Below, one piece after another: positions 1-63,198 of a stretch of 63,198 nucleotides of DNA (its first letter is position 1; the number at the start of each line of letters is the position of its first letter). The notes under the pieces are model-generated. The model was not told where the DNA came from, searched no databases, and saw only the letters and a list, made by a program, of their open reading frames with translations. This DNA is from Gemmatimonadaceae bacterium (GTDB lineage Bacteria > Gemmatimonadota > Gemmatimonadetes > Gemmatimonadales > Gemmatimonadaceae), in the NCBI GenBank assembly GCA_040901985.1, contig JBBDYC010000002.1, forward strand, positions 102,457-165,654, in the 5' to 3' direction. Position numbers and translations under genes: made by a program.

Positions 1-1
1 C

Positions 2-205
2 CCCCCCGGCGTCGGACGCGCGCTGTACGACGATGTCCACGCCACCGCCGCCGGACGATGGCTTCGCATCACCCTCGAGGTGAACCTGCGACCGCCCTAT
101 CCGACGTCCATCGCGTTCCACGAGGCGATGGGGTACCGGCCGGTCGGCGTGCGGGAGTACAACGAGGGACGGAACGCCGTACAGATGTTCGAGCGGGAGG
201 TGTAG
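2..205 (+). CDS. GNAT-family acetyltransferase, C-terminal part (runs off window start)
   Basis: Not in the ORF track. Frame 2 reads PPGVGRALYDDV...ITLEVNLRPPYPTSIAFHEAMGYRPVG...ERE V*, with the GxGRALY acetyl-CoA motif and FH..MGY motif. Confidence 0.75.
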   Translation, partial: PPGVGRALYDDVHATAAGRWLRITLEVNLRPPYPTSIAFHEAMGYRPVGVREYNEGRNAVQMFEREV

Positions 206-242
206 GACGCATATTACGGACTCCCCCGTTCCGAGCCTTCCG

Positions 243-1811
243 ATGACCTTCCGTTTCCGAACTGCCGTGCTCGCCGCGCTCCTGCTCCTTCTCGCCAGCG
301 GAGCCGCCGGCGCCCAGCGTCCGGGCGAACCGACCTTCCCGTTCAGCACCGACGCCCAATACGACGCATCGGGCATCGCGCCCTACCGCGGCCGGCACGA
401 CGCGATCTACCGCCACATTGACGCGAATCTCGCGGAGCACCTCGCGAACATCCAGCGGTGGCTCCGCCAGCCGAGCATCAGCGCCCAGGGCGTCGGGATC
501 ACGGAGATGGCCACGATGCTGCGCGACGATCTCCGGGCACTCGGCTTTCAGGAGGCGGAGATCGTCCCGACGAGCGGCCACCCGGGTGTCTGGGGCTACT
601 ACAACGCCAATGCGCCGAAGACGCTCCTCATCTACATGATGTACGACGTCCAGCCGGTCGAGGAGAACTGGCGCGTGCCGCCGTTCGCCGCCGAGTTGGT
701 GGAGACGGAACACGGCCAGGTGGTGATGGCGCGCGGCGCGACGAACCAGAAGGGGCCGGAGCGCGCGTTCCTCAACGCGTTGGCGTCAATCATCGCCGTG
801 GAGGGCACGCTTCCGGTGAACCTGATGGTGCTCGCCGAGGGCGAGGAGGAACTGGGGTCGCCGCATTACCCGGAGCTGGTGGACCGATTCGAGGCGCGGC
901 TCCGCACGGCGGACGGCGTCTTCTTCCCGTTCAACGCGCAGGATCCGCGCGGCGGGCTGGCGATGTCGCTCGGCGTGAAGGGGATCCTGTACTTGGAGAT
1001 CGAGTCGCACGGCGGCGCCTGGGGCGGGCCGACACGCGCGGAGATCCACGGGTCGAACAAGGTGATCGTGGATTCGCCGACCTGGCGGCTGACGCAGGCG
1101 CTGGCGAGCCTCACCAGTCGCGACGGCAACACGATCGTCGTACCGAACTACTACGACGGCATCCGGCCGCCGACGCTCGAGGAGCAACGGTTGGTCAACG
1201 CCCTTGCGGCGCATCGCGACGAGGAGCAGGTCCGCGCCGCGTACGGGGTTGAGCGCTTCATCGGCGGATTGAGCGGCCGGGAGCTTCTGGTGCGGCAGTT
1301 CTATCACCCGACGCTCAACATCAACGGGATTTGGAGCGGCTACACGGGCGAGGGAGTGAAGACAATCCTGCCGCATCGTGCCGTGGCCAAGGTGGACTCG
1401 CGGCTGCCGATGGGGGTGACCCCGGACAGCGCGTTGGACCGGATCTGGCGGCATCTCGCGGAGCAGGGGTTCAGCGACATCATCATCCGCAAGCTGTCGG
1501 GCTATCCGGCATCCCAGACCTCGGTGGACGCGCCACTCGTCCAGGCGGCGCTCTCGGTGTACCGGAAGTACGGCATCACGCCGACGATCTCGCCGCGGCT
1601 CGCCGGGAGCGCGCCGTTCTACCAGTTCACCGAGCGGTTGGGGCTGCCACTCGTGTTCTCGGGGATGGGGCACGGGTCGGGGGCGCACGCGCCGAACGAG
1701 TATATGGTGATCCGGCCGCGCGAGGGGTCCGCCGTCGCCGGACTGGCGGCAATCGAGAAGTCGTACGTGGACCTGCTCTACGCGCTACGAGGGGCTTCCG
1801 GGGGTCACTAG
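243..1811 (+). CDS. Exported M20/M25/M40-family metallopeptidase (dipeptidase-like) with atypical metal ligands
   Basis: Signal peptide (AAGA-Q); YDVQP, ARGA..KG, EGEEELGS and AHAPNE motifs. Confidence 0.85.
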   Translation: MTFRFRTAVLAALLLLLASGAAGAQRPGEPTFPFSTDAQYDASGIAPYRGRHDAIYRHIDANLAEHLANIQRWLRQPSISAQGVGITEMATMLRDDLRALGFQEAEIVPTSGHPGVWGYYNANAPKTLLIYMMYDVQPVEENWRVPPFAAELVETEHGQVVMARGATNQKGPERAFLNALASIIAVEGTLPVNLMVLAEGEEELGSPHYPELVDRFEARLRTADGVFFPFNAQDPRGGLAMSLGVKGILYLEIESHGGAWGGPTRAEIHGSNKVIVDSPTWRLTQALASLTSRDGNTIVVPNYYDGIRPPTLEEQRLVNALAAHRDEEQVRAAYGVERFIGGLSGRELLVRQFYHPTLNINGIWSGYTGEGVKTILPHRAVAKVDSRLPMGVTPDSALDRIWRHLAEQGFSDIIIRKLSGYPASQTSVDAPLVQAALSVYRKYGITPTISPRLAGSAPFYQFTERLGLPLVFSGMGHGSGAHAPNEYMVIRPREGSAVAGLAAIEKSYVDLLYALRGASGGH

Positions 1812-1820
1812 ACTTCGCGG

Positions 1821-2705
1821 ATGGCGCGCCGCGACTTGGTTGACCTGATCCTGCTGGGCGCCATCTGGGGCGCGGCGTTTCTCTTCACCCGGATTGCGGT
1901 CCCGGAGTTCGGCCCGGTTGCGCTGGTCGAGGTGCGCGTCATCATCGCGGCGCTGGTCGTGGTGGGGTTGGTCGCAGCGCGCCGCCGGCTCGGGGAATTC
2001 AGGGGCCGCTGGCGCGCACTGACGCTGATTGCCGTGCTCAACACCGCCGTGCCGTTCGCGCTCTACGCGTACGCCACGCGTACCGTGCCGGCCGGGTTCG
2101 CGGCAGTGCTGAACGCGACGGTGCCGCTCTTCGGTGCCCTCGTCGGGCGCGCGTTCTTTGGCGAACGCCTGGGCCGCGAGCAGGCACTTGGGCTTGCGGT
2201 CGGGTTTCTCGGCGTGCTGGTGCTCGTCGCCCCTCGGCTCGAGGTAGCCGGGACGCCGCTGGCGATTGCCGCGGCGCTGGTCGCGTCCCTGATGTACGGC
2301 ATTGCGGCGCACCTGACCCGACGGGTGCTGCCGGGCGTGCACTCGGTGGTGATCGCCGCGGGGAGCCTCGTGGCGTCGGCCGTGCTGCTGGCAATTCCGG
2401 CCGCGCTGCTCTGGCCGCGCACGATGCCGTCGGCCGGCGCGTGGATGAGCACGATCGCGCTCGCCGTCCTGGCGACGGGCATCGCGTACGTCCTTTACTT
2501 CCGGCTCCTCGAACGGGTCGGCGCGACTGGCGCGGTGGCGGTGACCTACCTGATCCCGCTCTTCGGGATGGTCTGGGGCGGGCTCTTCCTCGGCGAGCGC
2601 GTGACGCTGGCGATGGGGGCCGGGTGTACGCTCATTCTCCTCGGCGTCGCCGTGACGACCGGGGCCCTCCGCCTGCTCATCCCGCGGGAAAGACCGGCAC
2701 CGTAG
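1821..2705 (+). CDS. EamA/DMT family transporter
   Basis: About 10 hydrophobic segments; [13 protein letters not shown] and VTYLIP motifs. Confidence 0.9.
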
Positions 2706-3594
2706 CGCCGTCCACCGCCATCCCCATCGAGTGGTAACCCTTGTCCACGTAGACGGTCGTGCCAGTGATCCCGCTGGCGAGCGGTGAGCAGAGGAAGGCG
2801 GCCGCGGTGCCGACTTCCTCCGCGTGCAGCGCCTCGGGAAGGGCGCTATTGGCGGCGCAGTACTTCACCATCGCGTCAATGATGCCGATCGCGCTGGCGG
2901 CGCGCGACGCGAAGGGGCCGGCGGAGATGACATTCACGCGTGTGCCGTACTTTCGCCCCGCCTCGTAGGCGAGGACGCGGGTGTCGCTCTCGAGTGCGGC
3001 CTTGGCCGACGACATCCCGCCGCCGTAGCCGGGAATCACGCGCTCGCCCGCCATATAGGTCAGCGATGCCACGCTCCCGCCCTTGCGCATCAACGGGCCG
3101 AACTCGCGTACCATGGAGACCAACGAGTAGGCGCTGGCGCTCAGCGCGGCGAGGTAACCCGCGCGGCTGGTATCAATCAACGCCTTCTTCACCTCAGGGC
3201 CGTTGGCCAGTGAGTGGATGAGGATGTCGAGCGGGCGCTCACCGAAATCGGCGCGCAGGCGCGCGGCAAGGCCGCCGATCGAGAAGTCGCCGACATCCTT
3301 GTAGCGCTTGCTCTCGCGGAGCTCGGCCGGCGCGTCCTCGAGGCGGTCGAAGACGGCGTCGAGCGGATAGATCTTCTCGAACGCCAACAGCGATCCGTCG
3401 GCGAGCTTGCGGGACTCGTCCATCTTTCCGCGTTCGAGGAGGTTCAGGAAGATGTTGAGCGCCGGGGGCCAGGTGGCGACGCACACCGTGGCGCCGGCCT
3501 GGATCAGCGCCTTGGCGATGGCGAAGCCGAAGCCGCCGTCGTCAGCGACACCGGCGACGAGGGCGCGCTTGCCCGTCAGGTCAATGTTGAGCAT
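2677..3594 (-). CDS. fabI: Enoyl-[acyl-carrier-protein] reductase, plant/Chlamydia type
   Basis: ATG at 3594. [51 protein letters not shown] and YVDKG motifs. 3' end overlaps the convergent EamA gene by 29 bp. Confidence 0.92.
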
Positions 3595-3608
3595 GCCGTG
3601 ATATGCCC

Positions 3609-4829
3609 TCAGTCCGGAGTGGAGGCAAGGTCTGCACTGGCGTGCCGCGCGCAGCCGGCGAGGAGCGCCGCACCGATGAAGAGCGCGTCCTCGTCGGGGT
3701 CGAAGCGCGGGGTGTGGACGCCGGCCGGACTGCGGCCCTCGCGCCAGGTGCCGATGCGCACGAAGCAACCGTCCATCCGCTCGAGATAGTACGAAAAATC
3801 CTCGCCGCCCATATTCGCGGTGGCGAGCGAGCGGAAGCAGTTCTCGCCGAGCAGGGCGCGGGCGGAGCGCTGTGCCCAGCCGGCGCCGCGCGGCGAGTTG
3901 ACGAGCGGCGGCGTGCCCTCGCGCAGCGCGAAGGTGGCGGTGAGGCGGTGGGCGCCGGCCACGGCGTGCGCGACGTGCTCGAGCTGCTCGAGCAAGAGCG
4001 CGCGCGACGGCGCGGTCGTCGCGCGCACAGTGCCGCTGCACTGCGCAATCTCGGGGATCACGTTGGGGGCGCTCCCCGCCCGCACCATCCCGATCGAGAT
4101 CACGCCGGGGATTGCCGGGTTGAGGCGTCGCGAGACGATGGTCTGCACGTCACTGATGAAGGCGCCGAGGCCAACCACGGGATCCCGGGTGTCGTGCGGT
4201 CGGGCGCCGTGGCCCCCTTGGCCGTGGAAGGTGACGTCGAAGGTGTCGGTGGACGCGGCCAGCGGGCCGGCGACGGCGACGACCTCGCCGACCGTGAATC
4301 GCCAGTCCACGTGCGCGCCGAAGATTGCGGCCGTGCCGTCGAGCGCGCCGCTGGCGAGGACCATCGGCGCGCCCTCGCCGGTTTCCTCGGCGGGCTGAAG
4401 CAGAATCCGCACCTCGCCGACCGCCGGGTCGCGCGCGAGGAGCATCGCCGCGCCGACGGTCCAGGTGGCGTGCATATCGTGGCCGCAGGCGTGCATCACG
4501 CCGGCCGTGCCCGACGCGAACTCGAGGCCGGTAGCCTCGGTGATCGGCAGGGCGTCAATGTCGCCGCGCAGCGCCACCGCCGGCCCACCGGCGCCGGTGC
4601 CGGCGATGCGGGCGATGAGACCGGTCTTGGCGACGTCCCGGATGTCGGTGATCCCGAGGTCGGTGAGGGCGCGCCGCAGGCGCGCCTGCGTGGCCTGCTC
4701 CCGCCACGAGAGTTCGGGCGCGCGGTGCAGGTCGCGGCGGAGCGCGAGCAGGAAGTCGCGGTCGGCGGCGCTGAAGAGCGACGCCACGGCATCGGGCAGG
4801 GGCGGGTCGGGTCGCTCGGCGATGGTCAC
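3609..4829 (-). CDS. M20D amidohydrolase (probable N-acyl/N-succinyl-L-amino acid deacylase)
   Basis: [33 protein letters not shown] and HTPRFD motifs; overlaps the upstream racemase gene. Confidence 0.88.
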
Positions 4830-5953
4830 GGGGCGCGGAGCTCCTCGGCGCGCACGGTCAGCCGTTCGACGCGTGCCCGATCCACGTCAACGCCGATGCC
4901 TGGCGCGTCGAGCGGCACCCGCACCATCCCTTCGCCGTCCATTGTCCACTCCGGGGTCACGATGTCCTGCGTCCAGTAGCGCGCGCTCGGCGAGAGGTCG
5001 CCGGGAAGCGTGAAGTTCGGAAGCGAGGCGAGGGCAACGTTGTAGGCGCGGCCGACGCCGCTCTCAAGCATCCCGCCACACCAGACCGGGACGCCGACGC
5101 TCTCGCAGAAGTCGTGGATGGACAGCGCCGGCGCAAACCCCCCGACGCGTCCCGGCTTGATGTTGATGATGCGGCCGGCGCCGAGCGTGACCATATCCCG
5201 CGCGCGGTCGAGCGAGGTGATGGACTCGTCGAGGCAGAGCGGCGTGCGCAGGCGCTTCTGGAGCTCGGCGTGACGCACGAGGTCGTCCCAGGCGAGCGGC
5301 TGTTCGATCATCATCAGGCCGAGATCATCGAGGGAGGCGAGGCGGTCAGCATCGTCGAGCGTGTAGGCGTTGTTGGCGTCGGCCATCAGGTGCGCGGCAT
5401 CGCCGACCGCGGCGCGCACGGCGGCCACCCATTCCACGTCGCGGCCGGGCGCGATCTTGATCTTCACCTTTTGATACCCCGCATCCACCGCCGCGCTTGC
5501 CTTGGCGACGAGCGTCGGGATGTCACGCTGGATGCCGAGCGAGATTCCGGTGGCGATCCGGTCGCGCGTGCCGCCGATGAACCGGGCGAGCGGCTGTCCC
5601 GCCTGCACCGCGGCGACGGCCCAGCACCCCATCTCGAGCGCCGCCTTTGCCATGTTATGCCCGCGGACGTCGGCGTCGAGGAGCGCGAGGACCTCGCCCG
5701 GCCCCGCGACGGCCCGGCCGAGCAGGCGCGGGGCCAGGAAGCGCGTGATGATCGGCCACGCGGTATCAACCGTCTCCGGCGAGTAGTTTGGCGCGTCGTC
5801 CACCACGCACTCGCTCCAGGCGCTCGCGCCGCGCGCGTCGAAGAGCTCGCAGAGCAGGATGCGGCGTTCCCGCATCTCGCCGGACGAGATGCGGAAGGGT
5901 TCGCGCAGCGGAAGGCGGATCTCCCGCAGGACGAGGCGCTCGAGTTGGAGCAT
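4826..5953 (-). CDS. menC: N-succinylamino acid racemase / o-succinylbenzoate synthase (enolase superfamily)
   Basis: KVKIK, DANNAY, EQP, LDES, NIKPGRVGG, WCGGMLESGVGRA and PGDLS motifs of the NSAR/OSBS subfamily. Confidence 0.88.
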   Translation of the reverse strand: MLQLERLVLREIRLPLREPFRISSGEMRERRILLCELFDARGASAWSECVVDDAPNYSPETVDTAWPIITRFLAPRLLGRAVAGPGEVLALLDADVRGHNMAKAALEMGCWAVAAVQAGQPLARFIGGTRDRIATGISLGIQRDIPTLVAKASAAVDAGYQKVKIKIAPGRDVEWVAAVRAAVGDAAHLMADANNAYTLDDADRLASLDDLGLMMIEQPLAWDDLVRHAELQKRLRTPLCLDESITSLDRARDMVTLGAGRIINIKPGRVGGFAPALSIHDFCESVGVPVWCGGMLESGVGRAYNVALASLPNFTLPGDLSPSARYWTQDIVTPEWTMDGEGMVRVPLDAPGIGVDVDRARVERLTVRAEELRAP

Positions 5954-5957
5954 CGCG

Positions 5958-6725
5958 CTATCGGCGCACGAGGAGGTAGGCGCCGCCCCGCGCGTCGGCG
6001 ACGAAGCCGCGGACGTGGTAGCCGCGCGTCAGGTAGTGCGTGAAGGCGCGGCGGGTGGCGAAGCGCCAGCGTCGGGCGGCGGCGAGGTCGGCCGCCGCGA
6101 GTGCCGAGATGTCACGCGGAACGCGCACGGCGACCGTCTTCACGCCCGGGAGATCGCCTTCGGCCCCGTCCGCCGTCACGGCGAACGGCACGTCGTCGGG
6201 GATTGCGCCGAGGGGCGGCTCGGCTTGCGCGGGGTCCACTGCCCAGGCAATAAGGAATCGGTCCGTCGGCATGTCGCCCTGGAGCGGCGAGTTAGTGCCC
6301 TCGCCGTACATCGCCTCGACGTACTCGTCCACCCGCGCGCCCATCCGGTTGAGATTCAGGTGCGCGTTGCGGGCGACGAGCGGGTCGTACGTCCAATAGA
6401 TGGTGGCGATGCCGAGCTTCCGGCACTCGTCACGTTGGTGCTCCTTGAGCCGCTCGCCGAGGTGCTTGCCCTGGGCCTCCGGGCGCACGGCGAGCATATC
6501 GGACCAATGGACGACCTTGCCGCCGCGGAGTCCGGTCACGCCGAACACAAACCCGAGCATCGTGCCGTCGTCGGCGAACGCGCCGGCCGTGACGCCGCCG
6601 AGTTCCTGGGCGACGAGGAGCATTGCGGCGGGGACCTTCTCGGTGAAGGTGGCGCCCCAGGTCAGCTCCTGGAGGGCGACGCAGGCGGCGCGGTCGGCGT
6701 GGGAGGCGAACGGACGGATCTGCAC
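5958..6725 (-). CDS. GNAT acyltransferase, probable D-amino acid N-succinyltransferase
   Basis: HWSDMLAV, G.G..LK..QR, WTYDPL..RNA.LN and PTDRFLIAW motifs; lies directly upstream of NSAR. Confidence 0.8.
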   Translation of the reverse strand: MQIRPFASHADRAACVALQELTWGATFTEKVPAAMLLVAQELGGVTAGAFADDGTMLGFVFGVTGLRGGKVVHWSDMLAVRPEAQGKHLGERLKEHQRDECRKLGIATIYWTYDPLVARNAHLNLNRMGARVDEYVEAMYGEGTNSPLQGDMPTDRFLIAWAVDPAQAEPPLGAIPDDVPFAVTADGAEGDLPGVKTVAVRVPRDISALAAADLAAARRWRFATRRAFTHYLTRGYHVRGFVADARGGAYLLVRR

Positions 6726-6728
6726 TAC

Positions 6729-6777
6729 AGGTGTGAGGTGTGACGTGGGAGGTGTGAGGTGGGCGGTGAGAGGTGGC
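6729..6777. repeat. Degenerate heptamer tandem repeat, 7 x AGGTGTG consensus
   Basis: aggtgtg aggtgtg acgtggg aggtgtg aggtggg cggtgag aggtggc, in the divergent intergenic gap. Confidence 0.75.
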
Positions 6778-6820
6778 GTTGCCTTCGCGCCCCTCCCACG
6801 CCCCTGCTAAACTACGACCT

Positions 6821-7630
6821 GTGCGCCACCTTTGCCTCTTTCTCCTCGTTGGCCTCGCTGGGGCGCCCCTCTGCGCGCGGGGGCAGGCGGATTCAGCGCC
6901 ACCGCCGGCGTTCTCCCGGGTGGAGGTCGCGCGGTTCGCGGTCGTGCTGGGGCTCGGCGGGCTCGCGTACCTCGCCGACGACGCCGTCCGCGAGGCGGTG
7001 ACCCGGGATGCCGTGCAGGGGAACCGCGTGGCCGATGGTTTGAGCGATTTCGGGTACGTCTATGGTAGTCCGGGTGTCGTTGGGATCGGCGCGGCGCTCT
7101 GGGTGGGCGGCCTGGTGGCGGATCGCCCGACCATCGCCGTGTCGGGGCTCAGGGCGATCGAGGCGATCACGGTCAGCGGGTTCGTGACGCGCGCGCTCAA
7201 GGAAGCGACCGGGCGTGCCCGACCCGATGTGGCGCCACACCGCCGTGACGACTGGCAACTGCTCCGGGGATGGCGCGAAACGGGCGACGACTATGAAGCG
7301 ATGGCGTCCGGGCACGCGACGGCCGCCTTTGCCTTTGCGGCTGCGGTCACCGGGGAAGTCGCGCGCAGGGCGCCGGAACACGCACGTCTCGTCGGCGTCA
7401 CCACGTACGGACTCGCGGCGATCACGGCGTACTCCCGGATGCACCACGACCGGCACCGGTTGAGCGATGTCACGGTGGGCGCCGGCGTAGGGACGGTCAC
7501 GGCGTGGGCCATCACGCGCTGGCACGCGACGCGGCCCGAGAATCCGATTGACCGGGTCTTTCTGCGGCCAACCGCGACGATGTCGCCGGACGGCAGCGCA
7601 CGCCTCGGCTTCACGATCCTGACGCGATGA
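6821..7630 (+). CDS. PAP2 (type 2 phosphatidic acid phosphatase) family membrane protein
   Basis: KxxxGRxRP, SGH and SRxxxxxHxxxD motifs. GTG at 6821 precedes a signal-like segment; exact start uncertain. Confidence 0.85.
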   Translation: MRHLCLFLLVGLAGAPLCARGQADSAPPPAFSRVEVARFAVVLGLGGLAYLADDAVREAVTRDAVQGNRVADGLSDFGYVYGSPGVVGIGAALWVGGLVADRPTIAVSGLRAIEAITVSGFVTRALKEATGRARPDVAPHRRDDWQLLRGWRETGDDYEAMASGHATAAFAFAAAVTGEVARRAPEHARLVGVTTYGLAAITAYSRMHHDRHRLSDVTVGAGVGTVTAWAITRWHATRPENPIDRVFLRPTATMSPDGSARLGFTILTR

Positions 7631-8154
7631 ACGGGGTCTTCATCACCGCCGAGCTCGAGGGGGCGCTGGCCGACCGCATCCACGCGCTCCAGGAGGAGTT
7701 CGACCCCAAGATGGCGCGGGCGTTGCCGCCGCACATCACGCTCACCGGGTCGTCGGGCACGGGGCCGCTTCCGCCCGACACGCCGATCGCCGAGCTCAAG
7801 GCGAAGATCCTGCCGATTGCGGCGATGACCGCGCCGATCACGCTGCGCTTCGGGCCGCCGGAGCGGTTTGTCGGCCGCAACATCGTCTCGCTGCAGCTCG
7901 ATCCGCACGGGCCGCTGCGCGACCTGCACGAGCGACTCAAGGCGAGTGGCCTCCCGTTCGGGCCGGCGCGCTACCCATTCACGCCTCATTGCACGCTCAA
8001 CCTGTATCCGGAGCTCACGCATACCAACCTGCGCAAGATGCTCGCGGTACGGATCGAGGAGGCCTTTGCGGTGCGCCTGTTGCGCGTGTACCACACGCAC
8101 GACCCACAACCGCCTGATCTGCTGTTCGAGGCGCCGCTGACCGGCGCGGGATGA
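7627..8154 (+). CDS. 2H phosphoesterase (2'-5' RNA ligase family)
   Basis: Two HxT motifs (PHITL, PHCTL); ATGA overlap with the PAP2 gene. Confidence 0.85.
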   Translation: MNGVFITAELEGALADRIHALQEEFDPKMARALPPHITLTGSSGTGPLPPDTPIAELKAKILPIAAMTAPITLRFGPPERFVGRNIVSLQLDPHGPLRDLHERLKASGLPFGPARYPFTPHCTLNLYPELTHTNLRKMLAVRIEEAFAVRLLRVYHTHDPQPPDLLFEAPLTGAG

Positions 8155-8161
8155 GCAGCGT

Positions 8162-8686
8162 CTACGGCGTAGCGGGGAACGCCCTGGCGATCGCCGCGTC
8201 AATGTCCTGGTCGCCCCCGACGCCGGTGTAGACGACCTTGCCGCCGGCGTCGAGCACCACGACGTAGCTGGTGGCCGGCACATCGTAGGCGTCCACCGCG
8301 TGCCCGCGCCGATCATAGAAGTGGATGAACCCTTCCATATACCGAGCGACATAGCGTCGGACGCGCTCCTCGGACTGGTTGACGCTCACCGCCACCCCGA
8401 CGAAGGTGACGCGGTCGGCGTACTTGGTGCGGGCGGCCATCAATGCCGGCTCGAGCGCCTTGCAATTGCCGCACCAGGTCGCCCAGAACTCGATGAGCAC
8501 CGGCTTGGTCCCGATCACGCTGCGCAGGTCGGCGGCGCGGCCGTCGAGGGTCTCCACCGCCGCGCCGGGAGCAGTGGTGCCGATCGGGATGCCGCTGTCC
8601 TGCGCGCCGAGCGTCGCCACCGCCAGGGTGAGCGTGGCAGAGGCGATCAACAGCCGGCGGCCGGTCCGACGAATGTCCGTGAGCAT
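8162..8686 (-). CDS. TlpA/ResA-like exported thiol-disulfide oxidoreductase
   Basis: FWATWCGNC (CxxC), signal peptide, TGATG coupling to ccdA. Confidence 0.88.
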   Translation of the reverse strand: MLTDIRRTGRRLLIASATLTLAVATLGAQDSGIPIGTTAPGAAVETLDGRAADLRSVIGTKPVLIEFWATWCGNCKALEPALMAARTKYADRVTFVGVAVSVNQSEERVRRYVARYMEGFIHFYDRRGHAVDAYDVPATSYVVVLDAGGKVVYTGVGGDQDIDAAIARAFPATP

Positions 8687-9402
8687 CAGAGCACCAGTTT
8701 TCCCATCTCGATCAGGTAGTACTCGGCGACGCCGAGCATCAACACCGCGAAGAAGCGCTTGACCCAGACCATCCAGGCGCCGGCGCGCGGCAATCGCGAG
8801 AGTGCCCCACTCGAGAGCCCGACGAGCACGAGGAGCGTGCACATCCCGAGCGAGAACACGAGGAGATACACGAAACCTAACGTGGGGCTCCCTTTGGTTC
8901 CCACCCAGGTGAGGATCGCCGCCATCACGGGCGCGCCGCAGGGCGCGGCCACGAGCCCCGACATCGCGCCCATCACAAAGGCGCCGCCGGCGCGCCCCCC
9001 GGTGCCGGCCGTCGCCGCGCGCGCCGCCAGGCCCGCCGGCAGCCGGACCGGAATCACGTCGAACATCGCCAGCGAGGTGAGGATCAGCAGGTTGGCCATC
9101 GCGAAGTAGAGCCAGGGATTCGTGCTGATCGTCCCGAACATCGTTCCCGTGACACCGGCGATGAGACCGAGCGTGGAGTAGACGGACGCCAGGCCGACCA
9201 CGTAGGCGCCGGTGAGCGCGGCGGTCCGCCAGCGGGGCGGCGCGCCCTCGCCGACCGTCTGCCCGCCGACGATCGCCGCGGTGATGGGGATCATCGGGTA
9301 GATGCACGGATTGAGGCTCTGCAGGACCCCGGCCGCGAAGACCAACGCGAGCGCGGTGACGGGACTCGCCGAGAGCTGGGCGGCGATGTTGGTGAAGTCC
9401 AT
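8686..9402 (-). CDS. ccdA: CcdA/DsbD-beta family thiol-disulfide membrane transporter
   Basis: [11 protein letters not shown] and AAPCGAP motifs; about 6 TM segments. Confidence 0.88.
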
Positions 9403-9482
9403 ACGTTCAATCTACCGCGTCGCGGTCGGGGTCGGACTCGTCGTCCCGCCAGTCGAGGCCGTCCCCGACTAGGTTTCGCGCC

Positions 9483-11156
9483 ATGGCCCCACAGTTCATT
9501 TACGTAATGAAGGCGTTGAAGAAGGTCATTCCGCCTTCGCGCATCATCCTCGACGACATCTGGCTCTCGTTCTATCCCGGCGCCAAGATCGGGGTGCTGG
9601 GCCCCAACGGTGCCGGCAAGTCATCGCTCCTGAAGATCATGGCCGGGGTGGACACCGAGTTCCAGGGCGAGGCGTGGCCGCACAAGGGCACCAAGATCAG
9701 CTACCTCCCGCAGGAGCCGCACCTCGACGAGTCGCTCGATGTACGGGGCAACGTGGAACTCGCCGTGAAGCCGCAGCGCGACCTCCTCAGGAAGTTCGAG
9801 GCGATCTCGGCGAAGTTCGGCGAGCCGATGGACGACGACGCGATGAACGCGCTGATCGAGGAGCAGGGGAAGGTGCAGGAGCGGATTGACGCGCTCGACC
9901 TCTGGAACCTCGACAACACGATCGAGGTGGCGATGGACGCGCTGCGTCTCCCACCGTCGGATGCCGGCGTGAAGCACCTCTCCGGCGGCGAGAAGCGGCG
10001 CGTGGCGCTGTGTCGCGTGCTCCTCGAGCAGCCCGACATGCTCCTGCTCGACGAACCGACCAATCACCTCGACGCCGAGTCGGTGGCGTGGCTGGAGCAC
10101 TACCTCGAGACCTTCCCGGGGACCGTTGTGGCAATCACGCACGACCGCTACTTCCTCGACAACGTGGCCAAGTGGATCCTCGAACTCGACCGCGGTCGCG
10201 GGGTGCCGTACGAAGGGAACTACTCGGGTTGGCTCGACCAGAAGCGGACACGGATGGCGCAGGAGGAGAAGGTCGCCTCGGCGCGGCAGCGGTCGCTGCA
10301 GCGCGAGCTCGAGTGGGTGCGGATGGCGCCGCGGGCGCGGCAGGCCAAGAGCAAGGCGCGATTGCAGAAGTACGAGGAACTTGCCAGCGAGGCGCAGAAC
10401 GAGCGGATCGCCAGCAACGAGATTGTCATTCCGCCGGCGCCGCGGCTCGGCAACGACGTGGTGATCGCGAAGGGGCTTCGAAAGGGCTATGGCGACACGC
10501 TGTTGATCGAGGGGCTCGACTTCTCGCTCCCGCGCGGTGGCATCGTCGGCGTGATCGGCCCCAACGGCGCCGGCAAGACGACGCTCTTCCGGATGATCAC
10601 CGGCCAGGAGCAACCCGACGGCGGGACGCTCAAGGTTGGCGAGACGGTCAAGCTCGCGTACGTGGACCAGTCCCGTACGCTCGACCCGAAGAAGTCGGCG
10701 TGGGAGGAGGTGTCGGGCGGCAACGAGACGATCCTCGTCGGCAAGAAGGAGATGAACACGCGCGCCTACCTCTCCAGCTTCAACTTCAAGGGAACCGACC
10801 AGCAGAAGAAGGTCGGCGTCCTCTCCGGCGGCGAACGCAACCGGCTGCACCTCGCCAAGACGGTGATGAGCGGCGGCAACCTGCTCCTCCTCGACGAGCC
10901 GACGAACGACCTTGACGTGGACACGCTGCGCGCGCTGGAGGAGGCGCTGGTGGACTACTCCGGATGCGCGGTGGTGATCTCGCACGACCGGTGGTTCCTC
11001 GACCGGCTGGCGACGCACATCCTGGCGTTCGAGGGCGACTCGGAGGTCGTCTGGTTCGAGGGGAATTATCAGGCGTACGTCGAGGACCTGCGGAAGCGGA
11101 AGGGCGCCGACGCGGACCAGCCGCACCGGATCAAGTTCAAGCCGCTGGTGCGGTGA
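9483..11156 (+). CDS. ettA: Energy-dependent translational throttle ABC-F ATPase
   Basis: Two ABC domains with no TM domain; [23 protein letters not shown]...[10 protein letters not shown] and C-terminal [10 protein letters not shown]. Confidence 0.95.
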
Positions 11157-11254
11157 GCTGAGGTCGCGCCCGCGGCCGGACCGCGCCGCCTCGGTTGCCG
11201 CCGGTCCTACCCGGAGCGATCTTCGCGACGTCCCACCTCACCACTGAGGCCTCC

Positions 11255-13390
11255 ATGGGAGTCGTTGGCACGAGCGTCCCCCGCAAGGACGCCGCCGAGA
11301 AGGTGTCGGGGACCGCGCGCTACGTGGACGACATCACCTTCCCGGGGATGCTGCACGCGCGGACGGTGCGCACTACGATCCCGAGCGGGCGCGTCACCGG
11401 CGTGCGGCTCGACTTCGACCAGACCGGGTTTACCGTTGTGGACTGGCGCGACATCCCCGCCGCCGGCCGCAACATCATTGATCTGATCGTGCACGATCAA
11501 CCCTGTCTCGTCGAGTCCGAGGTGCGCCACGTCGGTGAGGCGGTGGTCCTCCTTGCGCACGACGACCGGGAGAAACTCCTCCAGGCGACGGTCGAGATTG
11601 ACTACGACCGCACCGAGCCCCTGCTCGACGCCGAACGCTCGGACAGGATCCACAAGCACATCCTGATAGAGAAGGGGAAGCTCGACCGCGGCTTCAATCA
11701 GGCAGACCTGATCGTCGAGGGCGAGTATCGCACCGGCCACCAGGAACACATTTACATCGAGACGAACGGGTGCATCGCCGTGCCGGAAGCGAATGGCGGC
11801 GTCACAATCTACGGCTCGCTCCAGTGTCCGTACTACGTGCACAAGGCGCTGGTGACGTTGCTCGGACTGCCGCGGCATCTGGTGCGCGTACTGCAGACGG
11901 AGCCCGGCGGAGGGTTCGGCGGCAAGGAGGAGTATCCCTCGCTGATCGCCGGCCACGCCGCGCTGCTCGCGCTCAAGTCTCGGCGACCGGTGAAGCTGGT
12001 CTATGATCGCGGGGAGGATATGTGGGCGACGACGAAGCGCCACCCGTCGGTCGTGCGCCATCGGACCGGGGTGAAGAAGGACGGACGGATCGTCGCGATG
12101 GAGATTGATGTGCTCTTCGACGGCGGCGCCTACGTCACGCTGAGCCCGGTGGTCCTCTCGCGGGGGTGCATCCACGCGGCCGGACCGTACCGCTGTGCGA
12201 ACACGCAGATCGACGGCCGGGCGGTCTTTACCAACACGAACCCCAACGGCGCGTTCCGTGGATTCGGCGCTCCGCAGACGCAGTTCGCGATGGAGCTGCA
12301 GATGGACCGGATTGCCGCCGCGCTGGAAATGGACCCGGCGAAGCTTCGGCTGAAGAACGTGCTCCGGCCGGGCGACAGCACCGCCACCGGCCAGGTGCTC
12401 GGCGACGATTGTTCCGCCGAGATCGTGTTGCGCGAGGCGATCAAGCGGAGCGGCTGGCGGCGAAAGCGCGTGGCCCTCGACGGGACCGACCGCGGCATCG
12501 GGATGGCCCTCTTTTATCACGGCTCGGGATTCACCGGCGCAGGCGAGGTCCGGCTGGCGTCGGAGTGCGCGATCGAGACGACCGACCGCGGCGTGCGGAT
12601 TCTCACCGCGAGCGCGGAGATCGGGCAGGGCACGCGCACGATGCACGCGCAGATCGTCGCCGACGCGATGGGCATCTCCTACGACGAGGTGGACGTCGCA
12701 ATCCCCGACACGGCGATCGTGCCGGACAGCGGCCCGACCGTCGCGTCGCGGACCTGTATGGTGGTCGGGCGGATACTTGAGCGGTGCGCGCACGGCCTGA
12801 AGGAGGAGTTGCGCGGAATGGCGCCCGGCGAACACCACCGCACCAAGGGTCCGCTCAAGGTCACGAGGAAGTACGAGCCACCGCCCGGCATCACGTGGGA
12901 TGACGACCTCTACGTCGGTGACGCGTACGCCACCTTCTCGTGGGCGTGTGATGTCGCCGAGGTCGCGCTCGACCGCGACACGTACGAGGTGAAGACGACG
13001 AAGATGACGGTGGTCCACGAGTTCGGTCGCGCAATCCACCCGGTGATGGCGCTCGGACAGATCGAAGGCGGGACCGCGCAGGGCGTGGGGTACGCGCTGA
13101 TCGAACACGTGGTGATGAAGGACGGCGCGATGCTCAACGCGCAGCTCACCAACTACACGATCCCGACCACGCTCGACACGCCGCAGATGGACACGATCAT
13201 CGTGGACAACCCGTACCCACACGGCCCTTTCGGCGCCAAGGGAGTCGGGGAGATCCCGATGGACGGACCGGCGCCAGCGATCGTGAACGCAATCCGCCAC
13301 CTGGGGATTGACGTCACCGAAGTACCGGCGTTGCCCGAGGTCGTGATGCGTGCGGTGAATGCCGGGCGTGGCCGAGGGGGCGTCGCGTGA
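11255..13390 (+). CDS. Xanthine dehydrogenase family molybdopterin-binding subunit
   Basis: GGGFGGKE, AFRGFGAPQ, EIGQG, GQIEGG and GAKGVGE motifs; ATG at 11255 follows GAGG. Confidence 0.92.
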   Translation: MGVVGTSVPRKDAAEKVSGTARYVDDITFPGMLHARTVRTTIPSGRVTGVRLDFDQTGFTVVDWRDIPAAGRNIIDLIVHDQPCLVESEVRHVGEAVVLLAHDDREKLLQATVEIDYDRTEPLLDAERSDRIHKHILIEKGKLDRGFNQADLIVEGEYRTGHQEHIYIETNGCIAVPEANGGVTIYGSLQCPYYVHKALVTLLGLPRHLVRVLQTEPGGGFGGKEEYPSLIAGHAALLALKSRRPVKLVYDRGEDMWATTKRHPSVVRHRTGVKKDGRIVAMEIDVLFDGGAYVTLSPVVLSRGCIHAAGPYRCANTQIDGRAVFTNTNPNGAFRGFGAPQTQFAMELQMDRIAAALEMDPAKLRLKNVLRPGDSTATGQVLGDDCSAEIVLREAIKRSGWRRKRVALDGTDRGIGMALFYHGSGFTGAGEVRLASECAIETTDRGVRILTASAEIGQGTRTMHAQIVADAMGISYDEVDVAIPDTAIVPDSGPTVASRTCMVVGRILERCAHGLKEELRGMAPGEHHRTKGPLKVTRKYEPPPGITWDDDLYVGDAYATFSWACDVAEVALDRDTYEVKTTKMTVVHEFGRAIHPVMALGQIEGGTAQGVGYALIEHVVMKDGAMLNAQLTNYTIPTTLDTPQMDTIIVDNPYPHGPFGAKGVGEIPMDGPAPAIVNAIRHLGIDVTEVPALPEVVMRAVNAGRGRGGVA

Positions 13391-13869
13391 AGTTCCAGCT
13401 CAATGGTCGGGCGGTGGATGTCGAGGCGGCGCCGATGGCGCGGCTGCTCGACGTCCTGCGCGAGGAATGCGGGCTCACCGGCACCAAGGAAGGGTGCGGT
13501 GAGGGGGAGTGCGGGGCCTGTACGGTACTGATGGATGGGGAGCCGGTCTGCTCGTGCCTCGTGCCGTTCGCGCAGGCGCGGGACACAGCGGTCCTCACCA
13601 TCGAGGGACTCGGGGGGACGCACGCGCTCCAGGAGGCGTTCGCCCTCGAAGGCGGCGCGCAGTGCGGGATCTGCACACCGGGAATGATCCTGGCGGCGCT
13701 CCGGCTGCCAGCCAAGGCAACGCGGGAACAAGTGAGGATCGGGCTGGCGGGGAATCTCTGCCGCTGCACGGGCTACGAGGCGATCTATCGCGCGATCCAA
13801 AAGGTCGTGGACGATGGTGGGCTCACGTTGCCCGCGGCCGCGCGGATCATCGACGGACCGCCGACGTGA
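13387..13869 (+). CDS. Xanthine dehydrogenase 2Fe-2S subunit
   Basis: GCGEGECGACTV, QCGICTPG and NLCRCTGY motifs. Confidence 0.93.
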   Translation: MKFQLNGRAVDVEAAPMARLLDVLREECGLTGTKEGCGEGECGACTVLMDGEPVCSCLVPFAQARDTAVLTIEGLGGTHALQEAFALEGGAQCGICTPGMILAALRLPAKATREQVRIGLAGNLCRCTGYEAIYRAIQKVVDDGGLTLPAAARIIDGPPT

Positions 13870-14693
13870 GGACGGCGCTCAGCGGACTCTCGCTTCACCA
13901 GCCGGCGACGATCGCAAGCGCGCTGAAGCTGATGCGCGGCGATCCGCCGCCGCTGCCGATCGCCGGCTGCACGGACGTCTTTGTCCAGCTCAACTTCGGC
14001 ACGCTGAAGGAGACGCAGTTCATCGACCTCTCGCGCATCGGCACGCTGCGGCGGATCGTCGTGCACGACGCGGTGCTGTCGATCGGGGCCACGGCGAGCT
14101 ACGCCGAGATCATGCGGTCGCGCCTGGTGCGCCAGCGACTGCCGATGCTGGTTGCGGCGGCGCGCGAGATCGGCGGTCCGCAAATCCAGGCGCGCGGGAC
14201 GATCGGCGGGAACGTCGCCAATGCGTCGCCGGCGGGTGACACGCTGCCGGTGCTGGCGGCCGCCGATGCGCTGGTCGTGCTCGCGAGCGCCGACGGCGAA
14301 CGGCGCGTGCCGTTCACGGAGTTCTCGACGGGCTACCGCATGACCGTTCGCCGACCGGAGGAACTCGTCGTGGCGATCGAGGTGCCAATCGTGGACGGCC
14401 AGCAGTGGTTCCGGAAGGTCGGGACGCGGGCCGCGCAAGCGATCTCGAAGCTCGTGATGGCCGGAGTGCGCCGGCCGGCCGCGGCGCCGAGCCTGGCGAT
14501 CGGGTCAGTCGCGCCGACGGTGATCCGCCTCCCCCGCACCGAGGCGGCGCTCGGGTCGGGGGCCAGCGTCGCCGCCGCCCAGCGAATTCTCGCGGAGGAG
14601 ATCCAGCCGATTGACGACGTGCGGTCGACCGCCGAGTACCGCCGCCGCGTGGCGAGCAATCTCCTGGAGCGGTTCTGGACCGAGACGGCGTGA
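13866..14693 (+). CDS. Xanthine dehydrogenase FAD-binding subunit
   Basis: GTGA-coupled start; AGCTD, QIQARGTIGGNVANASPAGD and PIDDVRSTAEYRR motifs. Confidence 0.92.
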   Translation: MRTALSGLSLHQPATIASALKLMRGDPPPLPIAGCTDVFVQLNFGTLKETQFIDLSRIGTLRRIVVHDAVLSIGATASYAEIMRSRLVRQRLPMLVAAAREIGGPQIQARGTIGGNVANASPAGDTLPVLAAADALVVLASADGERRVPFTEFSTGYRMTVRRPEELVVAIEVPIVDGQQWFRKVGTRAAQAISKLVMAGVRRPAAAPSLAIGSVAPTVIRLPRTEAALGSGASVAAAQRILAEEIQPIDDVRSTAEYRRRVASNLLERFWTETA

Positions 14694-16066
14694 GCGAGCC
14701 CGAGCGCCCCACGATCTTCCGCGCGGAACGAGTGGTGCTCCCCGACGGAGTGCGGCCCGCCGCGGTTCACGTCGCGGACGGCACGATTGTCCGGGTCACG
14801 GACTACGACGACGTGCCCGTTGGGGCCACTGTCGAGACCTTCGCCGACGCCGCGCTCCTGCCCGGCGTGGTGGACTCGCACGTGCATATCAACGAACCGG
14901 GGCGCACGGAGTGGGAAGGCTTTGCGTCGGCGACACGGGCGGCGGCGGCCGGTGGCGTGACGACGCTGGTCGAGATGCCGCTCAACGCCGTCCCGCCGAC
15001 CACGACGGTGGCGGGACTTCGGGCGAAGGCAGCAGCGGCCCGCGTCGGCATCGCCGTGGACGTTGGCTTCTGGGGCGGCGTCGTGCCGGAAAACACGTCC
15101 GAGCTCGGCGCGCTCTGGCGTGCCGGGGTCTGCGGCTTCAAGGCGTTCCTCGCGCCGTCGGGCGTGGACGAGTTCGAGCACGTGACCGAGTCAGACCTGC
15201 GCGCGGCGCTGCCGGCACTGGCCACACTCGACGCGCCGCTGCTCGTGCACGCCGAGCTACCGGCGTTGCTGCGCCCGCCTGCCGATCGCTCGGCAGCTGG
15301 ACGGCGGCGCTACGCGAATTATCTCGCCACCCGGCCGCCGGAAGCGGAAGCGGGCGCCATCGGCCTGCTCATCGAACTCGCGGCGGAGAGCGGCGTCCAC
15401 GTCCACATCGTGCATCTGGCGACCGCCGCCGCGCTGCCCGCCATCGAACGCGCGCGAGCGGCCGGCGTCCGCCTCACCGTGGAGACCTGTCCCCACTATC
15501 TCCACTTTGCGGCCGAGGAGATTCCCGACGGTCGCACCGAGTTCAAGTGTGCGCCGCCGATCCGTGGCCACGCGGATCGCGAGGCACTCTGGGCGGCGCT
15601 CGGCAGCGGCGCGCTCGATCTTATTGCCACGGACCACTCCCCGTGCCCGCCGGCGCTGAAGTGCGCCGAGGCCGGCGACTTCCTCGAGGCCTGGGGTGGC
15701 ATCGCGTCGCTCCAGCTGGGACTCTCCGTTGCCTGGACAGGTGCGCAGCCACGCGGGTACGGATTGCCCGAGATTGCCCGCTGGATGTCGGCGGCGCCGG
15801 CGCGGCTCGCCGGACTTCCATCGAAAGGCGCGATCGCGGTCGGACGGGATGCGGACCTGGTTGCCTTTGACCCGGATGCCGGGTGGACGGTGGATCCGCG
15901 TCAACTCCAGCATCGGCACGCAGTCACTCCGTACGCCGGGGCGCGGCTCACCGGTCTGGTGCGTGGTACATTCGTGCGTGGCCGGTGCGTCTTCCGCGAT
16001 GGCGTGATCCAACAGGAAGGCACTGGGCGACTTCTCACCGGGCGGGGATTCAACACACGTGACTGA
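14690..16066 (+). CDS. allB: Allantoinase
   Basis: DSHVHINEPGRTEWEGF, EMPLNAVP, FKCAPPIR, DHSPCP and AWGGIASLQ motifs. Confidence 0.93.
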   Translation: MSEPERPTIFRAERVVLPDGVRPAAVHVADGTIVRVTDYDDVPVGATVETFADAALLPGVVDSHVHINEPGRTEWEGFASATRAAAAGGVTTLVEMPLNAVPPTTTVAGLRAKAAAARVGIAVDVGFWGGVVPENTSELGALWRAGVCGFKAFLAPSGVDEFEHVTESDLRAALPALATLDAPLLVHAELPALLRPPADRSAAGRRRYANYLATRPPEAEAGAIGLLIELAAESGVHVHIVHLATAAALPAIERARAAGVRLTVETCPHYLHFAAEEIPDGRTEFKCAPPIRGHADREALWAALGSGALDLIATDHSPCPPALKCAEAGDFLEAWGGIASLQLGLSVAWTGAQPRGYGLPEIARWMSAAPARLAGLPSKGAIAVGRDADLVAFDPDAGWTVDPRQLQHRHAVTPYAGARLTGLVRGTFVRGRCVFRDGVIQQEGTGRLLTGRGFNTRD

Positions 16067-17060
16067 TCAGGCGGCGCCGAGTGACTTCACCGTGCTTCCC
16101 GACCTGGCCGCCGAGCGCTCCGGCGGTGCGGTGATCTCCGCCAACGACGAGTTCTTCGCCGACAAGGAGAACCTTCTCAAGGCGGCGGCGCCCGTCTGGC
16201 GCGAGGGCGTCTACACCGACCGCGGGAAATGGATGGACGGCTGGGAGACTCGCCGCCGCCGCGAGCCGGGGAGTGATTGGTGCATCATCCGACTCGGCGA
16301 GCCCGGCGTGATCCGTGGCGTCGTGGTCGACACGGCGCACTTCACGGGCAACTATCCGGAGGCGTGCTCGATCGAAGCCGCCAGCCTGCCGGGCGTGCCG
16401 GACGCGGCGGCGCTGGCAAGTGCGCGGTGGGTGGAGATCCTGCCCCGCTCGCCGCTCGCCGGCGATTGCCGGAATCCGTTCGCGATTGCCTCGACCGCTC
16501 GGTGGACGCACCTCCGGTTCAGCATCCACCCCGATGGCGGTGTCGCGCGGCTGCGGGTGCACGGCGACGCCGTCCCCGATGCCGACTTGCTACGCCGTGT
16601 CGCGGGCTGGACCGATCTCGCCGCGCTGTCGAACGGCGGTCAGGTCGTCGCGCAGAGTGACGCCTTCTACGGCACCGCCGCCAATATGCTGAAGGGGGGG
16701 CGCTCCGTGGATATGAGCGACGGCTGGGAAACGAAGCGTCGGCGCGCGCCCGGAAACGAGTGGGCAATCGTGCGGCTCAGCCAGCCGGGCCTCGTGCGGC
16801 GCGCCGAGATTGACACCGACCACTTCAAGGGAAATGCCCCGGGATGGTGTTCGCTCGAGTCGTGCGTCGCACAGCACGACGATCTTTCGGCGGCGGCGTG
16901 GCAACCGCTCCTCCCGCGCACGCCGCTGCAGCCCCACGCGCGTCACGGCTTCGAGAGCGAGCTCGCGACGCGTGACGCCGTGACGCACGTGCGGCTCAGC
17001 ATCTATCCCGATGGCGGCATCGCGCGCCTTCGGTTGTTGGGTACGGCGTGCCGCACCTGA
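16059..17060 (+). CDS. alc: Allantoicase
   Basis: Two internal repeats, each with DGWET.RRR, DT.HF.GN and PDGG.ARLR. Confidence 0.93.
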   Translation: MTDQAAPSDFTVLPDLAAERSGGAVISANDEFFADKENLLKAAAPVWREGVYTDRGKWMDGWETRRRREPGSDWCIIRLGEPGVIRGVVVDTAHFTGNYPEACSIEAASLPGVPDAAALASARWVEILPRSPLAGDCRNPFAIASTARWTHLRFSIHPDGGVARLRVHGDAVPDADLLRRVAGWTDLAALSNGGQVVAQSDAFYGTAANMLKGGRSVDMSDGWETKRRRAPGNEWAIVRLSQPGLVRRAEIDTDHFKGNAPGWCSLESCVAQHDDLSAAAWQPLLPRTPLQPHARHGFESELATRDAVTHVRLSIYPDGGIARLRLLGTACRT

Positions 17061-17596
17061 CCGCGCTGAATGCGATGCCAGCGGCGGTGGCCGACTCGGC
17101 CTTCCGACAGTGCTGCGGCTCCCGGCGGTGGGCCGACGCGATGACCGCGGCCCGACCCTTCGCGAGCGTGGACGCGCTTCACGCCGCCGCCGATCGCATC
17201 TGGGGCGAGCTCGGCCCCGCCGATTGGCGTGAGGCGTTTGCGATGCATCCTCGGATTGGCGAACGCGAGTCGGTGCCGGTGTCGGGGCCGAGTTCGGGGT
17301 CGGGTCCGAGTTCGGGGTCGGGTCGCGCGGCGGGGTGGTCGGCTGGGGAGCAGGCGGTCGCCGCCACCGCGGACGAGGCGACGCGGCGGGAACTGGCGGA
17401 GGTGAACCGCCAGTATGAAGCGCGGTTCGGGCACGTCTATCTTGTTTGCGCGACGGGTCGTACGGCGGAGGAGCTGCTTGCGGACGCGCGGCGGCGGATG
17501 CAGAACGATGCGCAGGCCGAACTCATTGTCGCGGCCGAGGAGCAGCGCCGGATCACGCGACTGCGCCTCGAGCGACTTCTGGAGGAACGCGGATGA
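17048..17596 (+). CDS. uraD: OHCU decarboxylase
   Basis: CCGS..W, AF..HPRIG, EQ, N..YE.RFG..Y.VCA and EQ.RIT..RL motifs. Confidence 0.9.
   Translation: MPHLTALNAMPAAVADSAFRQCCGSRRWADAMTAARPFASVDALHAAADRIWGELGPADWREAFAMHPRIGERESVPVSGPSSGSGPSSGSGRAAGWSAGEQAVAATADEATRRELAEVNRQYEARFGHVYLVCATGRTAEELLADARRRMQNDAQAELIVAAEEQRRITRLRLERLLEERG
17281..17324 (+). repeat. In-frame 18-bp tandem duplication inside uraD (SGPSSG x2)
   Basis: gtcggggccgagttcggg gtcgggtccgagttcggg gtcgggtc. Confidence 0.7.
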
Positions 17597-17928
17597 TCAG
17601 CACGCACGTACTCGATACCACGGTCGGGCTTCCGGCGGCGGGGGTGCGCGTCGCCCTCGAGCGTCGCGTCGGCGATGCCTGGACGGCGCTCGGCAGCGCC
17701 ACCACCGACGCCGACGGCCGGATTCGGGAGTTGCTCTCGCCCGGCGCGGCGCTCGAGCGCGGGGTGTATCGGCTTCACTTCGAGACCGGCGCGTACTTCG
17801 GCGCGCGCGGCGTCAAGGCGTTCCATCCCGCGGTCGCGGTGGAGTTTGAAGTGACGGATCCGTCGCAACGTCACCACGTGCCGCTGCTTGTCACGCCGTT
17901 CAGCCACTCGACCTACCGGGGAAGCTGA
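17593..17928 (+). CDS. uraH: 5-hydroxyisourate hydrolase (transthyretin-like)
   Basis: ISTHVLD, TDADGR, HVPLL and C-terminal YRGS motifs; ATGA overlap. Confidence 0.93.
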   Translation: MISTHVLDTTVGLPAAGVRVALERRVGDAWTALGSATTDADGRIRELLSPGAALERGVYRLHFETGAYFGARGVKAFHPAVAVEFEVTDPSQRHHVPLLVTPFSHSTYRGS

Positions 17929-17929
17929 G

Positions 17930-19126
17930 GTGACGGTGCTGCTCGACTGGACGAACCTGATCGCGCGCTGGTTCCACATCGTCGCGGGGATCGCCTGGAT
18001 CGGGTCGTCGTTCTTCTTCATCTGGCTCGACCGGCACCTGGCAGCGCCGCCGGCGCCGGCGCCGCGCGTCGAGGGCGAGCTCTGGATGGTGCACAGCGGC
18101 GGTTTCTATAGGATGGAGAAGCGGCTGGTCGAGGCGGGACAGGTGCCGGCCGTGCTGCACTGGGTGAAGTGGGAGGCGACCCTCACCTGGGCGAGCGGGA
18201 TGATCCTCCTCGCTGTGATTTACTACCTGACGGAAGGCGTCTATCTCCTCGACGCGTCCATCTCCGCGCTCACGAACGGCGCTGCGATCGCGTTCTCGCT
18301 CGGGGTGCTCGTCGTCGGGTGGCTTGCCTACGAGGCCGTCTGGCGCTCGCCATTGGCGCGTTCCGGTTGGCTGGCGACGCTAGCGACTCTGGTGCTCTTC
18401 GGCGCAATCACCTTCGTGCTCTTTCGCACGATCAGCGGCCGTGCCGCCTTCATCCACGTGGGCTCGCTCCTGGGCACGATCATGGTGGCGAACGTCTGGG
18501 TGGTGATCCTGCCTTCCCAGCGCCGGATGGTCGCGGCGGCGGCGCGCGGCGAGGAGCCGGATTTTTCCGAGGGAACGAAGGCGAAAGTCCGCTCGGTGCA
18601 CAACAGCTACCTCACCTTCCCGGTGATCTTCACGATGGTGAGCAGCCACTTCCCGCAGACGTACGCGGGGGCGAACGGCTGGATTGTGCTGGCGCTGCTC
18701 GCGGTCGCCGGCGCCGCCGCGCGCCACGCGATGATCGGCGGCCCCGTGCGCGGCGTACGCAAGGAGTGGGCGCTCGCGCCGATGGCGGCCGGGATCGCCG
18801 CTGCGATCGCGATGACGATGCCGGCACCAATGCCGACGGCGGGGGAGGGCACGACCATCGAAGGCGCATCATTCGCCGAGGCGCGGGTGGTGATCGCCGC
18901 GCGGTGCGCCTCGTGTCATTCCATCGCGCCGACCGATCCCATCTTCACCGCGCCGCCCAACGGGGTTGCCTTCGACACGCCGCAGCAGATCCGCGGGCTC
19001 TCAGCGCGGATCCTCGAGCGCGCGGTGGTGCAGCGCACGATGCCGTTCGCGAATCTCTCGGGGATGACCGACGCCGAGCGCGACGTCCTGCGTCGATGGA
19101 TCGAGGCGGGCGCGCCACTGCGGTGA
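17930..19126 (+). CDS. puuD: Membrane urate hydroxylase with C-terminal cytochrome c domain
   Basis: RWFHIVAGIAWIGSSFFF, WMVHSGGFY, KWEA..TW.SG and RSVHN.YLT.PV motifs; CASCH heme motif; MP..N...MT..ER. Confidence 0.9.
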   Translation: MTVLLDWTNLIARWFHIVAGIAWIGSSFFFIWLDRHLAAPPAPAPRVEGELWMVHSGGFYRMEKRLVEAGQVPAVLHWVKWEATLTWASGMILLAVIYYLTEGVYLLDASISALTNGAAIAFSLGVLVVGWLAYEAVWRSPLARSGWLATLATLVLFGAITFVLFRTISGRAAFIHVGSLLGTIMVANVWVVILPSQRRMVAAAARGEEPDFSEGTKAKVRSVHNSYLTFPVIFTMVSSHFPQTYAGANGWIVLALLAVAGAAARHAMIGGPVRGVRKEWALAPMAAGIAAAIAMTMPAPMPTAGEGTTIEGASFAEARVVIAARCASCHSIAPTDPIFTAPPNGVAFDTPQQIRGLSARILERAVVQRTMPFANLSGMTDAERDVLRRWIEAGAPLR

Positions 19127-19178
19127 CCGGTCCGGGCGTCCCGGGAATCCGGAACGTCCGGAGCGTTTGGCGGCCGCG

Positions 19179-20489
19179 TTAGCGTCCGGTACGCTTCCGC
19201 AGGATCGCCGGGAAGGACCGTGTCCGGAGCTCGTCGAGCGATAGCCCCGTCCGCGCGAGGACGTCGTCCTCGGTGGTCGCCCCACAGTTGATGGCGCGCA
19301 GGAAATAGTTGAGCAGCCCCTGGCCGGTGGCGGCGTCGTCGAAGACGTCGCCGACGAGCGTGGCCTGGGCGGCCTTCTCCACGAAGTTGCGAAGGCGCTC
19401 GACGGCCGGCGCCATCCCGCTGCCGAAAAACCGGAAGAGCGCCGCGTAGCGCGTGACAAGCTGCGCCGGGTGGAGATCCCAGCCCTGATGGAACCCTCCG
19501 GCGAGCGAGTGCATCACGTCGTCGTAATGCCGGCGCCAGGCCTGGTGCACACGGAGGGCATTCTCGGCGTGCTGCGCCGCCGTGAGCGCCTTGTCTTCGG
19601 CGCGGATCGGCGGCACGGGGAGCAACGTCGTGGAGCCGTCGCTCAGCCAGACGCCGGTGCCGGCGAGTGCCGCCTGCATCACGTGCTTGGCGAAGTCGCA
19701 CGCCGGATGCCGCATATGCTGGTGGTCGGCCGTGATGCCGAGGGCGGCCGTGTAGTCGTAGGTGCCAAAATGCGCGCCGGTGATGCGCCCCCCGCCTGCG
19801 GCGACGATCGCCGGCAACGGACAATTACCATCGGGGCCGACGATGTTCTGTGGCGTCTCGACCATGATCTCGAACCGCAGTGCACCGGCGTCGAGTCCGA
19901 GGCGACGTTCCAGTGCGTCCAGCGACCGGACGAAGTGCTCGACCTGCGCGACCGTCGTGATCTTCGGCAGGGTGATGACGAAGTTGTCGGGGAGCTCCCC
20001 GCCACTGGCGCCGCAGAGGGCGTCGAGCACCAGGGTGAGTGTGCGTTCGCTCCGAGCGCGCAACTCCTCGTTGAGCGGCTTCACCCGCAGGCCGATGAAG
20101 GGCGGCAACACCTTGTCAGTGATTCCCTGGGCCAGTGCCGCGCCTACGGCGCTGGCGTGGCCGTCTTCCTCGGCGTCCGGCCGGTTGCCGAACCCATCCT
20201 CGAAATCCACCCGGAAGTCCTCGACCGGGAGCGTGGCCAACCGCGCCTGGATCAACGCGTGGATACGGGCGGCCTCGGCGTCGTCGGGCCAGCCGAGCGC
20301 CGCGGCCAGGGAGGCGGGGTCGGGGGCAAAGGCCTCCATCGCGCCGCGGGCGGCGGCGCCGAGTCGCGCCGCGATGTCGGGGCGGAAGAGCTGGGCGCCA
20401 CCATACACCGTGTGGACTGGCTGGCGGCGCGGCGAATCCCCCGGATGGGAGGCCGCGAACGCAAGATTGGCAGCGCGAAGGTCGGGCAT
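19179..20489 (-). CDS. HpcH/CitE/malate-synthase-like TIM-barrel lyase of unknown function (DUF6986-like)
   Basis: RQPVHTVYGGA, DFEDGFG.RPD.EED, LPK, EIMVET, HFGTYDYTA, LSDGST and QGWDLHPAQL motifs. Confidence 0.75.
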   Translation of the reverse strand: MPDLRAANLAFAASHPGDSPRRQPVHTVYGGAQLFRPDIAARLGAAARGAMEAFAPDPASLAAALGWPDDAEAARIHALIQARLATLPVEDFRVDFEDGFGNRPDAEEDGHASAVGAALAQGITDKVLPPFIGLRVKPLNEELRARSERTLTLVLDALCGASGGELPDNFVITLPKITTVAQVEHFVRSLDALERRLGLDAGALRFEIMVETPQNIVGPDGNCPLPAIVAAGGGRITGAHFGTYDYTAALGITADHQHMRHPACDFAKHVMQAALAGTGVWLSDGSTTLLPVPPIRAEDKALTAAQHAENALRVHQAWRRHYDDVMHSLAGGFHQGWDLHPAQLVTRYAALFRFFGSGMAPAVERLRNFVEKAAQATLVGDVFDDAATGQGLLNYFLRAINCGATTEDDVLARTGLSLDELRTRSFPAILRKRTGR

Positions 20490-20578
20490 CGCCGGAGAAT
20501 GTAGCGAACCGATGGCGGCGACGTTGCGGGTGGGTGTGGCGATGCTAACTTCGCTGCACCCCCGCTCCGGAGCTTCCC

Positions 20579-20815
20579 GTGCGCCGTGCCGTGCCGTTCG
20601 CTGGTCTGATCGTCGTGATCGCCGCCAGCGCCTGCGGCTCCGACGCCCCTCCGCCCCCGCCTCCGCCGCGCGACGCCGCGCAGCAGCGAGCGATTGACAG
20701 CACGATCGGCGCGTCCGGGCTCCCGGGTGCCCAAGGGGTGCGCGGCGCGCTCGCCGCGAGCGACTCGGCGGCCCGCCGTGCCCGCGAACTCGACTCCCTC
20801 TCGAGGATTCCCTGA
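20579..20815 (+). CDS. Small proline-rich lipoprotein
   Basis: Lipobox-like ASAC after a hydrophobic stretch; TGATG coupling to the next gene. Confidence 0.65.
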   Translation: MRRAVPFAGLIVVIAASACGSDAPPPPPPPRDAAQQRAIDSTIGASGLPGAQGVRGALAASDSAARRARELDSLSRIP

Positions 20816-22044
20816 TGCGCCCAATCCGCCTGTTTCTCATCGCGGTCACCCTTGGTGCCGCGCTCACCGCTGCGCCCTCGCCGGCAGCGGCGCAGGACCT
20901 CGAGATCACGGTTGACCTGCTCGACCGGTTCGTAATCGCCTACGACCGGGAGAAGGAGGACCTCGGCGCGCTCGAGCCGGAATTGGCGGCGGTGGACGAG
21001 AAGATCCGCAAGTTCCGCGAATGTAAGATCGCGTTCGAGGCGGCGGGGTCGGCGACTGGCAGCCGGCTGGGCGGACTTGCCGCGCGCGCCGGAATCCGGG
21101 CGCGGTGTGGCGCCAACAGCGAGGCCGACATCGCACGCGAGAGGCGCGCCATCATCGCGCGGGCCACGCAGGGCGCGGCAACGGCGAACGGATTTACCGT
21201 CCCACAGTACTCGCGCCTCAAGACCCGGCTCGAACGCGTGTACGCCTACGGCGACCGCGCCGGCCTCAAGGAAGGGGAACTCGCTGCGGTGGACGCGCGG
21301 CGCGAACGCTTCGCCAGTGTCTACGGCGCGAGCGGCGACCTGCAGGCGGTCGCCGACGCAATCTCCTCGCTTGGCGGCGCGGGCGCCGGACCACGGATGG
21401 CGCCGGGCCAGTGGACCGCCGACGCCTCGTGGATGTTCGTCGGCCAGCTCTTCGGGATGATGTTCGCGACCGGCGCGAACGTGCTCGAGGCGCCGTACGA
21501 ACCCGGGCAATGGACACGCTGGCGGATGGGAGGGGACGGTGACGACGACTACACGATCGAGCGCGCCTTCCTCACGCGGACCGACGATGGCGGCGAGTGG
21601 TGGCGCTACCGGTCGGTGAGTGGCGACAGACAGTCCGCCGATACCGTCGTGCTCGAAGGCCTTTTCAAGCCCGAGGGCGGAGGTATGCTCCAGCTCGTGC
21701 GGATGAGGGGCCGGATGCCGGGCGAGAAGGAAGCGAACGAGATGATGGTCCCGCAGCAGATGACGATGGTGAGCACCCTCGGGATGTTCGGGATGCGGCC
21801 GACGGAGGAGAGCGTGGAAGGCGCGACGGTCGGCACGGAGCGGGTGACGACGCCAGCCGGCGCGTTCAGTGCCAAGCTCGTCCGCTTCGGTGGCGCCGGC
21901 GGCCGGCAGGAGTGGTGGCTCGCCGACAACGTGCCGGGCGGGTGGGTGCGGTACCGGGCGAGCGCGCCCGGCGGCGACGAGTCCTTCACGATGGAGCTCA
22001 TCGCGCACGGGACGGGCGCGACCAGCGAACTCGGCGCGCGATGA
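20815..22044 (+). CDS. Exported hypothetical protein (helical N-domain, beta-rich C-domain)
   Basis: Signal peptide AAA-Q; host-like codon usage; ERVTTPAGAF motif; coupled to genes on both sides. Confidence 0.7.
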   Translation: MRPIRLFLIAVTLGAALTAAPSPAAAQDLEITVDLLDRFVIAYDREKEDLGALEPELAAVDEKIRKFRECKIAFEAAGSATGSRLGGLAARAGIRARCGANSEADIARERRAIIARATQGAATANGFTVPQYSRLKTRLERVYAYGDRAGLKEGELAAVDARRERFASVYGASGDLQAVADAISSLGGAGAGPRMAPGQWTADASWMFVGQLFGMMFATGANVLEAPYEPGQWTRWRMGGDGDDDYTIERAFLTRTDDGGEWWRYRSVSGDRQSADTVVLEGLFKPEGGGMLQLVRMRGRMPGEKEANEMMVPQQMTMVSTLGMFGMRPTEESVEGATVGTERVTTPAGAFSAKLVRFGGAGGRQEWWLADNVPGGWVRYRASAPGGDESFTMELIAHGTGATSELGAR

Positions 22045-22958
22045 CGCGGGGGATTGCCGCGCTACTGGGCGCGCTGGGCGCGGCGCTCCCGGCGTCGGCG
22101 CAGTCGGCGCCGACCGCGACGCCGACGCAGCTCGTCGTACTCGGCACCGGTACGCCCAACGCCGATCCGGAACGGAGCGGACCGGCGCTCGCCGTCGTGC
22201 GCAACGGGCGGTCGTACCTCGTGGACGCGGGGCCGGGGATCGTCCGGCGCGCGGCGGCGGCGAGCGCCCGCCACGATCTCGCCGCGCTCGCGCCGCAAAA
22301 TCTGCGCGTGCTCTTCCTGACGCACCTCCACTCGGACCATACCGTCGGGATGCCCGACGTGATCCTGAGTGCCTGGACGCTCGAGCGCACGGTACCGCTC
22401 GAGGTATATGGCCCGCCGGGGACGCGGACGATGGTGGAGCATCTTCTGGCGGCGTACGCGGCGGACATCCGCAACCGGGTGGACGGGCTCGAGCCGGCAA
22501 ACGCGACGGGATGGCAGGTGAACGTCCACGAGATCGTGCCGGGCGTTGTCTTCGACGACGGGAATGTCCGTGTGCGCGCCTTTGCCGTGCCGCACGGGGA
22601 CTGGGAGCACGCATTCGGCTACCGGTTCGAGAGCACGGACCGGACGATCGTGATCTCCGGCGACACGCGCGCGAGCGACGCCGTGGTGGCCGCCTGCGAC
22701 GGCTGCGACCTGCTCGCGCACGAGGTGTACTCGGCAGAGCGGTTCGCGACGCGGCCGACGGAGTGGCAGCGCTATCACGCGCGGGCGCACACTTCGACCA
22801 TTGAACTCGCCGCGCTGGCGACACGCGCGCGGCCCGCACTGCTGGTGCTCTACCACCAACTGTACTGGGGCACCGACGACGCGCGGCTGGTGCTCGAGGT
22901 CGAGGGCGCCGGGTTCGCCGGGCGGCTGGTGTCGGCGCGCGACCTCGGCGTGTACTGA
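22041..22958 (+). CDS. Exported MBL-fold hydrolase (RNase Z/AtsA-like)
   Basis: LGTGTP, THLHSDH, SGDT, HE and HT motifs; signal peptide. Confidence 0.85.
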   Translation: MTRGIAALLGALGAALPASAQSAPTATPTQLVVLGTGTPNADPERSGPALAVVRNGRSYLVDAGPGIVRRAAAASARHDLAALAPQNLRVLFLTHLHSDHTVGMPDVILSAWTLERTVPLEVYGPPGTRTMVEHLLAAYAADIRNRVDGLEPANATGWQVNVHEIVPGVVFDDGNVRVRAFAVPHGDWEHAFGYRFESTDRTIVISGDTRASDAVVAACDGCDLLAHEVYSAERFATRPTEWQRYHARAHTSTIELAALATRARPALLVLYHQLYWGTDDARLVLEVEGAGFAGRLVSARDLGVY

Positions 22959-22964
22959 GACGGC

Positions 22965-23735
22965 GTGCCCTATCAGCGCTACGTCGCCATCGGCGACAGC
23001 TCCACCGAAGGGCTCGACGACCCCGCCGGCGACGGACGATTCCGCGGCTGGGCCGACCGGCTCGCGACACACGTCGCGCGCGCGCAGGGTGGCCTGCTCT
23101 ATGCGAATCTCGCCGTGCGCGGCCGACGCACGCGGGAGATCCTCGAACAACAGCTCGAGCCGGCGCTCGCGATGCGCCCGGACCTGGCGACGCTCTTCAG
23201 CGGCACGAACGACGTCATCCGGAGCGGGTTCGATCCCGGGCGGGTCGCCGCCGACATCGAGGTGATGCAACGTGCGCTCCGTGGTGCGGGCGCGACGGTG
23301 CTCACGTTCACGCTCCCCGACCTCGCCGACGTGATCCCGCTGGCGGCCCGCGCCCGGGCGCGGGTGGAGGCGCTCAACGCGGCGCTCCGCGACGTCAGTG
23401 CTCGCACCGGGGTCACGCTCGTGGACCTGGCCAAGCATCCGGTGGCGCGCGACGGCCGGCTGTGGAGCGACGACCGCCTGCACGCCAACAGCGAGGGACA
23501 CACGCGCATCGCGGCGGCGCTGGCGCACGCGCTGGGGCTTCCGGGCTTCGACGGAGCGTGGGCCGCGCCGCTTCCGGAGCGCGCCAGGCCCTCGGTTGGT
23601 GACCGCGCGGCGGCGGAACTTCGGTGGGTCCGCCGGTATCTCCTTCCGTGGGTGTGGCGCCACGCGCGCGGCCGCTCCTCGGGCGACGGCATCTCCGCCA
23701 AGCGCCCGCAGCTCACGCCGGTCCAACTGCCTTGA
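22965..23735 (+). CDS. SGNH/GDSL hydrolase
   Basis: GDSSTEG, NLAVRG, GTND and DRLHAN blocks. Confidence 0.9.
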   Translation: MPYQRYVAIGDSSTEGLDDPAGDGRFRGWADRLATHVARAQGGLLYANLAVRGRRTREILEQQLEPALAMRPDLATLFSGTNDVIRSGFDPGRVAADIEVMQRALRGAGATVLTFTLPDLADVIPLAARARARVEALNAALRDVSARTGVTLVDLAKHPVARDGRLWSDDRLHANSEGHTRIAAALAHALGLPGFDGAWAAPLPERARPSVGDRAAAELRWVRRYLLPWVWRHARGRSSGDGISAKRPQLTPVQLP

Positions 23736-24214
23736 CGACGATATACGAGATCCCGGTGACCGCCAGCGATGGCGCGGAGCGCACGCTCGCCGACCACCGC
23801 GGCCAGGTGATGCTGATCGTGAACGTCGCCAGCCAGTGCGGGTTCACGCCGCAGTACGCCGGCCTCGAGCGGTTGCACCGCGAACTCGGGCCGCGGGGCC
23901 TCGCGGTCCTTGGCTTTCCGTGCAATCAGTTTGGCGAGCAGGAGCCGGGCAACGTGGACGAGATCAAGCAGTTCTGCTCGCTCACCTACGACGTCACCTT
24001 CCCGATCTTCGCGAAGGTGAAGGTGAATGGGCGCAACACGCATCCGCTCTACGCCTACCTCAAGCGCGCGCGCCGCGGCTTCCTCTTTACGCCGTCCATC
24101 AAGTGGAACTTCACGAAGTTCCTCGTCGCGCGAGACGGACGGGTGTTGAAGCGCTACGCGCCCGACACGCCACCCGCGGCAATCCGCAGTGACATCGAGC
24201 GGGCGCTGGGCTGA
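23732..24214 (+). CDS. Glutathione peroxidase family protein (Cys type)
   Basis: VNVASQCGFTPQY, GFPCNQFG.QEPG and KWNFTKFLV motifs; TTG start overlapping the upstream TGA. Confidence 0.92.
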   Translation: MTTIYEIPVTASDGAERTLADHRGQVMLIVNVASQCGFTPQYAGLERLHRELGPRGLAVLGFPCNQFGEQEPGNVDEIKQFCSLTYDVTFPIFAKVKVNGRNTHPLYAYLKRARRGFLFTPSIKWNFTKFLVARDGRVLKRYAPDTPPAAIRSDIERALG

Positions 24215-24246
24215 TCGCCCGGCGCCCGTCGGGGGCGTGACGTGCG

Positions 24247-27200
24247 CTAGCGGATTCCCGCTGCCGTCGCCGGCCGCCCCGCCCCGCCGTCAATCGCCGG
24301 ACCCGGCCGCTGCCGCGGCCACTGCTCGGCGAGCGTCGTCCCGTCGTAGAGTCTCCCGCCCTTCATCACCGCCGAGATGCTGTTGGTGTTGCGGAGATCG
24401 GCAATCGGGTCACGGTCGAGGATCACGAGATCGGCAAGCTTTCCGGGTTCGATGGAGCCCACCTGTCGCCCGAGCCCGATCGCGTCGGCACCGATGATGG
24501 TCGCCACCTTCAGCACGTCGTGGTTGGACCAGCCGCCCATCTGCAGCAACCACATCTCCCAGTGATAGCCGAGCCCCTGGAACTGGCCGTGGCTGCCGAT
24601 GCCGATCCGTCCACCCTGGCGGAAGATCGAGTACGCGTCGGCGGCGTGCTTGGGGAAGGCGTACTCATCGTCCGAGAACCAGCCACCCGGCGTACCGTCC
24701 GTCGGACGGGAGGCGACGCGCCGCCGCGCCTTTGACGCAAGTTCCTCGTACGGCATCCACCGTTGCACCTTGGGATCGTCGTACGGGCGTTCCTTGGTAT
24801 AAAACCAGTTCTCGCCCCAGGGCCCGCCGTAGTTCACGACGAGGGTCGGTGTGTAGGCAATCCCGGTGAAGGCGAAGAACCCGGTGACGTCGCGATAGAG
24901 CGGCGTCACCGGAATGTTGTGCTCCTGCCCGGCGTACCCGTCCTGCGCCATCGTCAGGTTCAGGCGGAAGTCGAGCGAACCTTCGGTCGTCGGCATGATG
25001 CTCTGCTCGCGCGCCGCCTGGATGATCCACTGGCGCTGCTCGCGATTGCCGGCGACGTACATCTTGATCGTCTTGGTGTCGTAGTAGCGGCTGTACCGAC
25101 GCAACACCTGCCGCGCGTCCGCGAGGTTGCGGACGTTTTCCTGCCAGAAGACGCCGGGCCCCGTCGAGTAGACGCGCGGCCCGATCGCCGCACCGTTCTC
25201 GACCAGGTCGCCATAGGTGAGGACATCGGTCGTCGCCGTTTGCGGGTCACGCGTGGTGGTCACGCCCCACGCGAGGTTGGCGAGGTAGATCCAGGGTTGC
25301 GGCTTATGGATCCCCCAGCTCGGCCACATGTGCGCGTGCGTGTCCACGAACCCGGGAACGATTGTCTTGCCGGTAACGTCGCGGATCTCTGCGCCGGCGG
25401 GAACCGTCACGCTGCCGCGCGCGCCGACGGCGGTGATGCGGTTGTTGACGATCACGACGTCGGCGTTCTCGATCACCTCGTCGCCGCGCATCGTGATGGC
25501 GCGCGCGCCGCGCAGGACCAGCGTACCCTGCGGGATGTCACGCGCGACCAGCACGGCGACCCGCTGTTCGAGCGGCGTGTACGCCGGGGGACGTGCGGTG
25601 GAATCGCGGGCGGTGGAATCGCGGGCCGTAGTGTCGCGGGCCGCTCCGGCGCCGGCCGAATCGGTCCGCGCGCCGGCACTGTCCCGCCGCGCCAGCTCAC
25701 GCGCGCGCGCGGAGTCGAGGTCGTAGGTGACGATCGCATTGCCGATTCCCCACAGCACGCGGCGGCCAGACGCGACCCACGACGGAAACTGCCCGCCGAT
25801 ATCGGTCAACTTGCGCGACGGGAACGCGGCGGTGTTCGGGTCGGACACGGAGATGGTCACGGCGGTGCCGCGCACTTGCGGCACGGTGACGGTATAGATG
25901 TGGTTGCCGACGACCGCGAGCGCTTGGTCGCCCCGCGGCGCCATCAGCGTCGTGCTCGCTCCCGGCGGCGTCGGCGCGTCCTCGGCGGGGATCTCCTCCG
26001 CCTCGCAGTACACGTGGCACTCGGCGGTGGTCCCCGGCGCGATCGGGCCGGTCACGCGGACGATGCGTCGCTCGTCGGTGCCGTCCCACCGGATCGAGGA
26101 GAGCCCCTGATTGGAAGAGAGGAAGATGCGAGTCGTATCCTGGGTGAAGTGCGGTCGCGAGCGGCCCATCGTCTCGGCGATCACCGTGGCGGCGCCGCCG
26201 TTGGCCGGGACCCAGACGAACTCGGTGGCCGCGCCGGGCGCGTTCGGCCCCTCGGCGTCGTAGAAGGCGCGCGCCGCGCCGCGGATGGCGACGACACGCC
26301 GCCCGTCGGGCGACCACGCCGGCTGCTGGAAGAAGGCGCGCTCGGGCGTGAGCGCCGTGACGTTCGCGGCGCGGCCGTCCACATTCACGCGGAGCAGCCG
26401 TCCATACGTGCCTTCCCAGGTGACGAAGGCGAGCGCGCGGCCATCTGGGCTCCACGCCGGCTGGGCCTCGGTGGCCTCGAGCGTCGTGACACGGCGCGGC
26501 GTGCCATTCGGCCAGTCCATCACGTACAGGCGGTCAAGCACGGTGAAGGCAAGACGACGGCCGTCGGGCGAGAGCACGGGGTCGCGCAGTTGCCGTGCCA
26601 CAAAGCGCGCCGAGTCGGGAATATCGTAGTCGAACTGGACGCGCGGTCCGGCGGCGATCGTCGCGCGGACCGAGAACGGAATCTCTGTCTGACCTGTGCC
26701 ATCCACGTTGATGCGCCAGAGCTTTCCACCGTACGAGGCGATGACCTGGCGCGAGTCCGGCGTGAACGCCATCCCGGGGAGGGCGTCGAGCGCGGCACGC
26801 GATTCCATATCGTCGCGCTGGGTGGGGAAGGCGAGCCAGCGGTCGGCGCCGGTGGCGATTTCACGGATGCGGAGCCCGGTCTGCGATTCGAAACGCGAAC
26901 CGTAGACCACGTGCCGACCGTCGGGCGAGATCGCCGGACGGACCGCCGAGCCGTAGGCGAAGGTCATCGTCGCCTGTCGTCCGGTCTCGCGGTCGTATCG
27001 CTGGAGCTGGTACTGTGCGAAGTTGGCGTTGTAGTGCCAGGCGCCGAGCCGCTCGGCGAACCAGACAAAGCGTCCGTCGGGGCTCACCTCGGCGCCGGAG
27101 TGCGCGGTCGCCGTGCCCGGGGGCGGGTTGGTCGGCGGCGTGATGAGCGCGACACCGCTCCCGCCATCCTTGTGATAGATCCAGAGCCGCGTGGTGCCGC

Positions 27201-27690
27201 CGCGGAAGGCCGCACGCGCCGCGATGACGTACTGCCCGTCCGGTGTCCAGGTCGGCGATACGTACCGATTCGTCTTCCCCCGCGTGAGCTGCGTCTTCTT
27301 CCGTGTGGCGAACTCCATCAACCAGAGATTGTCGCCGCCGTCCTCGTCGCTCACATAGACGAGATGCGTTCCGTTGGGTGAGAATTGGGGCTGCGCATCA
27401 AATGGCATCCCGCTCGTGAGCGCAGTCGCCGCGCCGCCGCCGATCGGCATTGTGTAGAGGTCGCCGAGGAGGTCGAAGACCAGCTGCCGGCCATCGGGCG
27501 AGACGTCAACCGACATCCACGTCGCCTCGGCCGTGTTGAGTTCCCACGAGCGCGTGGCCTCCAGCGGGAGTCCGCGACGCGTCGGCGCCCGGCCGGAGTC
27601 GGACTGCGTTGGCTGGGCGTCGAGTGGAAGCGCACAGAGGAGGGCGAGCGCTGCCAGGGGAAGGCGGCGGGCGAGGGACGCAGGGGACAT
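24247..27690 (-). CDS. Exported amidohydrolase with TolB-like (PD40) beta-propellers
   Basis: Repeated P.xSPDG motifs; PGFVDTHAH, GSHGQ and GSIEPGKLADLVIL; signal peptide. Confidence 0.88.
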   Translation of the reverse strand: MSPASLARRLPLAALALLCALPLDAQPTQSDSGRAPTRRGLPLEATRSWELNTAEATWMSVDVSPDGRQLVFDLLGDLYTMPIGGGAATALTSGMPFDAQPQFSPNGTHLVYVSDEDGGDNLWLMEFATRKKTQLTRGKTNRYVSPTWTPDGQYVIAARAAFRGGTTRLWIYHKDGGSGVALITPPTNPPPGTATAHSGAEVSPDGRFVWFAERLGAWHYNANFAQYQLQRYDRETGRQATMTFAYGSAVRPAISPDGRHVVYGSRFESQTGLRIREIATGADRWLAFPTQRDDMESRAALDALPGMAFTPDSRQVIASYGGKLWRINVDGTGQTEIPFSVRATIAAGPRVQFDYDIPDSARFVARQLRDPVLSPDGRRLAFTVLDRLYVMDWPNGTPRRVTTLEATEAQPAWSPDGRALAFVTWEGTYGRLLRVNVDGRAANVTALTPERAFFQQPAWSPDGRRVVAIRGAARAFYDAEGPNAPGAATEFVWVPANGGAATVIAETMGRSRPHFTQDTTRIFLSSNQGLSSIRWDGTDERRIVRVTGPIAPGTTAECHVYCEAEEIPAEDAPTPPGASTTLMAPRGDQALAVVGNHIYTVTVPQVRGTAVTISVSDPNTAAFPSRKLTDIGGQFPSWVASGRRVLWGIGNAIVTYDLDSARARELARRDSAGARTDSAGAGAARDTTARDSTARDSTARPPAYTPLEQRVAVLVARDIPQGTLVLRGARAITMRGDEVIENADVVIVNNRITAVGARGSVTVPAGAEIRDVTGKTIVPGFVDTHAHMWPSWGIHKPQPWIYLANLAWGVTTTRDPQTATTDVLTYGDLVENGAAIGPRVYSTGPGVFWQENVRNLADARQVLRRYSRYYDTKTIKMYVAGNREQRQWIIQAAREQSIMPTTEGSLDFRLNLTMAQDGYAGQEHNIPVTPLYRDVTGFFAFTGIAYTPTLVVNYGGPWGENWFYTKERPYDDPKVQRWMPYEELASKARRRVASRPTDGTPGGWFSDDEYAFPKHAADAYSIFRQGGRIGIGSHGQFQGLGYHWEMWLLQMGGWSNHDVLKVATIIGADAIGLGRQVGSIEPGKLADLVILDRDPIADLRNTNSISAVMKGGRLYDGTTLAEQWPRQRPGPAIDGGAGRPATAAGIR
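25595..25640 (-). repeat. 15-bp tandem repeat encoding the (A)RD(S/T)T linker
   Basis: gcggtggaatcgcgg x2 followed by gccgtagtgtcgcgg. Confidence 0.65.
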
Positions 27691-27818
27691 CGGGGACTCC
27701 GACCGGAAGCGGTGGACCTGCACGTTCGGCGCGGGAGGACCGACGCCGGCCGCGGGGCGGTGGGGGAGGGAGAACTTCTCACACCGGGTGCATATTGTCC
27801 ATACATCCGGGAGGGACC

Positions 27819-28292
27819 ATGAGCACCTACCACGCCGTTGTCCGCTGGGCCCGCGGCGACGATGAGTTCGTTCGCCAGCGCTACAGTCGCGGTCACAGCT
27901 GGCACTTCGACGAAGGATTGACCGTGCCGGCCTCGGCCTCGCCGCACGTGGTGCGCGCGCCCTTCGCGATCGCCGCCGCGGTGGATCCCGAGGAGGCGGT
28001 CGTGGCGGCGCTCGCCAGCTGCCATATGCTCTTCTTCCTCGCGCTGGCGTCGAAGGGGGGATTCGTCGTGGAGCGGTACGAGGATGCCGCCGACGGACTG
28101 ATGGAGAAGAACGCCGACGGGAAGGTCGCCATCACCAAGGTGACGATCCGCCCGCAGGTCACGTTCAGCGGGACCCCGCCGACGGCCGAGGAATTCGCCG
28201 GGCTCCACCACCAGGCGCACGAGGAGTGCTACATCGCCAACAGCGTGCGCAGCGAGGTCGTCTGCGAGCCGAAGTTGATCCACCTAGCTTAA
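27819..28292 (+). CDS. OsmC/Ohr family protein
   Basis: YSRGHSW.FD, DPEEA.VAALASCHML and AHEECYIANSV motifs; RBS GGAGGG. Confidence 0.9.
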   Translation: MSTYHAVVRWARGDDEFVRQRYSRGHSWHFDEGLTVPASASPHVVRAPFAIAAAVDPEEAVVAALASCHMLFFLALASKGGFVVERYEDAADGLMEKNADGKVAITKVTIRPQVTFSGTPPTAEEFAGLHHQAHEECYIANSVRSEVVCEPKLIHLA

Positions 28293-28333
28293 GGGCAGCG
28301 CGTCGCGCGCCCGACTCCCACCAGGCCATTCCG

Positions 28334-29404
28334 ATGCGAATCCCCGTTGTGTTCCTTCTCGTCGCCCTCGCCGCCCCGCTCGGTGGGCAGGACGCCCCGA
28401 CACCCCCGCGACAGGTCGTGCCGATGGACTCGGCGCGCGCGGCGCGGCTCTACGTCAGCGACCGGCACGAGGACCACCCGATCGCAAACTACGCCCAGCA
28501 TATCGCCAACAAGGCGCGCACCGACAGCATCTTCGCCGCGCGCAGCGTCGGCGTGATGCGCTACGAAAAGACCTCGTACGCCAGCAACGTGGACGGGATG
28601 ACGATCCCCGCCTACGTGTTCTCGCCGCTGGCGCGTCGGGGCGCCAAGGCGCACCCGGCGATGGTCTGGGTGCACGGCGGCGTGCACGGCAACTGGGACC
28701 AGAACTACCTGCCGTTCATCATCGAGGCCGTCGAGCGTGGCTATGTGATCGTGGCCCCCGAGTACCGCGGCAGCACCGGATACGGCGCCGACCACCACAA
28801 CGCGATTGACTACGGTGGAAAGGAACTCGATGACGTCGAGACGGCGTTCGACTTCCTCCTCGATCGGCCGGAGGTGGACCCGGCGCGGATCGGGATCATG
28901 GGCTGGAGCCACGGCGGCTTCATCGCGGCCCACCTGATGATGCGCGGGGCGCGGACGCGCTTCGTCGCCGGCGCGGCAATCGTCCCGGTGACGAACCTGA
29001 TCTTCCGGCTCTCGTACAAGGGACCCGGTTATCAGCGCAGCTTCTCCACGCAGCGCGACCTCTCGGGGCTGCCGTTCGAGCAGCGCGAGGCGTACGTGCA
29101 ACGCTCGCCCTACTATCACGTGGACAGCCTCCTGCGGCCGTTGCTGGTGCACGTGGCCAGCAACGACACCGACGTCAACTTCGAGGAGGCGCGGCCGCTC
29201 ATTGACGCGCTCGTCGCGCGGAAGTTCCTGCTCGCCGAGACGCGGATCTACTGGGACCCGACACCTGGGCCGGCGAGCGGCGGCCACACGTTCAGCCGGC
29301 GGGTGAATCGCGAGACCTTGCTGCGTGACGATTCGCCGGAGCAGGTGGACTCGTGGCAGCGCACCTGGACGTTCTTCGACAAGTGGCTGATGCCGCAGCG
29401 ATGA
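28334..29404 (+). CDS. Exported S9 prolyl oligopeptidase family serine hydrolase
   Basis: VHGG, EYRGSTGYG, GWSHGG nucleophile, ND..V and GH motifs. Confidence 0.88.
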   Translation: MRIPVVFLLVALAAPLGGQDAPTPPRQVVPMDSARAARLYVSDRHEDHPIANYAQHIANKARTDSIFAARSVGVMRYEKTSYASNVDGMTIPAYVFSPLARRGAKAHPAMVWVHGGVHGNWDQNYLPFIIEAVERGYVIVAPEYRGSTGYGADHHNAIDYGGKELDDVETAFDFLLDRPEVDPARIGIMGWSHGGFIAAHLMMRGARTRFVAGAAIVPVTNLIFRLSYKGPGYQRSFSTQRDLSGLPFEQREAYVQRSPYYHVDSLLRPLLVHVASNDTDVNFEEARPLIDALVARKFLLAETRIYWDPTPGPASGGHTFSRRVNRETLLRDDSPEQVDSWQRTWTFFDKWLMPQR

Positions 29405-30657
29405 CCGACGCCGCACGGCGCTCGGCGTTCGACGAGCGCGTCCGGTTCCTCACCGAGCTCGGCCGGCGTCTGCACACCGCCGGCGTGTCGGCCTCGCGAC
29501 TCGAGGGTGCGGTGAAGTCGGTCGCCGGCTCGATCGGGGTGACCTGCGAGATCTGGTCGTCCCCGACCGGACTCCTCCTCTCGCTCGGCGACGCCGACGC
29601 GATGTCCACCACGCAGCAGACACGGGTGCTGCGACTCGACCCTGGGGAGATCCACCTCGGCAACCTCGCCGCTCTCGACCGGATCGCCGAGGACGTCGTG
29701 CGCGGCGCGATGACGGCCGAGGAGGCGTGGACGGCAATGCGCGCCCTCGACCGGCCGGTCACGGCGAGACAACAGCTGGCGACGGTCGCCGCGTTTGGGC
29801 TGGCGGCGGCAGCGGTGGCGGGCCTGCTCCGCACCGGATGGATTGACATCGCCGTAGCGGGGACGCTGGGCTTGGTGATCGGCTGGATTGCGCTCCTCAG
29901 CGCGACCCGGCCGCATCTCGCCGCGGCCTCGGAGGCCGTGGCGGCGCTCGTCGCGACGACTCTCGCCACCGCCTTTGCGCACTTCGTCGCGCCGCTGACG
30001 CTGCAGACGGTGATCGTCGCTGCGCTGATTGTCCTGATGCCAGGCCTCACGCTCACCACCGCCATCGCCGAGCTGGCCTCGCAGCAGCTCGTGACCGGCA
30101 CGACGCGCTTTGCCGGCGCGCTGATGGTGCTGCTCAAGCTCACCTTCGGCAGCGTCGCGGCGTCGCAGGTGATGCTGGCAATCGGCTGGATTCCGCAGCA
30201 GGCGGAGGCGCAGGTCCTGCCCCAGTGGGTCGAGGTCGTTGCGGCAATCGCGGCGTCCTTTTCCTTTGCGGTCCTTTTCCGGGCCGCTCGCCGCGACATC
30301 CTCCTCGTGATGGCGAGCGCCGCGCTCGGCTACGTGCTGACGCGCCTGGGCGGTGTCTGGCTCGGGCCGATGGCCACGGGGGCCTTCGCCGGCGCCGTCT
30401 TTGTCTCGAGCCTGGTGGTCGCGGCGTTGGCGAACCTGTACGGCCGCCGACGCGGGCGCCCCGGGGCGCTGATACGGGTCCCCGGGATCATGCTGCTGGT
30501 CCCTGGGAGCGTGGGGTTCCGCGCGGTGAGCTTCGTGATGGAGCGCGACTACGCGATCGGCCTCGACACGCTCGTCGCGGTGCTGAGCGCGTTGATCGCG
30601 CTCGTGGCCGGCCTCCTCTTTGGCAGTCTCCTCGTCCCGCCGCGCCGGCATCTCTAA
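29401..30657 (+). CDS. ThrE family threonine/serine exporter
   Basis: G..L...G....R.E, PTG, LMPGL.LT.AI.EL and LVPGS motifs; about 10 TM segments. Confidence 0.85.
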   Translation: MTDAARRSAFDERVRFLTELGRRLHTAGVSASRLEGAVKSVAGSIGVTCEIWSSPTGLLLSLGDADAMSTTQQTRVLRLDPGEIHLGNLAALDRIAEDVVRGAMTAEEAWTAMRALDRPVTARQQLATVAAFGLAAAAVAGLLRTGWIDIAVAGTLGLVIGWIALLSATRPHLAAASEAVAALVATTLATAFAHFVAPLTLQTVIVAALIVLMPGLTLTTAIAELASQQLVTGTTRFAGALMVLLKLTFGSVAASQVMLAIGWIPQQAEAQVLPQWVEVVAAIAASFSFAVLFRAARRDILLVMASAALGYVLTRLGGVWLGPMATGAFAGAVFVSSLVVAALANLYGRRRGRPGALIRVPGIMLLVPGSVGFRAVSFVMERDYAIGLDTLVAVLSALIALVAGLLFGSLLVPPRRHL

Positions 30658-30691
30658 AGCACACGCCTCGCGGCCCGCGGGTAGATTTCAG

Positions 30692-30719
30692 GCGGCCGCC
30701 GACCGTTTTCGGCGGCCGC
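30692..30719. other. Perfect 11-bp GC-rich hairpin (possible terminator or RNA stability element)
   Basis: gcggccgccga-ccgttt-tcggcggccgc, with no U-tract. Confidence 0.45.
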
Positions 30720-30741
30720 GACCCCAAATTCCACTCCCGCA

Positions 30742-31242
30742 ATGCACCGTTCACGCCCCCTCGCATCCCTCGCCGTCGCAATCGTCGCGTCCGCCTGCCT
30801 CGACGGGGCACCGTTCATCCCGCGGATCGAGGACACCAACTTCGACCCGTCCCTCGGCGTGGACCTTGCGGCGTCCACCAAGACGGCGTCGGGCGTCTAC
30901 TACCGGGACATCACCGTGGGGACGGGGCCGCAAGTACCGGCGGACTCGGGCGACACGGTGTTCGTGCGCTACACGGGCTATCTCCGCAACGCCGTGGTGT
31001 TCGACTCGAACGTTGATGCGGTCTCTCCCCTTCGGTTCGTGACTGGCCAGCGCGAGGTGATCGTTGGGTTCGAGGAGGGGATCTACGGCATCCTCGAAGG
31101 CGGCCAACGCCAGATCATCATCCCGCCGCTGCTCGCCTACGGCGGGTCGCCTCCACCGGGGTCGGGCATTCCGGACTACAGCATCCTCGTTTTCACCGTG
31201 ACGGTGACCCGAGTGGGGCTTCTCCCCGACCCGACTCCCTGA
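30742..31242 (+). CDS. FKBP-type peptidyl-prolyl isomerase, lipoprotein
   Basis: Lipobox ASAC; V.YTGYL, FDS, VI.GFEEG, IPP.LAYG and IP..S.LVF motifs. Confidence 0.9.
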   Translation: MHRSRPLASLAVAIVASACLDGAPFIPRIEDTNFDPSLGVDLAASTKTASGVYYRDITVGTGPQVPADSGDTVFVRYTGYLRNAVVFDSNVDAVSPLRFVTGQREVIVGFEEGIYGILEGGQRQIIIPPLLAYGGSPPPGSGIPDYSILVFTVTVTRVGLLPDPTP

Positions 31243-31314
31243 TCCGGGGGGGTCCCTGCCAGCGGTAATGTCCCGTCGGGGGTAGGTTTAGGTGTACCCG
31301 CACCGGAGCACCCG

Positions 31315-32364
31315 CTGACCACGCCCCCCGCATCGTCCCAACCCTCCGCCGAGCCGCACTTCGATGCCGCCGAATGGCGCTCCATCGTCGCGCGCTATGC
31401 GGGGCCGGACGTCCGGCGGTCCGTGTTCCAAGCCGTCACCACGCTGACGCTCCTGATCGGCGCGCTGGCGCTGGGGAACTGGCTGATGCCGCGGGCCCCC
31501 TGGGCGACCGCGCTCCTGATCCTTCCGATCGCCGGCCTGCTGGTGCGCACCTTCGTGATCATGCACGACTGCGCGCACGCCTCCTTCCTGCCGTGGCCGC
31601 GGGTGAACGATGCGGTCGGGTTCGTCACCGGCGTCCTGACGTTCACCGCGTTCAGCCAGTGGCGCCGCGACCACGCGCTGCATCACGCCTCGTCGGGGGA
31701 CCTCGACCGTCGTGGGTGGGGTGACGTCAGCACGCTCACGGTCGCCGAATACCAGGCGCTTTCCCGCTTCAAGCGCCTCAAGTATCGGCTCTACCGGCAC
31801 CCGTTCGTGATGTTCGGGGTCGGGCCGCTGCATATGATGATTCTCCAGCGTTTCCGCGCGCCGAGCCTCGCCAGCGGGGCCAAGCAGCTGTGGAACGTCT
31901 GGATGACGAACATTGCCCTGGTCAGCCTCGGCGCGATCGCCGTGCTCGCCTTCGGCTGGAAGTCGGTCTTCCTGCTCTACCTGCCGGCCTACTACGTCGC
32001 GGCGGCCGGCGGCATCTGGCTCTTCTACGTGCAGCATCAGTTTGAGGATGCGTACTGGGAGCGCGGCAAGGAATGGGACTATGCGACCGCCGCGATCAGC
32101 GGGAGCTCGCACCTCCGGATGCCGGGAATCCTCAACTGGTTCACCGGCCACATCGGACTGCACCACGTGCACCATCTCGGGCCGAAGATCCCCAACTACC
32201 GGCTCGCCAAGGCGCACGAGGAGAACCCGATTTTCCACGACGCGCCGGTCCTGACGCTGGCCACCGCGCTCAAGACGCTGCGGCTCACGCTGTGGGACGA
32301 GGGCAGCGGCCGAATGATCGGTTTCCGCGAACTGCGCCAGTCGCAGCAGGCCCGCGCGGGGTGA
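31315..32364 (+). CDS. Membrane fatty acid desaturase (Bacillus Des-like)
   Basis: His boxes HDCAH, HALHH, QH and HHVHH. Start proposed at CTG 31315; the ORF track uses GTG 31423. Confidence 0.88.
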   Translation: MTTPPASSQPSAEPHFDAAEWRSIVARYAGPDVRRSVFQAVTTLTLLIGALALGNWLMPRAPWATALLILPIAGLLVRTFVIMHDCAHASFLPWPRVNDAVGFVTGVLTFTAFSQWRRDHALHHASSGDLDRRGWGDVSTLTVAEYQALSRFKRLKYRLYRHPFVMFGVGPLHMMILQRFRAPSLASGAKQLWNVWMTNIALVSLGAIAVLAFGWKSVFLLYLPAYYVAAAGGIWLFYVQHQFEDAYWERGKEWDYATAAISGSSHLRMPGILNWFTGHIGLHHVHHLGPKIPNYRLAKAHEENPIFHDAPVLTLATALKTLRLTLWDEGSGRMIGFRELRQSQQARAG

Positions 32365-32402
32365 CCGCCGAGGCCGGGCCGGCCTCCCTGACTGGCGATT
32401 GG

Positions 32403-32885
32403 TCAGTGCCGGGCGAACACCGTCGTCGCGCCGGCGCGGGTGAACGCGAGCACGTCGTAGCGCTGGTATCCCGACCGGGGACCCTGTTCCATCCCCGGTG
32501 ACCCGATCGGCATCCCCGGCACGGCGATTCCGCGCACCGACGGCTTTTCGGCGAGCAGACGCTTCACGTCGTCGGCCGGCACGTGGCCCTCGACGACGTA
32601 GGCGCCGACCACGACCGTGTGGCACGAGGCAAGGGCCGGCGGCACACCGAGTTCCTGCTTCACCGAGGCGAGATCCTCGGTATCCACCGTGCGGACGGTG
32701 AAGCCGCTCGCCCGCGCGTGGTCCACCCACGAGGTGCAGCAGCCGCAGGCGGCGCTCTTGTAGACGGTCATTGGCGGGAGCGCGCCCTGCGACGCCCTCG
32801 GCGCCCCGAGCACGCGCGTGACGAGCACGAGACCGCCGGCGGCGCCGACCGAGAGTGCGACGAAATGGCGACGGGTGAGCGTCAT
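32403..32885 (-). CDS. DUF411/CopG-like metal-binding protein with Tat signal
   Basis: TRRHF twin-arginine; CGCC, SCHT, EGHVP and PGMP.GSPGM motifs. Confidence 0.88.
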   Translation of the reverse strand: MTLTRRHFVALSVGAAGGLVLVTRVLGAPRASQGALPPMTVYKSAACGCCTSWVDHARASGFTVRTVDTEDLASVKQELGVPPALASCHTVVVGAYVVEGHVPADDVKRLLAEKPSVRGIAVPGMPIGSPGMEQGPRSGYQRYDVLAFTRAGATTVFARH

Positions 32886-32895
32886 TGCACGACTC

Positions 32896-34188
32896 CTAGC
32901 GGACGCCGACGAGGGCGGTGACGATGAGCAGCGCGAACTGCGGACCCTTGAAGGCGTCCGGCGTCTCGAGGTAAAACTCCTCCGTGCCGTGCGCGCCGCC
33001 ACCCTGGCCGCCGCCGTCAATGGTGATGGCCGGGATGCCGAGGGAGATCGGCAGGTTGGCGTCGGTGCTCGAGGCGCTGGTGCGTGGCGTCCAGCCGACC
33101 GCGCGCGCGGCCGCCATCGCCGTGCGGACGATGTAGGCGTCGTCGGCCTGGCCCCCGGTGGGGCGGATGCCGATTGTGTCGTACCGCACCGTGATCGAGG
33201 CGCGCGAACCGGGCCACCGCGCGAGCTCCTCGGCGAGGCCGGCCGCCACCGCCGCGCGAATTCGGCGATCCATCTCGAGCAGGTTCTCCGGCGACTCCGA
33301 CCGCATATCCACGTCCATCTGCGCGAGCGGCGTGATCGTGTTCACGCTCGTGCCGCCGCGCACGATGCCGACATTGAAGGTCGTCCGCGCACCCGGCGGG
33401 ACCGGCAGCTCGGCGATCTTGGCGATCGCGCGCCCCATCGCGTGCATCGGGTTGGCCATCCCGAAGGCGCCGTAGCTGTGCCCGCCCGGCCCTTCGAACG
33501 AGATCGTGTAGCGGTGACTCCCGACGGCGCGCGAAACGATTGACGCGCTGCCGGCGCCGTCCACGGAAATGAAGTAGTCGACCAGCCCGACGAACTCCTT
33601 GGTCAGGAGATGCCTGACGCCGCGGAGATTCCCCGGGCCTTCCTCGCCGACGTTCCCGACGAAGAGCACACGCCCGCACGGCGCGATGCCGCTCTCCTTC
33701 ATCACCTTGGCCAGCGTGAGCACCACCGCGAGGCCGCGGCAGTCGTCACCGATGCCAGGGCCGGCGATCCTGTTGCCGGTGCGGGAGGTGCGCACGTCGG
33801 TACCTTCCGGAAAGACCGTGTCGAGGTGGCCGGCGATCATCACCACCGGGCCGTCCCCGCCCCGAAGCTCGGCGATGACGTTCCCTTCGCTGTCTATGCG
33901 GGCATCGGAATAGCCGAACGCGACGAGGCGGCGCCGGAACTCCTCGGCGCGCACACTTTCCTTGAACGGCGGGGCCGGGATCTCGCAGATTGAGATCTGC
34001 TGCTCGAGCGTCCACGCCTGGTGCGCCTCCACCGCCTCCAGCGCCCGGCGGACTCCGGGATCGGTGTCAACGAGGCGGACCGTCTGGGCGGCGAGGGCCG
34101 CCGGTAGGACGAAGGCGAGGGCGGCAAAGGCGGCGAGGCCGCCCAGCCGGCCGGCGCGCGGGGTGTGGCGGACGGTGGTCTTGTGCAT
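32896..34188 (-). CDS. Exported M20 family peptidase (peptidase T-like)
   Basis: GHLDTVF, GIGDD, VGEEG, GGHS, STDAN and AH motifs. Confidence 0.87.
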   Translation of the reverse strand: MHKTTVRHTPRAGRLGGLAAFAALAFVLPAALAAQTVRLVDTDPGVRRALEAVEAHQAWTLEQQISICEIPAPPFKESVRAEEFRRRLVAFGYSDARIDSEGNVIAELRGGDGPVVMIAGHLDTVFPEGTDVRTSRTGNRIAGPGIGDDCRGLAVVLTLAKVMKESGIAPCGRVLFVGNVGEEGPGNLRGVRHLLTKEFVGLVDYFISVDGAGSASIVSRAVGSHRYTISFEGPGGHSYGAFGMANPMHAMGRAIAKIAELPVPPGARTTFNVGIVRGGTSVNTITPLAQMDVDMRSESPENLLEMDRRIRAAVAAGLAEELARWPGSRASITVRYDTIGIRPTGGQADDAYIVRTAMAAARAVGWTPRTSASSTDANLPISLGIPAITIDGGGQGGGAHGTEEFYLETPDAFKGPQFALLIVTALVGVR

Positions 34189-34213
34189 ATTCGGAATCTA
34201 CCCTTGGGTGCCT

Positions 34214-35914
34214 ATGAGCTACTATCCCTGGTTCAAGCATTATGACCCCGGCGTTCCCCGGACGATCGGCGTGTACCCCGAGGGAACGCTGCTCGACGCG
34301 GTGGACGCCGGGATCCGTCAGCGCCCCGACGCCACGGCCTTCCTCTTCAAGGGGCGCGCGATGTCGCTGCGCGAACTTGGTGAGGCGAGCGACGCCTTTG
34401 CCGTCGCACTCGCGGCGATGGGGGTCAAGCGTGGGGACCGGGTGGCGTGCATCCTCCCGAACTGCCCGCAGTTCTTCATCGGCGAACTGGCCGCCTGGAA
34501 GCTCGGCGCGGTCTGGGTGCCGCTGAACCCCATCTACACGGATGAGGAGCTCGTGGGCCCGTTGATCACGACAGGCGCCACGGTGATGCTCACGCTGAGC
34601 GCGTTTTACGAGCGCGTCAAGAGCGTGCAGCCGCGGACGAGCGTTCGGCGCGTGGTGCTGACCAACATCAAGGAGTGGTTCCCGCGGCTCCTGCGCCTGA
34701 TCTTCACGCTGGCGGTGGAACGAAAGTCCGGGCATCGCGCCACGGCGCGCGACGCCGACGTCTGGCTGCCGGCGCTCCTCAAGCGGCACGCCGGCGAGCG
34801 TCCCGCGGCGGCGCGTCCCGGCAAGGACGACGACGCGCTGCTCCTGATGAGCGGCGGAACCACCGGCACCCCGAAGGCCGTGCGCGTGCATCACGGCGGA
34901 CTCGTACAGACCGGCACGCAGGTGCGCGCCTGGCTCGCCGCGGTGTTGCCTCCCTGGGATGGCGTCTATTGCCTGCCGCTGCCGATGTTCCACTCGTACG
35001 GCGCCTGCGGCGTGCAGACGTCCTGTCTCCTCGGGCACAATCCGATCGCGCTGGTGCCGAACCCCCGCGACTTCGACGACCTCGTGAAGACCATCGAGGT
35101 GACCAAGCCGGCGGTCTTCTGCGGCGTCCCGTCGCTCTACAACGCGCTGCTCAATCACCGGAAGGTGATTGCGGGAAAGGTGGACTTCCGATCCATGCGC
35201 GCCTGCGTCTCCGGCGCCGCGCCGCTGATGGTCGAGACAATCCGGCGGTTCGAGGCGACGACCGGGGCGCGCATCATCGAAGGCTACGCGCTCACCGAGT
35301 CGGTGCTGGCGGCCACGATCAATCCGCTCAAGGGCCCCGAGAAGCCGGGCTCGGTCGGCCTGCCGCTCCCCGACTGTGTGGTGCGGATTGTGGACGCCGA
35401 CAATCCGACGCGGGAACTCCCGACCGGCGAAGTGGGCGAAATCCTCCTCACCGGGCCGCAGATCATGCGCGGCTACTGGGGCGCGCCCGACGACACCGAG
35501 GAGATGCTCCAGACCCACGCCGACGGGACGAAGTGGCTGCACACGGCGGACCTCGGCTACCTCGACGCCGACGGCTACCTCTACATCGTGGACCGCAAGA
35601 AGGACCTGATCAAGATGGGCGGGATGCAGGTCTGGCCGCGGGAGATCGAGGAAGTGCTCTCGGCGCATCCCGCGGTGTTGGAATGCGGCGTGCGGGGATT
35701 CCCCGACGAGCGTCGCGGCGAGGTCGCGGTGGCGTTCGTCGTGCGCCGCGTCGGCCAGGCGGCAACCGAGGAGGAGTTGCGCGCCTGGTGCAAGGAGAAG
35801 CTCGCGCCCTTCAAGGTGCCGGCGCGGATCGTCTTCAGGCCGGAACTGCCGAAGTCCATGATCGGGAAGGTGCTGCGCCGGTTCCTCACCGAGGACGCAC
35901 AGGCGGCGACGTGA
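34214..35914 (+). CDS. Long-chain fatty acid--CoA ligase
   Basis: SGGTTGTPK, EGYALTE, DLG, DRKKDLI and PKS.IGK motifs. Confidence 0.9.
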   Translation: MSYYPWFKHYDPGVPRTIGVYPEGTLLDAVDAGIRQRPDATAFLFKGRAMSLRELGEASDAFAVALAAMGVKRGDRVACILPNCPQFFIGELAAWKLGAVWVPLNPIYTDEELVGPLITTGATVMLTLSAFYERVKSVQPRTSVRRVVLTNIKEWFPRLLRLIFTLAVERKSGHRATARDADVWLPALLKRHAGERPAAARPGKDDDALLLMSGGTTGTPKAVRVHHGGLVQTGTQVRAWLAAVLPPWDGVYCLPLPMFHSYGACGVQTSCLLGHNPIALVPNPRDFDDLVKTIEVTKPAVFCGVPSLYNALLNHRKVIAGKVDFRSMRACVSGAAPLMVETIRRFEATTGARIIEGYALTESVLAATINPLKGPEKPGSVGLPLPDCVVRIVDADNPTRELPTGEVGEILLTGPQIMRGYWGAPDDTEEMLQTHADGTKWLHTADLGYLDADGYLYIVDRKKDLIKMGGMQVWPREIEEVLSAHPAVLECGVRGFPDERRGEVAVAFVVRRVGQAATEEELRAWCKEKLAPFKVPARIVFRPELPKSMIGKVLRRFLTEDAQAAT

Positions 35915-37149
35915 GGCGGCGTGGCCTGCTCGCCGCCGGCCTGCTGCTGGCGGCTGTCGTCGCAGCGTGCCAGGTGCCGGAAGTTGCCGCGGGAAGCCAG
36001 CCGCCGCGGGTGCTCCTGATCTCGCTCGACGGCTTCCGGTGGGACTATGTGGAACGACCAGCCGCGGTACGGATCCGCGAGCTCGCCGCACGTGGCGTGC
36101 GCGCCGAGCGGATGGTCCCGGTCTTTCCATCGAAGACCTTCCCGAACCACTACTCGATCGTCACCGGACTCTTCGCCGAGGAGCACGGGATTGTCGCCAA
36201 CCGGATGCGCGATCCGGAGCTCGGCGTCTTCACGCTCCGCGACACGTTGGCCCAGTCCGAGTCGCGCTGGTGGGGCGGCGAGCCGATCTGGGTCACCGTT
36301 GAACGGCAGGGCCGCCGCGCGGCGTCGGCGTCGTGGCCGGGCAGCGAGGCGGTCATCGGCGGCTTGGCCCCCACGTGGTGGAGTCGGTACTGGCACGACG
36401 AACCGCACATCTCGCGCATCGGGCGAGTCCTCGGCTGGCTAGCGCTGCCGGTGGACTCGGCGCCCGCCGTCATCACCGCGTACTTCCACGACGTGGACTC
36501 GGAGGGCCACGCGCACGGCCCCGATGCTGCGGAGACGGACTCGGCGATCGCGAGGGTGGACCGCGCAGTGGGGAGCATCGTGGATGGGATTGCCAGGCTC
36601 GGCCTGACGAACATCGTGAATGTGATCCTCGTGGCCGACCACGGGATGGTCGCGACGAGTCCGTCCCGGCTGATCATCCTCGACGAGCTCGCGGACCTTC
36701 GCGACGCCGAGGTGGTGGACTGGAATCCGGTGGCGGCGATCGCGCCGCGGGCGGACGACGTGGAGCGGCTCTACCGCGCACTGCACGGCGCGCACCCGCA
36801 CCTCCAGGTGTACCGCAAGGGCGAGGTCCCTGCACGATGGCGCTTCAACGCGCATCCGCGCATCACGCCGATCGTCGCGGTCGCCGACGAGGGGTGGACA
36901 ATCACCTCGCGCGCGCAGGCGGACCGCTGGCGTGCGGAGCGGTGGGCCGGCGGGGGCACGCACGGCTACAATCCGGAGCTCATCTCGATGGGAGCGCTCT
37001 TTGTCGCGGCCGGTCCGGGGATCGCACAGGGCCGGGTGGTGCCACCGTTCCGCAACGTGCACGTCTATCCGTTGATGGCCCACCTGCTGGGCCTGGTGCC
37101 GGCGCCGTCCAGCGGGTCCCTCGATTCGGTGCGCGCGATGCTCCGCTGA
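35911..37149 (+). CDS. Nucleotide pyrophosphatase/phosphodiesterase (alkaline phosphatase superfamily), lipoprotein
   Basis: ISLDGFR, FPSKTFPNH, D..GH, DHGM and HGY motifs; lipobox VAAC; GTGA overlap. Confidence 0.9.
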   Translation: MRRRGLLAAGLLLAAVVAACQVPEVAAGSQPPRVLLISLDGFRWDYVERPAAVRIRELAARGVRAERMVPVFPSKTFPNHYSIVTGLFAEEHGIVANRMRDPELGVFTLRDTLAQSESRWWGGEPIWVTVERQGRRAASASWPGSEAVIGGLAPTWWSRYWHDEPHISRIGRVLGWLALPVDSAPAVITAYFHDVDSEGHAHGPDAAETDSAIARVDRAVGSIVDGIARLGLTNIVNVILVADHGMVATSPSRLIILDELADLRDAEVVDWNPVAAIAPRADDVERLYRALHGAHPHLQVYRKGEVPARWRFNAHPRITPIVAVADEGWTITSRAQADRWRAERWAGGGTHGYNPELISMGALFVAAGPGIAQGRVVPPFRNVHVYPLMAHLLGLVPAPSSGSLDSVRAMLR

Positions 37150-37158
37150 CGTGTCACC

Positions 37159-40100
37159 TCACCGCGTGTCGGCAGAGAGGAGCACGAACGACGCCCAATA
37201 AAATGGATGGCGGGTGGCGGGGTCGGCATAGAGCGCGCGCCGCGCGTCGGTGAGGGCGTCAATCGTCGCTGCGCCTGCGGCCAGCCGTTCGTGGAGCACG
37301 GCCGCGAGACGAGCCGCCGACGGGCCGATCGGCCAGTGCGTCGCGACCACTTCGCGCGCGCCGGCGCGCAGGAATGCACGCGAGAGACTGAACGCACCCT
37401 CGCCCGAGAGAGCCGTGCCGGCGGCGGTCGCACAGGCACTCAGGATTACCAATGCGGGCGCGCCGTCCCAAGCGCCGAGTTCGACGGTGTGCAGGTAGCC
37501 ATCGCTCGCCCGTCCCGCCGCCAGTCGGAGATGTGAGGCCGCTGGATCGCCACGGTCGTTCACCGCGTGGGCCACGACGTGCAGGATGTCCGGGTCGCGC
37601 CGCCGTGCGTGGAGCGCTTCCTCGGTCGCCCGAGGACCGACGAGCTCGGTGATGTTCGCCGATCGCCAGGCGTCGCGTACGGCGCGGCGCTCGGTTTCCA
37701 CGCCGGGCGCCTCCTGTGCGACGATCAGGATCTTACCCGCCCGCAGCGGCGAGCGGTCGGCAATCGCCCACGCGCCCGGCACATAGCCGACCGAAGCGGC
37801 GAGGAGGAGCGGCCGGCTCGGCGCGACGGGGTCGGGGAGCATCTCGAACGGCAGCGCTGCCAATGCGCCGTCGGCGGCGATGAGAACGCGCCGGGCCGCG
37901 CGAAGTTCGCCGGCCACAGGGTCGAGCAGCGCGCGCGACAACCGCCGGAGCGCCGCGCTGTCGGTGCGGACGCGGGCGAGATCCACTTCGCCGAGCCAGA
38001 CGTCATCGAGGCCGCGTCTCGCCCGGCCGACGTCGGCAGCGATGCCGACGGCCGCCTCCCCAAGGCGATGCACGGTGAGCGTTGTCCGCGTCATCGCGAT
38101 GACGTGCGCCTGTCCGTCGGCGAGGAGATAGTCGAGGAATAGCGTGCCGGGGGCGAGTCGCGCCTGCATCGCGTTCACCGGTGGAATCGCCGCCGCTCGC
38201 TCACCGCTCGTCCGCAGCGCTGCGGCCTTCCGGCGGGCCGACCAGTCGAGGAGCGCAGCCGCGCGAAGCTCCGGTTCCCGGAGCAGGAGCGCGAGCGCGG
38301 AGTCAAACGGCGCCAAGTGACGATCACGGAATGATGCACGGTCGAGGTCGGCGTCGAGACCGACGCTCGTCGTGTCCACGACGTTCGCCGCGGTCCGGTA
38401 CGCGGCGAGCGCGTCCGCCGTGCGTCCGGCGCGAGCGGAGGCGTCACCGGTGGCGAGGGCGGCCTCGAAGCGCAACCCGGGGTGCTCCTCGAGAAACCGG
38501 TCGCGGAGGATCGCGCGTCCAAGCACTACGGCGCTGTCGGCGGCTCCTTCAAGCGCGAGCAGGCGCACGCCGAGCAACTGCGCCCCGATGGCCTCGGTGG
38601 GAGCGGCGGCGAGTGTGGCGAGTGACTCCGCGGCAACGGCCGCCCGCGCGACGTCTCCGCGCGCGCCACTGCGCAGCGCCATCCGCCCCCACGCCAGGTG
38701 CGCGAGCGCGGCCGCCTGCACGTCGCCACCGCGCGAGCGCTCGGCCGCCCACTCGGCGAGGATCCGCGTGGCGTCGGCAAGCCGTCCCTGACGCGCCAGG
38801 ACGTCCGGGAGCACCGGCACGTCGCCCGGTCGCCAGCCGCGTCGCGCCGCATCGTGCGCCCGCGCGACCACCGCCGCGCTGTCGAAGCGACCGAGCGCGG
38901 TGTACACCCGCGCGAGCCCAGCCAGGTCGAGCGGGTCCACTGGTGGCCGTCGGATTCCTGCCGCGTACATCTCCGCTGCTTCACGCAGCGACCCCCGCCG
39001 CTCCAGGTACTCGCCGGCCCATTGATGATTGTTGTCCTGCTCCCGCACCGCGGCGACCATCCGCTCGTAGTCGACGTTGGCCGCCGCGTGCCACCCGGCC
39101 TTCCGTTTGATCTCTCCCGCATCGCGCAAGGCGATGACCCGAAGCCCATCCCACTTGAAGGGCGTGGTGATCGCGATGAAGCGGTCGGCCGCAGCGGCGG
39201 CCTCGGGCCAGCGCCCGAGCCGCTCATACGCGTGCGCAAGGTTATGCCAGGCCTCGGCGAGCTCGTAGACATCGTCAATGGCGGTGCCTATTGCCACCGC
39301 ACGGCGGAGGTCGGCAAGGCTTTCCTCCGTGCGACCGGCCCGGCTCAACGCCCGGCCGCGGAGCACGCGCGCGCTCAGTTCGAGCTGAGGTGATCGGCGG
39401 TCGAGGGCGACTGCCAGCGCGCGGTCGAGATCGGACATCGCGCGCGCCGGTTCGCCCTGACTGATCAGCAGGCGACCGAGCATCGTGTACCCCGAGACCT
39501 CGGTGCGCCAATCCCCGAGCGCGCGCGCCAGAACGATCGTCTCGCGCCGGATTGCCTCGACGCTCTCGGCGTCTCCCGCGAGAATCTGGAGCTCCGCGTC
39601 AATGTCGCGGACCAGGCGATAGTGCAATGCGGGGTTTCCGTCGCGGCGCACGGCCACGGCGAGCGCACGGTACCGCGCAATCGCACGTAGCGTGTCGCCG
39701 ATTGCCAGCGCGGTGGACGCGCATTGAATCTCGAGGTGGAGCCGGTCCGGGGGGTCGGTGAGCGCACGGCGAGCGGCATCACAGGTCGCCGCGACGTGCG
39801 CCCGGTCAACGCGGCTGGGCGTGTTGACGGCGTCAAGCCAGTGCGTGACGATCTGCGGCGACGCGGCGATGGCGCTGTCGAGAAGCGCGAGCAGCGGCGG
39901 TCCCCAATGCGATGGGTTCTGGCTGCGCGCGGCGACCATCGCGCGGACGGAAAGCGCACAGTCGCGGGCGCGCGGCGACCCATCCACCAATCGTAACTGT
40001 GAGTCGGCGCGGGCAACTTCTCCCTCGTCGAACCCCGGCACGAACGAAAACTCCGCCACCGCCTGCAGGCACCTCGTCACCCCGGAATCGCCGTCGCGCC

Positions 40101-40344
40101 GGGCGCGGTACTCGGCGGCGACGGCGCGAAAGTCTCCATCGTCCCAGCGACGCTTGAAGTAGGTGAAGTGAATTGCGTGATCGTCGGGCGAGACGCGGAT
40201 CGCACGCTGCAGGAGCCGAAGCGCCGAGTCCGTCTGGCCGAGGACGAGCAGTTCCTTCGCCGCAAGGTGCAGTGCGCGGCCATCGGCGACCCGTGAAGGC
40301 GGCTCCGCGACCTGCAGGAGCAGCGAGACCGCGAGCGGCGTCAG
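37159..40344 (-). CDS. TPR-CHAT (caspase-like) protease, about 1060 aa
   Basis: N-terminal TPR-like helices; CHAT motifs DG.LA.LPFE.L, ILHVVAHA (His), LVILSAC (Cys), AFL.AGA..V..T.W.I and HPFYWA.F. Start proposed at CTG 40344, overlapping the anti-sigma stop. Confidence 0.88.
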   Translation of the reverse strand: MTPLAVSLLLQVAEPPSRVADGRALHLAAKELLVLGQTDSALRLLQRAIRVSPDDHAIHFTYFKRRWDDGDFRAVAAEYRARRDGDSGVTRCLQAVAEFSFVPGFDEGEVARADSQLRLVDGSPRARDCALSVRAMVAARSQNPSHWGPPLLALLDSAIAASPQIVTHWLDAVNTPSRVDRAHVAATCDAARRALTDPPDRLHLEIQCASTALAIGDTLRAIARYRALAVAVRRDGNPALHYRLVRDIDAELQILAGDAESVEAIRRETIVLARALGDWRTEVSGYTMLGRLLISQGEPARAMSDLDRALAVALDRRSPQLELSARVLRGRALSRAGRTEESLADLRRAVAIGTAIDDVYELAEAWHNLAHAYERLGRWPEAAAAADRFIAITTPFKWDGLRVIALRDAGEIKRKAGWHAAANVDYERMVAAVREQDNNHQWAGEYLERRGSLREAAEMYAAGIRRPPVDPLDLAGLARVYTALGRFDSAAVVARAHDAARRGWRPGDVPVLPDVLARQGRLADATRILAEWAAERSRGGDVQAAALAHLAWGRMALRSGARGDVARAAVAAESLATLAAAPTEAIGAQLLGVRLLALEGAADSAVVLGRAILRDRFLEEHPGLRFEAALATGDASARAGRTADALAAYRTAANVVDTTSVGLDADLDRASFRDRHLAPFDSALALLLREPELRAAALLDWSARRKAAALRTSGERAAAIPPVNAMQARLAPGTLFLDYLLADGQAHVIAMTRTTLTVHRLGEAAVGIAADVGRARRGLDDVWLGEVDLARVRTDSAALRRLSRALLDPVAGELRAARRVLIAADGALAALPFEMLPDPVAPSRPLLLAASVGYVPGAWAIADRSPLRAGKILIVAQEAPGVETERRAVRDAWRSANITELVGPRATEEALHARRRDPDILHVVAHAVNDRGDPAASHLRLAAGRASDGYLHTVELGAWDGAPALVILSACATAAGTALSGEGAFSLSRAFLRAGAREVVATHWPIGPSAARLAAVLHERLAAGAATIDALTDARRALYADPATRHPFYWASFVLLSADTR

Positions 40345-41039
40345 CGTATGCCGAAGGCCCCGATGCTGTCGACGAGGGCGTCCGCCTGTCGCCGGAGGGT
40401 GGCGTCGCTGATGGCGCGCAGGTCGGCCACCGCCGGCGCCGCCCGTCCCGCCCGCAGGTGCGCCTTGGCGCGATAGTACCGCGCCTCGTCGTGGTAGGCT
40501 GACTCCGGAGACGCCAACAACGCATCGTAGGCGTCGCGCGCAAGGCTGTCGGCACCGACCATCAACGCGCTTGCCCCGAGGAAGAACAGCACGGGCGGCG
40601 CGTCGGCCACGACGCGGAGGGCGCTCAGTTCGGTCATCGCGCGCGCGTAATCGCCGCGCCGATACGCCTGCATTGCCGCGTCGAAGCGCGCATCGCGTTC
40701 GTCGCTGCGCACCGCAATCCCGATATGGATCGGCGCCGTATCGAGCCCGCCGAGCGTGGCGAGGCGCGAATCGGTCACGACCGGGCGGGTCAGGAGGAGC
40801 ACGAGCGCCGCCGCGGCCGCCACGCCGGTCACTGGCCAGACCCACCGGGCGCGCGCGGCCTGCGGCGAAGCCCCCGCCGCGCGGAGCGTCATCCCGACCT
40901 CGACCTCGGCCTGACACGCCGCGCACTCGAGCAAGTGCGCCTCGAACCGCGCGAGCGCGTCGCCGACGAGTGTCCCGGCCACGAACCGCGCGGCGAGACC
41001 GTCGGTGTCGGCCTGCAGATGGGTAAGGTCGGCGGTCAC
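40341..41039 (-). CDS. Membrane anti-sigma factor (zf-HC2, one TM, TPR-like extracytoplasmic domain)
   Basis: FEAHLLECAAC (HxxxCxxC); TM segment WVWPVTGVAAAAALVLLL; helical C-terminal repeats; RBS GGAGG; GTGA overlap with sigma. Confidence 0.85.
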   Translation of the reverse strand: MTADLTHLQADTDGLAARFVAGTLVGDALARFEAHLLECAACQAEVEVGMTLRAAGASPQAARARWVWPVTGVAAAAALVLLLTRPVVTDSRLATLGGLDTAPIHIGIAVRSDERDARFDAAMQAYRRGDYARAMTELSALRVVADAPPVLFFLGASALMVGADSLARDAYDALLASPESAYHDEARYYRAKAHLRAGRAAPAVADLRAISDATLRRQADALVDSIGAFGIR

Positions 41040-41629
41040 GGCGCGTCCTCCGTCGGGGTAAGTGCAGGTTGCATACCCAGAGTCGGATTCGGCGGCCGAA
41101 CGTGACCGTCGCCGAGGGTGAGCAACTCGCGCAACCGCTCGATCGCGCGCGATTTTCTCTTGCGGACACGCTCGGGCGGCTCGCCGAGCCGCGTCGCAAT
41201 CTCTGACGGCGCCAGGCCGTCGAAGTAGCAGAGCCGGAGGAGGTTGCGGTCAGTGGGGGACAGTCGGGCGAGGGCGGCGTGGACGGCGGCGCGCTCGTCG
41301 GCGCCCAGTAGCCGCGCGAGCGGATCCTCGGCCGGCGCCGCGACCGCGGCGGCGGCGCTCAATGGTGCCAGACGGGCGGCATTGCGCTGTCGGTCGGCGA
41401 TGACGTGGCGCGCGATGCCGGCGACAAAGGCCGCGAGCCGCCCCACCTGCACGATGGTCCCGCGATCCGCGGCGACCACCGCGCGCGCCAGCGCTTCCTG
41501 CGCCACCTCCTCGGCAGCGCTCCGATCGCCAAGTGCGCGGAGCGCGAGCAACTCGAGCCCGTGCCGGAGGGCCTCGAGCTGCGAGAGGTCCACGGTCGTG
41601 GATCCCGGGTCGGGCTGGGGCGATGTCAC
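41036..41629 (-). CDS. ECF RNA polymerase sigma factor
   Basis: AEEVAQE, F..GIARH...D..R (region 2) and L.L.YFDGL..SEIA..LG.....VR.RKSRA...LR (region 4). Confidence 0.9.
   Translation of the reverse strand: MTSPQPDPGSTTVDLSQLEALRHGLELLALRALGDRSAAEEVAQEALARAVVAADRGTIVQVGRLAAFVAGIARHVIADRQRNAARLAPLSAAAAVAAPAEDPLARLLGADERAAVHAALARLSPTDRNLLRLCYFDGLAPSEIATRLGEPPERVRKRKSRAIERLRELLTLGDGHVRPPNPTLGMQPALTPTEDAP
41082..41106 (-). promoter_or_regulatory. Putative ECF promoter (GTCACG-N15-CGAC) in the 3' end of the sigma gene, facing anti-sigma and CHAT
   Basis: Minus strand reads GTCACG ttcggccgccgaatc CGAC; same motif and spacing as at 41625. Confidence 0.6.
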
Positions 41630-41649
41630 GCTTGGGGCGCTCGCACGAC
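41625..41649 (+). promoter_or_regulatory. Putative ECF promoter (GTCACG-N15-CGAC) facing the Ig-repeat lipoprotein gene
   Basis: GTCACG cttggggcgctcgca CGAC; overlaps the sigma GTG start codon on the opposite strand. Confidence 0.6.
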
Positions 41650-43012
41650 AGGAGGGAACGGGGCCGTCCGTCCGGACAGCGCCCCGATAATCCTGCCCGG
41701 GCCGGCCCGGCGCAAGCTTGGAGGCTCAATTGATGCGCGTCCGCCCCCGTGCCGGTTTCACCGTCGGCCTGATCATCGCGGGATCCCTCCTGCTCCGCGC
41801 CTGCGAATCGCCGACCGAGCCAGCAGCGGTGGCGAGCGTCACGGTTACCCCGTCGTCGGTGGTGCTCCACCCCACCCAGACGCGCCAATTGACCGCGACC
41901 GTTCTCGCCGCGGACGGGGATCCGCTGACCGGGCGGACCCTCACCTGGACCAGTTCGAACGAGGCCGCCGCGACCGTCAATGGTGCGGGATTGGTGACCG
42001 CCCTGGCGCTCGGCGATGCCACGATCACCGCCACCGTGGAAGGAATCTCCGGCACCGCCACGGTTTCCGTGGTCGCCGTGCCGGTCGCGTCGGTTCTCGT
42101 GACGCCGGCGACCGGGAACGTGATCATCGGCCAGACACTCCAGCTCACGCCCACGACGCGCGACTCCGTGGGCGGAACGCTCACCGGGCGCGTGGTGACT
42201 TGGGCGACCTCCGACGCCACCCGGGCCACGGTCTCGACGACCGGCCTCGTGACCGCCATCGGACTCGGACCGGTGACAATCACGGGAACGAGCGAAGGGG
42301 TTGGCGGGACCGCCCAGCTGACCATCGTGCCGGTGCCAGTGGACTCTGTCGGCGTATCGCCTGCCACGGCGACGCGCCTTGTCGGCCAATCGGTCCAGTT
42401 CACGGCCACGGCGTACGACTCGGTGGGCGGCGTCCTCGCCGGCCGCGCCGTGACCTGGAGTTCGTCGACCGTTGCGATTGCGACAGTGGACGCCGACGGA
42501 TTGGTGACCGCGGTCGCCGCCGGCGTGGCGACCATCACCGCGACAAGCGAAGGTGTGGAAGGCACGGCGGCAATCACGGTCAACAACGTGCCAGTGGATT
42601 CGGTGGAGGTCCAGCCCGATGCCGCGCAACGCCATCCGGGTCAGACCGCGCAGTTCACGGCCACGCCCTACGATTCCGCCGGAGGCGCGCTCAGCGGCCG
42701 CACGACCGCCTGGACGTCGTCGAACGTGGGTGTGGCGACCGTGTCGGAGAGCGGCCTGGTGACCGCCGTCGCGCCCGGCACGAGCACAATCACCGCGACG
42801 ATCGAAGCGGTCTCGGACACCGCATACATCGTCGTGGTGGCGGTCCCGGTGGATTCGGTGGCTGTCACGCCGTCTGCGGCGACGCGCCATCCGGGCCAGA
42901 CGGTCCAGCTGAGCGCGGCCACCCTGGACTCCGCCGGTGGCACGCTCACCGGCCGGACGGTCAGCTGGACGAGTTCGAACGCGGGCGTGGCGACGGTGGA
43001 CGGATCCGGACT

Positions 43013-44106
43013 TCTGAGGTCAAGTTTGAAGTGCAACACTGAGCGTCACGCGGCATAGAGTTCCTCCGGGGTGTGCCAGTTGTACCGCTTGCGTGGCCGA
43101 CGGTTGATCTTGTCCGCGATGCGGTCGCAGTCGGCCTGCGTGAGGTACTCCATGCTCACGCCCTTGGGCAGGTACTGCCGAATCAGTCCGTTCATGTTCT
43201 CGTTCGAGCCGCGCTCCCACGAGTGATGCGGCGTCGCGAAGTAGAACTTCGCCGGGATCCGCGCCTCGAGCGCCTTGTAGCTGTGGAACTCGGTGCCGTT
43301 GTCCGCGGTGATCGTGCGCACCGGCTGCCGCTCGCGCCGAATGAGGGCTTCGAGGCGCGCGTTCAGATCGGTCGCCGCGCGGCGCTCGAGCTTGCCGATG
43401 ACGACGTAGCCCGTCTTGCGTTCGACGAGCGTGACGATGCAGGCGCCGCCCTGGCTGTTGCCGAGCACGGTGTCCACCTCCCAGTGGCCCACCCGCGACC
43501 GGTTCTCGGCGCCGGCCGGGCGGGTCGAGATGTGGCGCTTCCCGGCGAGGCGGCCCCGACTGTCATACGCCCCGTAGCGCTTTCGAAACGGCTTGTTCGC
43601 CCGGCGCAGATGGACGTGCAGCGTGCCGCCGCGCTTCATGTCCGCCCAGATGTAGCGGTAGATCGTCTCGTGGCTGATCGCGAGGATCCCGAAGCGCGCG
43701 AACCAGCCGACCACCTGCTCGGGGCTGAAGTCCTCGCGCAGCACCGACTCGACCAGCGCCCAATCCTCGGCTCTGAACTGCGAGTTGCGGCGCGAGGTGC
43801 GCCGCCGGCGGTTCGTGTAGCTCTGCGCCTTGAACGGCCGGTACGTCCGGCCATCCTCGCGCCACACGTTCCGCCGCACCTCGCGGCTGATAGTGCTGCG
43901 GTGTCGGCCGACCTCGCGCGCGATGGCGGCGCAGCTGTAGCCGAGCTTGCGCAGGGCCGAAATGGCGTACCTTTCCTCGAGGGTGATCTGGGCGTAGGTC
44001 ATGGCTTCCTTTCTCTTGGAGGAGGATTGAAGCCTAGCCTGCCCCAGGTCACCTCACCCACATCGGCGCGTGGGCAAGGTGTTGCACTTAGTATGTGAAT
44101 GCACGA
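43013..44106 (-). mobile_element. IS30-family insertion sequence
   Basis: Imperfect terminal IRs share AAGTGCAACAC. Target duplication is CT (or GACT at 43009-43012 and 44105-44108). Confidence 0.9.
43046..44002 (-). CDS. IS30-family transposase
   Basis: HTH (IA..VGRH.STISREVRRN); DDE motifs WEVDTV, TADNGTEF and WERGSNENMNGLIRQY.PKG; RBS GGAGGA/AAGGA. Confidence 0.95.
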   Translation of the reverse strand: MTYAQITLEERYAISALRKLGYSCAAIAREVGRHRSTISREVRRNVWREDGRTYRPFKAQSYTNRRRRTSRRNSQFRAEDWALVESVLREDFSPEQVVGWFARFGILAISHETIYRYIWADMKRGGTLHVHLRRANKPFRKRYGAYDSRGRLAGKRHISTRPAGAENRSRVGHWEVDTVLGNSQGGACIVTLVERKTGYVVIGKLERRAATDLNARLEALIRRERQPVRTITADNGTEFHSYKALEARIPAKFYFATPHHSWERGSNENMNGLIRQYLPKGVSMEYLTQADCDRIADKINRRPRKRYNWHTPEELYAA

Positions 44107-45867
44107 CTCGTGACGGCCGTTGCGCCCGGCGGCGCGACGATTACCGCGACGAGTGAAGGCGTGGAGGGGACGGCGAGCATCACCGTCGAGGCGGTTCCGG
44201 TGGATTCCGTGGCCGTTACGCCGACTGCGGCAACACGACACCCGGGGCAGACGGTCCAGTTGACCGCGGCACTGCTCGACTCCGCGGGCGGCACGCTGAC
44301 CGGCCGCGTGGTCAGCTGGGCCAGCTCGGATGAGGCCTTGGCCGTGGTGGATGCGTCAGGGCTCGTGACGGCGGGTGCCGTGGGAACCGTCACGATCACC
44401 GCGACGAGCGAAGGAGTGGACGGCACGGCGACGATTACGATTGTCGCCGTGCCCGTCGCGAGTGTCGAAATCAACCCCGACACCGCGGAGATCGAGATAG
44501 GCGACACGTTCCAGTTCTCCGCAATTCTCCGCGATTCAGCAGGCGGTTCTCTGGCGCGCACGGTGGTCTGGAGTTCGCTCGATCCGGCGATTGCCACGGT
44601 GGACGGTGCCGGCTTCGCGACCGCGGTGGCAGAGGGTCTCGCCCGCATCGTGGCGACGAGCGAGGGGAAGGCGGACACGGCGCGGCTCTCGGTGACTGCG
44701 CCGGCACAACCCGGCCCGGCCGTGGTGGGGCCGTTCAATGTCCACGTCACGAGTTCGCCCGAACACTCGCAGGGCGTTGCCACCGACGGAGTAACGGCGC
44801 TCTACGCCATGCAGACCGGGAGTTTTGGCGGCGGCAGCAACTCACTGTACGTGGTCCGCGTGGACTCCACCGGCGCGATCCTCGGCGGCCCGGTGCCGCT
44901 CAACGCAAATGGCGACCCGCCGGCGCTCGCGTACGGTGGCGGGACGTATCTCGCCGCTGCCTGGCTCCCCGGCGGCATCTCAACCTCCCGGCGCACGTCC
45001 GCGTGGCTCGTCGCACCCGACCTCTCGTCAATTGGATCCGAGATCGTGCTCGCGGCCGGCGATGAAGCAGGCGCGATCTGCGGACTCGCGTATGGCGGTG
45101 GCACGTTCCTCGCGACGTATTTGCGTTCGGTGGGAGTTAACGACAACGGCGACTCGCTGACGGCCCTGTTTGGTCGCGCCATCTCTCCCACTGGCGTTTT
45201 GGGCGGCGAGATTGCCGTGAGCCCTGGCTTCGCGGCGTGCCATACGATCAACAACAGCGCCGCATCCGACGGGACCGGCTTCCTCGCGGCCTGGACGGTA
45301 CAGGATTCCGCCACGGCGTCGGACGGCGTTGGTGTCCAGGCACGCACCATCTCAAGTGGTGCCGTGCTGGGCGCAGTCCACAGCGTGCGGAGCACGACCG
45401 TTCTCGGGCGCTTTCTCAGCGTCGCGCCGCGCTCGACCGGCGGTTGGGTTGTCGGGCTCGGGGAAATAGTCGACGAAGTCACCGGGAACGTCGACGCCTA
45501 CCTTCAGCCGTTGGCGGCTGACGGATCGACAAGCGGTGGGCTGATCACGCTCGACGAGACGGCGGCGCCGATGGTCGTGACGGTCTCGGAGTGGGAATTC
45601 GGATTCGTGGCACTGACGATCGAGCGGCCCGGGGACGTCTCAACCCAGGTGATCCGGCTACGTCGCTACGATGCGTCGGGGGCGCCGACCGGCGTTGATC
45701 TCACGCTCGCCGGGGCCGACGGGGCGTCGAAGGTTCCGGTCTCGCTCTCGCTGACAGGGACCGCGCGGATCTTCGTGGTGGCCCAGTTTTACACATACCT
45801 GGAAGGGAGTGGGCTCGAGGCCGACGAGGCGTCCGGCGACGTCCGCGGCGTCTGGGTCCGACCCTGA

Positions 45868-46044
45868 TCAGAACTCCCGCTTCTTCATCTCCTTGAACAT
45901 CTTCTCGCGCTCCTGGTCCTGATCGTCGGTCACCCGCTGCGGAGCGGTGGCGTCGTACGTCTTCGCCTCAAGATTCCGCGGCTTCGCCTGCTTCTGCAAC
46001 TTCTTCACCAAATTCTGGATGGACTTGTCGTCCAAGCGAGTCAT
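45868..46044 (-). CDS. Small charged hypothetical protein (58 aa)
   Basis: RBS GGAGG before ATG 46044; host-like codons; Lys/Glu-rich sequence unlike GC shadow ORFs. Confidence 0.7.
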   Translation of the reverse strand: MTRLDDKSIQNLVKKLQKQAKPRNLEAKTYDATAPQRVTDDQDQEREKMFKEMKKREF

Positions 46045-46115
46045 CAGGCCTGGCCTCCGGTAAAAAACGGTGTGCGTGAATGGTACCCCGGTTGGGGCAA
46101 TCCCGCACCACCGGG

Positions 46116-47798
46116 TCACATGGTCGGTCGCCGTTCAGGGCGCCGGAACTCCGCATCGGGGGCCCACGTCGGCCACTCCCGCGAGTTCGCCAGCTGGCGC
46201 GTGAGTTCGAGCACGATTGCGCTCAGCTGCACCGCGCCGCGCAGGTCCCAGGCCGGATCGTACTCGTCACCCGGCTGGTGGTAGCGCTTGGTCGTGTAGT
46301 CCTCGGCCTGCTCGGTCCCCCATTCGCGCGGGCGGCCGACAAAGTCGTCGCCCTCGCCGATGCTGACCGAGGGCACGCCCGCCTTGGCGAACGAGAAGTG
46401 ATCCGAGCGGTAGAAAAATCCGCGCTCCGGAAAGGCGTCGGGTGAGAGGCGCATCCCCCGCGGCTCGATCAGCCGCGCGAGCTGGGGCCCGAGCGAGCTC
46501 TTGTGCTCGCCGAGCACGGTCAGGTCGCGCGTCTCGCCGAGGACGTTGCCGCCGTCCACGTTGAGGTTGGCGACAATCCCTTGCGTGGGGACAAGCGGGT
46601 TCTGCGCGAGGTAGGCCGACCCGAGGAGTCCGCTCTCCTCCGCCGTCACGAACGCGACGAGGACCGACCGCTGCGGGCGCTCGCCCTGCGCGAGCTGCCG
46701 CGAGATGGCGAGCACGTTCGCCGTGCCCGAGGCATTGTCGAGCGCGCCGTTGTAGATCGAGTCGCCGTTCACCACCGGCCCGATGCCGAGGTGATCCCAG
46801 TGGGCGGAGAGCAGGATGTGCTCGCGCGCCGCCGCGCTGTCGCTCCCGGGAATGATGCCGACGACGTTGTTGCTCTCGAGGTGCGCGACGCTGTTCGTGA
46901 AACCGATGTCGAGTTCGATGCCCGTCTCGACCGGGCGGAAGTTGCGCGACTCGGCGCCGCGGCGGAGCGTCGCGAGGTCGAGCCCGGCGCGCCGGAGCAG
47001 GTCGCCGGCGGACGCCTCGGTGATCCACCCGTGCACGCCGAGCGGTGGCGGGAGCTTTGGGTCGCGCGGGAGCATCCGTTGTTCCTTTGCCCAGCTGCCG
47101 ACGACCGTCGCCCAGCCGTAGCCGGCGCGTTCGGTGTTGTGGATGATGAGCATCCCGGCCGCGCCGCGGCGCGCCGCCTCCTCGAACTTGTAGGTCCAGC
47201 GGCCGTAGTAGGTCATCGCCGGGCCGCCGAAGAGCGCGGGCTCGCGCGCCGGCGCCGGTGGATCGTTCACCAGGACGAGGAAGATCTTGCCGCGGACGTC
47301 CACGTCCTTGAAGTCGTCCCAGCGGAATTCGGGGGCCGTGGTGCCGTAGCCGACGAAGAGGACCGGCGCCTTTGCCCCACTCCGTTCCACGGACGCGCCG
47401 GCCCAGACGACGACGTCCTCCGGGTAACGGAGCGCCGCAGTCTGGCGGCGTGCGGTGGCCGCGACACGGATTGTGGCCGGGTCGGCGGCGACGACGTCAA
47501 TGGGCACGCGCTGGAAGTACGAGCCGGTGTTGCCGGGTTGCACGCCGTACGCCATCAGTTGGGCGGCGAGATACTCCTCGGTGATGCGGCCGCCGCGAGT
47601 GGCCGGAGCGCGGCCTTCGAGCAGGTCGCTCGACAGGAACCGGATGTGGCCGCGAATCTCGTCGGCGGTGATCGGCGGGACGCCGCGGGCCTCGGGGTGG
47701 TGCATCGCGACGTGGTCGGCCTGGGCAAACGCGGTCAACGGCGCGAGAGGCACGAGCGCGGCAAGCAGGACGCGGCGGAGCAGTGGCATCGGATTCAC
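46116..47798 (-). CDS. Exported M28 family peptidase with PA domain
   Basis: EGR.P.T.G, AHWDHLG, NGALDNASG, TAEESGLLGS, RSDH and YHQP.DE motifs. Alternative ATG at 47789. Confidence 0.9.
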   Translation of the reverse strand: MNPMPLLRRVLLAALVPLAPLTAFAQADHVAMHHPEARGVPPITADEIRGHIRFLSSDLLEGRAPATRGGRITEEYLAAQLMAYGVQPGNTGSYFQRVPIDVVAADPATIRVAATARRQTAALRYPEDVVVWAGASVERSGAKAPVLFVGYGTTAPEFRWDDFKDVDVRGKIFLVLVNDPPAPAREPALFGGPAMTYYGRWTYKFEEAARRGAAGMLIIHNTERAGYGWATVVGSWAKEQRMLPRDPKLPPPLGVHGWITEASAGDLLRRAGLDLATLRRGAESRNFRPVETGIELDIGFTNSVAHLESNNVVGIIPGSDSAAAREHILLSAHWDHLGIGPVVNGDSIYNGALDNASGTANVLAISRQLAQGERPQRSVLVAFVTAEESGLLGSAYLAQNPLVPTQGIVANLNVDGGNVLGETRDLTVLGEHKSSLGPQLARLIEPRGMRLSPDAFPERGFFYRSDHFSFAKAGVPSVSIGEGDDFVGRPREWGTEQAEDYTTKRYHQPGDEYDPAWDLRGAVQLSAIVLELTRQLANSREWPTWAPDAEFRRPERRPTM

Positions 47799-47873
47799 GG
47801 GGAAGTTGGGGTGCGAAGCAATCGTTGAAGGTACCCCGCGACACAGGCGCCGAGGGGGCGTCTGCCGCCATCC

Positions 47874-49532
47874 TCAGTCATCCATATTCGGCCGCACCGT
47901 CGCCCGTGTCGTCGGGTAGGTGATCCCCAGTTGCTCAAGGTACGTCCGGTGCCGCCGCGCATCGTAGTAGAACCGCTGCAACTCCGGCTTAAAGCGCGCC
48001 ATGATCCCGGCGTTCATCCAAATCGGCGGCTGGTCGGTCGGCGAAATGAAGGGCGTGTACGTGATCTCCTTCGTCTGCACGTCGCGGAAATAGCTCCACG
48101 CGTCCGGCACCACCTCCGGCCGCAACAGGATGTCGAGCAGCGTGAGCGCCTGGACCTTTGCGCCCGCCACGGCGCCCTTGTGCGCGATCGGCGTGGCCGA
48201 CGCGATCGAGCTCGACCAGTTGTGGCCGGGGAGGCCGGGAATGTTCGACGGATACCGCAACGTCACGGTCGGGACGTTCCACGACACGTCGCCGATGTCG
48301 TCGGAGCCGCCCCCGCGCCAGGTGGCCGGGTTTACGGGCCCGCCGATCTCGGTGCTGACCGACGTGTCCAACCCGATCTCGCGGCTCCCGAGCTCGCGCT
48401 GCAGCGACTTGGCGAGCGACTGGTCGGCATCGTCCCACCGCGGATGCCCCACCCGCACGATGTTGGCGTGCGTCACCTCGGCGATCGTCTTGTTGAAGTG
48501 GGCGCTCCACCCCGAGCCGACGACCATCACCGTGTCGAGCTCGACGTTCGCCATCATCGCCGCGCCGCGCGCGATCCGCTTGCCGGCCTCGAAGAGGCGC
48601 GAGGTGCTCTCGTAGTCGCGGTCACGGAAGTAGAACCAGATGCTCGCCGTGCTCGGCACGACATTCGGCTGGTCGCCGCCGTCCAGGATGGTGTAGTGTG
48701 AGCGGGTCTGCAGCTCATTGTGCTCGCGCTGGTACTCCCAGCCCGTCCCCATCAGCATCGCCGCGTCGAGCGCCGAGCGTCCGCGCCAGGGCGCGCCGGC
48801 GCCATGGGCGCTCTGCCCGCGGAACCGGAAGATCGCCGACACGAGCGCCGACTGGCCGCTCTGCCCCCACGAGACGCCGAGCGCATTGCCGACGTGCGTG
48901 AAGAGCGCGACGTCGGCGTCCTTGAACAGCCCCTCGCGCACGAGGAACGCCTTGCCGGCCATCTGCTCCTCGGCGATTCCCGGCCAGAGGACTAGCGTGC
49001 CGGAGATTCGCTCGCGGATCATCAGCTCCTTCACGACGAGCGCGGCGGCGATGTTCACCGACTGCCCGGTGTTATGGCCCTCGCCGTGGCCGGGCGCGCC
49101 CGGCACGAGCGCGTCGAAGAAGGCGACGCCCGGCTTGTTGCTCGCCTGCGGGATCCCGTCCACGTCGGAGCCGAGGGTGATCACCGGGCGGCCGGTGCCG
49201 TTGGACCAGCGCGCCACCCAGGCGCTCGGCATCCCGGCATAGCCGCGGGTGATCGCAAAGCCGTTCTGCTCGAGGATCCCGGTCAGGTAACGCTGCGTCT
49301 CGAACTCCTGCATCCCGAGCTCGGCGAACGAGAACTGGTGGTCGATGATCTCCTGGACGAGCTTGGCGCGGGCGTCAATCTTGGTGAGCGCCTCGGCCTT
49401 GAGGCGCTCGAGCCGGGCGGCGTCGGGCGCCTGGGCCTGGAGGAGGGCGCCGGTGGCACTGGCGAGCGCGAAAGCGAATGCGAAGGCGGGCAAGAAGGCG
49501 AGCACAGCGGCTCGGCGGACGAGGCGGATCAT
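47874..49532 (-). CDS. Exported M20 amidohydrolase (AbgB-like)
   Basis: AELG.QE, GHGEGHN, AEE, F.G..AH....PW.GRSALDA, GGDQPNVVP and GSDD.GDVSW motifs; RBS GAGGAG. Confidence 0.85.
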   Translation of the reverse strand: MIRLVRRAAVLAFLPAFAFAFALASATGALLQAQAPDAARLERLKAEALTKIDARAKLVQEIIDHQFSFAELGMQEFETQRYLTGILEQNGFAITRGYAGMPSAWVARWSNGTGRPVITLGSDVDGIPQASNKPGVAFFDALVPGAPGHGEGHNTGQSVNIAAALVVKELMIRERISGTLVLWPGIAEEQMAGKAFLVREGLFKDADVALFTHVGNALGVSWGQSGQSALVSAIFRFRGQSAHGAGAPWRGRSALDAAMLMGTGWEYQREHNELQTRSHYTILDGGDQPNVVPSTASIWFYFRDRDYESTSRLFEAGKRIARGAAMMANVELDTVMVVGSGWSAHFNKTIAEVTHANIVRVGHPRWDDADQSLAKSLQRELGSREIGLDTSVSTEIGGPVNPATWRGGGSDDIGDVSWNVPTVTLRYPSNIPGLPGHNWSSSIASATPIAHKGAVAGAKVQALTLLDILLRPEVVPDAWSYFRDVQTKEITYTPFISPTDQPPIWMNAGIMARFKPELQRFYYDARRHRTYLEQLGITYPTTRATVRPNMDD

Positions 49533-49657
49533 CGAATGGCTCCTCAAGTGGGGATATCCTTGCAGATTACGCGACGGTGAGCGGCGGGGTTGAAGCCACC
49601 GGCGTTCGCAGGCAAGCTGGACACAGCAGCGCACCCCCCTCCCGCGTATCCTCCAAG

Positions 49658-52600
49658 ATGCGACTTTCCCCCGCTTCCCGCCCATTCCGCCTTTTCCACC
49701 TGTCTCGCCTTTCCCGCCGCCTGCACCGCTGGGGGGCGCTCGCCTTGGCGCTTCCGATTGTCTTCGTGGCCGCGTCGGGAATCCTGCTGCAGGTGAAAAA
49801 GCAGGTGGCGTGGGTGCAACCGACCGAACTGCGGACCGACGCCCGAGAGCCGGTGGTGGACTGGGCGACAGTGTTGCGGAATGCACAGGCCGTCCCCGAG
49901 GCCGGCGTACAAAGCTGGGTCGACGTGGACCGCGTGGACCTGCGCCCGGCGAAGGGGATGCTCAAGCTTGTCTCGACGACACGGTGGGAGTTGCAGATGA
50001 ACATCGCCGACGGGAGCGTGCTCCAATCCACCTACCGCCGCTCGGACCTGATCGAGTCGTTGCACGATGGCTCGTTCTTCGGTAGCGGCGTGAAGCTCGG
50101 GGTCTTCCTTCCGACCGGACTGGTGCTCCTCGGGCTCTGGCTGACAGGGATCTACCTCTGGATACTGCCGTATCGCACGAGGCGCCGGCGGGCGCGTCTT
50201 GCAACGGAAGCGGCCCGTGCGCTGGTGCTCGTTGCCGCGTTCGGTGCGTTCGGATCGGTCAGTGCGCAGGGGCGCGCCCGTACGCCCGCGCCCTATGTGC
50301 CCGACGCCACTTGGGAGCGCCGCTCTCCCGCCGCGATGGGCGTGGACAGCGCGCGCCTCGCCGCGGCGATCGCCTTTGCCGTGGAACAGGAGGCCAGCGC
50401 GCCGCGCGACATGGAGGAGAGCCACTACCGGTCGTTCGGCCGCAGCGAGCCCTTCGGCCAGGGGATCGGCCCGTTCAAGCCGCGCGGCGAACCGAGCGGC
50501 GTGATCCTCCGCGGCGGCTACGTGATTGCCAGTTGGGGCGAGCCGGATCGCGTGGATATGACGCACTCCGTCACCAAGAGCTTCCTCTCGGCGGTGGTCG
50601 GCCTGGCGGTGGACCGCGGGCTGATCGCCTCGGTGCGCGACACCGTCTGGAAGTCGCAGGCGCCGGTCCAGCCGCTGCGCACCGCGGCGAGCGCCGAGCC
50701 GGGCGCACGCTTTGGTGAGCCGATGCTCCTCGACCCGTGGGCGACGCCGCACAATCGCACGATCATCTGGGACGACTTGCTGCGGCAGACGAGCGACTGG
50801 GAAGGGACGCTCTGGGGCAAGCCGGAGTGGGCGGACCGCCCGTCGCCGAACCCGAGCGAGTGGCGCACGCGCGCGCGGCGGCCGGCCGGCACGGCGTACG
50901 AGTACAACGACGTGCGGGTGAACGCCCTCGCCCTTGCGGCGACGAACATCTGGCGCCGTCCGCTCCCCGAGGTGCTCGATGAATTCGTGATGACGCCGAT
51001 CGGCGCCTCGCGCACCTGGCGATGGAACGGCTACGACAATGCCTGGATCACGCTCGATGGCCGCGCCGTGCAGTCGGTGAGCGGGGGCGGGCATTGGGGC
51101 GGCGGGATGTTCATCAACGCCTGGGACATGGCACGCTTCGGCCTGCTGACGCAGCGGCGCGGCGTCTGGGGCGACCGCCGGATCCTCTCCGAGGAGTGGG
51201 TGCGCCTCTCCCTCACGCCGACGGCACCCCAGCCGACCTACGGCTATATGAACTGGTTCCTCAACACCGACCGCCGATGGATGCCGAGCGCACCGGCGAG
51301 TGCGTTCGGGCACGTGGGGAACGGGACGAATCTCATCTTCGTGGCGCCGGAACAGGACCTGGTGGTCGTCGTGCGGTGGATCGAGAACCGCGCGGTGGAC
51401 GAGTTCCTGCGCAAGGTGTTCGCGGCGCTGGCGCAGCAGCCGGAGTGGTCGCTCCTCATCCGCAACGGGACAATCATTGACGGCACCGGCGCCGCCGGGT
51501 ACCGCGGCGATGTCGCCGTGCGCGGCGACCAGATCGTCGCGCTCTCCCGCACGCCGCTCGACGCCGCGCGCGCGGCGCGCGTGGTGAACGCCGACGGCCT
51601 GGTCGTCGCGCCGGGATTCATTGACCTGCACGCGCACCTCGAGCCGCTGCTGCGGATGCCCGACGCGCGGAGCCACGTGACCCAGGGCGTGACGCTCGCG
51701 CTCGGCGGTCCCGACGGGAGCGGGCCGCTGCCGCTTGGCGCCTATCTCGACTCGGCGCAACGCGCCGGCCTCGGAATGAACGTCGCCTATCTCGTGGGGC
51801 ACAACAGCGTGCGGCGCGCCGTGTTGGGCACCGCGGACCGCGCGCCGAACGCCGAGGAACTCGCGCGGATGGTGACGCTGGTCCGCCAGGGGATGGGGGA
51901 CGGCGCCTTTGGCATCAGCACCGGCCTTCGCTACGTGCCCGGCTTCTATGCGAAGACCGACGAGGTCATCGTGCTGTCGCGCGCCGCCGCTGACTCGGGC
52001 GGCTTCTACACGTCGCATCTGCGCGAGGAAGGCCTCGGACTCTTCGATGGCGTCGGCGAGGCGATCACCATCGCGCGCGAGGCACGGATCCCGGTGGTGC
52101 TCACGCACCACAAGGCCGTCGGCCCGCCGATGTGGGGGAAGAGCGTCGAGACGCTGCGGATGGTGGATTCCGCGCGCGCGGCCGGGCTCGACGTAATGAT
52201 TGACCAGTATCCATATACGGCGACGTCAACGGGGCTCTCCGTGCTGATCCCGCCCTGGGCGCTCGCTGGCGGCGCGGCCGCGTTCCGGGCCCGCGCGGCC
52301 GACCCGGCGCTCCGCGACAGCATTGCGCGCGGCGTGGTGGAGTTCCTGCGCACCGACCGCGGTGGCGGCGACACCCGGCGCGTGCAGTTCGGGCGCGTCT
52401 CCTGGGACGCGACCCTCGAGGGGCGCACGCTGTTTGACTGGGCCGAGCGGCGCGGTGTGGGACCGTCGCTCGAGGCGGCGGCGGCACTGGTGATCGAAGG
52501 CGAACTCAATGGCGGCGCGTCAATGGTCTACCACGTCCTCGACGAATCCGACGTGCGCCGGATCATGCAGCATCCGCAGACGATGATTGCGAGCGATGGC

Positions 52601-52957
52601 CGGCTGACGCGGCCGGGCGAGGGCGTGCCACACCCGCGCGCGTACGGGACGTTCCCCCGCGTGCTCGGACATTATGTGCGCGACGAGCGCGTGCTGACGC
52701 TCGAGCAGGCGGTGCACAAGATGACCGGGCTGCCGGCGCGGCGACTCGGGCTCGAGCGGCAGCGCGGCTGCCTTGCCGTGGGATGCGCGGCGGACCTGAC
52801 GCTGTTCGACGCGGCGCGCGTGGGAAGTCCGGCGACATTTGCTGATCCGCACCGGTATGCGGTGGGAATCAGCTATGTGTTCGTGAACGGGGAGGCGGTG
52901 GTGGATGATGGAGAGTTCACGCGGGCGAGACCTGGGCGGGCGCTGCGGCGACGTTAG
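49658..52957 (+). CDS. Triple fusion: PepSY-associated TM domain, beta-lactamase-family serine hydrolase, N-acyl-D-amino acid deacylase
   Basis: RRLHRW...SGILL...LHDGSFF...LTGIYLW; SVTK and YEYND; PGFIDLHAH, SHLREE, SDG and HPRAYGTFPRVLG. One uninterrupted frame; start uncertain. Confidence 0.8.
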   Translation: MRLSPASRPFRLFHLSRLSRRLHRWGALALALPIVFVAASGILLQVKKQVAWVQPTELRTDAREPVVDWATVLRNAQAVPEAGVQSWVDVDRVDLRPAKGMLKLVSTTRWELQMNIADGSVLQSTYRRSDLIESLHDGSFFGSGVKLGVFLPTGLVLLGLWLTGIYLWILPYRTRRRRARLATEAARALVLVAAFGAFGSVSAQGRARTPAPYVPDATWERRSPAAMGVDSARLAAAIAFAVEQEASAPRDMEESHYRSFGRSEPFGQGIGPFKPRGEPSGVILRGGYVIASWGEPDRVDMTHSVTKSFLSAVVGLAVDRGLIASVRDTVWKSQAPVQPLRTAASAEPGARFGEPMLLDPWATPHNRTIIWDDLLRQTSDWEGTLWGKPEWADRPSPNPSEWRTRARRPAGTAYEYNDVRVNALALAATNIWRRPLPEVLDEFVMTPIGASRTWRWNGYDNAWITLDGRAVQSVSGGGHWGGGMFINAWDMARFGLLTQRRGVWGDRRILSEEWVRLSLTPTAPQPTYGYMNWFLNTDRRWMPSAPASAFGHVGNGTNLIFVAPEQDLVVVVRWIENRAVDEFLRKVFAALAQQPEWSLLIRNGTIIDGTGAAGYRGDVAVRGDQIVALSRTPLDAARAARVVNADGLVVAPGFIDLHAHLEPLLRMPDARSHVTQGVTLALGGPDGSGPLPLGAYLDSAQRAGLGMNVAYLVGHNSVRRAVLGTADRAPNAEELARMVTLVRQGMGDGAFGISTGLRYVPGFYAKTDEVIVLSRAAADSGGFYTSHLREEGLGLFDGVGEAITIAREARIPVVLTHHKAVGPPMWGKSVETLRMVDSARAAGLDVMIDQYPYTATSTGLSVLIPPWALAGGAAAFRARAADPALRDSIARGVVEFLRTDRGGGDTRRVQFGRVSWDATLEGRTLFDWAERRGVGPSLEAAAALVIEGELNGGASMVYHVLDESDVRRIMQHPQTMIASDGRLTRPGEGVPHPRAYGTFPRVLGHYVRDERVLTLEQAVHKMTGLPARRLGLERQRGCLAVGCAADLTLFDAARVGSPATFADPHRYAVGISYVFVNGEAVVDDGEFTRARPGRALRRR
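49664..49717. repeat. Degenerate 9-bp tandem repeat (6 units, ctttcccgc consensus)
   Basis: ctttccccc gcttcccgc ccattccgc cttttccac ctgtctcgc ctttcccgc. Confidence 0.55.
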
Positions 52958-53228
52958 GGTACTTTGGACGTCGCCCGCTCCTCCAAGGGCTTGCTCAGCC
53001 GCATCGCGTCGTCGTCCGTGCGAATCACCCGCGGCGTAATGAAAATGAAGAGCTCTGTTTCTGTCGTGCGCCGTTCGGCCGACCCAAAGAGCCCTCCGAG
53101 TAACGGAATCGCCGAGAGAAGCGGGAGCCCACGCTGAGAAACGTCATGCTGGCGGTCGGTGAGGCCACCGAGGGCGACTGTTTGTCCATCGCGCACGAGA
53201 AGTTGTGTCTGCACGCTTCGAGTGGAGA
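52954..53228 (-). pseudogene. C-terminal fragment of a secretin (GspD/PilQ family), cut by IS3
   Basis: TRSVQTQLLVRDGQTVALGGL...GLPLLSAIPLLGGLFGS...TELFIFITPRVI; the upstream part is replaced by the IS end. Confidence 0.88.
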
Positions 53229-53259
53229 TGGAGTTCACCCGCCATAGTGGACAGCCAAG

Positions 53260-54132
53260 TTAGCCTGCCCTGAGCAACTGCGTTTCATATTGCACGGGCG
53301 ATCGAAAGCCCAGCGACGAGTGTTGTCGCTCCCGATTGTACCATACGTCGATGAACTCGGCGACGGCGCGTCGCGCCGCCTCCCGCGTGTCGAAGGGCCC
53401 GTCGTCCAACAGCTCCTTCGTGAGCGTCGCGAAGAAGCTCTCGACCACCGCGTTGTCCCAGCAGTCGCCCTTGCGGCTCATGCTGCCGGCGAGTCCGCCG
53501 TCGCGGAGCGCGCGCTGATATGCCACGCTCGCGTACTGTGAGCCGCGGTCGGAGTGATGCAGCACACCGCACGCGTTCCGCTGACGGCGCGCCATCTGCA
53601 ACGCGGCGAGCGCCAGCTCGTGGTCGAGCCGCACACTCGCGCCCCAGCCCACCACGCGGCGCGACGCCAGATCCACCACCACGGCGAGATAGAGCCAGCC
53701 CTCGCGCGTCGGCACGTACGTGATGTCCGCCGCCCAGCGCCGGTTGAGCCCCGGTTGTTCGTGCACCGCAAAGCGTCGCGCGAGCACGTTTGGTGCCACC
53801 GGCTGCGCGTGCGCCGAGTTCGTCGTCACCACGAAGCGGTGCGCTCCCTTCGCGCGCAGGCCCGCGACGCGCATCAGCCGCGCCACGCGCTTCTCGCTGC
53901 ACTGATGCCCCGCCGCGCGGAGCTCGCGGCAGAGCCGCGGACTCCCGTAGCGCCGCCGGAGGCGGTAGAACTGCTGCCGCACGTGCACCAGGAGCGCCGC
54001 ATCGGCCTGCTTCCGCAACCCAAACGGTTCGGCACGCCACTTGTAGAAGCCAGCCCTCGACACCTGCAGCACCCGGCACATCGTGGTGATGCGCCAAGTG
54101 GTGGCGTGCGCATGGATGAACGCGTATCTCAC
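53260..54132 (-). CDS. IS3 transposase OrfB (integrase core)
   Basis: YGSPR, WAADITY, HHSDRGSQY, CWDNAVVESFF and YN..R.HSSLG..SP motifs. Confidence 0.93.
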   Translation of the reverse strand: MRYAFIHAHATTWRITTMCRVLQVSRAGFYKWRAEPFGLRKQADAALLVHVRQQFYRLRRRYGSPRLCRELRAAGHQCSEKRVARLMRVAGLRAKGAHRFVVTTNSAHAQPVAPNVLARRFAVHEQPGLNRRWAADITYVPTREGWLYLAVVVDLASRRVVGWGASVRLDHELALAALQMARRQRNACGVLHHSDRGSQYASVAYQRALRDGGLAGSMSRKGDCWDNAVVESFFATLTKELLDDGPFDTREAARRAVAEFIDVWYNRERQHSSLGFRSPVQYETQLLRAG

Positions 54133-54422
54133 CGCGCATCCCTGGCGAAGAAGGCCGTCGCTTTTTTTAGGATCTCGCGCTCCTCCTTCAGGCGCGCGTT
54201 CTCGCGCCGGAGCACGCGGTTCTCCTCCGCCAGCGTCGGCGGGCGCTGATCCGGCGGCGCGTACCCCGCCACGCGCGCATCGCGCCGCCAATTGCGGAGC
54301 GTCTCCACATGGACCCCCAGTTCCTGCGCGAGCGCCCGGATGGGGGTCGTGCCCTCCTGCACCCGACGCAGCGCCTCCTCGCGGAACTCGATACTGTACG
54401 CCTTCGGCTGTGCCTTCTTCAT
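54129..54422 (-). CDS. IS3 transposase OrfA
   Basis: YS.EFREEA, HTH and EREILKKATAFFA; RBS AGGAGG. Confidence 0.92.
   Translation of the reverse strand: MKKAQPKAYSIEFREEALRRVQEGTTPIRALAQELGVHVETLRNWRRDARVAGYAPPDQRPPTLAEENRVLRRENARLKEEREILKKATAFFARDAR
54161..54168 (-). other. Programmed -1 frameshift site (A7G) joining OrfA and OrfB
   Basis: Minus strand CTAAAAAAAG in the OrfA/OrfB overlap, canonical for the IS3 family. Confidence 0.8.
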
Positions 54423-54488
54423 GGAACACCTCCTGTCCGGAATCTCCGTCCGGACCGTTGCGGTGTCCACTAAATCGGGTGAACATCA

Positions 54489-54537
54489 CCTTTCGCAGGG
54501 TCGGCCACGACGATATGACTGCGGAGATCACAGATGA
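54489..54537 (+). pseudogene. Last about 15 codons of an Rhs toxin C-terminus, truncated by IS3
   Basis: LSQGRPRRYDCGDHR* matches the end of the 60450-61070 toxin (HSQGRPRRYACGTH*); ATGA overlap with the next gene. Confidence 0.7.
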
Positions 54538-55052
54538 CGTCGCAAGTCCGAACAAGGGAGATTCCGCGCGAAGGGATTGTGACGCTAGGAACGTCGACGA
54601 GGTTGACCGTCTCCCTTCGCGGAGTCGGCATCGCCGTTGCCCTATTTGTCATCGCGAGTTCTTGCGTCAGGCCACCAACTCCTGTCATCACGCCTCCCCC
54701 GCTGGAACTTGATCCGGGTTGCGTTCCGATTTCGTTCGAGCATGGCGGGATTCGCGCGCGCGAACCGGATATTGAAGGCCTTCGGGACTCCGCCGGAGTA
54801 TTCTTTGGGATCGTCGTTGACAATGGTTCGGGATTTGCCCTTCCCGGTGCGTCCGTATCGGTGCACGGAGTTGTAGAGCGACGCGCCCGTAGCACCACGA
54901 CAGGAGGATTCGTGCTGACGGGCCTCCCGCCGGGCCGCTACGAGGTATGGGTTCGATCGATCGGGTACCATCCGACTAGAGATTCGATATTGGTGGCACG
55001 AGTCGCTTCGGTCTCAAAATTCTTTCGCCTTCAGGCCGTCAGTTGCCACTGA
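54534..55052 (+). CDS. Putative immunity lipoprotein with carboxypeptidase-regulatory-like domain
   Basis: Hydrophobic stretch plus ASSC; G.V.D..SG..LPGA.V...GGF...GLPPG.Y; paralog of 59953-60450. Confidence 0.7.
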   Translation: MTSQVRTREIPREGIVTLGTSTRLTVSLRGVGIAVALFVIASSCVRPPTPVITPPPLELDPGCVPISFEHGGIRAREPDIEGLRDSAGVFFGIVVDNGSGFALPGASVSVHGVVERRARSTTTGGFVLTGLPPGRYEVWVRSIGYHPTRDSILVARVASVSKFFRLQAVSCH

Positions 55053-55243
55053 TCGCGGAGACCGTGATGATTTGAGGGCGGCGGCGAGGGCGGCTTGGGG
55101 CGCACCATTCACGTACTCCAGCCGAGTACGCTCGATTCACCACCTCAGCACCCGCGAGGCCCCCCGATTGTCAGCATAGGACTGGACTCAAGTCGGGGGG
55201 AATCCCGTGCGCCCACACACTCCAAATCGAAGACGAGTGAGAC

Positions 55244-55729
55244 ATGAGAACCCTCGGCGCTTGGCGCGTTGTTGCCTCTGCCATCATCATCGTAGTCCTC
55301 TCGGGACCTGCGTGCTCACAACAAGCGAGTATGCGACGAGCGTATGAACGCGCTGGGGCGCCCCCACCTTCCTTCCCGTCGCGAAGCGAGAGGCGCGCAA
55401 TAGAGGCACTAGTTCGCGAGTTTTGGACTGCCGCGCAGGCACGTGACTCAATTCGCATCGATGCGTTGTCGAGCTCGCGCGCGCCATTGGAATACGTTGG
55501 TGCCTTCTTTTTTGGCGGGAGTTGGCTCGATGTTCCGTACGATCACCTCGATGTACTTCAGCCGTATAAGCCTGCGAGCCCAAGTAATCACTATGTAGTG
55601 CAGGTCACCCTTCCGAGGCAAGCTTGCCCACCGCAGTATGGTTTGAAACGCCAGAAAGAGTTCGTGTTCGAAGTCATTGAGGCTGAGGGGCGTTTCCTCG
55701 TCGCGCGAGTCGGAAGTGATCCCTGCTAG
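55244..55729 (+). CDS. Orphan lipoprotein, possibly NTF2-like; putative immunity protein
   Basis: Signal plus GPAC; AIEALVREFWTAAQARDS resembles AEATMRAWLSAVARGDS in 57153-57542. Confidence 0.55.
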   Translation: MRTLGAWRVVASAIIIVVLSGPACSQQASMRRAYERAGAPPPSFPSRSERRAIEALVREFWTAAQARDSIRIDALSSSRAPLEYVGAFFFGGSWLDVPYDHLDVLQPYKPASPSNHYVVQVTLPRQACPPQYGLKRQKEFVFEVIEAEGRFLVARVGSDPC

Positions 55730-55957
55730 TGTGATGCGCCGGAGATCGCTCTAGCGAATTGGCTGTGAGCTGCTCCTGATTCTGCGGACGGGAACTTGGC
55801 CAACGGCGCCGCATTTTGTCGCCAAGATGATCCGTAGTCGATTCCATCGCGAAAGCCACTACGTTACCATCCCCGCTCCCCTTCGTCTCTCCGCCTACGA
55901 GGTGCGCCGCCGGAGTGACCGGACAGGTGCCCCGCCCTCTCTCCACGCGGAGACACC

Positions 55958-56995
55958 GTGCGTATCGAAGTCGCGCTCGACCAGCATCTGACAGACCTCC
56001 GCGCCATTGGCGCAGCACCAAGCACGACTTCGGGCCGTCGCAATCTACTCAAGTCATTTGTCGCCTATTGCGAGGCGACTGGTGTCACCACGATCGGCGC
56101 ACTGACGTACGCAGTCGCAACCAACTACCAACGGCACCTCTCTGACGTCCGCAACGCCAACGATATCACGTGCTCGATCGGCGGCCAGCGCAATCGCCTC
56201 GTCGCCCTCCGCATGTTTGCCCGATGGGCCGTGCGAACGGGTCTTCTAGATGCGGACCCAACATCAGCCCTCGTCCTTCCCCGACTGCCGCACCGACTGC
56301 CGCAGTCCGTGCTGACATCGAGTGAGGCTGAGCGGGTCCTCGCAGTTCCCGACGTCACCACGCGTCTTGGTCTCCGCGACCGCGCGATCCTCGAACTCCT
56401 CTACTCCTCAGGAATCCGGCGACTCGAACTCATCGCAATCGACATCCCTGATCTCGACCTCGCCCGTGGCGTTCTCTTTATTCGCCTTGGCAAAGGACGA
56501 AAAGACCGGTACGTCCCTGTTGGACAACGCGCACTGGGATGGATCGACCGCTACCTGAGCCGAGCCCGGCCGCAGTTGGTACATCGAACAGATCCCGCCG
56601 CGCTGTTCATAGGAAAGCGCGGCACACGACTGAGCCGCTCACGGATCACGGAACGGATGCATGGTTATCTTGCCGAATCCGGAGTGGCGAAACCCGGAAG
56701 CTGTCACGTGTGGCGCCACACGATGGCCACACTGATGCACGAACGTGGTGCGGACATCCGCGACCTTCAGGTGCTGCTCGGCCATTCACAACTCTCCACT
56801 ACCGCGATCTACACCCATATTTCCACGGAGCGCCTTCAGGAGGTGCACCGGCGAACACCCCCCACCGCGCGCGCAATACACAGCCACACACCGGCACCGC
56901 TCACCACCGAGACCTCAGTCTCCGGCCGGAGTCCGCATGGACCGGAACCGATCACGCAGGCCTCGAACTCGCACGCTGGATGGATCGAGTGCTAG
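55958..56995 (+). CDS. XerC/XerD-like tyrosine recombinase
   Basis: N-terminal SAM-like domain; full catalytic set: R (GIRR), K (GKGRKDR), HxxR (HVWRH), H (LGH), Y (IYTH). Confidence 0.92.
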   Translation: MRIEVALDQHLTDLRAIGAAPSTTSGRRNLLKSFVAYCEATGVTTIGALTYAVATNYQRHLSDVRNANDITCSIGGQRNRLVALRMFARWAVRTGLLDADPTSALVLPRLPHRLPQSVLTSSEAERVLAVPDVTTRLGLRDRAILELLYSSGIRRLELIAIDIPDLDLARGVLFIRLGKGRKDRYVPVGQRALGWIDRYLSRARPQLVHRTDPAALFIGKRGTRLSRSRITERMHGYLAESGVAKPGSCHVWRHTMATLMHERGADIRDLQVLLGHSQLSTTAIYTHISTERLQEVHRRTPPTARAIHSHTPAPLTTETSVSGRSPHGPEPITQASNSHAGWIEC

Positions 56996-57074
56996 TGCTT
57001 GAGTTGCCCACGAGAGCTTGTTCCCAGCATCCCAACTCGTGCAAGAATCTGCGAATCGTCACGGGCACCGTGAA

Positions 57075-57118
57075 TGGAGTTCGCCCTCTCCAATGAATAG
57101 CCAAGTTAGCCTGCCCTG
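57075..57118 (-). mobile_element. Isolated degenerate IS3 right end
   Basis: tggagttcgccctctccaatgaatagccaagttagcctgccctg aligns without gaps to 53229-53272. Confidence 0.8.
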
Positions 57119-57152
57119 TAGCCCGAGACTTTTATAGCGACGATCCGACGAA

Positions 57153-57542
57153 CTACGGAGAGTCTAGGTTAAGCGGCGCGGCCATAATCAACCGCCACGC
57201 GCCAGTTCGCCGCTCCAAAGCTGCCCCGTATCTCCTCTCAAGGTCGAGCGCCAACCTGAACTCTACAAAAGCGGAGTCGCCCGTCTGAAAGAGCGTTTGC
57301 AGTACAATGGTACTGTCGGCTGCCCGCCGATTACCGAGCGTACTATCACGCAGAAGAGTGCGCGCCAGCGCGATCCCGGAACCGCCGTGCGTCAATGAAT
57401 CCAACGCAACAGAGTCCCCGCGGGCGACAGCAGAGAGCCAGGCTCGCATCGTGGCCTCCGCAGGAGAGTCTGGCTTAGCCTGAGCTGAGTGGCATGCCCC
57501 GAAGAGTATCGTGGCGGCCACTAGTGGTATCAGTACTTGCAT
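57153..57542 (-). CDS. Putative immunity lipoprotein (NTF2-like)
   Basis: Lipobox LFGAC; start overlaps the toxin stop; C-terminal LERRTGAWRL. Confidence 0.65.
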   Translation of the reverse strand: MQVLIPLVAATILFGACHSAQAKPDSPAEATMRAWLSAVARGDSVALDSLTHGGSGIALARTLLRDSTLGNRRAADSTIVLQTLFQTGDSAFVEFRLALDLERRYGAALERRTGAWRLIMAAPLNLDSP

Positions 57543-58240
57543 CGAAGCGGCTCCCCTAGATACGCGTGGGCGATATTCTCGGCCGCGACAGCCATCGCTT
57601 GTCCTGACCGAAGCTGTTCGCTCGCTGTTCTTCCCGCGTTGTGCCGCGCTGGATCGAATCGCATGCCCCACGCATGCCCCAACAACTCATGGGCAATAAT
57701 AGAAGCGAAATCGTTATCGGCGTAGTCTGTGGTTGTGCTGAAACAATTCCCGTTGCGGTCACGCGAGAAGTAGCCGCCCCTAAGACTCAGATCAAGGCCT
57801 ACCCGACGAGCCCACGGATAGTAGGCCGACTCCGCGCCCGAGACGCCAACGTAGTACGTTTGGCCATCTTCATGCAACTGGGTGAGTCGACGCCGCAGAA
57901 ACTCCGCCCGCACCGAGTTGGAGTCGGTAACGGCTATGGACTTAATGCAACCGAAGTCGTCGACCTCGATCTTTGATCCAGTGGCGCGCTCAGTCTCGCG
58001 AACGAGCCGACTGCGCTGCGCCGATCCAAAGCACACTATGAATCCTGATGGGTCAGAATTGTTGACAGGGTCTCCTGCGGCGTATCCATATTGGTTCAGT
58101 CCTCCTTTCAGCCCGATCGGGTCGCGCTGCGTGAAGCGGCCCGTTGCTGGATCGTAATACCGATTGCGCACGTACTGCAAGCCGCTCGCGTCCGCCTTGC
58201 CGTCCAGGAGGCTGCCATACCAGCTGACCTCGGCCGGGGG
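57530..58240 (-). CDS. Orphan Rhs core tail plus HExxxH metallopeptidase-like toxin (5' truncated)
   Basis: WYGSLL...SGLQYVRNRYYDPATGRFTQRDPIGL.GG.NQYGYA.GDPVN.SDPSG, then IIAHELLGH...AENIAH...GEPLR. 5' boundary approximate. Confidence 0.85.
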   Translation of the reverse strand, partial: PPAEVSWYGSLLDGKADASGLQYVRNRYYDPATGRFTQRDPIGLKGGLNQYGYAAGDPVNNSDPSGFIVCFGSAQRSRLVRETERATGSKIEVDDFGCIKSIAVTDSNSVRAEFLRRRLTQLHEDGQTYYVGVSGAESAYYPWARRVGLDLSLRGGYFSRDRNGNCFSTTTDYADNDFASIIAHELLGHAWGMRFDPARHNAGRTASEQLRSGQAMAVAAENIAHAYLGEPLRCKY

Positions 58241-58429
58241 CTCGATCCGAGTGTCATTCCCCGGACAGATCCCTCGCGTAGCGGTACGGATCGTCCGGGC
58301 GCGTGAAGACGTCGGTGTGGTGGTTGCCCCGGGTCGGGGCTCGAGTCCGTGTACACCCGGGGGTGTGTCCGCGTCGCCTGCTAGGCGTTCCCCGGAACCG
58401 GAAACGTTGTGTTCGTCTCGACGAAAGCT

Positions 58430-58453
58430 GGGACAACGCAACGTGCTTGTCCC
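58430..58453 (-). terminator. Hairpin downstream of immunity gene 58473-59120
   Basis: gggacaa-cgcaacgtgc-ttgtccc; weak U-tract. Confidence 0.35.
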
Positions 58454-58472
58454 GCGCTGCTTCCAGCATGCG

Positions 58473-59120
58473 TCATCTCAGGAGTATGGTGTGCTGCACA
58501 CCGATACCAGTGAGTGCCGCGATGTCCCGCGCCAACTGCGCGGCGGAATCGGTACCTACTGGGCACGGGAAATACCGTACGTGCCGTTCGCGACCTCTAC
58601 GACGGTCGATCAGTAGATCAAAATCGCCCTGGACGCAAGAATGCGCTGCGGTGTGCTCAGGTGCCTCGGCAGCGAAGAGCGTGACAATTCGGTCGACGAG
58701 CGATACGATTTCCACCTCCGTCATTCCTAGAAGAAGGTCGCAAGTTGCGATGCCACCATATGCAACCGTCGCCGAGCCGACACGCAAGGAACCTGGCCGG
58801 CATACCTGGAGCAATAGGAGCGAGTCCAACTGATAGCCAGCAGGTCTTGTCGCCAACGACAGCGTCTCAAGTATCAGAATGCCGCGAAGCTCTGGTGACT
58901 GGTCACCTCCGACCTGCATCTGAACCTCCACGCGCGGCGAGCAACCGGAACATCCGGCGACCACGCGCCACATAGTTCGTGCAGATGCGGCGTCAGGATG
59001 GACGACACTCTCTTCAGATGGATTGCCCGCTTCAGCGCGTTCGGTGCCCCGATCGCAGGCAAGTGCCGTACCAGCAAGAGCAAGCGAAACAACGAAGGAC
59101 CGCGTCTTCGCCGTGGTCAT
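58473..59120 (-). CDS. Putative immunity lipoprotein (Cys-rich)
   Basis: Lipobox ALAC; ATGA overlap with the toxin stop. Confidence 0.65.
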   Translation of the reverse strand: MTTAKTRSFVVSLALAGTALACDRGTERAEAGNPSEESVVHPDAASARTMWRVVAGCSGCSPRVEVQMQVGGDQSPELRGILILETLSLATRPAGYQLDSLLLLQVCRPGSLRVGSATVAYGGIATCDLLLGMTEVEIVSLVDRIVTLFAAEAPEHTAAHSCVQGDFDLLIDRRRGRERHVRYFPCPVGTDSAAQLARDIAALTGIGVQHTILLR

Positions 59121-59682
59121 GGCCGTGTACCGTCGGGTTTCGTAGTTGAAGGCGTATAGGGACCGAGGTCATCGTAGTCGGTACGGTCTCGCAATCCTAT
59201 TTCAGCGTGCACCAGGTTCTGCATGTCCACGCCACAGGCCTCTCGATTCTCGCCGATGCAGTTGGCTGGCGTACCGCGACGCATCCCAGCAACCGCATGC
59301 GAGAACTCATGCGCGTACACGGCTTCCCATTCCATTTCGCCATTTCGCCGAACTCCCTCACTGTTTAGAAGAATGGTCCCCGAACCGTTGCCGTTGCCGG
59401 CGTAAAACCCACCCCCGAGTTCTGCCACCAGTTCTTCTTCATATTCTCCAAGCGTGTTGCGAATAACGAGGGTATCTGGCGAGTTAGCGGCGAGATTGTA
59501 CCAGCGCCTGAAGGTTGCGGACTTGCGAGTTAGCCTCCAAATGCGTTGCCGATGGCTTTGCGAAAGGTCGCGATCATCAATGATGAGCCCAAACGGATCC
59601 GCGTGATTGACCGGGTCCCCGCCCGCATACCCATACTGGTTGATGCCGCCGGCCAGCCCAATCGGGTCGCGCTGCGTGAACG
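59117..59682 (-). CDS. Orphan Rhs core tail plus HExxH metallopeptidase-like toxin
   Basis: FTQRDPIGLAGGINQYGYAGGDPVNHADPFGL, then VYAHEFSHA...E...QN...EIGL..R..Y. A possible TTG start lies at 59695. Confidence 0.85.
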
Positions 59683-59821
59683 GCACCAATTCCAATCACC
59701 AAGCACCTGGCATCACCACCATACTATACAGGCTAGGCGAACCCACTTCCGCAATCCTCCCCCGAACCAGCCGGTTCAGCTACGCGTCCGGAGGAATCCG
59801 CTTCTTCCGTCTGTAAAGCAT

Positions 59822-59921
59822 CGACGGCTCTCGTCGCTCGGCTTTCGATCGCCGGTGCAATACGAGGCGCATGTGCTTAGGGCAGGCTAACCTAGATGTC
59901 TACCTGAGCGGGTGAACTCCA
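59822..59921 (+). mobile_element. IS3 remnant: OrfB C-terminus plus right IR, inverted relative to 57075
   Basis: SSLGFRSPVQYEAHVLRAG* followed by ...gagcgggtgaactcca. Confidence 0.85.
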
Positions 59922-59952
59922 CCCGTTCCACACATCCCCGCCGCTGACTTGG

Positions 59953-60450
59953 TCACCGACAGTGACTGAACGCCTGCATTCTGTACGATCGCGCGACGAC
60001 GGAGTTCGCGCGACTCGCAATCGTGTCGAGAAGCGGCCGATGCAGCGCGCGCAACGCCGTGAGCTCGTATTGACCAGGTAACAGTCCACGAAAGGAGAAA
60101 CCTCCGTCGAAACTCGTTCTCGACTCAAGAACCTCTGAGTGCGATAGCAGGCGCAGTCGAACTACCACATCGGGAACGGCAAAGCCAGAACCGAAGTCGG
60201 CTACTGTACCCACTACTGTAGCGCTACCGTCGCGCGGAACTGGAGGCTCGAGGAGAACCGGCACAACTCGGTCGTGCTGGAGTGCCGTGGGATAACACCC
60301 GTTCTCTGCTTCCGCACCTGCGACCGGTCCCAAGCGTGTCGCAACAAATGAACAGCCGAAAACAGCGGCGAGTGCACAGAGCGCCACGACTTGCAGCCTC
60401 CAAGGTCTGTTTCGAAATGGCAACTCTGGATTGCGTATAATTCCGCGCAT
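59953..60450 (-). CDS. Putative immunity lipoprotein with carboxypeptidase-regulatory-like domain
   Basis: Lipobox VFGC; GTVADFGSGFAVP...DGGFSFRGLLPGQY; TGATG coupling to the toxin. Confidence 0.7.
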   Translation of the reverse strand: MRGIIRNPELPFRNRPWRLQVVALCALAAVFGCSFVATRLGPVAGAEAENGCYPTALQHDRVVPVLLEPPVPRDGSATVVGTVADFGSGFAVPDVVVRLRLLSHSEVLESRTSFDGGFSFRGLLPGQYELTALRALHRPLLDTIASRANSVVARSYRMQAFSHCR

Positions 60451-61070
60451 CAGTGAGTTCCGCATGCGTAGCGCCTCGGCCGACCCTGTGAGTGATGAAT
60501 CTCGTTTTCCCAGTCCATCGCAGCATCAGGATTCAGCGTGTGACCCAGTTGATAAGCGGGATGACCAAATTCGTGAGCGGTCATAGACTCCTCTGTGTTG
60601 CGGGTCTGACTGTTTTTCTCGCAGTTACCGCGCGCATCATGCGTGTAGTACTTTCCGAATCTCAAGGCAAAGCGGTTAAGGTCGATAATCAAGACAAGGT
60701 CTCCGGTCGCTAGGGTACCACTGCTGAGTCGACTCTGTGTCGGTCGAAACAGTGACCACCGAACGTAGATTGTTACCTCTCTGCTCTCCGCCAACTGCTT
60801 GAAAGCCGTGGCCCGATCGGTAACGGGGCCGACTATGACAACGTTCTTCGCGCAATTGTCGTCATCCAAATCAAACGTCGTGCCAGTCGCGCGCTCGGTC
60901 GCGGCCCTCTGTCGGAGGATGGATTCTTTGCTTCCCCGAAAACAGACCCTCTCTCCAAAAGGGTCTGAGTGGTTCACCGGGTCGGCCTCGGCGAAACCAT
61001 ACTGGTTAAGTCCACCAACTAGCCCAATCGGGTCCCGCTGCGTGAACCGCCCCGTCCCCGAATCGTACCA
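60450..61070 (-). CDS. Orphan Rhs core tail plus HExxH metallopeptidase-like toxin (no start before the core)
   Basis: In-frame TGA, then WYDSGTGRFTQRDPIGLVGGLNQYGFAEADPVNHSDPFG, then MTAHEFGH...WENEIH...GRPRRY. Confidence 0.85.
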   Translation of the reverse strand, partial: WYDSGTGRFTQRDPIGLVGGLNQYGFAEADPVNHSDPFGERVCFRGSKESILRQRAATERATGTTFDLDDDNCAKNVVIVGPVTDRATAFKQLAESREVTIYVRWSLFRPTQSRLSSGTLATGDLVLIIDLNRFALRFGKYYTHDARGNCEKNSQTRNTEESMTAHEFGHPAYQLGHTLNPDAAMDWENEIHHSQGRPRRYACGTH

Positions 61071-61105
61071 TCAGGTGCGGGTGTACCGCACCCGCCCGGC
61101 GCAGT

Positions 61106-61699
61106 TCATCGGGCTCGAGGAAAAGGCCCCACCACCGCCTCGGCACGCCGGGCGACGCGTTCAAGTTCGTCGAGCACCTCCGGCGCCTCTTTGAGCTTCG
61201 CCAGTTCGCTGAGGTCGGCCCAGAGTTGCGGCCAGGCCAGTGCGCCCTTCTGCCGCACGAGGACTCCTTCGATGTCGACCCAGTCTTGCGGTCGACCAGC
61301 GAATGCCTTGTGCACCACGAGGTCCGTCGCCGTGCAGGTCCGCAGGACGGCCCCGTGCGCCAGCTCCGCGTCAGTCGCACGGGCGATCGTCGCCTCCTCG
61401 AACGGCATCGCCCCCAGCGCCACATCGACGGCGAACCCGTCCGCCGTGCGGAGCAACAGGACCCGATGCTGCCGCGCGAAATCCGCGGCGTCCGGGATGC
61501 GGGGATCAAGGTCCTCAAGCAGGGCGGTGATTACCGGCTCCTCGCCGCCGAAGCCGGCCAGCACGGTCAGGTCCAGATCGTTCGTGAGCCGCGGCGTTCC
61601 CCAGCGGAAGTTCGCGATGCCGCCGATGAAGCAGAACCGGAAGCCGCGCGCGACGAGTCCGGCCTGCACGCGGGCGCCCGCCTGCAGCAGCGATCTCAC
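61106..61699 (-). CDS. AbiEii/MenT1-like nucleotidyltransferase, putative toxin
   Basis: IGG.A....PR.T.DLD, VD, T..DLVVHK and RPQD..D motifs; GTGA overlap with the small upstream gene. Confidence 0.8.
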   Translation of the reverse strand: MRSLLQAGARVQAGLVARGFRFCFIGGIANFRWGTPRLTNDLDLTVLAGFGGEEPVITALLEDLDPRIPDAADFARQHRVLLLRTADGFAVDVALGAMPFEEATIARATDAELAHGAVLRTCTATDLVVHKAFAGRPQDWVDIEGVLVRQKGALAWPQLWADLSELAKLKEAPEVLDELERVARRAEAVVGPFPRAR

Positions 61700-61923
61700 C
61701 GGCGCAGGGCCCGCGCGAAGAGCCGCTGCTGCGCCACCAGTCCCGAGGACCGGTCCACCGGCTCCGCGCGCACGCGCGCCCACAGTGCCTCTTCGAGCTC
61801 GTCGGCGACCCGCCAGAGATCGACCGCCTCAAGTTCTCGGGCCCGCACGCGCGCCAGGGCAGGGCCCGCCGCTCGCCACTGCGACATCCACGCCTGCGCC
61901 TGAGCCTCGGTCGGCTTGATCAT
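61696..61923 (-). CDS. Small helical protein, putative antitoxin
   Basis: 75 aa, translationally coupled upstream of the nucleotidyltransferase. Confidence 0.65.
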   Translation of the reverse strand: MIKPTEAQAQAWMSQWRAAGPALARVRARELEAVDLWRVADELEEALWARVRAEPVDRSSGLVAQQRLFARALRR

Positions 61924-62115
61924 GGACGAAAGGTACCACGCCCGCGCCCGGCACGCCCAAGACTCTGAGGCGCACGCGAGCGTACGCCATCGCGGTGCAG
62001 GCCAAACCGCCGCGGCAAAACGATAGGTTAGGCCTGAGTTTGCAGGGCCCTTTCAGGTTCTCGGCACCCAGGACTTGGCCAAGCGCAATCAGCCACCTGA
62101 CCCGCCCATTCGCCT

Positions 62116-62640
62116 TCACTGTGGCGTGGCGCTGAGCATCCTCTGAACCTCCTCGAGCGTGCGCACCGCTCTGCGATACGCACTGTCTGCCTGCAAGCGA
62201 AGTGCTGAACCGGAATCCGCCAGTTCCTGCGCACGCTGGAAGGCGCCGACGGCCTCCCGTTGGTCGTCAAGATTCCACGAACCAAATCCGCGATACGCGC
62301 GACGTGATGCAACCGCTCCACGCAAGTACCAGCCCTGCGCATTGAGAGAATCCGTCGCCAAGGCAAACCGCAGAATCTCGGCCGACGATGAGAAAACCGC
62401 ATAACGCAGGTGTTCGTCTCCCTCGGTCTCGCCGGTCGAATCCGAGAACAACTTCCGCGCCGCAAGTTCTTCGCGCTCAAAAATCTCCCGAGCGAGATCG
62501 ACAGGATCTTCGGACGCACCGCCCGAGGTCGTCCTATGCGTGCCGTTTGCCGTGGGCCTCTGTTCATTTCCACCCGCGCATGCCGCAAGAGCGGCCACAG
62601 TAAGCATAGAAGTAGCGATCCGTCTGGCGCTGCGTGTCAT
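62116..62640 (-). CDS. Putative immunity lipoprotein (TPR-like helical)
   Basis: Lipobox LAAC; ATGA overlap with the toxin stop; A.GWYLRG...A..AFQRAQEL. Confidence 0.65.
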   Translation of the reverse strand: MTRSARRIATSMLTVAALAACAGGNEQRPTANGTHRTTSGGASEDPVDLAREIFEREELAARKLFSDSTGETEGDEHLRYAVFSSSAEILRFALATDSLNAQGWYLRGAVASRRAYRGFGSWNLDDQREAVGAFQRAQELADSGSALRLQADSAYRRAVRTLEEVQRMLSATPQ

Positions 62641-63179
62641 GGATTCTTCCTCTCGGGCAGCCCCGGGGTAGTCTCTCCAGCGGCGTTCTCGTTCCAGGTG
62701 GCTTTTCGATTCTTGATGTCTACGTGGGTATGCGGACCATGCTTTGCTGACCCCTCGTAGTACCCAACACCATTGAACAGACCGCTTTCGTTCGCCTTGT
62801 GGGCGAGCTCCAGATTGTCCATCCCTACGACGTGAATGTCGGCTCCCTCTCCGGACAAGTGCGGGCTTTCGAGTGCGCCCTCCACACTGCGGTTTGACGC
62901 AGCCGTGCGGTCACCGGAGTTCTGGCCATTGAGCACCACGTCCCTGCCTACGTGTTGAGCGAACTGCTCAAGGCGCTCCCGCATCCGAGGATTCGACAGT
63001 GTCGCCCCGTTCAGAATGACAGTGCAGTCCGCCGTGTTGTTGTCTCGCGGCGGGCACAGTCCAAATGGGTCACTGAAATTGATGGGATCCCCACCCGCAT
63101 ACCCATACTGGTTGATCCCCCCCGCCAGCCCGATCGGGTCGCGCTGCGTGAAGCGACCCGTCGCCGGATTGTAGTGCAA
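62637..63179 (-). CDS. Orphan Rhs core tail plus peptidase M15 (DD-peptidase/Hedgehog fold) toxin
   Basis: YNPATGRFTQRDPIGLAGGINQYGYAGGDPINFSDPFGL, then SG.R....N..V.GA..SPH..G.GAD...GVGYY...HTHVD. Confidence 0.87.
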   Translation of the reverse strand: MHYNPATGRFTQRDPIGLAGGINQYGYAGGDPINFSDPFGLCPPRDNNTADCTVILNGATLSNPRMRERLEQFAQHVGRDVVLNGQNSGDRTAASNRSVEGALESPHLSGEGADIHVVGMDNLELAHKANESGLFNGVGYYEGSAKHGPHTHVDIKNRKATWNENAAGETTPGLPERKNP

Positions 63180-63198
63180 GATTCAATCGTAGGCAGAC

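Follow-up and report, generated by a model that had tools for sequence, protein, structure and literature searches.

The described system closest to the locus studied here is DdvS/DdvA. In the DdvA report (PMC11506125), the model proposed is one in which the periplasmic CHAT domain cuts the anti-sigma linker and RseP acts next; DdvA truncated in the linker is degraded by RseP, removal of TPR-CHAT exposes DdvA to RseP, and the dyad mutants H862A and C907A still repress. Apart from a single Comamonas, all the fused forms reported there are from Myxococcota, and the sections consulted describe no split forms. In Craspase, Cas7-11/Csx29 cuts Csx30, the inhibitor of CASP-sigma (PMC10028731).

We analysed a stretch of 63,198 nucleotides from a Gemmatimonadaceae bacterium (contig JBBDYC010000002.1), called the window below, in which genes for an ECF sigma factor, an anti-sigma factor and a TPR-CHAT protein follow one another. 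On balance, if not by much, we favour reading this trio as the DdvA switch divided between two proteins, where a signal-gated cut at R111 of the anti-sigma and the action of RseP would free the sigma for lipoprotein genes. An earlier note on this DNA had taken Craspase (Csx29/Csx30) as its model and had known of no characterised system with such a layout; DdvS/DdvA is both characterised and closer: its parts are those found here and follow one another in the same order, but they occupy two genes, not three. Split, fused and His-less forms all occur in the family, and the split system names R111, H926/C971 and a candidate promoter for a two-plasmid test, which, if the reading is true, would be the first clean two-protein test of the CHAT cut proposed for DdvA.

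Organisation and distribution of the trio

The sigma, anti-sigma and TPR-CHAT genes are chained in one row by two 4-nt overlaps (Table 1), GTGA between sigma and anti-sigma and CTGA between anti-sigma and CHAT, the latter implying that the CHAT gene starts with the rare codon CTG; the CTGA overlap is also present in a same-genus orthologue. Domain matches and both overlaps confirm what the earlier note had described, a sigma, an HxxxCxxC membrane anti-sigma and a TPR-CHAT protein joined by 4-nt overlaps. The anti-sigma stops at 40341-40343, and CHAT is read in a different frame and has a hydrophobic N-terminal segment of its own, as in relatives, so that TPR-CHAT and the anti-sigma domain (ASD) are not on one polypeptide as they are in DdvA. 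An N-terminal hydrophobic segment is found in 37 of 42 tandem CHAT proteins compared with 10 of 166 internal windows, a count that makes export of the CHAT protein very likely and agrees with the suggestion in the note that the protease is perhaps extracytoplasmic. A single anti-sigma-CHAT fusion split by a frameshift is unlikely, because the CHAT frame opens with this signal-like segment in those 37 loci and the segment is absent from true fusions. The neighbours of the locus are a phosphodiesterase-like gene, a CoA ligase and peptidases, and an Rfam search of the window gave no match.

Table 1. Features of the trio and of the divergent gene, in positions of the window
Feature	Position	Strand	Remarks
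TPR-CHAT protein, 1061 aa	37159..40344	-	TPRs and CHAT; short N-terminal hydrophobic (signal-like) segment
CHAT protease domain, residues 798-1056	37177..37953	-	Domain match E 2.8e-45
Anti-sigma, 232 aa	40341..41039	-	zf-HC2 over cut-off, membrane helix, linker, periplasmic three-TPR-like domain (114-228)
Codon of R111 (A-V-R-S-D), predicted P1 residue	40707..40709	-	Invariant linker Arg
ECF sigma factor, 197 aa	41036..41629	-	Sigma70_r2 and Sigma70_r4 matches
Candidate internal promoter toward anti-sigma and CHAT	41081..41106	-	In 3' end of sigma gene
Candidate sigma-dependent promoter of Ig gene	41625..41650	+	83 nt upstream of Ig ATG
5' part of Ig-repeat lipoprotein gene	41733..43012	+	Signal peptide, Cys24, Big_2 repeats 1-5, 255-nt period
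IS30-family insertion sequence, 1094 bp	43013..44106	-	Imperfect terminal inverted repeats, CT target duplication
IS30 transposase	43046..44002	-	NCBIfam NF033563, 284.7 bits against a cut-off of 80
3' part of Ig gene	44109..45867	+	End of repeat 5, Big_2 repeats 6-7, 390-aa beta-rich head; without signal peptide

A CHAT match was found in 113 of the 301 genomes of the phylum (Gemmatimonadota). The gene-neighbourhood search for sigma, zf-HC2 and CHAT trios that the note had suggested as a check shows the trio to be conserved: a sigma adjoins CHAT in 56 of 80 CHAT-first loci, 32 being tandem with the sigma upstream, 16 convergent, 4 with CHAT then sigma, 2 near and 2 fused. The two fusions are DdvA-like, with one membrane helix and the linker Arg kept. 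No sigma was found near CHAT in the other 24 loci, five of which have less than 5 kb upstream. The trio is patchy: within the genus, a close sigma turned up in 2 of 55 genomes. A metagenome scan gave three weak loci, and a scan of genome contigs gave 31, mostly zinc-finger-only matches, with two full-length.

The CHAT active site and the linker arginine

The predicted catalytic dyad is H926/C971. H926 aligns with the catalytic H862 of DdvA and C971 lies 45 residues on, the spacing found in DdvA, so the His and Cys that had been called intact from the sequence are indeed in place. Neither residue varies, nor does E885, in any of the 14 subfamily rows, which are 26-64% identical. E885, on helix alpha1, is kept in 98 of 99 CHAT rows, and with W1004, on loop L5, it occupies the positions of the Arg-binding Asp163 and lid Trp284 of gingipain RgpB; E885 is thus the predicted S1 acid, and in the model the acidic S1 pocket would fit an Arg at P1. 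The subfamily of the window lacks the L5 Asp (W-x-V-x-D) that 94 of 99 rows possess, and its catalytic His is followed by Ala where the clan as a whole has Gly; both departures count against the proposed cut. Cys92, 129, 188 and 208 of the CHAT protein are kept in close relatives. The domain model (pLDDT 91) resembles Csx29, DdvA and separase (Foldseek against Csx29 of Craspase, E 2.6e-16). The best solved relative of the CHAT alignment profile is DdvA (8rot, E 1e-16), a relation that needed a profile search, plain phmmer of CHAT against solved structures giving a TPR match only.

In the anti-sigma, whose profile matches DdvA residues 10-88 (E 7.5e-4), the ASD is modelled as a three-helix zinc domain with H35-x3-C39-x2-C42, followed by a single membrane helix at about 66-84 (73-83 in the model; hydropathy 2.2) and by a non-helical linker, residues 97-113, that contains R111. 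This Arg is found without exception in the 16 subfamily rows, and 50 of 52 CHAT-linked anti-sigmas carry an Arg motif 8-31 residues beyond their membrane helix. Scored by leave-one-out, the motif reaches at least 4 bits in 43 of the 52, compared with 1 of 32 control anti-sigmas from genomes without a CHAT match, counts that include related sequences and are thus not independent; the window's own score is modest, at 4.5 bits, and a looser Arg pattern also matches 15 of the 32 controls. The periplasmic TPR-like domain is swapped for an unrelated beta-rich domain in most relatives of the anti-sigma, and a comparison of its profile with that of the CHAT TPRs gave no special kinship (probability 10.5%). 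The note had CHAT act on this TPR-like domain; from the pattern of conservation, the contact or cut site is likely to be instead the Arg-bearing linker between it and the membrane helix.

The course that we infer, in its export, binding, cut, cut site and RseP step alike, is as follows. The TPR-CHAT protein, if exported, would associate with the anti-sigma on the outer side of the inner membrane and, given a signal, would cut it after linker Arg111; RseP, for which the genome has a gene with a match over the cut-off, would then degrade the stump and free the sigma, which would transcribe surface lipoprotein genes (Ig/beta-propeller). That a dedicated, exported, Arg-specific, separase-like protease is the site-1 enzyme in trans for its own anti-sigma, cutting the linker Arg and launching a dispersed lipoprotein regulon, is a proposal to which we give slightly less than an even chance.

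Conservation of the Arg may also be read without a cut. RseB of E. coli is a separate periplasmic partner able to shield an anti-sigma. In the locus studied here CHAT may dock the linker Arg in S1 and shield the anti-sigma as a co-inhibitor, much as RseP is blocked by the fused domain of DdvA; a signal bound by the TPRs would then release the linker to other proteases, with the same sigma and lipoprotein targets. One clade, 25 of 98 CHAT rows (placed by a quick tree, SH-aLRT 99), no longer has the catalytic His, although the trio and the linker Arg motif are still there, which means that the Arg can be retained without the canonical dyad; the prodomain of RgpB, too, inhibits through an Arg placed in S1. 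The behaviour of DdvA, where H862A and C907A repress and loss of TPR-CHAT opens the way to RseP, is likewise as expected of a co-inhibitor (PMC11506125). Loss of the His, however, was a single event, His and Cys are both kept in 73 of the 98 rows, and the dyad and E885 do not vary across the subfamily. We consider such docking possible but unlikely, and retain the cut at R111 as our reading.

Candidate promoters and a disrupted lipoprotein gene

Members of the IS30 family carry an IS30 transposase and terminal inverted repeats, are about 1.1 kb long and make target duplications of 2-3 bp. The divergent Ig-repeat gene is interrupted, inside the fifth of its seven Big_2 repeats, by an element with all these features, whose ends share an 11-nt core and which is flanked by a 2-bp CT duplication. 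The two halves of the gene join into one reading frame of 1012 codons; the 5' part now runs 14 codons into the element, to a stop at 43058. An assembly artefact was rejected: unitigs of a sequencing run from which this DNA may have come bridge both junctions with no differences, and among the joints listed for them none skips the element. The large Ig-repeat lipoprotein gene that the note had seen head-to-head with the trio is therefore divergent and does encode Ig repeats, but it is split by IS30 and not one intact gene, and the adjacent output here is reduced to a headless five-repeat lipoprotein with an atypical lipobox (L-R-A-C24). For the lost head, which we infer to be propeller-like, Pfam and NCBIfam supply no name and longer proteins no homologue; 60 relatives gave a single weak match, and its Atlas neighbours are all unnamed. 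In a genome of the same genus the trio occupies this position but the Ig-repeat gene is missing; judged from these gene contents, that gene is a variable cassette. Because the adjacent target is broken, the window is not the best copy for studying output.

A candidate promoter motif, GT(C/A)ACR-N15-YGAC(A/T), lies ahead of the Ig gene, where its -35 part shares bases with the start codon of the sigma gene on the opposite strand, and ahead of the anti-sigma/CHAT pair; it also precedes two intact lipoprotein genes on contig C19 of the genome. This two-part motif is conserved ahead of the flanking lipoproteins and of the anti-sigma/CHAT pair. It was derived by visual inspection of loci, some of which also entered the later count, with 23 matches in 15 near-sigma loci (233 kb) compared with 2 in 51 other loci (679 kb). 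Six alternative spacer lengths give 0-2 matches in the 15 loci, and the motif stands at the correct places in two loci outside the derivation set; two of the 15, one of them a paralogue in the same genome, have no match. The window by itself has two matches, a number no higher than chance would give (7 of 100 shuffles), the genome-wide count of 14 is like that of other spacers (5-19), and no excess was found genome-wide outside the trio loci (12 compared with 11 in controls). We take the motif to be probably the promoter of this sigma. The genes behind it are surface lipoproteins. The divergent gene, proposed in the note as the target, does have a candidate promoter, but it is broken here and is a variable cassette.

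From the internal promoter anti-sigma and CHAT would be made anew, but no sigma, and the switch would thereby be reset; joint production of the two is also what would be expected of two inhibitors, as in the docking alternative above. Its position upstream of CHAT, the exported Ig/propeller proteins beside most trios and the 24 CHAT loci without a nearby sigma would further suit a protease that belongs to the regulon and trims or sheds surface lipoproteins, another protease controlling the anti-sigma. Such a role seems to us very unlikely, given that the Arg motif is specific to CHAT-linked anti-sigmas, that natural anti-sigma-CHAT fusions exist in the family and that the trio is still present where the adjacent lipoprotein is missing.

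We give slightly less credence again to a phage-defence regulator like DdvA-DdvS or Craspase, with CHAT sensing a phage protein and the sigma turning on defence genes. Both characterised relatives act in defence (PMC11506125, PMC10028731), and the patchiness of the trio would suit such a role. A Cas1 search of the 99.97% complete genome, however, gave no match, in keeping with the note's view of the module as CRISPR-independent, and in PADLOC six of seven proteins had no match, the seventh having only a 59-residue CHAT match; with lipoproteins behind the motif, these results do not point to a CBASS/CRISPR regulon of the DdvA type, and most DdvA-like pairs, too, lie away from defence genes. On our reading of a cut-activated switch, CHAT/ECF signalling would no longer be just a defence regulator of myxobacteria but also a common envelope switch, apparently controlling surface lipoproteins.

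Comparison with described systems

ECF54 of Actinobacteria (PMC7826278 supplement, PMC8999054) likewise pairs a sigma with a CHAT/TPR gene in a conserved context, with proteolytic control proposed, but it has no anti-sigma, its neighbours are subtilase and carboxypeptidase-regulatory genes, its promoter is GTATCAG/CTCC and its phylum is different; here an anti-sigma is present, and the nearest named relative is a Gemmatimonadota record. DegS/RseA/RseP of E. coli (PMC10028731) offers the same logic of a site-1 cut outside the membrane, then RseP, to free an ECF sigma, with the difference that DegS is a serine protease encoded elsewhere, whereas the protease here is a clan CD cysteine protease translationally coupled to its predicted substrate. 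Craspase (PMC10028731) shares the TPR-CHAT protease with its fold and dyad, acting in trans on a separate anti-sigma, in Craspase by experiment; it works in the cytoplasm, however, is activated by RNA and belongs to a CRISPR locus, and its Csx30 lacks the zinc and membrane parts of the anti-sigma here. The present locus has neither Cas7-11, a CRISPR array nor Csx30/Csx31 among its neighbours, and its protease is very likely exported.

DdvS/DdvA of M. xanthus (PMC11506125, PMC6061681; PDB 8rot, 8rw5) has the sigma and then, in order, a zinc ASD, one membrane helix, a flexible linker, a TPR-like scaffold, TPRs and CHAT; DdvA is of a dimeric type whose active site faces the linker of the partner chain and whose turnover depends on RseP. 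The present locus agrees in its HxxxCxxC zinc ASD beside an ECF sigma, its single membrane helix with linker and its dyad; both window proteins match DdvA by profile, and the -35 element is of the same GT(A/C)A type. The two systems differ in that anti-sigma and TPR-CHAT are here separate genes, CHAT with its own signal-like segment, whereas DdvA is one chain; in the promoter, GTAA-n16-CGT there compared with the predicted motif here; and in their targets, which are CBASS/CRISPR for DdvA and, by prediction, Ig/beta-propeller lipoproteins here.

The sigma, anti-sigma and CHAT genes and their neighbours

Gene calls and Pfam domains bore out the coordinates that an earlier note had given for three minus-strand genes encoding an ECF sigma factor, an anti-sigma factor and a TPR-CHAT protein, as well as their chaining by 4-nt overlaps, GTGA between sigma and anti-sigma and CTGA between anti-sigma and CHAT. 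With the latter overlap, CTG would be the start codon of the CHAT gene. The CTGA overlap, with a hydrophobic segment after it, recurs in an orthologue from the genus (49% identity), and in a paralogue on contig C14 of the window's genome, G000, the overlap is GTGA.

Features of the trio locus and of related loci in G000
Feature	Position	Strand	Details
ECF sigma	41036-41629	-	Pfam Sigma70_r2/r4
Anti-sigma	40341-41039	-	Pfam zf-HC2
TPR-CHAT	37159-40344	-	Pfam TPRs and CHAT (residues 798-1056, E 2.8e-45)
Candidate promoter	41625-41650	+	motif match in window
Candidate promoter	41106-41081	-	motif match in window
IS30 element	43013-44106		1094 bp; CT duplication
Lipoprotein gene	L224:3651-5672 (contig C19)		Kelch and PKD, 637 aa; candidate promoter upstream
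Lipoprotein gene	L225:1381-3997 (contig C19)		Ig-like and Kelch, 841 aa; candidate promoter upstream

CHAT was matched in 113 of the 301 Gemmatimonadota genomes sampled, a tally that takes in one unpublished genome (G057) used in no other result. We picked 80 loci roughly by score from among the 150 matches listed, beyond which lie a further 77, and passed over loci already in the set and a few at contig starts. A sigma gene lies upstream on the same strand in 32 of these, and in 27 of the 32 a zinc-motif membrane anti-sigma stands between sigma and CHAT; the trio that the earlier note described is conserved. Other arrangements in this sample are convergent (16), CHAT followed by sigma (4), sigma nearby (2) and fused (2), and no sigma was found at 24 of the 80. 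Each fused protein has a single membrane helix and lacks a second signal segment, which is the architecture of DdvA, the Myxococcus anti-sigma joined to TPR-CHAT. Loci L084 and L106 (possibly also L087) hold natural DdvA-like fusions outside Myxococcota, ~1270 aa long, ordered anti-sigma, membrane helix, beta domain and TPR-CHAT, and nested in a clade that lacks the catalytic His. Five loci (L035, L057, L076, L078 and L115) carry two tandem TPR-CHAT genes, some behind a single sigma/anti-sigma pair.

A close sigma is rare within the genus (2 of 55 genomes). One same-genus relative has the trio between the flanking genes that it has in the window, with the Ig gene missing, which makes the output gene a variable cassette. 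Ig-like or beta-propeller families were found in 31 of 57 neighbours scanned (56 chosen by eye among the 84 nearest for not being housekeeping genes, and one more). G000 itself has a second trio, on C14 (L001:3942-11160), with a divergent TIG-domain lipoprotein; its dyad is intact, the linker Arg is kept, and TIG and BACON lipoproteins and barrel-like proteins flank it.

The divergent gene and a candidate promoter

The divergent Ig-repeat gene that the earlier note took as the target is present and carries Big_2 repeats, but it is split by an IS30 element in the fifth of seven 85-residue repeats, so that the predicted target gene adjoining the trio is broken in the window; both halves form one 1012-codon frame. 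Unitigs of run X1, possibly the source of the window's DNA and hence not independent, span both junctions with zero differences. The G000 assembly contains no identical copy of the element; the five IS30-like copies on C3, C9, C11, C16 and C19 are more distant (74-87% identity), and three of them lie at contig ends. A second insertion element, with two ORFs (53260-54422; IS3-like, with an rve integrase), splits a secretin-like gene fragment on the border of a region of lower GC (~54000-63198; 0.60 vs 0.70). This region contains a tyrosine recombinase (55958-56995) and is likely an island.

The motif GT(C/A)ACR-N15-YGAC(A/T) recurs in the upstream regions of loci with a similar sigma: there are 23 matches across 15 of these loci, where other spacers give 0-2, and two across 51 other loci. 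It precedes the divergent gene in 11 of the 15 and lies at the sigma 3' end in 6; two of the 15 have no match. Outside the derivation set, L193 has the motif before the anti-sigma and before a downstream lipoprotein, as predicted (0 of 200 shuffles reach two matches), and the same-genus locus, where there is no divergent lipoprotein, has it only at the sigma 3' end. The two matches in the window, taken alone, are not above chance. G000 has 14 matches, two of which precede intact lipoprotein genes on C19, most others being intragenic; the gene for the 637-aa protein has a 79-nt, 84% identical copy of the window's upstream DNA. Of the 22 matches in five relatives, 10 are at trio loci (these overlap the 15-locus sample) and 7 of the 10 sit 66-143 nt before a lipobox-bearing frame; the remaining 12, and 11 in five control genomes, resemble background. 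The C14 trio locus has zero matches and likely another specificity; upstream of it, a stretch of ~37 nt resembles C19 near 3490. The window motif at 41625-41651, close to a palindrome (TGTCA...CGACA), shares bases with the sigma start codon; it might be read in the opposite direction as well, or impede expression of sigma.

CHAT as a predicted protease and the anti-sigma linker

A structure model of CHAT residues 674-1061 (89 rows, pLDDT 91) shows the topology of a caspase, with matches to Csx29, DdvA and separase; the profile ranks DdvA first among solved relatives and aligns its H862 to H926. The dyad, intact as first read, is H926 and C971, both invariant in 14 rows of the subfamily to which the window's CHAT belongs, as is E885, the predicted S1 acid. 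In the model helix alpha1 carries E885 and loop L5 carries W1004, places that, judged from topology, would correspond to those of Asp163, which binds Arg, and Trp284, the lid, in gingipain RgpB (PMC4357240). Counting against a protease, the subfamily is without the L5 Asp that 94 of 99 rows have, and Ala follows its catalytic His. A hydrophobic N-terminal segment, seen in 37 of 42 tandem CHATs vs 10 of 166 internal windows, fits export, as do four nearby Cys kept in close relatives. In one close relative (L034:279-3684) the CHAT gene is frameshifted just ahead of the catalytic Cys.

In the anti-sigma model a membrane helix follows a three-helix ASD, residues 97-113 are non-helical, and beyond them lies a three-TPR-like domain; the periplasmic domain of most relatives is unrelated and beta-rich. 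Past the membrane helix, 50 of the 52 CHAT-linked anti-sigmas (a row lacking this helix having been dropped) have an Arg motif in common, whose Arg is R111 in the window and invariant in 16 rows. Leave-one-out scores of at least 4 bits were reached by 43 of the 52 and by 1 of 32 controls, counts in which related sequences are not independent; a looser pattern also matches 15 of the 32. The controls are the 32 of 58 zinc-finger loci, from 10 genomes without a CHAT match, that showed both a membrane helix and a tail of sufficient length. What argues most for binding rather than cutting is one clade (25 of 98 CHAT rows, not counting one that is frameshifted) in which the catalytic His is lost and trio and Arg are retained. 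In that clade (L039-L126) a His directly precedes the motif Arg in 15 of 20 paired anti-sigmas, vs 0 of 32 with an intact dyad, which, one clade being one event, is only a lead that the substrate might supply the catalytic His.

A proposed switch and its known relatives

The anatomy and conservation of the trio and the motif positions are observed. In the most likely scheme, whose binding, cutting, export and signal we infer, the anti-sigma would hold sigma at the membrane with an exported TPR-CHAT resting on it; a signal would activate the dyad, the linker would be cut after R111, RseP (present in G000) would take away the anti-sigma stump, and the freed sigma would transcribe surface lipoproteins and new anti-sigma and CHAT.

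Among known systems, Csx29 cuts Csx30 (PMC10028731), and ECF54 has CHAT neighbours without an anti-sigma (PMC8999054; PMC7826278 supplement). The split form is not described in the literature searched, which included few subscription papers, and the homologue table in the PMC11506125 supplement may list related loci. DdvA has the same parts as the window's anti-sigma and TPR-CHAT, but on one chain; its authors propose linker autoproteolysis and report that truncated DdvA is turned over by RseP and that dyad mutants retain repression (PMC11506125), and DdvS promoters are given as GTAA-n16-CGT (PMC6061681). The trio is a real module, a new variation on DdvS/DdvA that falls outside DdvS/DdvA proper.

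Follow-up and report, generated by a model that had tools for sequence, protein, structure and literature searches.

The window, the 63,198-nucleotide stretch of Gemmatimonadaceae DNA analysed here, ends in an array of Rhs toxin tips and predicted lipoprotein genes gathered around a tyrosine recombinase gene. The features of the locus are given below, where CT stands for the C-terminal toxin part, W1 to W4 for the four Rhs-derived genes, G000 for the assembly containing the window and G072 for a near-complete genome of the same genus.

52954–53238, minus strand: last ~91 codons of a GspD-type secretin gene, cut by IS3 (Pfam Secretin; 86% to the C-terminus of the G072 secretin).
53229–54488, minus strand: IS3-family element with orfA/orfB, terminal inverted repeats and an A7 stretch, without target-site duplication.
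54489–54537, plus strand: toxin C-terminal stub of 15 codons resembling the CT3 end, cut by the IS3 end (inverted repeat I2, translation).
54534–55052, plus strand: predicted lipoprotein with a carboxypeptidase-regulatory-like domain, imm3 paralogue, putative immunity gene.
55244–55729, plus strand: orphan predicted lipoprotein with a lipobox-like motif, putative immunity gene, no match in Pfam, NCBIfam or PADLOC.
55958–56995, plus strand: tyrosine recombinase gene, solo in that neither a primase nor an HTH gene lies upstream; nearest model PRK01287, all catalytic residues present.
57074–57118, minus strand: IS3 right-end remnant of 45 bp, 82% to the intact IS end.
57153–57542, minus strand: imm1, predicted lipoprotein, putative immunity gene, start inferred at the ATG before the lipobox.
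57530–58273, minus strand: W1, with ~47 rhs core codons, tail and a 169-aa CT with HExxxH (zinc-protease-like).
58117–58144, minus strand: 28-bp candidate recombination site in W1, core-type left arm.
58473–59120, minus strand: imm2, predicted lipoprotein, putative immunity gene.
59117–59689, minus strand: W2, a site-cut tail followed by a 155-aa CT with HExxH (zinc-protease-like).
59662–59689, minus strand: 28-bp candidate recombination site in W2, weakest left arm.
59690–59824, minus strand: 3' end of a sigma-54 regulator gene and downstream spacer, 91% copy of G000 contig C8.
59822–59921, plus strand: IS3 orfB end and right inverted repeat, 100 bp, 81%.
59953–60465, minus strand: imm3, predicted lipoprotein with a carboxypeptidase-regulatory-like domain, putative immunity gene.
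60450–61070, minus strand: W3, in which 8 core-like codons and the tail precede a 166-aa CT with HExxH, CT1 paralogue.
61028–61055, minus strand: 28-bp candidate recombination site in W3.
61106–61923, minus strand: AbiEii-like nucleotidyltransferase and small upstream gene, recurring array cargo (Pfam/PADLOC matches weak, below cut-off).
62116–62640, minus strand: imm4, predicted lipoprotein, putative immunity gene.
62637–63182, minus strand: W4, in which 8 core-like codons and the tail precede a CT of 139 aa, peptidase M15 type (peptidoglycan-peptidase-like; PF08291, 45 bits).
63134–63161, minus strand: 28-bp candidate recombination site in W4, best arm symmetry, left flank common to a second tail (contig C7).

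The four minus-strand cassettes described in the initial annotation are present, as copies of repeat family D1 at 58043, 59588, 60954 and 63060. All four share the Rhs core tail, with scores above the TIGR03696 cut-off of 32.5 bits (69.4, 36.7, 44.1 and 52.4 bits), and after DPxG their CTs are unrelated, with the W1/W3 pair as sole exception (31% over 140 aa). The proposed coupling to lipoprotein genes also holds: directly behind each CT lies an ORF with a lipobox-like motif (4/4, overlapping stop and start), and the motif is found in 6/6 downstream ORFs of the window. The six lipoprotein and four CT frames are all open, and the cassettes have 57–61% GC. Homologues of the window CTs or lipoproteins were not found in the related loci searched, and orf6 and imm1 have no real similarity. 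The fifth stub, on the plus strand, is real; it is only 15 codons long, its partner resembles imm3 (31%), and it lacks an Rhs tail because the IS3 end cuts it.

Two other parts of that description need amendment. The core remnants left of the central hexamer of the 28-bp site do differ (~47, 1, 8 and 8 codons), but one intact site is found in all four cassettes, in the same register. The two blocks were said to converge on the recombinase: the minus-strand block faces it, whereas the plus-strand block lies on the same strand and reads into its 5' end. The AbiEii-like toxin-antitoxin pair, the two IS3 end remnants and the secretin fragment had gone unmentioned; the pair has 78–92% homologues within arrays or beside the integrase in five genomes (G009, G017, G025, G033 and G072).

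The recombinase had been described as XerC/D-like with all catalytic residues. The residues are indeed there (R154, K179, H250, R253, H276 and Y285, aligned to XerD 1a0p), but the model scores rule out XerC and XerD, at 219 vs 335 bits for TIGR02224 and 217 vs 330 bits for TIGR02225, and separate xerC and xerD genes and a dif-like site lie elsewhere in G000. An IntI identity was rejected as well (TIGR02249, 104 bits vs a cut-off of 265). The best of 10 models, by 119 bits, is PRK01287 (NF002331), at 341.8 bits against a cut-off of 371. The frame is intact, GGAG lies upstream of the start, and the enzyme departs from 6/103 near-invariant columns (range 0–14). Two primase and three HTH queries against G000 returned only the host DnaG, hence no complete HTH-primase-integrase element.

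A recombinase whose homologues had no link to Rhs tails would have spoken against the toxin/immunity store initially proposed. In relatives, these homologues do flank Rhs tails, at 11/17 integrase loci vs 0/20 xerC/xerD loci, the latter taken from 12 of the same 13 genomes. Among the genomes compared, which are kin and mostly incomplete, TIGR03696 is present in 12/13 integrase-positive vs 12/47 integrase-negative genomes. Integrase loci from GTDB have Rhs tails in 41/74 cases and a primase gene in 62/74. Beyond these, IMG/VR holds two integrase loci and the JGI metagenomes five short ones, in one of which (L185) the integrase is immediately followed by a stub cut at the site; INPHARED phages gave no match.

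The candidate recombination site lies inside the rhs core. It is an imperfect inverted repeat (11-6-11) centred on the hexamer CACGCA, over F-T-Q codons at the core 3' end. All 56 stubs compared (56/56) match the rhs core of their own locus from the same base: identity is 0.26–0.34 left of position -13, about 0.5 over the left arm, and jumps to 1.00 at the hexamer, while cores among themselves keep 0.54–0.83 left of the site. The constraint is on DNA, with ACG in 107/107 Thr codons (genome use 51%), CCG in 103/107 and GGG in 97/107, and synonymous positions are fixed across the site and free further right. Pairing of positions -2 to -4 with +6 to +8 holds in 11/11 G072 sites; the arm symmetry score of the site is modest (0.49, next best 0.46, cores peaking elsewhere at 0.52). 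Within a locus, bases +7 to +9 do not vary. Among 55 genomes the window variant of the site occurs only in G000 and G072; in other lineages the breakpoints are at other core positions, and their position tracks the integrase lineage.

The four window sites are all in direct orientation, and no site was found beside the integrase or on the plus strand of the window. Only W2, whose left arm is degenerate, is cut exactly at the site; W1, W3 and W4 retain core-like bases left of it. Two left flanks in G000 each pair with two right-hand variants (W4/C7 and W2/C8). W2 and C8 share their left flank (91%) and fall to 71% right of the hexamer, and a site also follows the sigma-54 regulator gene on C8.

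Orphan Rhs-CT/immunity arrays and C-terminal displacement are treated in passages of Jackson 2009 (PMC2935791), Koskiniemi 2014 (PMC3967940) and Hagan 2023 (PMC10539506). The passage in the first leaves open how Rhs/CDI tips are displaced without loss and what carries them between cells, and that in the last still ascribes displacement, in 2023, to homologous recombination. Under this published model, tips would be displaced through recombination, homologous or else illegitimate and homology-facilitated, within the conserved tail, the integrase would be a passenger of an element once inserted nearby, and the apparent site would reflect protein conservation and gene conversion among repeats. 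The core-like sequence left of three window sites is in line with it, the uniform bases +7 to +9 fit conversion, and G018 (84% complete) has two site-cut stubs where no such integrase was found. Moreover, in one G027 pair with the same tip the sequences still differ immediately right of the site, the switch lying inside the tail, which indicates that the tail also undergoes homologous recombination or conversion. Yet the model predicts remnants of variable length, whereas the stubs share one base of departure; synonymous positions are fixed over the site and free beyond it, tandem units and circles start at the break, and tails in G019 and G007, two genomes in which searches found no integrase of this kind, keep long core remnants. 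We consider this explanation unlikely for these loci as a whole: a fixed 28-base site with a dedicated recombinase points to site-specific tip swapping, not to the chance homologous recombination usually assumed.

The related loci suggest how such swapping would work. Elsewhere, homologues of the window integrase form HTH-primase-integrase elements that have a full-length rhs or cdiA-like gene on one side and a displaced tip on the other, and that often occur as tandem copies. In L094, a tandem unit of 7,977 nt, 99.6% identical, begins inside the core, and two circular records, 8.8 and 11.3 kb long, contain Rhs tips together with xerC, primase, HTH and SymE genes; both tandem units and circles start at the break. 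An identical tip is found on the core and behind the element end in two pairs in G126 and again in G027, with the switch at the site. Assembly may have produced the G027 duplication and the circular records. Nearest to the window is G072, which shares its site variant, AbiEii-like pair, secretin end and, in quick trees built without outgroup or bootstrap, integrase subclade, and which has a full rhs, a type II secretion system (T2SS), 11 site-led cassettes and a convergent solo integrase, with one site in reverse and 11 in forward orientation, a shufflon-type inverted layout.

From these comparisons of sequence, we propose that the window is probably a decayed polymorphic-toxin locus with its own site-specific recombinase, and that toxin-tip exchange there was integrase-catalysed. 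The recombinase would descend from HTH-primase-integrase elements that carry a toxin tip and an immunity gene behind a site matching the 28-bp sequence at the rhs core 3' end. Integration at the core site would fuse the incoming tip in frame to the core and push the old tip downstream. In the genus of the window, the integrase would have lost its primase and come to adjoin arrays of site-led CT/immunity cassettes; in G072, where the site in rhs and those of the array point towards each other, an inversion event would bring any one of the tips onto the core, in the manner of a shufflon. The T2SS may export the product, with the tips acting as toxins and the lipoproteins as immunity proteins. 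In the window, IS3 and deletions would have removed the T2SS and rhs core, and on the four direct sites left the enzyme is predicted only to excise or insert cassettes.

With somewhat less assurance, though still on balance, we favour a wider reading: the "XerC + CHC2 primase + HTH" islands would be undescribed toxin-tip integrative elements, self-replicating circles with a toxin C-terminus and an immunity gene, inserting into rhs, cdiA or other genes for polymorphic toxins at a site that differs by lineage; they would correspond to the episomal pool predicted in 2009. In the window genus the integrase would have been domesticated into a toxin shufflon inverting rhs and T2SS against an array of up to 11 tips, the window being a decayed instance. 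We found no description of such a recombinase-linked toxin-tip system in the open-access literature. If this is true, an enzyme directs the exchange of tips and may allow switching within a population, the common "XerC" annotation is explained, and a tyrosine recombinase recombining in frame inside coding sequence becomes open to study. The enzyme family, the 28-bp site, the circular and tandem forms and the intact model locus in G072 make tip exchange testable; the window itself, a damaged copy, has its value as a pointer.

The site might instead be real but serve another enzyme, either the XerC/XerD pair of the host or an integrase of the integron type that acts on attC-like hairpins. We take the 11-6-11 layout to be dif-like; G000 has xerC, xerD and two integrases that, from their motifs, presumably resemble IntI, and attC-like hairpins precede many stubs in G027 and G009. 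The site is nevertheless unlike the host dif-like site on contig C6, and no dif-like site was found in the window. Two motif-and-folding scans found no attC in 53000–63198, while the same scans found hairpins on contig C3 and in G027. In addition, xerC/xerD are in all genomes tested, yet the tails cluster beside the window-type integrase, and the break position does not follow host Xer. We regard use by another enzyme as very unlikely, and retain the window-type integrase as the probable catalyst.

Like the orphan Rhs-CT arrays of the passages cited above, the window has Rhs tails to DPxG followed by divergent CTs, with a small gene directly behind each; core remnant, DPxG, variable CT and downstream partner gene are stacked in strings, and tips match the core of their own locus. 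Unlike what those passages describe, window-type loci have a fixed break and an adjacent integrase, often with a primase. A full-length rhs lies upstream of the array in G072; as initially noted, none is in the window, whose end is the contig end, in a repeat at 63198, and none was found in G000. The PRK01287 "XerC" elements (CHC2/Toprim primase, HTH and SymE in database annotation) share the integrase family and the position between a full toxin gene (Rhs, CdiA/FHA or FG-GAP) and an orphan tip, whereas the window enzyme is solo, with neither primase nor HTH beside it, is oriented towards the array and falls below the family cut-off. No paper on the function of such elements was found in the open-access literature.

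In the R64-type shufflon (Rci/sfx), a tyrosine recombinase switches the C-terminal coding part of PilV at repeated sites. The C-terminal swap of one gene at repeated sites is similar, and G072, with inverted sites around the constant gene part, has a layout that allows inversion; the window keeps only direct sites. Here, by contrast, the site is within the Rhs toxin core, each tip has a partner gene, and the invertible segment would include the constant part and the T2SS. Integrons also have an integrase beside an array of site-delimited cassettes, but the window enzyme is not IntI, the window has no detected attC, and the site is a short inverted repeat inside coding sequence. In the part of Kirchberger 2017 (PMC5361080) that likens Vibrio effector-immunity arrays to integrons, sequential displacement is shared and no evidence for an integrase is reported. 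Tyrosine recombinases beside immunity-type gene arrays are also found at polyimmunity loci, which adjoin XerC/D-like genes according to a passage of Zhang 2012 (PMC3482391), and in rAID, which PMC12247911 describes as a Bacteroidales system with immunity-only genes of less than 41% GC, co-oriented and downstream of a recombinase. The window cassettes differ from rAID as defined there: they are GC-richer, carry toxin tips behind an rhs-derived site and face the enzyme.

The window copy looks decayed. No rhs core, T2SS or primase was found in the G000 assembly, nor any match to the first ~400 residues of the G072 secretin; judged by its similarity, the secretin fragment is what is left of the T2SS cluster found together with rhs in relatives. 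Immunity may still be conferred by the lipoprotein genes. A stronger claim would be that the window is a working integron-like immunity store, whose solo integrase continues excising and inserting CT/immunity cassettes at direct sites, selection acting on the lipoprotein genes and the tips being silent. The intact integrase gene, the open frames and the two left flanks with two right-hand variants each fit this claim; the degenerate left arm of W2, the IS3 damage on both sides, the two IS3 end remnants inside the array and the captured regulator fragment do not. Nor do the contigs of the probable source run, the level at which joints were sought: they have flat depth and no supported rearrangement joint. 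We judge a working store distinctly unlikely, and keep to a decayed locus. Candidate joints with sides of 21–34 letters, mostly from other runs, were assigned to other organisms. Of the runs compared, only the probable source run contains the stretch, of which X2 and X3 have almost nothing. Rfam gave no match in 52900–63198, and promoter and terminator scans were at chance level (4 vs 2.3 and 5 vs 6.4). Finally, the suggestion that IS elements belong to the machinery was not borne out: orfB matches occur in only 8 distinct loci of the 91 searched, and here IS3 truncates both neighbours and has no target duplication, so that it looks like damage. The element stands at single-copy depth in the probable source run.

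We infer that a tyrosine integrase probably catalyses the exchange of Rhs tips at a fixed 28-bp site in the 3′ end of the rhs core, and that the window holds a decayed case. In loci with both a full core and stubs (tips behind a truncated core tail), stub-core homology begins at a single point: in L036, L039, L045, L047 and L050 it lies 96 nt before DPxGx ends, and in L094, L097 and L104 the distance is 183, 131 and 102 nt, with both stubs of each locus in agreement. Numbered from the central hexamer CACGCA, the identity of 56 stubs (13 chosen locus groups) to their own core is 0.26-0.34 at -60 to -13, about 0.5 at -12 to -2, 1.00 at -1 to +5 and 0.95 at +6 to +21; as stubs are defined by lacking the RNR..D...G.F motif, the far-left values are depressed by construction, but not the -2/-1 step. 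Left of the site, cores of different loci stay 0.54-0.83 identical.

ACGCAG occurs in 108 of 117 tails from same-genus genomes. After subtraction of three tails of another rhs type (one in G007, two with another hexamer), five duplicates and two with short flanks, the remaining 107, which are not independent samples, encode Thr by ACG in 107 cases (genome use 51%), Pro by CCG in 103 (61%) and Gly by GGG in 97 (25%), and their third positions vary further right of the site. Around CACGCA, the consensus forms an imperfect 11-6-11 inverted repeat (arms GGGTC/GACCC), at whose centre stub symmetry is maximal, if modestly so (0.49, next 0.46). Position -2 is T in 19/19 cores and, in 34/84 stubs, a C that pairs with +6. 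A site matrix trained without the source assembly (G000) found six matches there, namely the four window cassettes and two tails:

G000 C7:1-2082: site-bearing Rhs tail at the contig end, then a partner gene, a UPF0150-like gene and an IS3 end
G000 C8:1-1180: site-bearing Rhs tail at the contig end, after a sigma-54 regulator

In all g1 arrays, the three bases directly right of the hexamer do not vary within a locus and equal those of the resident rhs while the tips are unrelated, a uniformity that neither simple integration nor simple inversion explains.

The window recombinase (55958-56995, plus strand) had initially been called XerC/D-like with all catalytic residues. All six residues are present, but the enzyme is not XerC or XerD itself: the best model is NF002331/PRK01287 (341.8 bits, below the cut-off of 371), with much lower scores for those of XerC, XerD and IntI. 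Separate xerC and xerD genes and a dif-like site exist elsewhere in G000. In a quick tree with no outgroup, the enzyme lies within a nine-row group (SH-aLRT 92) including the solo integrases of the related genome G072 and of locus L071. Among 74 GTDB loci retrieved with a 30-protein alignment, a few of which repeat one contig or genome, 62 match a CHC2/Toprim primase of ~1,000 aa and 41 an Rhs tail (37 and 31 among the 45 loci of at least 10 kb); the tail matches are partly by construction, since their profile started from window tails and was refined by iteration over these loci, and TIGR03696 independently recovers many of the same places. The common gene order is full rhs, CT (tip), partner, HTH (reverse), primase, integrase, Rhs stub; a search of G000 for the primase and HTH gave no counterpart of this element.

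The association of recombinase homologues with Rhs tails, which the initial annotation had named as a test, is borne out in relatives: tails lie at 11/17 integrase loci versus 0/20 xerC/xerD loci (20 of the 23 xerC/xerD matches, from 12 of 13 genomes and covering 294 kb). TIGR03696 is found in 12/13 integrase-positive versus 12/47 integrase-negative genomes (G000 excluded), which are kin and often incomplete. Beside these counts, use of the site by another enzyme appears very improbable. None of the window's four sites, all direct, adjoins the integrase. Four same-genus loci (L019:6732-8468, L020:1512-4418, L022 and L023) carry the integrase and a primase fragment, its N-terminal catalytic and Toprim part, in one open frame, and may represent a step on the way from full elements to solo integrases. 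In L166, L167 and L168, an HTH-primase-xerC unit lies behind CdiA/FHA-like and FG-GAP toxin genes.

The window's site variant is found in 2/55 genomes of the genus, G000 (four copies) and G072 (11 forward, one reverse), the latter with an intact layout:

G072:C2:563034-593685 (L180, L171, L172): intact model locus

There, a 1,898-aa rhs lies on one strand with a divergent sigma-54 regulator, T2SS E, F, K and on to a secretin 86% identical to the window's secretin fragment, which suggests, on gene content, a T2SS dedicated to such Rhs proteins. Eleven cassettes with near-identical sites follow, including the window's AbiEii-like pair; positions -2 to -4 pair with +6 to +8 in 11/11 sites, and none of the 11 tips matches the window's four. 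The solo integrase, which begins 17 nt after a housekeeping gene, faces the array convergently, as also in G009, G010, G027, G031 and a second G072 locus. As the site in rhs points the opposite way from those of the array, inversion would, from tyrosine-recombinase geometry, fuse any tip to the core. Integrases of such domesticated loci would exchange tips by inversion or excision at 28-bp sites, and full elements by integration of tip-bearing circles. A fused serine-hydrolase/amidohydrolase gene (window 49478-52957) also borders an rhs-tail/integrase locus in G032:C9 (L030/L183; 82-85% identity, different cassettes).

Traces of exchange are found in relatives. In G126 (three contigs), an identical tip lies behind the rhs core and elsewhere behind an element end, with the switch at the site in two of three same-tip pairs. 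The same arrangement is seen in G027:C8, perhaps an assembly of two states. L094 holds a 7,977-nt unit in tandem (99.6% identical, tips A, A, B) that begins at the break, and two stubs of an FHA-like gene in L167 begin at one same base of the full gene. Circular records NZ_CP055112.1 (8,758 bp) and NZ_CP072857.1 (11,289 bp) carry xerC, primase, HTH, SymE and Rhs tips, with stubs beginning at the DP codons; these could represent excision products or tandem units closed into circles. In G000, the second window cassette (W2) and the C8 tail share a left flank (91% over 140 nt) and fall to 71% just right of the hexamer, and the fourth (W4) and C7 share a left flank that forks at +7, where the probable source run's own assembly is likewise broken, by a 139-nt contig of 2.6x depth. 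Tips moved by homologous recombination, with the integrase as passenger, would account for one G027 pair that diverges just right of the site and for two site-cut stubs in G018, which has only two Xer-level matches; we nevertheless consider this explanation unlikely, and integrase-catalysed exchange the better reading. In G027:C8:172000-202326 (L024, L116, L144), the same five cassettes flank an rhs-T2SS-integrase block in inverted copies, which may be a genuine duplication or two inversion states assembled together.

The window itself comprises the terminal 63,198 bases of contig C2 of G000 (assembly of 2.64 Mb, 19 contigs), with GC at ~0.61 over 54489-63198, down from 0.70:

58043, 59588, 60954 and 63060, minus strand: Rhs-tail repeats of one family, 4/4 passing TIGR03696

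Much of the initial description stands: the four cassettes share the tail and diverge after DPxG, each overlaps a downstream lipoprotein-like partner ORF, and two more immunity-like genes lie on the plus strand. The tips CT1-CT4 (169, 155, 166 and 139 aa after DPxG) show kinship only between CT1 and CT3. HExxH is found in CT2 and CT3 and HExxxH in CT1; CT1 and CT2 lie near M85/M91/PipA-type zinc proteases by atlas features (scores 0.95 and 0.96, leads only), and CT4 is of peptidase M15 type. As lipobox-like motifs occur in 6/6 partner ORFs (four overlapping CTs, two plus-strand), the pattern fits periplasm-acting toxins with lipoprotein immunity. Core remnants measure ~47 codons in W1, none past the site arm in W2 and eight in both W3 and W4; all four cassettes hold the 28-bp site whole and in one register. 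The announced fifth stub is present on the plus strand as only 15 codons, similar to the CT3 end and severed by an IS3 (53229-54488, no target duplication) that truncates the secretin gene on its other side. Six right-end remnants of IS3, with no transposase, also occur:

Window 57074-57118
Window 59822-59921
G000 C7:1927-2082
G000 C8:58482-58625
G000 C9:112556-112703
G000 C17:93239-93294

The same IS3 (87%) is inserted 17 nt from a site in L031. As initially stated, no full-length rhs lies in the window: a search of G000 for the G072 rhs and secretin N-terminus returned only tails and the secretin fragment. An rhs on a missing contig may be conceivable, as the contig ends in a repeat, but the IS3 is at single-copy depth in the probable source run and the secretin is cut. 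Contigs of that run, which drop rare forms, gave no supported rearrangement. W2, W3 and W4 have in-frame stops a short way upstream. A still-working immunity store is improbable, and we favour a decayed array.

Searches of the open-access literature yielded no account of such an element or of site-specific tip exchange, though Additional File 1 of Zhang 2012 could include loci of this sort. Term searches within PMC3150448, PMC5131962, PMC4725963, PMC11751169, PMC10011098, PMC4487195 and two 2026 preprints gave nothing relevant to the question. Excerpts of Jackson 2009 (PMC2935791) propose homologous recombination via a hypothetical circle and know of no integrase with Rhs; homologous recombination is also the model in those of Koskiniemi 2014 (PMC3967940) and Hagan 2023 (PMC10539506). 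Further points of comparison are the Vibrio effector-immunity arrays of Kirchberger 2017 (PMC5361080) and the rAID preprint (PMC12247911); in Zhang 2012 (PMC3482391), polyimmunity loci adjoin XerC/D, and rhs and primase go unmentioned in passages of Smyshlyaev 2021 (PMC8138268). As an array of Rhs tips the locus belongs to a known kind, from which it is set apart by its fixed site, a dedicated integrase family and an invertible arrangement; its mechanism is directly testable.

General features of shufflons, of integron attC, of dif and of IntI served for comparison. In G000, an attC-like hairpin is found at C3:742, and two integron-integrase-like genes lie close to contig starts of low GC:

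G000 C3:2285-3361: integron-integrase-like gene
G000 C17:1025-2011: integron-integrase-like gene

A ~62-nt hairpin, which we take to resemble integron attC, directly precedes many Rhs stubs (L032:3309-7231 and 12578-13873; L117:15825-18109 in G027; L019, L119, and L150 in G009). Its end overlaps rhs-derived bases left of the site, and eight copies align at 94%; Rhs tip/immunity modules of G027 and G009 may double as integron-type cassettes.
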